NCBI GenBank assembly: GCA_028279745.1
Contig: JANQNC010000001.1
Location: forward strand, 660,001 to 692,000
Origin: Candidatus Nanoarchaeia archaeon
GTDB taxonomy: Archaea; Nanobdellota; Nanobdellia; Woesearchaeales; JANQNC01
Direction: 5' to 3'
DNA length: 32,000 nt
Under the pieces are notes generated by a model that saw only the letters and a program-made list of their open reading frames with translations, was not told where the DNA came from and ran no database searches. Position 1 is the first letter of the stretch. Each line of letters opens with the position of its first letter. Made by a program: the position numbers and the translations under genes. Positions 1-32,000 of the stretch are shown here, piece by piece.

Positions 1-1018
1 CAGACTTGCTGGTGGAAATTATAAATGGGATCGCTAAAGAGGACATAAATGGTTCTGGACTTTGAACATCAATCCCCAATCCAAGACCTGTATTAACTTC
101 AATCTCAATCCTTTCTTCTTCAGACCAAAGCTCAGCTTTATTCATACATTTAACATCAAAAGTGTGAGTTGAGAAATCAGCCAATCCTGTGAACTTCCTT
201 GTGTTTGTTGTTGAAAAGTTATCGCTAAATCTTTCAAAGCTTGCTCCGTTTTCGGAGTATTCACATCTTGCATCTTCATCAGTGATAACTTCTAAAGTTG
301 CAGTCCTTATGGGCTCAACAACCTTATTGTTCCAGGTGTCAGGTGCAGTTAATGAGTTTATGATTGGAGGAGATGTATCATAGCTAATCAAAAACATCCT
401 AGCTGCAATATCATTGTATTGATTTTTACACTTAACATAGAAAGGATATTCCACATTCTCGTTAAGAAGCTGATAAGATGAAATAGAATGGATGTTGTTA
501 TTGTCTGAGAAATCATATGAGTTATCAAATGAAGTGTCAACATTATTGTACTTACAAGAAGCATTAACAAAAGTGTCTATCGTTACTGGAAATGTGGACG
601 AGGATGCAACCCCATTTGAAGGATCCACCATCGATACATTAAACGGAAGCTCAACTATCGTAAACTTAGAATAAAAAGTTCCAGAGTTACCGAAAATATC
701 TTCTGCAGTTATCTTAAATGTAAAGTTTCCTTCTTCAAGTCTTTCTACAGGCTCAAATACGAATGTGTTGTCAGTCTTGACAGGAGGGTTAAGAGCTACA
801 AAGTTTAAGTTAGAAGAGTTAGATGTGTTGGTCTGACTAAAAAAGTCAACAAAACCCCTAACTAACGCGTAAGAAGTTACAGAAACATTTGTAGGATCAT
901 CAAAAACAACATAAACAACCGGCTCAGGAGTGTAAACTTCTCTGATGTTAGGAGGAGCAAGAGAGCTAACAAAAACTGCACTCAATAAAATTATTAAAAC
1001 AAATACTATTTTTCTCAT
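1..1018 (-). CDS. Secreted Ig-like repeat surface protein, N-terminal 339 codons only (continues past the left window edge)
   Basis: Absent from the ORF track because it has no in-window stop. My hand translation of the minus strand from ATG 1018-1016 stays open to position 2. It begins MRKIVFVLIILLSAVFVSSLAPP (Sec-like signal), followed by T/S/N/V-rich beta-type sequence. It has a D-T-S-P-P module boundary and two 2-Cys modules (NASCKYNN...YVKC; DEDARCEYSENG...FDVKCMNKAE) like those in the 1872-aa neighbour. It starts 8 nt after that gene's stop. Confidence 0.75.
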   Translation of the reverse strand, partial: MRKIVFVLIILLSAVFVSSLAPPNIREVYTPEPVVYVVFDDPTNVSVTSYALVRGFVDFFSQTNTSNSSNLNFVALNPPVKTDNTFVFEPVERLEEGNFTFKITAEDIFGNSGTFYSKFTIVELPFNVSMVDPSNGVASSSTFPVTIDTFVNASCKYNNVDTSFDNSYDFSDNNNIHSISSYQLLNENVEYPFYVKCKNQYNDIAARMFLISYDTSPPIINSLTAPDTWNNKVVEPIRTATLEVITDEDARCEYSENGASFERFSDNFSTTNTRKFTGLADFSTHTFDVKCMNKAELWSEEERIEIEVNTGLGLGIDVQSPEPFMSSLAIPFIISTSKS

Positions 1019-1026
1019 CTTCAAAA

Positions 1027-4000
1027 TCATTCATACTCAAAATCTGGCTCTTCAGGAGCTTTCCGATCTGAAATCATCAGTAATTCCTGAACAATCTGGT
1101 TGCCAGAGTAATCAACACCAATTAGGTTTATACGGTTCATGACCTCTTCGCCAGGGTCAGTTTCAAGGAAAAGCTCTATAGTGAAAGTATCATCAACTAT
1201 TGAAGCTTGATCATTCAATATTTCTTCAAATATGAAATCAACATCTCCTCTCTTGAAAGTGCCGTGAGCTATTACACTATTCTTATCAGTCCTGTAAACA
1301 TTATCACCCATCCATAAAGCATCTTCAATGTAAGTTACCTTGAAAGGGGGCTCTACAACCAGAGGTGTTAATGTGTATTGTATTTCTGCTTCATTTCCTG
1401 CTTTATCCTTTACTGAAACTTTTACATTAGACGTATTATCAATACTTATCACTCCGTTAAAGAATCCTTCTGTGTAAGTGTTTTCTTCAACTTCTGCCAT
1501 GAACTGGTTAATGAAAACAGACTCCAAACCATTAGTGTCTGACCATGTTCCCCTAACTGTTGGAGTGTAAGTTGTTGTTATATTTCCAGATGTTACCTGG
1601 ATAATAGGAGAGGTTGTATCAACAATAAATTCTCTGTTAGCAACTCCCGTCTTTGCACCAGAGATCGCTTCAATTTTCATACTATGTTTTCCCTCTGTTA
1701 AAACAGGTGAAGAAACAGTGTAAGTTCTTAGATCGACAGCAGTTGTTATTGCAGGAGTGTTGTCAACTGTAACTGTAATTCCCCCATCAACATCTTTATC
1801 GAAAGTTAGCGTAAAAGTTGGGGTTGTTGAATTAGTATATTTTGGAATTGCTGAAGTTAAAGTAGGTGCGTCTTTGTCGTATGTGAAAGACCAAGCAGTT
1901 GAAGCAGTGTTATTGACTAAATCAGATGCTGACAAAGCCATGTCAAACTCTTCAAAGTCTACAGCTGGCGGTAATGATATAATATAACTTAAACTTCCAC
2001 CCTTACCCAAAGGTGTGAAAATATTTGATTTTAAAGAACCGTCAACATCTAAGAATACAGACTCTGCGTCTACTCCAAAATTATCAAGAACTTCTGCATC
2101 AATAGGTTTTAGTGTGCCGATAACATCTCCATCATGAGGAGTTAAAGATGATAAGATTATTTCAGGAGATACATTATCGTAGAATGTGTATTCCCATTCA
2201 CTTCTTCCTTTGTTACCAACAGGATCATAAGCAGTTATTACAACTTTATTCCTTCCAGGAATTTCTAATGGGATGTTAAGGAAGAATCTTCCAGTCTGGG
2301 TCCCAGTAGATGAAACTGCAATCGATGAAAAATCTTCACCAAATGCAGGACTTACGACAAATCTTGTGTTTGATCCTGAAGGGAACGAGTCCACAACTTC
2401 GTAACGTCTAGGTGTATCCGTTCCTGCTGTTGAATCATCATAATTTTGTTTTGACTGCACAAAGTCTCCTTTCTGCATATCTGGAGTTCCTGCTAAATCA
2501 AATGAATTAGCTCCCGATACAACAGGATTTGTTAATGTGAATTCTTGTATGTCTTCATAACCTCCAGAACTAGTGGTTGTTATTTCAATATCATTAACTG
2601 AAACTTTTAAGGTTATATCTCCTTCAATAGTGTTATCTCTTCTGGATTTTTGGGTTATTCCTGAAACATCTAAGGATTTTGATGCAACTTTCGGTAAAGG
2701 ACTATCTAAAACAAAGTTAGGGCCTTCGGTGTCAGAGTAAACAGTTATCTCGTCACTTCCTTGCCCTAAAGAGTAGATTGTAGCTATAACAGTGTTAGGG
2801 CCTTCTTCCAATGGGATATTTTTTGCAGTCCATGATGTTCCAGTTATTACTGCTTCCTTAGTTGAGTCTCCAGACTGCACCCTTATGACTTCAGGAATAC
2901 TAAACTTGTTTTCAAATGTGCCTGACAAATCAACTATGTTATCTGTCAAAGAGAAACCATCAACAGGTTCAGTTATTGTAATTGAGGGACCATCACTGTC
3001 CACATTAACTCTACCGCACTTAGTTTCTTCAAAGTTGTTACCTTTATCAACAGATCTGTAACAGATCGACTGGGATTCAGTTAATGTCATAGGTTCTGCT
3101 GTTTCAAATGGTTCACAGTTAACACCTTCACAAACCTCAACCCTGTCGCAACCAAACTCTATGCTTCCATTTTCCATCTCAGGATCTGAGCAGGTGAATG
3201 TAAGTAATGCTGTGTAAAAGAAATCACTGTTCCAGTTATCAGTATTTGTGAAAGACTGATTAAATGTAAATAAACTATCTCTGATGTTGACAGTTGTTGA
3301 AGGTGGTGTGATATCAACTGTGAATACGATGTTTTTGACATGACTTTTTAGAGTGGAGTCAAGACAGTTAACCTGATATGAATAAAGACCATCCTCCAAA
3401 TTTCCTATTGACTGCATATGAGACAACCCATCTGTCTGGGACATTTTTGTAAATGTTTGATGCTGCGTTCCGTATGCACAACTAGCCGCATCTTCAGTGT
3501 TTAGCTCTATAACTGCGGGTTTATCAGATGTTGTTACATTAGGTCTTACAACTGTAATGTATAAATCTCTTGCAACATTGATTAGTGTAAATTCTGTAAG
3601 GTTATTTCCTGCAAGATCTGTGCAAGTGACTTCGTAAGGGTATGTTCCATCATTAACCTGGTAGACTGCACTCCACAAATTACCTCCAACATGACCCAAT
3701 CCAGATTCACCCATAAAGTTGTCTGTGCATGATGCTGTTGAATCTGTGGAAACTCCAATGTTAAGAACTGATTTTAATTCATCTTCTGTGTGGTTGTTAA
3801 CTTCAACATTAATGAAAACTTGAGGAGGGGTGGTGTCAACTAAGAAGTCAAAAGATTTTGTAACTTCGTTGTTATTATTGTTATCTTTAGCATAGTAGTA
3901 CATAGTGTTCAAGCCTTCAACTGTTTGGTTTAACGTTATAGGAACTGCAATCTCTGGAGAACCGGTGCTTGCCCTAACATTACTCGGACAGTTATCGTTA

Positions 4001-6645
4001 ATGCTGTAATAAAGTTCTGTGACATCTTCATCCACCAAGAAAGTAAACACATAACCTTCTGAGCTTACAACTTCAGGGATTGAAGAAACTTCTGTTTCAG
4101 GAGGCGTTGTATCTTGTTGTGTGCCATCATCAGGCAAACCATCACCGTCACCATCCTTAAAGCATATACCTTCACTCCATCTGCATACATCTAAACCGCA
4201 AGGGTTTGCACCTCTATTGAAATTGTTACAAGATGCATCTTGTGATTTTTGTATTCCTCCAGTACACGCAACTTCATCAATAAAGTCTGAACATATTGTA
4301 TCTTCACATGAAACACATAAATTATTTGTTGAAACACAATCACCTAAAAGATTACAGACAGGTTGCGTGCATCCAAGATTGCTAAACACATCACTCTGAG
4401 CTGAGCAAATTTCACAAACATCTTCTTTAACAGTTGCAGGAGCACATATACCTCCGTTAAATTCTTCAGTGTTATTGATCGGGTTCCACTGGCAGTTTTC
4501 AACACCACAGTTATCTACTTCACATGCGTTCTGGCTTGTGTAGTCAAAGCAAGTCATGTTATGTCTACAATCATAACACTTGTCGATTGTTGTGTCTGAG
4601 TAATCATAGAAACAGAAGTTGCTGTCATCTGTACCTAGACAGGTGTTTTCTTCGTAGAACAAACCAGCCGGGCTTCCTAATGCTTCACATAAAGATTTCT
4701 TCTTACATACTGCTCCACCCGTAGTCTCAGCACAAGTTAAATCATAAACTGAACAGTCATCAATGACTGCGGGGAAGTTCTCTGAACAGAACACAATAGC
4801 GTTTAGGTCTCCCTCATCTGAGAACGTTCCTCCTTCATTGTTCAAACAGAACTGCCTATCTGTAAATCTGCCTTCACAGTACTGGCTGCCTGGAGAGACA
4901 GAAACATTTACCCAGTCAGATTCGAAATTGTTTCCTGTGTAAATCGCTTTTATCTGATAGTTATAATTAACATCCCAAAAAACTTCTTCGTCGACATAGA
5001 AAAGCTCATCTGCCAATAAAGAAGTTGTTAGCTGCCCATCAGTTCGTTTTAAAACATAACTTTCAATGTTAGGACATGTTTTAACCCAAGAAAGTCTAAC
5101 TTTTTCCTCACCAGGAACTGCTTCACCTTCAAACTGAGCTGGAGCAGGTTTGGTTTCTGCGTCACAATCAACATCTGCATACTGTAAAACAATCTCTTTG
5201 TAAGATCCAATACCTATGAAAACATTTGAGTCAAGGAATTCAGCATAACCAGGAGCTCTTGCAGTAACAGTCAAAGTACCAAGAGGCAAACCAGAAATTG
5301 AAAACGTGCCATCTTCAACAGTAATATCTTGACCAAACGGATAGTAAATGCTTCCAACTATAACAACTGCACCCTCAACTGGCTCGCCTTCAATATTTGT
5401 GACAACACCCGATAATGAACCTCCAGGTACATCACAGTCAGGATCAGACGGGCAGTTGAACAAATCACAATTGCCATCTAGAACATCACATGCACTACAA
5501 TCAGAGTCAGCAGGACAGTTAGAACAGTAAAGACCTCTGCTAGCAGGGTTGTTGACATCAAAAGATATCATCGTGTTAGCAGAAGAATCACAAAAAACGT
5601 TATCAACAAAGTTACATCCATCCGCACCTTTACATAAATTGATTTCATTACAACAAACTTCGCTGCCAGGACAACCCAAAGTGCCTTTATCACCACTGTA
5701 ACAGTTAGCGCTTATGTCACAAACGCCACCCGCAGATGTACAGAAAGAAGAATCAGGAAGACACTGACTGTTTTGGCAAGTTTTGTAATTACCACAAACT
5801 TCACCATCACATTCAGGCTTTAAACAATCTTGAGCAGTAGAACACTCCAAACTAGGCTCTTGACATACACAGTTTTCATCATAAAACCCATTAATTCCGC
5901 ATTCATCCCCAATAACACATTCTAAAAAGTCTAAAGTAAAGTTAACACTTTCGTCATCAAAATCGTAAACTCTAGGGAAAACTTCAGATACATGGTTAGG
6001 TGCAGATACTTCAAACACCATACTTCCAGGGACTAAAGAAGAAAGAACATACTTTCCAGTTGAGTCTGTACCAACAATAGTAGACCCAACCTTAACCTGA
6101 GCATTATCTACAGGATAACCTTCAGAGCTGATAACCCAACCTTCAATCTTTATTAATTGTTCAAAAGTTATACCATCACAGTAAACAGTCTCGCAAAACA
6201 ACTCAGTCATTTCAGGAGATGCAGGCTCAAAAGTTCTAACAGAATATTCAGGCAAGCCTAAAGTGATAGGATCACAACTACCTTGAGTTATATACTGACA
6301 GTTAACAGATGAAGCTGATTGAAGAACACAACATCCTAGATAACATTGAGAAACTCCCTCACATGTAGGCGCTGAAAGATTAACAAAGGTAGCATCACAA
6401 TCAACTCTTTCAGAAACTTCAGAACATCTGTCATCATAGACACAACAACCTACTTCAGTAGCTGCAGGAATCAGTTCACACTCTCTCGTGTCAAAAACAA
6501 CCCCTGGCCTACATTCACTCTGAGATGTAGCATTGTAAGAAGGGAATGATGTAGAAGGGTCTAAACAACAACCCGCGATAACATTTTGAGATAGTGCAAT
6601 CAAGAAAAATAAAGCTATTGATATCACTAAACCCCTCTTATTCAT
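1027..6645 (-). CDS. Giant (1872 aa) secreted mosaic surface or adhesin-like protein: Cys-rich segments, two CarboxypepD_reg-like domains, FN3, about 10 Ig-like modules
   Basis: Long uninterrupted ORF. The N-terminus is MNKRGLVISIALFFLIALSQNVIA|GCC, and GGTGA lies 4 nt upstream of the ATG. Three GCC modules (AGCCLDPS, VGCCVYDDRC, LGCCVLQS) sit at about nt 6270-6575. CarboxypepD_reg-like stretches are IKIEGWVISSEGYPVDNAQVKVGS...TDSTGKY (about 5990-6150) and SGVVTNIEGEPVEGAVVIVGS...GTFSISGLPLGTLTVTARAPGY (about 5250-5420). An FN3-like stretch VRLSWV...YVLKRTDG...YNYQIKAIY lies at about 4900-5150. A DGDGDGLPDD acidic hinge is at about 4120-4155. About 100-aa modules then follow, bounded by D-x-x-x-P (VDTTPP, VDITPP, DSDGP, DTEGP, DNVSP, DKDAP, DTTSP, DRKAP). 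The C-terminus EEPDFEYE has no TM segment. Confidence 0.9.
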   Translation of the reverse strand: MNKRGLVISIALFFLIALSQNVIAGCCLDPSTSFPSYNATSQSECRPGVVFDTRECELIPAATEVGCCVYDDRCSEVSERVDCDATFVNLSAPTCEGVSQCYLGCCVLQSASSVNCQYITQGSCDPITLGLPEYSVRTFEPASPEMTELFCETVYCDGITFEQLIKIEGWVISSEGYPVDNAQVKVGSTIVGTDSTGKYVLSSLVPGSMVFEVSAPNHVSEVFPRVYDFDDESVNFTLDFLECVIGDECGINGFYDENCVCQEPSLECSTAQDCLKPECDGEVCGNYKTCQNSQCLPDSSFCTSAGGVCDISANCYSGDKGTLGCPGSEVCCNEINLCKGADGCNFVDNVFCDSSANTMISFDVNNPASRGLYCSNCPADSDCSACDVLDGNCDLFNCPSDPDCDVPGGSLSGVVTNIEGEPVEGAVVIVGSIYYPFGQDITVEDGTFSISGLPLGTLTVTARAPGYAEFLDSNVFIGIGSYKEIVLQYADVDCDAETKPAPAQFEGEAVPGEEKVRLSWVKTCPNIESYVLKRTDGQLTTSLLADELFYVDEEVFWDVNYNYQIKAIYTGNNFESDWVNVSVSPGSQYCEGRFTDRQFCLNNEGGTFSDEGDLNAIVFCSENFPAVIDDCSVYDLTCAETTGGAVCKKKSLCEALGSPAGLFYEENTCLGTDDSNFCFYDYSDTTIDKCYDCRHNMTCFDYTSQNACEVDNCGVENCQWNPINNTEEFNGGICAPATVKEDVCEICSAQSDVFSNLGCTQPVCNLLGDCVSTNNLCVSCEDTICSDFIDEVACTGGIQKSQDASCNNFNRGANPCGLDVCRWSEGICFKDGDGDGLPDDGTQQDTTPPETEVSSIPEVVSSEGYVFTFLVDEDVTELYYSINDNCPSNVRASTGSPEIAVPITLNQTVEGLNTMYYYAKDNNNNNEVTKSFDFLVDTTPPQVFINVEVNNHTEDELKSVLNIGVSTDSTASCTDNFMGESGLGHVGGNLWSAVYQVNDGTYPYEVTCTDLAGNNLTEFTLINVARDLYITVVRPNVTTSDKPAVIELNTEDAASCAYGTQHQTFTKMSQTDGLSHMQSIGNLEDGLYSYQVNCLDSTLKSHVKNIVFTVDITPPSTTVNIRDSLFTFNQSFTNTDNWNSDFFYTALLTFTCSDPEMENGSIEFGCDRVEVCEGVNCEPFETAEPMTLTESQSICYRSVDKGNNFEETKCGRVNVDSDGPSITITEPVDGFSLTDNIVDLSGTFENKFSIPEVIRVQSGDSTKEAVITGTSWTAKNIPLEEGPNTVIATIYSLGQGSDEITVYSDTEGPNFVLDSPLPKVASKSLDVSGITQKSRRDNTIEGDITLKVSVNDIEITTTSSGGYEDIQEFTLTNPVVSGANSFDLAGTPDMQKGDFVQSKQNYDDSTAGTDTPRRYEVVDSFPSGSNTRFVVSPAFGEDFSSIAVSSTGTQTGRFFLNIPLEIPGRNKVVITAYDPVGNKGRSEWEYTFYDNVSPEIILSSLTPHDGDVIGTLKPIDAEVLDNFGVDAESVFLDVDGSLKSNIFTPLGKGGSLSYIISLPPAVDFEEFDMALSASDLVNNTASTAWSFTYDKDAPTLTSAIPKYTNSTTPTFTLTFDKDVDGGITVTVDNTPAITTAVDLRTYTVSSPVLTEGKHSMKIEAISGAKTGVANREFIVDTTSPIIQVTSGNITTTYTPTVRGTWSDTNGLESVFINQFMAEVEENTYTEGFFNGVISIDNTSNVKVSVKDKAGNEAEIQYTLTPLVVEPPFKVTYIEDALWMGDNVYRTDKNSVIAHGTFKRGDVDFIFEEILNDQASIVDDTFTIELFLETDPGEEVMNRINLIGVDYSGNQIVQELLMISDRKAPEEPDFEYE

Positions 6646-6661
6646 CTAATCACCTATACCT

Positions 6662-6722
6662 ACAAAAACAACCTTTTACAGGTTGGTTTTTGTTGTACTC
6701 AGAATTCTCACTAGAATTCTGA
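6662..6722 (-). promoter_or_regulatory. Two adjacent stem-loops in the 135-nt spacer upstream of the giant gene (possible leader, attenuator or processing structure)
   Basis: Plus-strand 6662-6693 reads acaaaaacaacc/ttttaca/ggttggtttttgt: 12 bp with one bulged G, and a T5 run on the minus-strand 3' arm. Positions 6699-6722 read tcagaattc/tcacta/gaattctga: a perfect 9-bp stem with a 6-nt loop. A/T-rich TATA-like boxes (atttaaata, catttaaatag) lie at about 6722-6757, upstream on the minus strand. GGTGA is 4 nt before ATG 6645. Confidence 0.45.
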
Positions 6723-6780
6723 TATTTAAATAAATCCATTCTTCCATTTAAATAGTTTGTGGTTTATACCGAGGGAAAGC

Positions 6781-7965
6781 CTAGTTAGGGATAAATACCT
6801 TAAATCTTTGAGAATCATTTAAACCTTGAGGGTCAAAAATAGTTATGTTAGCAAAGCAGTCACTGCCAGTACAATTAACAGGTGCAGGGGACAATCTTCC
6901 ATTAGGATGAAGAAGACCGCTGCTAAGAGGATCCCAAATTACTGATTCAGTTAATGCATCTTCATCAGGATCAAAAGTAAAAACAGGGACAGTGATAGAG
7001 GATAAAACATCCTGATCTTCAATAAAAGAAACTACAGGGGGACGATTTTCTCTAGCAAAAACAAAAGTATAATCTTGAGCGTATAGGGAGGAGAGAGAAT
7101 CATTAACTACCACTATATCTGTCGTGTCAGAAACTTCTGTAAGTTGTAATGAGAAACCGTGCTTCCACGAAGCCAAATCTTCATAATCTCTAGCCATGTT
7201 AAAAGAAAGGAATGAGTTATCTTTACTTATGAGCTCATTTACGAATTCATGCAAACTGTTAAGCCTTATCCGCTTTGTGACTTTGAAATCTGTCAACTCT
7301 GCTAAAGGTGTGCCTTCGATAACTACTGTGACATTTAAGTTAGATGTAACATCAAACTCGTTAATGGAAGTTTGAACAGTGACGTTTCCTGCAGTTACAC
7401 CTTCTTGGAAATCTGTGAAATCTAGACAATCTTCAACATTAGCCTTAACAAAATTATCAAGCTGAACCTCCCAACTGAAGTCGCTGTCTCTTAAATCAGG
7501 CAGGGAAGATCTTCCGTAGTTACCTGTTGATTCCCCTGTTTCAGTAAAGTTTTCAGAAGGGTAATGGGCAGGGTGAATACGATTCTTTCTAATAAGGTAT
7601 GTAACTGAATAGTTCAAAGATTCGTTACATTTGTTTTGTGTTGAGTCATAAAAAAGATTTTTTGGTTGAATCGTAAGATCATAAAGTGGTGTAGGAAATA
7701 CTTCAAAGACATTACCTTTACATTCTCTTGTGATATAACCAGACTGTCTTCCCAAAACTTCCAAACCCTCATCCAAAGATCTTGACAAGCATTGAGTTAC
7801 AAAAGCCTTAACTCTTGTGGATGAGAAAAGTTCTTTAGCTGCTTCTTCAGTGGTGGCTTGAGAAGTCTCTTCTCTAGCTTGACCAGAAAAGTAAAACATA
7901 AAAAAAGCAGCAATAACAATAATCACACCAAGAATAAGAAAAAAAGTTATTTGACCTTTTTTCAT
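6781..7965 (-). CDS. Type IV pilin-like (class III signal peptide) protein with a large extracellular region and a cadherin-like C-terminal module
   Basis: The N-terminus MKKGQITFFLILGVIIVIAAFFMFYF has a short basic n-region, K-G|Q-I, then about 20 hydrophobic residues. This pattern is known from archaeal prepilin-peptidase substrates with Gln at +1. The C-terminus ENRPPVVSFIEDQDV...TFDPDEDALTESV looks like a cadherin or dystroglycan-type module. ATGA start/stop overlap with the upstream 988-aa gene at 7962-7965. Confidence 0.8.
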   Translation of the reverse strand: MKKGQITFFLILGVIIVIAAFFMFYFSGQAREETSQATTEEAAKELFSSTRVKAFVTQCLSRSLDEGLEVLGRQSGYITRECKGNVFEVFPTPLYDLTIQPKNLFYDSTQNKCNESLNYSVTYLIRKNRIHPAHYPSENFTETGESTGNYGRSSLPDLRDSDFSWEVQLDNFVKANVEDCLDFTDFQEGVTAGNVTVQTSINEFDVTSNLNVTVVIEGTPLAELTDFKVTKRIRLNSLHEFVNELISKDNSFLSFNMARDYEDLASWKHGFSLQLTEVSDTTDIVVVNDSLSSLYAQDYTFVFARENRPPVVSFIEDQDVLSSITVPVFTFDPDEDALTESVIWDPLSSGLLHPNGRLSPAPVNCTGSDCFANITIFDPQGLNDSQRFKVFIPN

Positions 7966-10928
7966 CTTTCAATTCTGGCAGAAACTACAGCATCCTTCCA
8001 CAAATTCTCAAACTCGTAATCAGGCAGACCGTACAACCAGCTCCTCCTCGCTATAAAAGTTGTCTCATTATTTATTTCATTACAAGCAATATCAAACTCA
8101 CCAGGGTTTGCTCTGTATAAATCAAAAATGTGGGTTGAGTTACAGATAGTTGTGTTAAATCCTGAATAAGTAGCAGTTATGAAAGTCTGTTCCTGTTCAA
8201 CTTCATCATACTTTGTCTCAACAATACCTTTAATGTTTTTGCCTTCTGTGTCTTTTAGATAAATTCTGTCAAAGTCGCCAGTTCGATTTATGAATTCATA
8301 ACTTCCGTAAGGAACTGTATATTCTCCTACTAAAAGAGTTAATATTGATTCGACAGGATCAACAAAGAAATCATAAAGTCCATCCCACAATCCTTCAAAG
8401 AAAGACATAGGCATACCCTCAATATCTTGAGTGGAATAAATAACTGCTCTTGTCTTATTATCCCACCAAAGCTGTCTAGAATTGCATCTTTCAAACCCAA
8501 TAGGGTTGTCTAAAGCATCGCTACAAACATCGTTAAAATGAGATATGTTGAAAGTGTTCTTCATAGCAATAGGCAAATAATCTTCCATAATAAATTCATA
8601 ATCATCATTAACCGTTGTACCAACTACTGTTTGGTCTTCGTACGTTAATACACAGAAGTTATTGTAAGCATCAGGATCGATAGATCTAATATAAGAAGCG
8701 GTTTCCTTAGTAACTCCTTGTTGTAATGTTTCTGCCTCCCAATAATTCAAAGCATTTTGAGGAATATCACAATGTAAACTATACTCATCTTCAGGCAAGT
8801 CCATCATCGTTAGAGCTAAAAGTTTAGTTCTAGTAGTCCATGAACCATTCTGACAGTAATGATCTCTCAAATACTGATCATCTGACACACAGTCAGGCCA
8901 GTCCGCTCTAACACCCTGACTTAGGAAGTAAGAGGTTGTGTTATAGTTATTTTCAGGATTTCCCAAATTAGTAACTAAACAATCCTCTACGTTAGGACAA
9001 TAACCTGATTCACTAAAATCCCAGTTATGCTTAAGTCTTGCAATCGCCCAGGCACCATCAATACATCTGTAATCTTCATCATTATAGTTGAATGGAGGGC
9101 TCTGATCATATCTTTGATTGGGAGTACATTCATTGCCATTCCAACACCAAGTGCTAGGACAACATTGCGGGTTAGAACCGTCAGGTAAAGTTTTAGTTGC
9201 TGAAATTAAATCTAGATCTGAATAAATATCTGCAGCTTTCCATTCATTAGTATACTCACAATAGCTTGTTCCAATATTCTGACATCTGTCTGCTACTTGA
9301 ACATCTGATGGATCTGCAAAGTATGTTGCGAATTGTGGAGACGATGCTTCACTACATTCCCAGAACTTACTTTGACCAAAAATAACTTGAGTTTCAGTGC
9401 ACTCTTCATCAACTTCACCATCACAGTCGTCGTCTAAATAATTACCACAAACTTCATCTGGGACCGTGCCACAATAACCGCACTTGTTTAGCAATCCAAA
9501 CTCGGTTCCTTCTGTGTTTTCGTCTACCTGAGTGTTACAGTTATCATCTATATTGTTACAAGTTTCAGTTGTTGGAGTTACTCTGAATGGTTCATAAGCA
9601 CATTCACCAATACCTTCTAGAATATTATCATCTCTGTAAATGTTAACAAAAGCTGTGCCGTTATCTGCTTGGGGGATTACACCATCACATTGATCAATAG
9701 TTCCATCTAAATCTGAGTCTAGTTGGAAAGAATCTGTTTGACCGTTGCTGTCACAATCTTCATCACAAGTGCTAGTCCATGGCGCTGCACCATCTTTACC
9801 TTCACCAACAGGACATGATGTGCCTGCAGATTCTGTACAATCAGCATCTTCTTCATCTCTATAACCATCTCCGTCGTTATCAACACCATCAGAACACCAT
9901 GCTGAGTTTGTGTTTTCCGGAAGAGGTTCAGAATTCATCCACTGGAAAGTTTGATTTAGTGTGTTGACCTCAAAACGTATAGACGTTCCCCCCGGGTTTG
10001 TCAAGTCCATGTTTCTTAGATAAATCTCCACCTTGTTAATTCCTGCAAAGAATTGTAAACTATCAAAGTCTGAATTGTAAGATCTAGAATTTCCTCCCCC
10101 ATACTTCGTTATCTTAACTAAAAATTCAGTTAAAGAACTCGTAGAAAAGTAAACAGGAATATCCCTTGTACTATAAGAAGAAACATACGTCTCAAGCTTG
10201 ACAGTACTATTAAATCCAGTTATAACTTGAGGTGATAAAAAGTTCCCAGTTGTGATATCCACCGTCTTAAAACGAGTAAGTGTCAAGTCACCATAGTCAG
10301 ACTCAAAATTAGAAGTTCCTTCAGGGACTACTTCCGCAGCCCACTGATTATTTGGTAAAGGGGAAGTTATTTCAGAATCTGAATAACCTGTGCTTTTGCA
10401 AGCACCATTCGCACACATCTCATCAGACCCACAATCATGGGGGTTCCCCCCATATTTATCCTCTAAAAATGCACCAACCAGATCATCCCCGTCATCAAAA
10501 AGTTCCCATACCCCTACCAAACTACATTCATAAACTTCTGAAGAAGAATCACAAAAGTCAGATTCTGATTTACCAGTTTCATAGTTATAACAGTAACCCT
10601 TAACATTAGTGCTTGATGAGCCACATTTACCTTCAGTGCTACGATCATCAGCCCCACCATAAATAATAAACTCACTCAAACTACAGCCCTCTTGGTCCGT
10701 GCCTTCGTCATAAATCTCGCCAATGTCTCCCGTGGCAGTACAACTACCATCTGCAGACTCTCTTTTGTAAGAGTTAGTATCAACATCATCAGCACCATCA
10801 CCTTCAACATCCTCATCAAGACTGCAATAATGCTTAACCGTTGCAGCATATGCAAACGAAGTTAGGAAAAGACAAAGTACTGTAAACAACATAACTAAAG
10901 TTAATCTGTTGGATTTAGTAAGTCGCAT
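7962..10928 (-). CDS. Secreted acidic Cys-rich protein (988 aa), paralog of the 711-aa neighbour; PA14-like beta core plus MopE/TSP3-like D-x-D-x-DG repeats
   Basis: Signal peptide MRLTKSNRLTLVMLFTVLCLFLTSFAYA|A. The core shared with the 711-aa protein is KLETYV, GINKVEIY, FQWMN and WCSDGVDNDGDGYRDEEDADC. Further repeats are CNNIDDNCNTQVDE, CGNYLDDDCDGEVDEEC and DSDLDGTIDQCD. The C-terminal roughly 400 aa is W/Y/C-rich with no motif I recognise. It overlaps the upstream gene by 14 nt. Confidence 0.85.
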   Translation of the reverse strand: MRLTKSNRLTLVMLFTVLCLFLTSFAYAATVKHYCSLDEDVEGDGADDVDTNSYKRESADGSCTATGDIGEIYDEGTDQEGCSLSEFIIYGGADDRSTEGKCGSSSTNVKGYCYNYETGKSESDFCDSSSEVYECSLVGVWELFDDGDDLVGAFLEDKYGGNPHDCGSDEMCANGACKSTGYSDSEITSPLPNNQWAAEVVPEGTSNFESDYGDLTLTRFKTVDITTGNFLSPQVITGFNSTVKLETYVSSYSTRDIPVYFSTSSLTEFLVKITKYGGGNSRSYNSDFDSLQFFAGINKVEIYLRNMDLTNPGGTSIRFEVNTLNQTFQWMNSEPLPENTNSAWCSDGVDNDGDGYRDEEDADCTESAGTSCPVGEGKDGAAPWTSTCDEDCDSNGQTDSFQLDSDLDGTIDQCDGVIPQADNGTAFVNIYRDDNILEGIGECAYEPFRVTPTTETCNNIDDNCNTQVDENTEGTEFGLLNKCGYCGTVPDEVCGNYLDDDCDGEVDEECTETQVIFGQSKFWECSEASSPQFATYFADPSDVQVADRCQNIGTSYCEYTNEWKAADIYSDLDLISATKTLPDGSNPQCCPSTWCWNGNECTPNQRYDQSPPFNYNDEDYRCIDGAWAIARLKHNWDFSESGYCPNVEDCLVTNLGNPENNYNTTSYFLSQGVRADWPDCVSDDQYLRDHYCQNGSWTTRTKLLALTMMDLPEDEYSLHCDIPQNALNYWEAETLQQGVTKETASYIRSIDPDAYNNFCVLTYEDQTVVGTTVNDDYEFIMEDYLPIAMKNTFNISHFNDVCSDALDNPIGFERCNSRQLWWDNKTRAVIYSTQDIEGMPMSFFEGLWDGLYDFFVDPVESILTLLVGEYTVPYGSYEFINRTGDFDRIYLKDTEGKNIKGIVETKYDEVEQEQTFITATYSGFNTTICNSTHIFDLYRANPGEFDIACNEINNETTFIARRSWLYGLPDYEFENLWKDAVVSARIER

Positions 10929-13050
10929 TTATCAACTCCCCCTCTTCCAGGTATAATGAATTCCAACATCCACCAACAGTGTCAGCATAATAATTATCTT
11001 TTGTCAAGTCATCTCCACAACAGGCAGTTCCGCTCCACCTGAACGCTTCAGAGTTAGCCTCACAGGATTGACCTTCAAAACCTTCAATGTTATCATCATC
11101 TAAGTCAGTTATCCATCTGAACACTCCTTGTTGACCCGGTGCACAATACTGTAACTCATTATCAGCTGTAAGATAGAATGTGTTTGCTAATTCTATATTT
11201 ACTTGAGTCACTTCAGTATCAAACGCTGCAGGCGGAACAAAGAATGCAACTTTAGTGACTGGCATAGTCACCACATCAGTTGGGATCTTTACATGAACCC
11301 ATTCACCCATTCTAGGTATACCTGTTAAATAATCTTTAACAACAATTGGTTCTTCTGCACCTACGATATTCATATTCAATAAAACATTATCTAAAAATTT
11401 AACATCAAACTCAACATAATCATAAATACCCCAGTTTCTAGAAGACAAATCTTCAAACCAATAGGCATTAGTGGTCGGAGAAAACTGTAAGTTTCCAGAA
11501 GTTTCTGCATCAACAAAAACGATCCTGTTGGATAAATCATCACAGCTAGCAATATATTCTTGCTCGTCTGAGAGATCATTCAAGTAACAAAGTAAATCAC
11601 CCCTTACACCTGAAAAAGTTTCCCCACCAGTAGCACCAAATGTGCCTTTACTATCTCTATCACAACCTAACCAGCTAAACTCAGTAGAGAAAAGTTGGTA
11701 AACTCCTTCATCCTGACTGTCTCTTCTTATTGTTAATATCTGTCCAGTGTCTTCTGTGTACAACCCAGCATCAACCCATTTACTCTCGTTATTCTCATCA
11801 AAAATACAAACATACTCAGTTGAACCAATCTTCACATATTTACCAAAGTCAGATGCTTCATCACCACAACAACCTTGAGTCAAAGCAGGTGTTGAATTAC
11901 AATCAATAAATTCGTTACAGTCAGGATCAAACATATCAACAAAACCATCCATGTCATCATCTAAACCATTCTCGCAACCATCAACATTTGCTTCATTAAA
12001 ATTATCATGATTCATCCATTTGAAATATGAAGATAAAGCATCACTAGCAGTTATTATAAGACCTTGAGTTTTAACTGATTCATTATCGTTATAAAAATAA
12101 ATGTTGATCTTGTTCAAACCTTTAGTGAACAAAAGATTTGCAGCGCCAGCACCACTATAAGAGGATACCTCGCTATCACCAGAACCATAATCATTCTCAA
12201 TAAGAATCACAATATCTGTAGTTTGGTCATAAACATTTGTTATAGGAACCGATATATCATTCTCAACAAAAACATAAGTCTCTAACTTGTAAGCAGAAGG
12301 AAGAATGTTAAGACCAGGAACCAAATAATCCTCTGAAGGATCAGCATAAATGTAAAGATCGCCTTCAGTTCCTGAAGCATTACCAAAAACATCAACAGGG
12401 TCTGACAAGTCCTCATCCAACGTGGGAAGTCTATAAGTAAACTTCCACATCCAGTTTGGTGCAAAAGAAGGAGTTTCAATAACAACACTCTCCTCAAGGT
12501 AATGATCTTTCAATTTATGACATACTTGGTCTGAACAAACAGCACCAAGAGCAGCACAATCTACTCTAGCATATCTGTTAACATCATCACTATCATCATC
12601 ATAGTCACCAATTACATAGCACTCCAAGGAGTACTGTACATCTTCACACTGATCAGAAGCATATTCAAACGCAGGTTCTTCATCATTCCAACAAGCACCT
12701 TTGACATAAACACTTCTTTGATCCGCAACCCACAAATCATCATCTGCATGGTAAACTATATCCCCCCTAATACACCCGTTAGGTGAGACATCAACAGGTT
12801 CAACTTTGTAAGAATCCTCATCCATAGAGTCCAAGTTCAAATCGTCTTTTCCATACCACCCGTCTGTTATCTCATAATCATCAAACCATCTGTTGATATC
12901 ACTAGGCGTATCATCTAACTTTGAGTTACACTCAATATGACAACCATCACAACCATCATCTTCATCAAACTCAACAGCATATGCAAAGCTAGTCAAAAAA
13001 AGGACAGTCACTACAAAAAGAAATAACTTAAACAGCTTTGAACTCATCAT
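10915..13050 (-). CDS. Secreted acidic Cys-rich protein (711 aa), paralog of the 988-aa neighbour; PA14-like core, MopE-like motif, CBM-like C-terminal region
   Basis: Signal peptide MMSSKLFKLFLFVVTVLFLTSFAYA|V. I count 24 Cys by hand. Motifs: KLETYV, GLNKINIY, FKWMN, GCENGLDDDMDGFVDMFDPDC. There are two CCGD[DE] motifs. The stretch YDYVEFDVKF...GEWVHVKIP resembles a carbohydrate-binding beta-sandwich. It is the first gene of the island. Confidence 0.85.
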   Translation of the reverse strand: MMSSKLFKLFLFVVTVLFLTSFAYAVEFDEDDGCDGCHIECNSKLDDTPSDINRWFDDYEITDGWYGKDDLNLDSMDEDSYKVEPVDVSPNGCIRGDIVYHADDDLWVADQRSVYVKGACWNDEEPAFEYASDQCEDVQYSLECYVIGDYDDDSDDVNRYARVDCAALGAVCSDQVCHKLKDHYLEESVVIETPSFAPNWMWKFTYRLPTLDEDLSDPVDVFGNASGTEGDLYIYADPSEDYLVPGLNILPSAYKLETYVFVENDISVPITNVYDQTTDIVILIENDYGSGDSEVSSYSGAGAANLLFTKGLNKINIYFYNDNESVKTQGLIITASDALSSYFKWMNHDNFNEANVDGCENGLDDDMDGFVDMFDPDCNEFIDCNSTPALTQGCCGDEASDFGKYVKIGSTEYVCIFDENNESKWVDAGLYTEDTGQILTIRRDSQDEGVYQLFSTEFSWLGCDRDSKGTFGATGGETFSGVRGDLLCYLNDLSDEQEYIASCDDLSNRIVFVDAETSGNLQFSPTTNAYWFEDLSSRNWGIYDYVEFDVKFLDNVLLNMNIVGAEEPIVVKDYLTGIPRMGEWVHVKIPTDVVTMPVTKVAFFVPPAAFDTEVTQVNIELANTFYLTADNELQYCAPGQQGVFRWITDLDDDNIEGFEGQSCEANSEAFRWSGTACCGDDLTKDNYYADTVGGCWNSLYLEEGELINATY

Positions 13051-13080
13051 CTAAAAACCCCTTTTTACCCCGCTTGACTA

Positions 13081-13090
13081 TTAATATAGT
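13081..13090 (-). promoter_or_regulatory. Candidate TATA box for the surface-protein island
   Basis: Minus-strand tatattaa lies about 31-40 nt upstream of ATG 13050. An AGGGG purine tract sits just before the ATG. Confidence 0.3.
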
Positions 13091-13133
13091 ATGATAAAGA
13101 AAAAATGCAAAAAAGTATTTATAAATGTTTTGG

Positions 13134-13211
13134 TACAGCTGCAATATCAGCTGGCACTATAACCGGGCGTAAGCTCACTAACGTTCGCTTAGCCCACTGG
13201 CTATTATCTTT
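13134..13211. other. GC-enriched structured intergenic element (possible small RNA or 3' structure)
   Basis: Locally GC-rich sequence inside an AT-rich spacer. The hairpin gggcgtaagc/tcactaacgttc/gcttagccc has 9 bp with one bulged G. It is preceded by the cagctg-caatat-cagctg repeat. On the plus strand, tatttataaatg lies about 25 nt upstream and a T4 run is at about 13208. Confidence 0.25.
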
Positions 13212-13871
13212 TCAGTCTACTAACTCAACACCTTCAGCCAGGTAAGAAGTAGATTTCTTTTTCAGATTATGAGAAATCTTGTTCTTGATTGATTTCAAAG
13301 CTTTACTTGCTTCACTAGGATGCGCACCCAAAGTTATCAAAAAAGCTTTCAGATCATGAGGAGATCTCATATCTTCTGGCTTAGTTGCAAATGAAGCTAA
13401 AGCTAAATCAAACTTGTATTTTCTAGCAAAAACAATGTTTTGCATGATTCTTCCCAAAATGTTTGCTCTTTCAGTGTCTTTTGAATTAAGGATCAATGAA
13501 AAATCAATTGTGATAACCTTGCCTTTTTCTTTTGCTAACTTGCAAAGCACTTGATTTAGACCTGAGCTTCTGTGATGCATGAAATCTTTAGGTTGTTTTT
13601 CTAAATTGATCACTAAATCTCCAAACTTAGATTCAAAAAACTTCCTTCCACAATCTTTAACGACAGTTAAGTCAGTGTTAAACTGCTTAGGTTCGTCGGT
13701 TAGGATCCCTGCGTAAAGATTAAGTTCTGATTTTGATCTTAAAGATTCTAACTTTTTTGAATTTAACTCTTTCTGATTCTTATAGAGAAAACACAAACCA
13801 GTATAGCCTAACTTTTCAGCCATGGCAACAAATCTTTCTTCGTTATCTTTTGAAACTACAACATCAAACAT
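13212..13871 (-). CDS. rnp3: RNase P protein component 3 (Rpp30 family)
   Basis: The product starts MFDVVVSKDNEERFVAMAEKLGYTGLCFLY and ends ...LALASFATKPEDMRSPHDLKAFLITLGAHPSEASKAL, which is Rpp30-like. I prefer the internal ATG at 13871 (M29 of the tracked ORF). It has GGAG 8 nt upstream and gives an 8-nt overlap with ABCE1 instead of 92 nt. Confidence 0.72.
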   Translation of the reverse strand: MFDVVVSKDNEERFVAMAEKLGYTGLCFLYKNQKELNSKKLESLRSKSELNLYAGILTDEPKQFNTDLTVVKDCGRKFFESKFGDLVINLEKQPKDFMHHRSSGLNQVLCKLAKEKGKVITIDFSLILNSKDTERANILGRIMQNIVFARKYKFDLALASFATKPEDMRSPHDLKAFLITLGAHPSEASKALKSIKNKISHNLKKKSTSYLAEGVELVD

Positions 13872-15627
13872 AGTAATAATCTCCTGAAGACTTTTGCTCA
13901 GAATCTTTTTGAGAATCTTCCTTATTGGCTCTTGGCCTGTGAGATTCTGGATCACGTCTGAAAGTCATATTCAGATCTTTCAAGAAATGATTCATCCCTT
14001 CACGCATATCAAAAGGACCTTTAGCAATACCTTCAACTGCTGGCTCGCCATCAAACACCAATAATCTATTACTAATGTAATCTAAGAAAAGTAAGTCGTG
14101 ATCGACAACAACCGCTGTCTTTCCAGAAACTTCCATAACATCTCTGATTATTTTTGAAACTAACAGTCTTTGTTCTACATCTAAGTAAGCAGATGGCTCA
14201 TCTAATAGATAAAGTTCTGCATCCTGACCCAAACAGATTGCGATAGCAACTCTTTGCAACTCACCACCTGAAAGTTGGTTAAGTTGTTTGGTCATCAAAG
14301 GCTCCAAGTTCAAAGGAGCTGCAATCTGATTCTTGAATAGAGTAGAGTTAACATCTTTAACCTTCAACGCCAAAACACTCATAACGATATCATCTGAGTC
14401 TCCTTCTAAGTACTGAGGCTTGTATGCAACTTTAATCTGTTCATCAACTTCACCTTCATCAGGGTCTAAAACTTTAGCAAGAATCTTAATGAAAGAAGTT
14501 TTACCGATACCATTTTCCCCCATAACCCCTACAACTTCTTGAGAGTTAAATTCTCCTTCTGGAGCTTCCAATTTAAATGCATCTAGTTGTTTTTTGATAT
14601 TTTTCCAGGATGTTAATTCATTGCCGCTTAGTTTTGCAGCACCAGACTTTTCAATGAACTTAATCGGTCTGTCCCTGAATCTAATGTTTTCTTCTTTTAG
14701 GTAACCTTCAAGATAAATATTGATTCCTTTCCTTGTTGATTTGGGCTGGGAAACAATACCGTAAGCAGTTTCTTTACCATACATCAGGTGAACTAAGTCA
14801 GTCATGTAATCTAAAACTATCAAGTCGTGTTCAACAACCATAACTGCTGTGTCTTCATCAGCCAAATCCCTGATAAACTTACTGACACGCATCCTTTGCT
14901 TAACGTCTAAGTATGAAGTGGGTTCGTCAAAAACATAGAAGTTTGCTTTCTTCAGAACTGCTGCAGCAATCGCTAATCTTTGCAACTCACCACCAGATAA
15001 ATTCTTGATATCATTATCCAGGATTTTAGTTAAAGAGAGTTGTTCTGCAATCTCGTTAAGTTTTCCTTTCTCATCTGCTTTCTCTAGCAAATCTTTAACT
15101 TTTCCTTCTTGAACTTTAGGGATCAAGTCAACTTGTTGAGGTTTGTATGAAATAACAATCTCTTCCTTCTTAACTTTTTCAAAAAATATCTGAGCTTCGG
15201 TTCCTTTAAAGTGATCAATCAGTTCATCATAGTTAACTTCTTCATCTTTTCCTAAGTTAGGTCTTAAAGCACCTGCAAGAATCTTAATCGCAGTGGATTT
15301 TCCAATTCCGTTTCTACCCATAACACCCACTACTTTTCCGAAGATAGGGATAGGTAAGTTGTAGATGTGAAATCCATTTCTTCCATAACGATGGATTGGC
15401 GTATCACCTAATTCTTGAGGCAGATTAATAATATCAATTGCCTTGAATGGACATACCTTTACACAAATGTCACATCCAATACAAACATCTTCATGGATGA
15501 ATGCTTTATCTTTCTTTTCGATACAATTAATCCCTTTACGATTAACAGGGCACTTTCTCTCACAAAGAAAATCTCCGCAACCTTCAGGATTGCAATCTTG
15601 TCTCCTAACAACAGCTATTCTCGACAT
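13864..15627 (-). CDS. ABCE1: ABCE1 / RNase L inhibitor-type ribosome recycling ATPase
   Basis: N-terminal double 4Fe-4S ferredoxin Cys clusters (CNPEGCGDFLCERKCP; CIGCDICVKVCP). Two ABC nucleotide-binding domains with GRNGIGKST / GENGIGKTS Walker A motifs and two LSGGELQR signatures. Confidence 0.95.
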   Translation of the reverse strand: MSRIAVVRRQDCNPEGCGDFLCERKCPVNRKGINCIEKKDKAFIHEDVCIGCDICVKVCPFKAIDIINLPQELGDTPIHRYGRNGFHIYNLPIPIFGKVVGVMGRNGIGKSTAIKILAGALRPNLGKDEEVNYDELIDHFKGTEAQIFFEKVKKEEIVISYKPQQVDLIPKVQEGKVKDLLEKADEKGKLNEIAEQLSLTKILDNDIKNLSGGELQRLAIAAAVLKKANFYVFDEPTSYLDVKQRMRVSKFIRDLADEDTAVMVVEHDLIVLDYMTDLVHLMYGKETAYGIVSQPKSTRKGINIYLEGYLKEENIRFRDRPIKFIEKSGAAKLSGNELTSWKNIKKQLDAFKLEAPEGEFNSQEVVGVMGENGIGKTSFIKILAKVLDPDEGEVDEQIKVAYKPQYLEGDSDDIVMSVLALKVKDVNSTLFKNQIAAPLNLEPLMTKQLNQLSGGELQRVAIAICLGQDAELYLLDEPSAYLDVEQRLLVSKIIRDVMEVSGKTAVVVDHDLLFLDYISNRLLVFDGEPAVEGIAKGPFDMREGMNHFLKDLNMTFRRDPESHRPRANKEDSQKDSEQKSSGDYYYV

Positions 15628-15680
15628 AAAAACCTGTTTTTAAAGCAAAGTTAATAAATGTTTTGAAGAATACTCTTCAT

Positions 15681-16088
15681 ATGAAAAAAGTAATAGCGTT
15701 TGGAACGTTCGACATATTCCACAAAGGACACGAGTACTTTTTACAAGAGGCAAAAAGGTTAGGAGATAAATTAGTTGTTGTAGTTGCAAGAGACAAAACC
15801 GTTGAAGAAGTCAAAGGAGAAAAGCCTCATAATGATGAGGAGAAAAGGTTATCAGTTGTTCAAAAGGAGGAGTATGTTGATAAGGCAGTTTTGGGAAGTG
15901 AGGGCGAAGATAAGATGAAAGTAGTTGAAGATGAAAATCCAGACATAGTATGTATAGGATATGATCAAAATTCATTCACAGAACATCTGCATAAACGATT
16001 TAGAGAAAATAAGTTTAAGATAGTTAAAATCGGGCCTTTCCAGCCCGAAAAGTATAAATCATCAATTCTAAAGAAAAACAAGGTTTGA
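15681..16088 (+). CDS. ribL: Archaeal FAD synthase (RibL-type cytidylyltransferase fold)
   Basis: MKKVIAFGTFDIFHKGHEYFLQEAKRLGDKLVVVVARDKTVEEVKGEKP carries the GTFDxxHxGH nucleotidyltransferase motif. Its size and layout match archaeal RibL. I prefer ATG 15681 over the tracked TTG 15663. Confidence 0.8.
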   Translation: MKKVIAFGTFDIFHKGHEYFLQEAKRLGDKLVVVVARDKTVEEVKGEKPHNDEEKRLSVVQKEEYVDKAVLGSEGEDKMKVVEDENPDIVCIGYDQNSFTEHLHKRFRENKFKIVKIGPFQPEKYKSSILKKNKV

Positions 16089-16220
16089 GAGCTCCTAGAG
16101 CTTCAATTTAGGGGTTTGAAGTGGTTGAAATCTAAGGTTATAGAGCTTCTACTATTGGTTTAGAATAGAAACCTTTATATATTATTTACCACTTATTAGT
16201 GATAAACTAATGGAGGTTTT

Positions 16221-16478
16221 ATGAAAATGAACTCATTTGAAAAATACACACTAGGAAGACAAAGCGAAAAATTAGGAGTTACAATGACTCCAGAACAGGA
16301 AAGAAAATTTGAAGTGAAAAAAGCAAAAGTTGCAGAACCGAAACTGATGATGAATGCAGGCGATGCAAAAGTAGCAAAGACAAGCCTGAAACAAGCAATA
16401 GATTCAGGAATGTTAAGCGGAGCAGGAGAAAAGCTAGTTTCACAGTACTCAGACGACATCAAGTACTTCAAAGAATGA
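16221..16478 (+). CDS. Small hydrophilic protein (85 aa), function unknown, translationally coupled to the GH15-like gene
   Basis: GGAGG at 16212-16216, 4 nt before the ATG. ATGA overlap with the next gene at 16475-16478. The antisense 91-aa ORF looks like a mirror artefact. Confidence 0.6.
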   Translation: MKMNSFEKYTLGRQSEKLGVTMTPEQERKFEVKKAKVAEPKLMMNAGDAKVAKTSLKQAIDSGMLSGAGEKLVSQYSDDIKYFKE

Positions 16479-17473
16479 AATCTGTTCAGATCTTAAAAAA
16501 TTTGCAAAACAGTAAAGGATTATTCTTAGCTAGCTCGCAGAACGTAACAACAGGTTATGATAGAGCTTGGATAAGAGATAATATCTATGAAGCATTAGGT
16601 CTAGAAGCAGCAGAAGACAGTGAAGGCGTGATAAAAACATATCATGCTTTGTTAGACATAATGCTAAAACATGAATACAAGATAGACTGGGCGATCAGAA
16701 AAAAACCATCTGACAAAATGGAGTACATACACGCAAGATTCCATCCAGAAGAATTAACAGAGATACCTCATGAATGGGGAAATAAACAAAACGATGCAAC
16801 AGGTGGATTTCTATTTAAGATTGGAGATTTAATTGAGAAAGGAGTTAAAGTAATTAGAGACCATAATGACATTCGGATCTTAAGAAAATTAGTTAAGTAT
16901 TTGGCAAGCGTTGAATACTGGCAAGATATGGATAACGGAATGTGGGAAGAGTACGAAGAAGTACACGCTTCATCAGTCGGAGCATGTGTTGCAGGCTTGA
17001 AAAAGATTTCACAATTTATCGAAGTTCCTACATGGCTAATTGAGAAAGGACAAGAAACACTTAATGAACTATTACCTAATGAATCAGTTACAAAAAGAGT
17101 TGATCTATCTTTACTTTCTTTGATATACCCTTACAATGTTGTGAGTAAAAAACAAAGAGAACAAATCTTAACAAACGTTGAAAATATTCTTGTACGTAAT
17201 AAAGGAGTCATTCGGTATGAAGGTGATGTTTACTATGGTAGTGAGAATGGTGAAGCAGAGTGGACATTCGGATTTCCATGGCTAGCAAAAATCTATAAAG
17301 AAATGGGAGACTTAGTTAAGTATCAATTTTATTTAAGAAAAACAAAAGAAGCAATGACTTCAGAAGAAGAGTTGCCTGAATTATATTATGCTGGAACTAA
17401 CGAGTATAATGAGAATACCCCTCTTGGTTGGAGCCAGGCGATGTATTTGATTGCGGTGAGTGAGACGTCATAA
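16475..17473 (+). CDS. Stand-alone glycoside hydrolase family 15-like (alpha/alpha)6 domain protein
   Basis: YDRAWIRDNIYEALGL matches the GH15 / phosphorylase-kinase-type W-x-RD-N-x-Y motif. WQDMDNGMWEEYEEVHASSVGACVAGL matches the GH15 catalytic-Glu region. There is no signal peptide and no N-terminal beta-sandwich domain. Confidence 0.72.
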   Translation: MKSVQILKNLQNSKGLFLASSQNVTTGYDRAWIRDNIYEALGLEAAEDSEGVIKTYHALLDIMLKHEYKIDWAIRKKPSDKMEYIHARFHPEELTEIPHEWGNKQNDATGGFLFKIGDLIEKGVKVIRDHNDIRILRKLVKYLASVEYWQDMDNGMWEEYEEVHASSVGACVAGLKKISQFIEVPTWLIEKGQETLNELLPNESVTKRVDLSLLSLIYPYNVVSKKQREQILTNVENILVRNKGVIRYEGDVYYGSENGEAEWTFGFPWLAKIYKEMGDLVKYQFYLRKTKEAMTSEEELPELYYAGTNEYNENTPLGWSQAMYLIAVSETS

Positions 17474-17484
17474 AGGTTTAGAAA

Positions 17485-17910
17485 ATGAACAAAAAAAATA
17501 AAATCATAGCAACATTGAGTTTGGTTGCATTAAGTTTTTTTGCAGCTAAAAATTACGAGAAAATTAAAAATGATGTTTGTACTTGGTATCACTTCCGTAA
17601 TTTCGACAAAGATATGCTGAGAGCTTTTGGCATGGAAAATAAAGAAGGCATACAAAAAAAAGACATTAATGGTGATGGCTTAGAAGACCTATTCGTTTAC
17701 AGTAAAAAAACAGGTATGCACGTATTTTTAAAAACACCAAACGGAGAATACCAAATGTTCAATGTAGGTGTGGAAAATCAGGACACCCCCCACGAAAAAA
17801 GGTTGTTAATCCCTAGAAAAAAAGGGCCTGATGTAAAATTACCAAAACTCGGCGATACTCCAAAAATCAAAGAAGAAAAAAAACAAATAGAACTCAGATA
17901 TCTAATATAA
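17485..17910 (+). CDS. N-terminally membrane-anchored small protein with an FG-GAP/EF-hand-like DxDxDG motif
   Basis: MNKKNKIIATLSLVALSFFAAK forms the anchor. DINGDGLEDLFVY is a Ca-binding-type loop. The C-terminus is Lys-rich. Confidence 0.6.
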   Translation: MNKKNKIIATLSLVALSFFAAKNYEKIKNDVCTWYHFRNFDKDMLRAFGMENKEGIQKKDINGDGLEDLFVYSKKTGMHVFLKTPNGEYQMFNVGVENQDTPHEKRLLIPRKKGPDVKLPKLGDTPKIKEEKKQIELRYLI

Positions 17911-17965
17911 TCTGAAATATTTCTAAAAGAAAACCTTATAAACAATCAAGTAACTTCCTGATAGC

Positions 17966-18121
17966 ATGAAGTGTGAGATATGTAGTGCAAAACTGGGAGA
18001 GACATTCTTGAAAAAGATAATAGGAACAGTTGTGAAGGATGAGAAAGGCAAAAAGCACACAATCTGTTTTGACTGCCAAAAGAAATTTCCCACGAAAGAA
18101 GAAATTCTAAAAAATTTATAG
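17966..18121 (+). CDS. 51-aa zinc-ribbon protein (CxxC...CxxC), not in the ORF track
   Basis: Hand translation gives MKCEICSAKLGETFLKKIIGTVVKDEKGKKHTICFDCQKKFPTKEEILKNL*. The TATA-like ccttataaac lies about 30 nt upstream. Stop TAG 18119-18121 ends 2 nt before the tRNA. Confidence 0.6.
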   Translation: MKCEICSAKLGETFLKKIIGTVVKDEKGKKHTICFDCQKKFPTKEEILKNL

Positions 18122-18123
18122 AT

Positions 18124-18195
18124 GCCTCGATGGCTCAATGGTAGAGCATCGCTCTCGTAAAGCGAAGGTTGAGGGTTCGATTCCCTTTCGAGGCT
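18124..18195 (+). tRNA. tRNA-Thr: tRNA-Thr (anticodon CGU), no encoded CCA
   Basis: Cloverleaf folded by hand. Acceptor GCCTCGA/TCGAGGC; D arm GCTC-AATGGTA-GAGC; anticodon arm TCGCT-CTCGTAA-AGCGA (anticodon CGT); variable loop AGGTT; T arm GAGGG-TTCGATT-CCCTT; discriminator T. Confidence 0.93.
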
Positions 18196-18200
18196 TTTTT
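18196..18200 (+). terminator. Oligo-T terminator after tRNA-Thr
   Basis: A T run immediately follows the discriminator base. This is the typical archaeal termination signal. Confidence 0.5.
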
Positions 18201-18241
18201 GAGCAAACCTTTTATATAAAATACCTAAAAATAATACTAAT

Positions 18242-18778
18242 ATGAATGCAAATCAGTTATATGAGTTTTTTACATCAGATGTTTTCTGTGGGAAACTGAA
18301 GAAGATAGCAGGTCATGCTATACATACAGGAAGAAGATCTGCTTGTGATATAAACAAAAAAGATAATGAGTTAGAGTACGTAAAGATGTTCCACGAGTTT
18401 GAAGACTTTAAAGTAAATGCAAGCGAAGGATACAAAAGCATAATCAGAGTTGACATATATCCAAAAGAAAACCAGTTTTACATACCAACACAAGAGTCAT
18501 TCGAATACATAGAACACCCAGGAGACAGAATTCTTTTGTCAGGACACGCAGATAAAGAAATGAACATTGAAGTTTTAGCGATGAGAAACACATTCGAACA
18601 AAACTATGAATACATAATGAACCTGTTAGAAGATAAACTAACAAAACTGCCAGACGTAACAGAAGCAGACAGAATATTAGAACAACAAGGAATACATGTA
18701 AGAAGATTCAACTACAAAAGAGAAGGAAATAGGTTAGTAATTGCAGACAGCAACAAATATTTGTTTAATAAATTCTAG
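18242..18778 (+). CDS. Hypothetical cytoplasmic protein (178 aa)
   Basis: Clean ORF. The TATA-like ttttatataaaa lies about 22-32 nt upstream, suggesting a near-leaderless transcript. I recognise no family. Confidence 0.6.
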   Translation: MNANQLYEFFTSDVFCGKLKKIAGHAIHTGRRSACDINKKDNELEYVKMFHEFEDFKVNASEGYKSIIRVDIYPKENQFYIPTQESFEYIEHPGDRILLSGHADKEMNIEVLAMRNTFEQNYEYIMNLLEDKLTKLPDVTEADRILEQQGIHVRRFNYKREGNRLVIADSNKYLFNKF

Positions 18779-18780
18779 AA

Positions 18781-20001
18781 TCATTCGTATCTAAGCGCAT
18801 CTACAGGCTTAAGTTTAGATGCTCTATACGCAGGGATTATTCCTGATAAAGCACCAACAACAAAACTAAACACTAAAGAGCCCACAATCAGGTAAGGTGG
18901 GAAGTAAGCTTGTAATAAAGTGCTTTCTAAAGCAACTGTTGCAAAAACCTCAATCAACTTAGCAAAGCTAGCACCAAATATAATCCCAATAGCACCTCCT
19001 GCTAAACCTAAAATGCCAGACTCAATCAAGAACAAGATCATAATGTCAGAGTTTCTAGCACCAACAGATTTCATAATGCCAATCTCCTGAGTTCTCTGAA
19101 GAACTGCAGTAAACATAGTGTTCATAATACCTATACCCCCAACAATCAAACTTATACAAGCAATACCAATAATTACAACTTGAACAACATTAAATACTGC
19201 CTTAAATACTTCAGCATACTGCGCAAAAGATACTACATCAACATCTTCACTGCCTTCCTCTTTATCTCTGTGCTTCCTTAAAGTTTCCTCAATTCTGTCT
19301 ACAACAACCTCTGGTTCTTCAGAAATATCTGACTTAGCCAACAAATAATCATACTTGTCATCTTCAACATCAAATAAGTCCAGATAAGCTTCACGAGTTA
19401 TATATGTCTGGGTATCATCTGAAGGATTACCTATAATCTCATAAAAACCAATTACCTCAAACTCTTCGTCGTTAAGCAAGATCTTATCCCCAACTTTAAC
19501 ATTCTTTTCAAATAAGTTCCTGTCTAAGAAGTAATGGCCAAGAACAACCTTGTTCTTATCACCTTTCTTAAGGTTTCTTCCTACTTCAACATCATAAGAA
19601 GTAAACAATTCATAAACAAGTTTGCCTTCTTTACCTTGAGGAATACCTATATTGAAATAATAACGAACCTGATCATTAAACTCTATCTTGACAGTTCCAT
19701 AATTCATACCCGTGGCATCTACCACTCCTTTAGTGCCCAACACTTCCCTAAGATCAGAGTCATCAATCTCAACTCCACCAACACTAACAACACCTCCCAA
19801 AGTTCCTTTGGGTTGAATAATAATCTTATCTCTACCAAGTTTAGCAAATTCTTCATCAACATACTTTGTCAAACCTTGACCAAGACTAACTAAAGCAACA
19901 ACTGCCGCAATCCCTACGAAGATACCAATCATGGTAAGCCAACTTCTTAGTCTTCTCTTACCAATATTTCCAGCCCCATACTTCAAAAAGTCCCAGATCA
20001 T
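18781..20001 (-). CDS. ABC transporter permease, FtsX/MacB family (paralog 2)
   Basis: N-terminal TM helix (LRSWLTMIGIFVGIAAVVALVSLG), a large extracytoplasmic domain of about 230 aa, then a C-terminal three-TM FtsX domain ending PAYRASKLKPVDALRYE. ATGA-type overlap with the upstream permease. Confidence 0.88.
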   Translation of the reverse strand: MIWDFLKYGAGNIGKRRLRSWLTMIGIFVGIAAVVALVSLGQGLTKYVDEEFAKLGRDKIIIQPKGTLGGVVSVGGVEIDDSDLREVLGTKGVVDATGMNYGTVKIEFNDQVRYYFNIGIPQGKEGKLVYELFTSYDVEVGRNLKKGDKNKVVLGHYFLDRNLFEKNVKVGDKILLNDEEFEVIGFYEIIGNPSDDTQTYITREAYLDLFDVEDDKYDYLLAKSDISEEPEVVVDRIEETLRKHRDKEEGSEDVDVVSFAQYAEVFKAVFNVVQVVIIGIACISLIVGGIGIMNTMFTAVLQRTQEIGIMKSVGARNSDIMILFLIESGILGLAGGAIGIIFGASFAKLIEVFATVALESTLLQAYFPPYLIVGSLVFSFVVGALSGIIPAYRASKLKPVDALRYE

Positions 20002-21212
20002 TTACGCAGCGCCTCCACAGGTTGCAATTTACTAGCTTGATAAGCAGGAGCAATACCTGAAATGCTTCCTACAATAAATGAGAATAATAATGAACCAATA
20101 ATAAGAGTCAAACTAAAATCTGCCCTCAAAAGTTGGGAACCAAGCGCGATCTGACCGATAACCTCGACACTCTTTCCAAGTATGAAACCAAGCATCAAAC
20201 CAATAAGCCCGCCAACTACTCCCAAAAGACCAGATTCAACAAGGAACAACAAAAGAACATCAGAGTTCTTAGCGCCAACTGATTTCATAACACCGATCTC
20301 TCTCTTTCTCTCAAGAACTGAGGTAAACATAGTATTCATAATACCTATACCTCCAACAAATAAGCTTATACCTGCAATACCTGCTAACACCCATTGAACA
20401 ACATTCAAGATTGAGTTCAATGCTTCAATAGACTGTTGCGCAGACTCAACAGAAAAATCTTCCTTACCTTCTTCAACGTTCCTGAACTTTCTCAATCTTT
20501 TTTCAACAGCTTCAATAACTTTATCCATATCTGTTCCAGGTTTTACCCTTGCAGCAATCAAGTCAACTTCATCACCAACATCAATAATCCTCCTGAACTC
20601 TTCATCATTAAGAAGAACCAAACCATTCAAACCAGGATTTCCAGTTCGTTCTGCAATGCCTATAACCTCAAAAGTCTTATCATTCAACACAACTCTTGAA
20701 CCAACATCGATCTGTTTTCCATATCTAGACTCCAAATCAAAATTGTTCCCTAAAAAAACCTTTCCACGATCACTTTCCTGAAGCATCCTGCCTTTTTCAA
20801 CTTTAAGGTTAAGGACTTCAATCATCATATCTCTGGCTTCACCTTCAGGGATATTAGAGATACTTTCAAACTTCTCCTGATCATTATACTCAAACCTAAC
20901 TGCACGAATCATCCTCTCAAGAACAAGATCAATGCCCCTTACTCTTTCAACTTCTCTAGTAACATCTTGTGTCAGTTTGTTTGCAACAGTAGAACCAGGA
21001 GGGCCAAAAGGAACGCCCGCTGCCTGAACAGTTATCTTATCTGTGCCCAGCGTAGCAAACTGTTCAGTGATGGCATTCTTCATTCCCGAACCAAGACTAA
21101 TCAAAGAAACTACTGCAGCAATACCAATAAATATACCGAGCATAGTAAGAAAACTTCTTACTTTCCTCTTCTTAAAAGTACCAATGGCAAGCCGAAAGTA
21201 GTCAACAATCAT
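19998..21212 (-). CDS. ABC transporter permease, FtsX/MacB family (paralog 1)
   Basis: Same architecture as the downstream paralog: VRSFLTMLGIFIGIAAVVSLISLG ... GIGIMNTMFTSVLERKREIGVMKSVGA ... PAYQASKLQPVEALRK. Confidence 0.88.
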   Translation of the reverse strand: MIVDYFRLAIGTFKKRKVRSFLTMLGIFIGIAAVVSLISLGSGMKNAITEQFATLGTDKITVQAAGVPFGPPGSTVANKLTQDVTREVERVRGIDLVLERMIRAVRFEYNDQEKFESISNIPEGEARDMMIEVLNLKVEKGRMLQESDRGKVFLGNNFDLESRYGKQIDVGSRVVLNDKTFEVIGIAERTGNPGLNGLVLLNDEEFRRIIDVGDEVDLIAARVKPGTDMDKVIEAVEKRLRKFRNVEEGKEDFSVESAQQSIEALNSILNVVQWVLAGIAGISLFVGGIGIMNTMFTSVLERKREIGVMKSVGAKNSDVLLLFLVESGLLGVVGGLIGLMLGFILGKSVEVIGQIALGSQLLRADFSLTLIIGSLLFSFIVGSISGIAPAYQASKLQPVEALRK

Positions 21213-21219
21213 TCTTCAC

Positions 21220-22449
21220 TTACTTTTTCTTTTTCTTCTTCCGCAAAAAGTAGATCACTAATCCAATCACAACAATCGCAACAGTAACTATCGGCCCTGC
21301 ACTATTACCGCCATTAATCCCTAGTTTTTTAGCTTCGGAAGATGAAAATATCTTCAACTCAACATTTCTTGTCTCTCTGAATAACTTATTGTTTGCATCC
21401 CTATACTCCAGCTCGAAAGGCAGCATAACTTTACCATCATCTGAATCAGAGACGTATACCTCGAAATCAATCGTCTCATAATCATCAGAGTCAACATTAC
21501 CAATGTACACTTCTGAAGGAGATATTATGTCTACCTGTTCAGTTTCAGCAAGCTTAACGTTTAAAAGCTTTATGTCAGACAAACCTTTATTTGTAAACTT
21601 CACATCAACCTTACCTGAAGATCCTGCTTTCTTAACTTCGGAGTTTTCAACTAAAACTACAAGATCCGGTTCAGATCCAACAGTCAATCCCACTATGCCT
21701 TCCCTACTGAATGTAGCTCCTGAACTGTCTAAGTAAGATAAAGTTATAGGTACTTTGTAAATCCCAGCATCTGCATTGGATAATGCAATAACATCTATAC
21801 TTATTGATGCGCTCTCACCACCTTGAATATACTTAACTTTTTTCTCAGCAGTTGATCCTAGAGGTGCAAGAGGAATCGCTGAATCAGTAAGATTAAGTGC
21901 AACAGTAACGTCTTTCAAAAGACCTTCTTCAATATTCTCAAGCGTGAAAGTTATAGTAGATGGTTCACCAGGCACAATAGTTTCAGGATCTGAAGTTACT
22001 GAAGCAATGTCTACTATGGCAACAGCACTTCTTACACTGATGTCAAAAGCAGGAAGCTTTACCCAACTCCCCCTATCAACTCTGTAACGAACTTCAAGCT
22101 CATTATCACCTTGGACAGCATCAACAGCAATCCTTAACCTGTATTTAACAATAACCCCGTCATCACCTGTCTGTCTTCCACCTATCGTGCTGATAGATTC
22201 AACAGCGGCCTCCCCTGGGCTGAGCGAGAACGGATATTCAGGAAGTACTTCAAACTCAACATCCTCAGCATTCTTGCTTCCTGAGTTTTCAATCTTAAAT
22301 CTTACATCCACATAAGAACCTGGATCTGCAGGATCTGGTTCTTGGTTAACCAGCGTTACATCTAAGTCAACCGCATCTGGAATTGTCTGTGCTGAAACAA
22401 AAGTCATAGCAAACAAAACCATCATCACTAACAAAATTCTTTTTATCAT
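21220..22449 (-). CDS. Surface beta-sandwich repeat protein (COG1361 / CARDB-like S-layer-domain family) with C-terminal TM anchor and poly-Lys tail
   Basis: Sec signal [20 protein letters not shown]|Q. Three or four repeats of about 100 aa (VTLVNQEPDPADPGSYVDVRFKIENSG...; TFTLENIEEG...; VDVKFTNKGLSDIKLLNVKL...). C-terminus GPIVTVAIVVIGLVIYFLRKKKKKK. It is embedded between the ABC ATPase and the permeases. Confidence 0.7.
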   Translation of the reverse strand: MIKRILLVMMVLFAMTFVSAQTIPDAVDLDVTLVNQEPDPADPGSYVDVRFKIENSGSKNAEDVEFEVLPEYPFSLSPGEAAVESISTIGGRQTGDDGVIVKYRLRIAVDAVQGDNELEVRYRVDRGSWVKLPAFDISVRSAVAIVDIASVTSDPETIVPGEPSTITFTLENIEEGLLKDVTVALNLTDSAIPLAPLGSTAEKKVKYIQGGESASISIDVIALSNADAGIYKVPITLSYLDSSGATFSREGIVGLTVGSEPDLVVLVENSEVKKAGSSGKVDVKFTNKGLSDIKLLNVKLAETEQVDIISPSEVYIGNVDSDDYETIDFEVYVSDSDDGKVMLPFELEYRDANNKLFRETRNVELKIFSSSEAKKLGINGGNSAGPIVTVAIVVIGLVIYFLRKKKKKK

Positions 22450-23177
22450 TTCTTAACACCTCTCCTAAGTTTTCTTAACATTGCGTGGCCATCTTTTTTT
22501 ACCTGGCCGTCTTTCAATAATTCGACACGATCCGCGTGCTTTGCAACATTCGCATCGTGTGTAACCATAATTACAGTTTTACCTTGATCCCTATTAAGGC
22601 CTCCCAACAAAGCCATAATCTCATTACCTGTTTTTGAATCAAGATTTCCTGTAGGTTCATCCGCCAAAATAACCTCCGGATCATTACATAAAGATCTAGC
22701 AATAGCAACCCTTTGCTGCTGTCCCCCAGAAAGCTCCGAAGGTTTGTGATGCATCCTATCTCCAAGACCCACCATCATCAAAAGTTGCTTTGCTTTTTCT
22801 ATCCTCTCCTCTCTTGGCGTGCCCTGAAAAATCATAGGCAAAGTAACATTTTCTAGTGCAGACAATGTAGGCAGTAGGTTAAACTGTTGAAAAATAAAAC
22901 CAATCGTTTTTCCCCTAATCTGAGCAAGATCAGATTCAGAAAGCTTAGCAATATTCTGTCCGTTCAAGAATATCTTACCTTTGGTAGGCACATCTAAAGC
23001 ACCAACCATATTCATCGCAGTACTTTTTCCAGAACCTGAAGGACCCATTATAGAGACAAAGTCTCCTTTACAAATCTGTAAGGACAGCCCTCTAAGAGCT
23101 GGAACGTTAACATCACCCATTTTGTAAATCTTCCAAACATCCCTTAGTTCAATAACAAAATCGCATTTCTTAGTCAT
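22446..23177 (-). CDS. ABC transporter ATP-binding protein (MacB/LolD-type, COG1136)
   Basis: GPSGSGKST Walker [16 protein letters not shown] signature, [11 protein letters not shown] Walker B, VTHD H-loop. Confidence 0.93.
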
Positions 23178-23647
23178 AGTTTTTTCAACTCCTTCGTAGC
23201 ATTTTTAATGATTTCTTTAACTTTAGCTTTATTCTTGTAAAGTTTATCCTCATCCATAAGATTAAACATGGTTTTCTTGAAGGATACCATTTCAGGAAAG
23301 TCCTTAGAAAACTTTATCCCCTTCATGATCAAAGAGGGAGTTATGCCTGTTTTAGTAATCTTCTTAACAATAGTTTCATGTTCAGAAACTAAAGACTCAG
23401 TTGTTGATAACAATTTTTTAAATTCGGTTCTGCCTTTAGCAGTAATCTTGTAAATCTTTTTTCTATCTTTTTCACTGACACTTGTCAGTTTCTCCTTAAC
23501 CAAAGAGTCAAGCAAAGGATACATAGATCCTGGAGAAGGCTTTTTACCTACTGTGAGTTTAATCTGATTCATCAACTCATACCCAGACATATCATGAGCT
23601 GTTAAAAACCTCAACACCAAAAATCGCAAGTTGCCGTGAATTATCAT
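23174..23647 (-). CDS. PadR-family winged-helix transcriptional regulator
   Basis: LRFLVLRFLTAHDMSGYELMNQIKLTVGKKPSPGSMYPLLDSLVKEKLTSV...KIYKITAKGRTEF is PadR-like. I prefer ATG 23647 (M27 of the tracked ORF), since the 26-aa extension is atypical and covers the likely promoter. ATGA overlap with the ATPase gene. Confidence 0.75.
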   Translation of the reverse strand: MIIHGNLRFLVLRFLTAHDMSGYELMNQIKLTVGKKPSPGSMYPLLDSLVKEKLTSVSEKDRKKIYKITAKGRTEFKKLLSTTESLVSEHETIVKKITKTGITPSLIMKGIKFSKDFPEMVSFKKTMFNLMDEDKLYKNKAKVKEIIKNATKELKKL

Positions 23648-23652
23648 ATTGA

Positions 23653-23690
23653 TTACCGATATATCTAATTCCGATACCTGTTTATAAAGG
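23653..23690. promoter_or_regulatory. Divergent promoter region with direct repeat TTNCCGATA x2 (candidate PadR operator) and TATA element
   Basis: ttaccgata at 23653-23661 and ttccgatac at 23669-23677, spaced 16 bp. tttataaagg at 23681-23690 lies about 35-43 nt from ATG 23647. A second TATA-like aatttatatatg at about 23709-23720 faces the plus-strand gene at 23741, which has the AAGAGG RBS. Confidence 0.3.
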
Positions 23691-23740
23691 TTTTGTTTAA
23701 TTGGAAAAAATTTATATATGTGCACAGAAAATAAGAGGTT

Positions 23741-24595
23741 ATGGAAAAAGAAAAAGAGCTAGGATTTCACAACCCCCAAAAGGACCCTCTAGAGAAAGCA
23801 GCAGACTCACAGCTTCAAAGAGAAGAGCTGAGGGAAGATATCAAGAACATACAAGAGGGGAAAGAGGAAGACAAGAAAGAAGCTCAAAAAAATCCACCAA
23901 AAACAGAAAGTAAAGCAAAAAAGATAGTGATCAAATCAGTGATAGGGCTAGCTTTACTTGTAGTGATAGTGGGGGTCTTCTTATTAGTAAGAGATTATAG
24001 CAGTTCAACTAACCCAGATGTGTTGACGTACACAACAGGGTTCTCATTCGTAAAAGTACAAAATTACTGGGTTACAAGAATCACAATAGATGATGTAAAC
24101 TACGACATACCATTCAGATACAACCCTTATGAAGTTGAGAATATAACAACAGAAGGAAATTTAATCGATTATGCAAATGCATACAAGAGATACAAATACA
24201 GCTATCTAACCCTAGATGACTGGGATGAAGGTGGTGAAGGGTACTTGACAATGAGTGTCAACGAGATATCAAAAATATTTGCAGATGTGTTAGGAAATAA
24301 AGTTATAGCTGCATGCACATCAGAAAATAAGACCGGATCCTGTTATAATTATAACTTTACAACAAAGAACTGTGAAAACACAGACGAACCCGTAGTATAC
24401 ATAAAAATTGACGAAGAAACAAAACTTATTGGCGAGGGCAGCTGCATAACGGTACAAGGCAATGGCGAAGACCTGATAAGAGCTACAGATAAGCTATTCT
24501 ACACCTGGTTTGGAGTAATGGACTATGAACTTACAGAAGAACCTGATTTAAGTGTAACAGAACAAATAGAAAAAGAAAATATAACAGAAGAATAA
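23741..24595 (+). CDS. Single-pass membrane protein: K/E-rich cytoplasmic N-terminus, 4-Cys extracellular domain
   Basis: Charged N-terminal region of about 60 aa, TM helix IKSVIGLALLVVIVGVFLLV, then an external domain with four Cys (AACTSENKTGSCYNY..KNCEN...GSCITVQG). I recognise no family. Confidence 0.6.
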   Translation: MEKEKELGFHNPQKDPLEKAADSQLQREELREDIKNIQEGKEEDKKEAQKNPPKTESKAKKIVIKSVIGLALLVVIVGVFLLVRDYSSSTNPDVLTYTTGFSFVKVQNYWVTRITIDDVNYDIPFRYNPYEVENITTEGNLIDYANAYKRYKYSYLTLDDWDEGGEGYLTMSVNEISKIFADVLGNKVIAACTSENKTGSCYNYNFTTKNCENTDEPVVYIKIDEETKLIGEGSCITVQGNGEDLIRATDKLFYTWFGVMDYELTEEPDLSVTEQIEKENITEE

Positions 24596-24597
24596 AA

Positions 24598-25047
24598 TTA
24601 TTCTTCCTTCTTTTTAGCTTCACTAACTTCTACAACTTTAACTTTGAATTTTAGTGTTTTTCCAGCTAAAGGGTGATTTAAGTCTAGAGTTGCTTCCTTA
24701 TCATCAACGCTAAGAACTTTAGCATTCATCGGGACGCCTTGAGGAGACATTATTCTCAAAACAACACCTTCCTTAACCTTATCAGTGTTTTCTCCAAATG
24801 ATTCTTTAGGAACTTTAACGTTTAGCTTATCATTTACTTCACCATAAGCTTTCTCAGGAGGTATAACTATCTCTTTCTCTTCTCCTTCCTTCATACCTTT
24901 AACACCTTCTTCAAATCCAGGAATAACCATCCCCTCACCAACTGTGAACTCCAAAGGATCTTTGCCTTCACTGCTGTCAAAAACAGTACCATCTTCCAAA
25001 GTACCAGTGTAGTGTAATTTTATCTTACTTCCGTCTTTTACTTCCAT
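24598..25047 (-). CDS. FKBP-type peptidyl-prolyl cis-trans isomerase (SlyD-like, short)
   Basis: KIKLHYTGTLEDGTVFDSS...LEFTVGEGMVIPGFEEGVKGMKEGEEKEIVIPPEKAYGE ... HPLAGKTLKFKVKVVEV. Confidence 0.9.
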   Translation of the reverse strand: MEVKDGSKIKLHYTGTLEDGTVFDSSEGKDPLEFTVGEGMVIPGFEEGVKGMKEGEEKEIVIPPEKAYGEVNDKLNVKVPKESFGENTDKVKEGVVLRIMSPQGVPMNAKVLSVDDKEATLDLNHPLAGKTLKFKVKVVEVSEAKKKEE

Positions 25048-25147
25048 TGTATAAAAACCTCCAATTTAAATGAAGAATTCAGGGCATAGTATATAAATGG
25101 TTGTGTTTAAATATATAAAGAAAAGATAATATCACACACATAATACA

Positions 25148-25849
25148 ATGGCAAGACGAAAAGAAGAATGGAAAGTGTACAAGAACGTATTCGATAATTT
25201 CACGTTAAGGACTCTAGAAAAATTAAGAAGTGAAGGGCACTACGACGAATTATTAAGTCCTGTTAGCATTGGTAAAGAAGGAAATGTGTTTACAGCATCA
25301 AAAGGAGACTCTTTAGTCGTTGTTAAGATATACAGACTTGAAAACTGCGACTTTAACAAACTATATGACTACATAAAATTTGATGTAAGATTCTTAGCTT
25401 TGAAAAAACAAAGAAGAAAAGTTATCTTTGCTTGGACACAAAGAGAATTCAGAAACTTGTTTAAATCTCGTGAAGGAAACGTTTCAGTGCCAAAACCAAT
25501 CTCCCATAAAAATAACGTCTTGATAGAAGAGTACATAGGGGGAGAGATGCCCGCACCACAACTTAGGAAGTTATTGCCTGTTGATGCGAAGAAGTTCTAT
25601 AAAAAAGTAATCCTTAATATGAAAAAGCTGCACAAAGCAGGACTAGTCCATGGCGATCTTTCTGAATTTAACATCTTAAACGATAACGAAAGCCCAGTCT
25701 TCATCGATTTTTCACAATGTACAGTGTTAGAAAGTACAAATGCAAAAGATCTTTTTTACAGAGACATCAAAAACATAGTAAGGTTCTTCTCAAAATTAGG
25801 GGTGGAGTGCACAGAGGAAGAACTTAAAAAATACCTACTAAAAAAATGA
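25148..25849 (+). CDS. RIO-type serine protein kinase (Rio1-like, no N-terminal wHTH)
   Basis: SIGKEGNVFTA P-loop-like motif, VVVKIYR, WTQREFRNL, LVHGDLSEFNIL catalytic loop, FIDFSQ metal-binding loop. Confidence 0.9.
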   Translation: MARRKEEWKVYKNVFDNFTLRTLEKLRSEGHYDELLSPVSIGKEGNVFTASKGDSLVVVKIYRLENCDFNKLYDYIKFDVRFLALKKQRRKVIFAWTQREFRNLFKSREGNVSVPKPISHKNNVLIEEYIGGEMPAPQLRKLLPVDAKKFYKKVILNMKKLHKAGLVHGDLSEFNILNDNESPVFIDFSQCTVLESTNAKDLFYRDIKNIVRFFSKLGVECTEEELKKYLLKK

Positions 25850-25905
25850 TATTTGCAACCAAATAAGGGCAAAAGTTTAAAAAGAAGTTATAATTTTAAA
25901 AAAAC

Positions 25906-26460
25906 ATGACCACCTATTCATACGAACTGAAAATACCTTTAGAACGAGTAGCTGTTCTAATAGGGAAAGAAGGAAGCGCAAAAAAACAGTTAGAAGAAGA
26001 AACAAAAACAAAAATAGATGTTGATTCAAAAGAGGGAGATATCACAGTAACAGGAGAAGACGCATTAAACCTTTTCACAGCAAGAGAGATAATAAAAGCT
26101 GTAGGAAGGGGATTTAATCCTGAAATCGCAAAAGCATTACTAAAACAAGACAACGTTCTTGAAATAATAAACATACAAGACTACACAGGAAAATCAAAAG
26201 ATTCACAACAAAGGCTTAAAGGCAGAGTAATAGGAAAAAACGGAAAGACAAGAGAACTTATTGAGGAGTTAACAGACACAAACGTTTCCGTTTATGGAAA
26301 AACAGTTGCTATCATAGGAAATCCAGAGAATACAAGCGCTGCAAGAAAAGCCGTAGACATGCTGCTTACAGGAAGCATGCATTCAGCAGTTTACCAAATG
26401 CTCGAAAAAAGAAGAGCAATGATGAAGAGACAAGAGATAGAGGATGAGTTCAATGGCTGA
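25906..26460 (+). CDS. KH-domain RNA-binding protein (archaeal Dim2/Pno1-like)
   Basis: Two KH-type segments ([19 protein letters not shown]; [20 protein letters not shown]). The position next to a RIO kinase is a common archaeal pairing. Confidence 0.8.
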
Positions 26461-28177
26461 ACAGACAAAACTAACAGAAACTAAAACAAAAAAGAGAAGA
26501 TCAAACGCAGAAGAGATGGCAAAAAAGCAACGGGAAATATCTGTTGCAGAATTCTTTGAAAAAAACAGACACTTACTTGGTTTTGACAACAAACGAAAAG
26601 CTTTGTTGACAACAATAAAAGAAGCAGTAGATAATTCGTTGGATGCGTGTGAAGAAGCAGGCATACTGCCTGAAATAAACGTAGAAATAATAGACTTATC
26701 AGGAAAACAAGACGCGCAATCAGAAAAATTCAGAATAATAATAGAAGATAACGGTCCAGGAATAATAAAACAACAAGTCCCAAAAATATTCGCTAAACTT
26801 CTTTATGGAAGTAAGTTCCATTCAATGAAACAATCAAGGGGACAACAAGGGATTGGAATTTCAGCAGCTGCACTATATGGCCAGTTAACAACAGGAAAAC
26901 CTGTAAGGATCATATCAAAAACAAGTGCAAACAAACCCGCACACTACTACGAACTACACATAAATACAACAAATAACAAACCCGAAATCGTAAAAGAAGA
27001 CATAAAAGAATGGAAAAAAGATCATGGAACAAAAGTAGAGATCGATATGGAAGGCAGCTATCAAAAAGGAGGACAATCAGTAGATGAATACCTTATAGAG
27101 ACTGCAGTTGTCAACCCACATGTAACAATAACCTACACAAACCCAAAAGCAGAACAAAGAATATTCCCGCGAGCGACAGATCAGTTGCCAATTGAACCAA
27201 AAGAAATCAAGCCACACCCATACGGTGTAGAGTTAGGTATATTGATAAAGATGTTGAAGACTACTTCAGCAAAAACATTACAACAATTTTTCACAACAGA
27301 ATTCTCAAGAGTGGGGCCATCAGTAGCAAAAGAGATATGCGAAAAAGCATCAATAGTGCCAAAAGCAAAACCAACACAGATAGATAGAGCACATGCAGAA
27401 AAACTGTTCAATGCGATAAAAGAAGTAAAAATAATGAATCCTCCAACTAATTGTTTAAGTCCAATCGGAGCAGAACTATTAGAAAAGGGATTGAAAAAAG
27501 AAATAAATGCGGAATTCTACTGTTCAGCATCAAGACCTCCCTCAGTATATAGAGGAAACCCATTCATAATGGAAGCAGCAATAGCATATGGAGGAGAGTT
27601 GCCAGGAGACAAGCAAGTAACAATAATGAGATTTGCAAATAGAGTTCCGTTATTGTATCAACAATCAGCATGTTCAACAACAAAAAGCATAGCGCAAACA
27701 AACTGGAGAAGTTATGGACTAAGTCAATCACAAAATTCAATACCTGTAGGACCAGTAGCAATTGTTATACACATGGCATCAGTATGGGTGCCGTTTACCT
27801 CAGAGGCAAAAGAAGCGCTAGCGCACTATCCTGAAATGATTAAAGAATTAAAATTAGCTTTACAAGAATGTGGAAGGAAACTGGGCAGTTATGTCAACAA
27901 GAAAAAAAGGGTTGGTGCTGAGCTAAAGAAAAGATCATACATAGACAAGTACATCCCACACGTAGCAGACGCGTTAAAAGAATTATTATCATTAAAAGAT
28001 GGAGAGAAAGAAAAAATAGAAACGCAACTCCGGGATATGTTAGAAGAAAAAAGAGGAGAAGTTGAAGATTTAAAATTCGATCCAACCAAAAACACAGAGT
28101 ATGATGAGGAAATGGCAAAAATAAAAAAAATAGTAGAAGAAGAACACGAGGAGAAAGAAAATGGCAAAGAAGAATAA
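26444..28177 (+). CDS. top6B: DNA topoisomerase VI subunit B
   Basis: [19 protein letters not shown], a Bergerat/GHKL ATPase fold ([12 protein letters not shown]; IEDNGPGI; GSKF...[12 protein letters not shown]), a transducer domain, and a K/E-rich tail. Confidence 0.95.
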
Positions 28178-29252
28178 AGTAGCAGTTTTGATAAAAGAAT
28201 TTGCTGACGATATGTACAAAAAGATACTAAAGAAAAAATCTCCAAAAATAAAAACTCCTCTCAGAGCACTGTCTAATGTTAAGTACGACATAAAAGAAGG
28301 CTACTTTGAGCTTTTAGGTAAGGAAAAGGAAAGGGCATTGACTACTTCAACAGTAAAATCATTTGCGCAAACCCTTCGTTTACTAGGATTATCAAAAGAA
28401 ATTGTAGAAAAAGACGACATGGCAACAAAAAGAGAAGCATACTATGTAAGCAAAAACTGGGGAGAAGCGAAGTTTAACGAACAACCAGAATCAGACACGA
28501 TAATGGATGACGTTGAAGCGATGATGAAAGTAAACAGAGAACAGATGGGCTTCATACCTGAAGAAAAAGGTGGAGACATAGCGGGAAAACTGGTTGTTAT
28601 AGATGTGGACCCCGATACTGGAAAGGAAATCAAAATTGACTGTACCAAATTTGGATCAGGAGCATACTCAGTACCAACATCAGTAGAACATTTGAAATTT
28701 GAAACAAAGGCTAAATTTGTATTAGCAATAGAAACAGCAGGTATGTTCCAAAGACTTGTAAAACATAATTATTGGAAAAAAGCAAATTGTATACTAATCT
28801 CTATGGGAGGAGTTCCAACAAGAGCGTGTAGAAGGTTTATTAGAAAATTATCAGATGAGAAAAAATTACCTGTATACGTATTTACAGATGGCGACCCATA
28901 TGGGTGGATGAATATTTACAGGACTTTGAAAGTTGGCAGTGGGAATAGTGCACATATTAACGAGTTCTTCTGTGTGCCAAAAGCAAAATTCTTCGGAATA
29001 ACCGCACAAGATATCGTTGATTACAAATTACCAACACACCCTCTGAAAGATGTGGACATAAAAAGGATCAAAGATGCAATCAAGAATGATCCATTTGTAC
29101 ACCACCATAAAGAATGGGCAAAATGTCTAAACCAGTTAGTAAAGATGAAAGTGAGGGCAGAGCAGCAAGCTCTTGCAAAACATGGATTAAATTTTGTAAT
29201 CTCAGACTATCTACCAAACAAGTTAAAGAACGCTAAGACTTGGCTGCCTTAG
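28161..29252 (+). CDS. top6A: DNA topoisomerase VI subunit A (Spo11 family)
   Basis: [11 protein letters not shown] catalytic Tyr region. Toprim motifs [11 protein letters not shown] and [12 protein letters not shown]. 17-nt overlap with top6B. Confidence 0.95.
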
Positions 29253-29701
29253 AGTGCATAAATCATAGCAACTAAGAAACCAATCAAAGCTCCAAAGAAA
29301 ACTTCTACAGGCGAATGACCTACAAACTCTTTAAACTTTCTTGTAAGTTTTACCTTGTGCTTTTTAGCAAGACTGTTAAGGAATGCCCCCTGTCTTCCTG
29401 TTTCTTGTCTGACACCCATCGCATCATACATGACAATACAAGATACAAAAAAAGTCATGTAAAACAAAGGAGAAAATCCTTGAGCAAGATATATTGCAGT
29501 GGTTAGAGATGCAACAACTGCAGAATGACCTGAAGGTAACCCGCCAGATTCAAACAAACCTCTCCAAAACAGTTTCTTAAACTTAATAGAATAAGTAATG
29601 AACTTAAGGAACTGCGCAATAAAGAAGCTAGTTATTACTACAAGGAATATAGTGCTTGTAGCAAAATCTTGAATCCACATAACACCTACCTTGTGTAGCA
29701 C
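29249..29701 (-). CDS. Divergent PAP2 / DUF212 membrane protein (acid phosphatase / vanadium haloperoxidase-related)
   Basis: Multi-TM protein with GGLPSGHSAVVASL and VGHSPVEVFFGALIG motifs. Confidence 0.75.
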   Translation of the reverse strand: MLHKVGVMWIQDFATSTIFLVVITSFFIAQFLKFITYSIKFKKLFWRGLFESGGLPSGHSAVVASLTTAIYLAQGFSPLFYMTFFVSCIVMYDAMGVRQETGRQGAFLNSLAKKHKVKLTRKFKEFVGHSPVEVFFGALIGFLVAMIYAL

Positions 29702-29774
29702 AGTTAATAAATGTTTCTATGGCAAGTTTTAAATATTCAATATATGAGTTAGGTAGTAAAAAGGAGGTCTCAAA

Positions 29775-30530
29775 ATGAAAGACAAACCACACATAATTCA
29801 TTCTGTGTTAATACTTGGGCTAGTAATAACCATCGTCGTATTAGCGCTGAATCAAAATGTAAATGTAGTTACAACAGACGGAGTTTCAGTTGAAGATAAA
29901 AACACTATTTCAGTTAGTGATACTGGAAGAGTTACAGTAACACCAGATATTGCAGATTTGCACATTAAGGTGTTGACAGATGCAGTTACTGCAGAAAGTG
30001 CACAACAAAACAATGCTGACTTAATGGATTCAGTCATAAAAGCATTGAAGAGAGAAGGCGTGGATGAAGATGATCTAGAAACAACAAACTTCAGATTAAG
30101 CCCAAAATATGACTGGGACAAAGGATATACTGAAATTGTAGGTTATACTGTAACACATAATCTAAAAGTAACAACCAACAAGATAAAAGAAGTTGGAGAG
30201 TTGGCAGATGTTGCAGTTGGCGCAGGAGCAAATGGAATAGATTACATCAACTTTAGATTATCTGACGATATGCAGAAACAGGTAAAAAATCAAGCGATTG
30301 AGAAAGCAGCGGATGCCGCAAAAGCTAAAGCAAAAACATTAGCTTCAGCAGCAGGTGTTAGTTTGGGAGATGTAATAGGCGTTTCAGAATCTTCATCTTA
30401 CTATCAACCATACAGATACTATGGATTTGATGCAGTAGCTGAAGGTGGAGCTCCAAAGGTTGATACTGAAATAAGCCCAGAAGATGTTGATGTCACAGCA
30501 CAAGTTACTTTAACTTACGAGTTGAAGTAA
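29775..30530 (+). CDS. SIMPL / DUF541 domain membrane-anchored protein
   Basis: N-terminal TM helix. GRVTVTPDIADLHIKV...IVGYTVTHNLKVTTNKIKEVGELADVAVGAGANGIDYINFRLSD...AIEKAADAAKAKAKTLASAAGVSLGDVIGVSE matches the SIMPL pattern. Strong AAGGAGGT at 29761-29768. Confidence 0.85.
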   Translation: MKDKPHIIHSVLILGLVITIVVLALNQNVNVVTTDGVSVEDKNTISVSDTGRVTVTPDIADLHIKVLTDAVTAESAQQNNADLMDSVIKALKREGVDEDDLETTNFRLSPKYDWDKGYTEIVGYTVTHNLKVTTNKIKEVGELADVAVGAGANGIDYINFRLSDDMQKQVKNQAIEKAADAAKAKAKTLASAAGVSLGDVIGVSESSSYYQPYRYYGFDAVAEGGAPKVDTEISPEDVDVTAQVTLTYELK

Positions 30531-30538
30531 TTATTTTT

Positions 30539-31123
30539 TTATTTTAATTTATATTTAGAAATTATCTTTCTGCAAGTAACACCATCACCGACATGACAAA
30601 AGGCAATAGTGTCTACTTTGAACTTAATAGGTAGATCAGCTTTAGCATCATAACAACCCAAAGTGATATGAGGCCAATAGTTTTCAAATGAAGTTTTTTC
30701 ACTGTGCGTATCTAACCAAACTTTTGTTTCATCCTTCATCCCTGTTTCTTCACCTTTGTATAACATATCCACAGTTGCGCCTTTTTGCAGATACTGTTTG
30801 ATTTTATTTAGGATGGTCTCATGCAATGATTGTAACTCTTCAGTATTTGTTATCTCAAAAGAAGACTTATTCCCTTCAGGAGTTTCTTTGTATTTTATAT
30901 TTTCAATAGATAGCTCAATAGGTGATTGCTCTATAGCTTGCAAGTAATCTTGAATTGGTTTTACATCTTTTTCATCAATTACACCCATAGCTAAAGTGAT
31001 GTGGGGAATATAATCATTTTTTCCCAAAGGTCTTATACGTTCAGAATTTTTATTGAGTTTTATACATAAATTTTCAATATCATCAGGCAATAATAAGGCA
31101 ATATCAATAGCTATCTTTGCCAT
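30539..31123 (-). CDS. 2H phosphoesterase superfamily protein (LigT / 2'-5' RNA ligase-like)
   Basis: Two H-x-T motifs in pseudo-symmetric halves: IPHITLAMG and WPHITLGCY. I prefer ATG 31123 (M14), which sits 1 nt after the DUF99 stop, rather than a 38-nt overlap. Confidence 0.7.
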   Translation of the reverse strand: MAKIAIDIALLLPDDIENLCIKLNKNSERIRPLGKNDYIPHITLAMGVIDEKDVKPIQDYLQAIEQSPIELSIENIKYKETPEGNKSSFEITNTEELQSLHETILNKIKQYLQKGATVDMLYKGEETGMKDETKVWLDTHSEKTSFENYWPHITLGCYDAKADLPIKFKVDTIAFCHVGDGVTCRKIISKYKLK

Positions 31124-31124
31124 A

Positions 31125-31748
31125 CTACGCTCTACCTCTGCTTTCACCCTCAACGACACCACTTGCCATCAAGTGAGCAACTCTGATCGGTTCAGGCATC
31201 AAGCCATTTGTGGTTGAGATCTTAACCATCTTATTTGCCTCTTCAGGAGTCAAACCATAAATCTGAATATAAATCTTGCCTTTCTTCTTGCCAAAATCAA
31301 CCTCATAAATCTCGCCAGCATCACGAATAAGCTTCTCTTTGTACTGATGATTTTGAACATTCTTCAACGCTTTAAACACTCTTTCTAAATTAGGATATTT
31401 TCTCATAACAACAATAACGGGAAGTTTAGTCTTAACAGACAATTTCTTTATGTCAAGAACATTAAAACCACCCATAGCAATACCATCAGTCATGACTGCT
31501 TGAAGCTGATCTTTGTGTTTGCTATTGTTTATCATCTGAATAAGTTTATCAGTAGCATCACTACCATCAATCTCAATATTAGTAGAAACAATACCATCTA
31601 AAACCTTCCCACCTCTAAAAATAGTGCCTATCGCAAGAATCCTCCTGTAACCTTTATGTTTTCTAAATGGCGAATCATCTATACCAATGATTCTAATCTC
31701 TTTCCCAATCTTTCTCTTTCTCTTAAAGAGCCTGCTAAAAATACTCAT
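31125..31748 (-). CDS. UPF0215 / DUF99 family protein (EndoV-like fold, archaeal)
   Basis: The IIGIDDSPF signature near the N-terminus plus ...AIGTIFRGGKVLDG... and the overall length are typical of DUF99. Confidence 0.8.
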   Translation of the reverse strand: MSIFSRLFKRKRKIGKEIRIIGIDDSPFRKHKGYRRILAIGTIFRGGKVLDGIVSTNIEIDGSDATDKLIQMINNSKHKDQLQAVMTDGIAMGGFNVLDIKKLSVKTKLPVIVVMRKYPNLERVFKALKNVQNHQYKEKLIRDAGEIYEVDFGKKKGKIYIQIYGLTPEEANKMVKISTTNGLMPEPIRVAHLMASGVVEGESRGRA

Positions 31749-32000
31749 TTTTTCCTAAAAAACACCAAAAATGCTGAATGCATCAAACCCTGTGATTTGG
31801 GTCTTACTTTCTTGCCTTCAACATGCCACTCACGCTCTATAAGCTCTAGTGTCTTTAGGTGTAAGAAATCAGAAGAATTATTTAAAGCTTCTTCAACCTG
31901 AGTAATACAAGGAAGATAAAGCACTAAAAAACCCCCTCGTTTAAGGATCTTATTTGCTGCTTTTAAATGATTATTAGGGTCTGGCATATCAAGGACAACA
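31745..32000 (-). CDS. trmI: tRNA (adenine-N1)-methyltransferase TrmI/Gcd14-like, C-terminal part (N-terminus outside the window)
   Basis: The frame stays open upstream of the tracked Met. My translation of 32000-31985 gives VVLDMPDP, the TrmI D-x-P-x-P motif. It continues ...ILKRGGFLVLYLPCITQV...REWHVEGKKVRPKSQGLMHSAFLVFFRK. ATGA overlap with DUF99. Confidence 0.75.
   Translation of the reverse strand, partial: VVLDMPDPNNHLKAANKILKRGGFLVLYLPCITQVEEALNNSSDFLHLKTLELIEREWHVEGKKVRPKSQGLMHSAFLVFFRKK

Follow-up and report, generated by a model that had tools for sequence, protein, structure and literature searches.

A conserved cluster of surface-protein and prepilin-like genes in Woesearchaeales-type DPANN archaea

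We have analyzed an island of five genes for exported proteins in a 32-kb window (the whole stretch of DNA studied, 32,000 nucleotides) from a Woesearchaeales archaeon. The island is the front part of a Woesearchaeales-type DPANN gene cluster with the order A/B, C, D/E and several small pilin-like genes. In our judgement there is about an even chance that this cluster provides the adhesins and minor pilins of a type IV filament (TFF) locus, with the machinery encoded elsewhere. The original prediction was of an undescribed multi-protein surface apparatus for contact. A conserved, enzyme-free set of surface proteins is indeed present, but the cluster continues past E, the last gene in the window; and although its protein families are uncharacterised, the pilin-like gene context in relatives points to a type IV filament type of pilin/adhesin locus, which is not wholly undescribed. 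No earlier description of this particular cluster was found in the literature. Few DPANN archaea are as abundant and diverse as the Woesearchaeales. To our knowledge no member is in pure culture, and we know of no account of how they contact their hosts. The widespread syntenic cluster defined here (A/B, C and D/E plus small pilin-like genes, usually beside Rpp30) supplies concrete candidate attachment genes for this group.

The five consecutive ORFs, which were re-derived, all lie on the minus strand and encode 711 (A), 988 (B), 394 (C), 1872 (D) and at least 339 (E) amino acids. The junctions first reported proved exact when recomputed from the coordinates: a 14-nt overlap between A and B, a 4-nt ATGA overlap in which the start codon of C overlaps the stop codon of B, a 135-nt spacer between C and D (6646-6780), and an 8-nt gap between D and E. 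All five N-termini carry the predicted export or anchor signal, with a hydrophobic stretch behind a basic n-region, and searches of A to E against Pfam and NCBIfam gave no enzyme, ATPase or transporter domain, in keeping with the lack of such motifs noted by eye. Homologues of the island genes are found in about 100 other contigs, so the ORFs are real genes and not chance ORFs. The A/B, C and D/E families are uncharacterised, having neither a Pfam model nor a PDB relative; PDB sequence searches with A, B, D and a profile of C were all empty. Five ORFs are present here, but the number is lineage-specific and only three gene families are conserved. A and B are the products of a partial tandem duplication that split one ancestral gene, and D and E correspond to a single giant membrane-anchored protein that has become divided in this sub-lineage.

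Gene order is conserved, as the original prediction required: Rpp30, A/B-like, C-like and D-like genes follow one another in dozens of Woesearchaeota-type contigs. The run of B-like, C-like and D-like genes was seen at related loci L005, L007-L010, L015-L018 and L020 and at many metagenome loci, usually behind Rpp30. Of 39 evaluable loci, 17 have Rpp30 upstream of the cluster, and a B-like gene is found directly upstream of the C-like gene in 24 of 58. A homologue of the D core follows no more than three genes downstream in 21 of 48 loci, and a same-strand protein of at least 800 amino acids occurs within the next three genes in 42 of 50, compared with 11.6% of all ORFs. In the window both predicted neighbours of the island, Rpp30 and ABCE1, are present. 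Rpp30, the RNase P subunit (13212-13871, minus strand; likely true start Met29, at 13871), is directly upstream of the cluster and is a syntenic marker, not a functional part of it. At 0.36-0.40, the island matches the rest of the window in GC content; on this normal composition and the conserved Rpp30 synteny we reject a foreign island acquired by horizontal transfer.

Gene A (10915-13050, minus strand) has a Sec-type signal peptide (SFAYA/V; here and below the slash marks the predicted cleavage position), followed by an acidic Cys-rich N-region, a beta-rich core and a C-terminal region with the motif ITDLD..C..W[ST]GT.CCGDD at its end. Gene B (7962-10928, minus strand) has a signal peptide and a duplicated N-region like those of A (residues 1-380 of A are paralogous to 1-366 of B; BLASTP 2e-16), then three D-x-D-x-DG motifs and a C-terminal domain, conserved and rich in disulfides, that spans about 450 amino acids and carries the motifs CCxxxCWNGxxC and DHxC..W[ST]SRTK. 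In relatives A and B are a single gene, of 1231 amino acids in L020 and 1474 in L001. Residues 356-708 of A align to residues 413-761 of the L020 protein (7e-52) and residues 509-986 of B to its residues 758-1230 (1.6e-129), while residues 540-711 of A align to residues 489-664 in L001 (7e-12). The acidic Cys-rich character claimed for the island is evident from 24 cysteines in A, 43 in B and 84 in D, with aspartate and glutamate making up 15-20% of residues, and the D-x-D-x-DG motifs found by eye are present at A364, at B350, 404 and 499, and at D831. Residues 359-378 of A form one TSP3/MopE-like acidic double-disulfide repeat. Profile matches to such repeats fell below threshold in A and B themselves (NF033662, the acidic double-disulfide repeat: 20.9 bits for A and 28.9 for B against a cut-off of 41; PF11617, the MopE-type metal-binding motif: 16.5 bits for B against 27), and TSP3_bac scored above its cut-off in the D-like relative in L018 (43.5 bits against 25).

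The C-terminal domain of B defines a Woesearchaeota-specific family. As sole query of a word-indexed homology search, B retrieved nothing but itself; the family search used an alignment built from locus-derived homologues and gave 26 protein clusters, every one annotated as hypothetical and none with a recognised Pfam domain save for one weak match (P0033). The AF2 model of this domain (pLDDT 70, pTM 0.69) gave nothing significant in a Foldseek search of the PDB, the best match having E = 0.025.

Gene C (6781-7965, minus strand) encodes a modular pilin-like protein. Its N-terminus, MKKG followed by QITFFLILGVIIVIAAFF, is a putative class-III-type signal, and the remainder comprises a predicted long helix (residues 3-73), an alpha/beta domain and, after invariant NRPPV and DPDED motifs, a C-terminal cadherin-like beta-sandwich. 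The family is large, with 8247 matches, 610 representatives at E<=1e-30 and hundreds of 50%-identity clusters, and its members reach 1900 amino acids through added C-terminal modules. The N-terminus is nearly invariant ([KR][GAS]/Q[ILV]TxFxxLG): the pattern [KR]-[GAS]/Q-[ILVF]-[TS]-x-F-x-x-L-G is found in 123 of the 150 best matches, and Q5, T7, F9 and G13 are invariant in family alignment A1. Curated pilin HMMs of Pfam and NCBIfam did not match C at any threshold. The +5 Glu is absent from the family and the -1 position is often Ser, which is not a classical prepilin-peptidase site; if cleavage is confirmed, the C family would broaden the set of prepilin-like signals known from archaea. The AF2 model of C has the long N-terminal helix, globular alpha/beta part and beta-sandwich, at low confidence (pLDDT 65), and its best PDB matches are the cadherin-like adhesin modules of SraP, which are weak (E about 2e-3).

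Among the closest known arrangements is the Epd pili locus of Methanococcus maripaludis (TFF system 1), which likewise has several pilin-like genes with short signals and a +1 Gln and includes larger pilin-like and adhesin-domain proteins. In Methanococcus, pilins processed by EppA carry signals of 5-13 amino acids that end in Gly, and Gln is conserved at +1 (PMC3875500); system 1 has been reported from some DPANN archaea (PMC3875500; bioRxiv 10.64898/2026.04.22.720090). Unlike the Epd pilins, C has no DUF361/Class_IIIsignal or TIGR02537 match and no detected sequence homology; the +5 residue in its family is Phe or another hydrophobic residue rather than Glu, and -1 is often Ser or Ala. The cluster also has no EppA gene, and the A/B and D/E families have no counterpart in the Epd locus. 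A possible parallel to the tip of bacterial type IVa pili (minor pilins plus PilY1/PilC) can be drawn, since a large secreted non-pilin protein with Ca2+ motifs adjoins pilin-like genes, the genes are translationally coupled, and the proposed logic is one of minor pilins carrying a non-pilin adhesin. The parallel, drawn from general knowledge, is a functional analogy only: the host here is an archaeon with no outer membrane or secretin, neither A nor B has a Pfam match to the PilY1/PilC domain (a C-terminal beta-propeller), and the model of the B C-terminal domain has no PDB fold match. The modular type IV pilins PilB and PilC of Streptococcus sanguinis carry an added adhesion domain on the C-terminal side of their pilin module (PMC8179133, PMC9934059). 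The predicted build of C, with a prepilin-like N-terminus, globular part and cadherin-like beta-sandwich, is similar, although these proteins belong to another domain of life and other sequence families and a true pilin fold is tentative for C (pLDDT 65).

In relatives the cluster runs on downstream of the D-like gene with 3-6 small genes having prepilin-like N-termini. They include candidate major pilins of about 93 amino acids; in L004 and L017 the pilin-like genes at this position encode 93-115 amino acids. Judging from synteny with L020, small pilin genes probably lie beyond the window in this genome, the window ending inside E. Pfam and NCBIfam gave nothing above threshold for the small downstream proteins of relatives; one of them approached TIGR02537, the archaellin/pilin N-terminal domain (E = 0.0027, below threshold). 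The 32-kb window contains no prepilin peptidase, secretion ATPase or platform gene, and no secretion-ATPase (T2SSE-type) Walker motif was found in L001-L020 or the window. A T2SSF platform gene is adjacent at only 1 of 95 related loci (L006, where a C-like gene lies beside T2SSF and a classical KRGQAAMEF pilin); the 80 metagenome loci were scanned for T2SSF alone. Archaeal pilin loci are commonly apart from the ATPase and platform loci (PMC3875500, PMC4858521, bioRxiv 10.64898/2026.04.22.720090), as in the case of Epd, so that their lack here does not mean that the genome is without them.

Class III signals also occur on surface-tethered binding proteins such as those of the Sulfolobus bindosome (PMC4858521; bioRxiv 10.64898/2026.04.22.720090), and the proteins could on this basis tether binding proteins at the surface for uptake of polymers or nutrients rather than serve cell-cell attachment. 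The CarboxypepD_reg and Glucodextran_B-type modules of D, which occur in carbohydrate-active proteins, fit such a role, as would a faint BasB match of one neighbour in a relative, but this match (E = 0.2) is at noise level. Solute-binding-protein domains are absent from all five proteins, and the cluster has no ABC importer; the ABC system at 18781-23177 is a MacB-type exporter and is not syntenic with the cluster in relatives. We regard a bindosome-like function as very improbable.

The product of gene D (1027-6645, minus strand) lacks a membrane anchor. It begins with a Sec signal (NVIA/GCC); its N-terminal half (residues 1-830) is rich in cysteine and includes two CarboxypepD_reg domains, a DGDGDGLPDD motif comes next, and Ig-like modules are arrayed over residues 840-1872. 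HMM matches were to CarboxypepD_reg (twice), Big_13, Glucodextran_B, Big_3_3 and an OmpL47-type barrel. The predicted Ig-like content is in part borne out by these matches, but the count of about 12 modules found no HMM support, nor did the PA14/CBM-like and FN3 assignments. D is 36% identical over its full length to its L020 counterpart (1827 amino acids), and its core (residues 420-1255) is kept in L007, L008, L009, L015 and L016. Gene E (1-1018, minus strand) is represented by its first 339 amino acids, a Sec signal followed by Ig-like modules, before it runs off the window. A metagenome scan with E gave no relatives; its orthologue in L020 (929 amino acids) has a C-terminal TM helix and a 192-residue Lys-rich tail. 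In more distant relatives D and E are a single gene of 1400-2900 amino acids. The D/E-types are type I membrane proteins, in which a giant ectodomain, Cys-rich and with Ig repeats, is joined through a single TM helix to a Lys-rich tail of 140-200 amino acids in the cytoplasm. D was considered as a pilin because its KRG/L N-terminus fits a loose class III pattern, yet orthologues keep an AxA-type site with GC[CY] immediately after it, and D-type proteins also bear a C-terminal TM anchor; the signal of D is therefore an ordinary Sec signal. With SPase-I-type signals and a TM anchor, D-types are not filament subunits, and it is gene neighbourhood that suggests their link to a filament. Archaeal TFF loci often carry large Ig-rich adhesin-like proteins, and giant multi-Ig proteins beside pilin genes, such as arCOG05616 and arCOG07037, have a proposed role in adhesion or cell-cell recognition (bioRxiv 10.64898/2026.04.22.720090). 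The D/E-types are likewise giant Ig-rich proteins encoded beside pilin-like genes; the arCOG types were described in Thermoproteota next to ATPase and platform genes, and the D/E-types are set apart by a conserved TM helix and Lys-rich cytoplasmic tail.

The main rival to the type IV filament reading is an S-layer-like envelope role, in which D/E, a single protein in most relatives, would be the main Ig-rich glycosylated coat or its anchoring stalk, like SlaA/SlaB, A, B and C would be accessory proteins with an uncleaved N-terminal anchor, and the nearby pilin genes would be unrelated. D, with no anchor, and E, with a TM anchor in its L020 orthologue, mirror the SlaA-like and SlaB-like candidates of the DPANN archaeon Nanobdella (MJ1_0160 and MJ1_0707), which are also Ig-rich and sequon-rich, one anchorless and one with a C-terminal TM anchor (bioRxiv 10.1101/2023.10.27.564410). 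D contains 17 N-x-S/T sequons, the cluster is apparently single-copy, widespread in the lineage and set among housekeeping genes (Rpp30, MCM, TBP), and no TFF machinery is adjacent. However, no S-layer domain was matched in A-E or the D-like relatives with Pfam or NCBIfam, and neither orthology to characterised S-layer proteins nor sequence similarity to SlaA/SlaB or the Nanobdella candidates was found; D/E are far larger than these, have Cys-rich N-terminal halves and lie inside a pilin-like cluster. Sizes of 2000-2900 amino acids and long cytoplasmic tails are atypical of lattice-forming S-layer subunits. The near-invariant Q, T, F and G of the C N-terminus exceed the needs of a plain anchor, and prepilin-like N-termini occur in 6 of about 8 cluster families of relatives. 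On balance an envelope role seems unlikely to us.

In the type IV filament reading, a prepilin peptidase from another locus would cleave C after Gly4, and the hydrophobic helix of C would insert it into a short filament of small pilins or hold it at the filament tip, where its cadherin-like domain would be displayed. A and B would be exported by Sec, stabilised by disulfides and by Ca2+ bound to TSP3/MopE-type repeats, and would dock onto C, to which the recurrence of B-C ATGA coupling in relatives may be related; they would then resemble non-pilin tip adhesins riding on minor pilins. Secreted D could bind anchored E to give a long Ig-repeat fibre for contact with hosts or surfaces, the ATPase and platform protein acting from another locus. 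A bolder version, which we consider unlikely, is an undescribed, lineage-wide Woesearchaeales surface organelle, neither classical pilus nor S-layer, for seizing or probing host cells. Its giant Ig-repeat fibre would have one TM anchor and a conserved Lys-rich tail reaching into the cytoplasm, and would be decorated by the disulfide-rich C-terminal domain of B, with a putative novel fold, and by modular pilin-like proteins.

The overlaps that suggested a translationally coupled five-gene island are real, but the conserved TATA-like block in the C-D spacer (6646-6780, minus strand) means that the five genes may be two transcription units, not one operon. This 21-nt block, AAACCACAAACTATTTAAATG (6745-6765), is identical in relative L003. 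The 135-nt spacer folds better than its shuffles (z = -4.15), none of 200 equalling it. It has one hairpin at 6700-6721 and another, with a U-run after it, at 6662-6693, as well as a Shine-Dalgarno sequence (AGGUGAU, 6649-6655), which makes it a candidate for an internal promoter and/or attenuator. Relatives generally have a C-D spacer too, the median length being about 81 nt. Split transcription at this block and possible terminator hairpin, the commonness of C-D spacers and the variable gene content between C-like and D-like genes (with extra genes, for example, in L008 and L016) would all suit a set of independent adhesins, each acting alone and clustered for co-regulation or shared export needs without forming an apparatus. 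We think this quite unlikely, since B/C start-stop overlaps recur (4 nt in 6 of 30 loci, with a gap of at most 5 nt in 14 of 30), the three families stay adjacent in unchanged order at 23-30% protein identity, and the splits of A/B and of D/E leave their pieces adjacent and coupled. Elsewhere, a GC-rich hairpin between Rpp30 and A was not significant (z = -1.75), and an Rfam scan gave only a tRNA. Two AT-rich elements can be read upstream of A: ACTATATTAATA at 13079-13090, and a TATA-box-like element, CATTTATAAATA (13116-13127, minus strand), which precedes the A start codon by about 70 nt and is a candidate promoter of the A-B-C unit.

Five consecutive genes on the minus strand make up the 13-kb surface-protein island, with the lengths originally claimed for them: A, the most upstream (10915-13050, 711 aa), B (7962-10928, 988 aa), C (6781-7965, 394 aa), D (1027-6645, 1872 aa) and E (1-1018, at least 339 aa), the last an ORF that extends past the window start. 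The junctions are likewise as first described: A and B overlap by 14 nt and B and C by 4 nt (ATGA), C and D are separated by a 135-nt spacer, and D and E by an 8-nt gap. None of the five products has a catalytic, ATPase or transporter domain by Pfam or NCBIfam, as the original prediction had it. In the same searches D matches CarboxypepD_reg (twice), Big_13, Glucodextran_B, Big_3_3 and an OmpL47-type barrel, E shows a weak match to Big_13, and A and B match the acidic double-disulfide repeat NF033662 and PF11617 (MopE) below threshold. The acidic, Cys-rich character ascribed to these proteins is borne out by their composition (24, 43 and 84 Cys in A, B and D, respectively; Asp+Glu 15-20%), and the predicted D-x-D-x-DG repeats were found in the sequence; the PA14/CBM-like and FN3 domains and the "about 12 Ig modules" received no HMM support from Pfam or NCBIfam.

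The order of these genes is kept in relatives. An alignment of the pilin-like protein C was used to collect 13 loci from genomes and 80 from metagenomes, and context look-ups gave 4 further loci; all ORFs of the collected loci were annotated by profiles and BLAST, and the counts refer to 95 distinct loci in which a C-like gene is present. Of 58 evaluable loci, 24 have a B-like gene immediately upstream of the C-like gene and co-directional with it; a D-core homologue is found no more than three genes downstream in 21 of 48. Within the same distance after the C-like gene, 42 of 50 loci have a co-directional gene for a protein of 800 aa or more, against a baseline of only 11.6% for proteins of this size among all complete ORFs. 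Rpp30 is found upstream of the cluster in 17 of 39 evaluable loci. The B/C junction in relatives is frequently a 4-nt overlap, and the C/D junction is as a rule a spacer (median ~81 nt). The original prediction had counted a lack of conserved order as evidence against itself; the order is conserved, and the prediction therefore stands on this point. That the products are independent adhesins we consider quite unlikely. The named relatives are all Woesearchaeota or Nanoarchaeota MAGs. Four cluster-bearing contigs (L007, L008, L010, L011) are titled "uncultured Methanosarcinales archaeon" and the C-family protein P0055 carries the label "Bdellovibrio sp.", in both cases probably through taxonomic mislabelling or mis-binning. 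At one locus, L016 (12441-17477), the C-like gene is separated from the D-like one by four additional genes (356, 185, 395 and 710 aa), of which three have the common N-terminus MKLE[QN]IT[NE][HK][TE]FK and resemble a local paralogue expansion.

Behind the five ORFs are three families: A/B-like, C-like and D/E-like. A and B are paralogous along their first ~370-380 residues (2e-16). The locus L020, whose C-family protein is 40% identical to C, has one 1231-aa gene in which residues 413-761 match A 356-708 (7e-52) and residues 758-1230 match B 509-986 (1.6e-129). Similarly, a 1474-aa protein of L001 carries the C-terminal region of A (7e-12) and the C-terminal domain of B (2e-39), and both A and B motifs are present in P0028 (793 aa). 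The paralogy of the N-termini and the single A/B gene of relatives reveal a partial tandem duplication in the window of the 5' part (signal peptide and N-region), by which one gene was split into the exported A and B. The C-terminal domain of B, CCxxxCWNG... with at least 16 conserved Cys, defines 26 protein clusters, all "hypothetical" and with no recognised Pfam domain other than one weak match (P0033). Its AF2 model (pLDDT 70, pTM 0.69) has no significant fold match in the PDB, and we treat the domain as a putative binding or docking module that is extracellular and stabilised by disulfides.

Along the whole of D, identity to the D-like protein of L020 (1827 aa) is 36%, and E matches the N-terminus of the following gene there (929 aa, 37%); in more distant relatives a single protein of 1400-2900 aa spans both. 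The common design of D-type proteins (E-type where split) is a signal peptide, a giant ectodomain and, towards the C-terminus, a single TM helix leading into a tail of 140-200 aa in which Lys+Arg make up 21-30%. D itself is without a membrane anchor, which presumably sits in E, past the window start. This topology is SlaA/SlaB-like, as proposed for Nanobdella (bioRxiv 10.1101/2023.10.27.564410), and it favours an S-layer-like envelope role for D/E, a reading that we nevertheless find rather unlikely. A Lys-rich cytoplasmic tail after the single TM helix is seen in the D/E-like genes of L004, L007, L008, L009, L015, L017, L018 and L020, and [DE][IV]F[AES]KL..[KR]K recurs close to the tail end of D/E-type proteins; this tail and its recurring motif suggest a conserved intracellular partner.

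C begins with MKKG|QITFFLILGVIIVIAAFF. An exhaustive profile search of 50%-identity representatives yielded 8247 relatives, 610 of them with E<=1e-30, and an N-terminal [KR..][GAS]|Q[ILVF][TS]xFxxLG is present in 123 of the best 150; in the other 27 the match is confined to the C-terminal repeat domain or the N-terminus is truncated. No curated pilin model of Pfam or NCBIfam matches C, and a Pfam scan of 41 C-family members found no family. The pattern is similar to that of EppA-type Methanococcus pilin signals, in which a 5-13-aa leader ending in Gly is followed by Gln at +1, but it lacks the +5 Glu, as do Sulfolobus and Haloferax pilins (PMC3875500). The AF2 model of C (pLDDT 65, pTM 0.57) consists of a helix (3-73), an alpha/beta domain (165-306) and a beta-sandwich (311-392), and its best PDB matches, to cadherin-like modules in SraP, an adhesin, and in protocadherins, are weak (E = 2e-3). 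Members of the family range from 340 to ~1900 aa by C-terminal additions, the pattern of modular pilins (PMC8179133).

Further pilin-like genes follow the D-like gene in relatives. Two to six small genes (93-390 aa) are found there in L004, L007, L008, L009, L015, L017, L020, L029, L054 and L066, with N-termini consisting of [KR][GAS], then Q/F/M, then ~20 hydrophobic residues. Examples are MRKKA|QGISINVIIIAAIALAVLVVLFMIF (L017, 93 aa) and, in L020, ..YTKAQ|VGQVFIFILAIV, MAVKKSQ|VSVQFNWIFVLIAG and MKFFNKSQ|IKMFETIAILFI. A 156-aa protein of L017 matches TIGR02537 (archaellin/type IV pilin N-terminal) with E = 0.0027 and 17.2 bits, below the cut-off of 20. Since L020 has the same D/E split, we infer that such genes may continue past the window start in this genome too.

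In the best-supported reading, to which we give about an even chance, the island would supply the adhesins and minor pilins of a surface structure that resembles a type IV filament. The mechanism is drawn from neighbourhood and motifs, with key machinery genes unseen: C would serve as a modular subunit resembling a pilin, with A and B as Sec-exported partners stabilised by Ca2+ and disulfides and coupled to C, while D/E would form an Ig fibre anchored in the membrane. Against the filament, peptidase, ATPase and platform genes were not seen in the window or beside the cluster, apart from the T2SSF platform gene of L006; the scan for secretion ATPases covered L001-L020 and the window, and T2SSF was assessed over the 95 loci. 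Archaeal pilin loci are, however, often separate from the machinery genes, and type IV filament loci frequently hold large Ig-rich adhesin-like proteins (PMC3875500, PMC4858521, bioRxiv 10.64898/2026.04.22.720090). A bindosome-like capture system appears very improbable. L006 (= L002; 1-4227) is the only locus with a C-family gene beside filament machinery, in the order T2SSF, a 153/161-aa pilin (KRGQ|AAMEFL, with +5 Glu), a Memo-like gene and the C-like gene. As a kind of system, pilin/adhesin clusters of type IV filaments are already known; in the literature searched there is no prior description of the protein families, the giant TM-anchored, Lys-tailed protein, the novel-fold Cys-rich domain or the Rpp30-linked synteny across Woesearchaeales. 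The cluster provides concrete, testable host-attachment candidates for this major uncultured lineage.

A TATA-like box (13116-13127, minus strand) lies ~70 nt upstream of A. The C-D spacer has a significantly more stable fold than its shuffled versions (z = -4.15) and contains a 21-nt block, AAACCACAAACTATTTAAATG (6745-6765, minus strand), that is identical in L003 (about 1590-1610), where the proteins are only ~56% identical; L020 has a similar element, TTTATAAAA. This block may be a promoter (BRE/TATA) or other regulatory site. It is followed, before the D start, by two hairpins and a strong Shine-Dalgarno, AGGUGAU. Because of the box upstream of A and these spacer elements, we propose that there may be two units, A-B-C and D-E-(pilins), with translational coupling inside each.

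The remainder of the window, which is part of a 1.30-Mb contig, contains archaeal housekeeping genes (Rpp30, ABCE1, RIO kinase, a KH/Dim2-like protein, Topo VI A and B, FKBP), and GC content is uniform throughout. The Rpp30 ORF (13212-13955, minus strand) has a GTG start and a 92-nt overlap with ABCE1; its homologues begin aligning at residue 27-29, and the true start is probably Met29 (13871), which would reduce the overlap at the ABCE1 stop to 8 nt. Another surface-related operon (18781-23725, minus strand), without relation to the island, encodes in order a PadR regulator, an ABC ATPase, a 409-aa CARDB/NPCBM_assoc protein and two MacB/FtsX-type permeases, and shows no synteny with the surface cluster in relatives. 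The match of a 332-aa ORF (16475-17473, plus strand) to the GH15 profile (length 427) is confined to its first 180 positions, and the product would be a GH15-like protein that is truncated or else divergent. The sole RNA gene in the window by ARAGORN and Rfam is a tRNA-Thr (CGU) at 18124-18195 on the plus strand.
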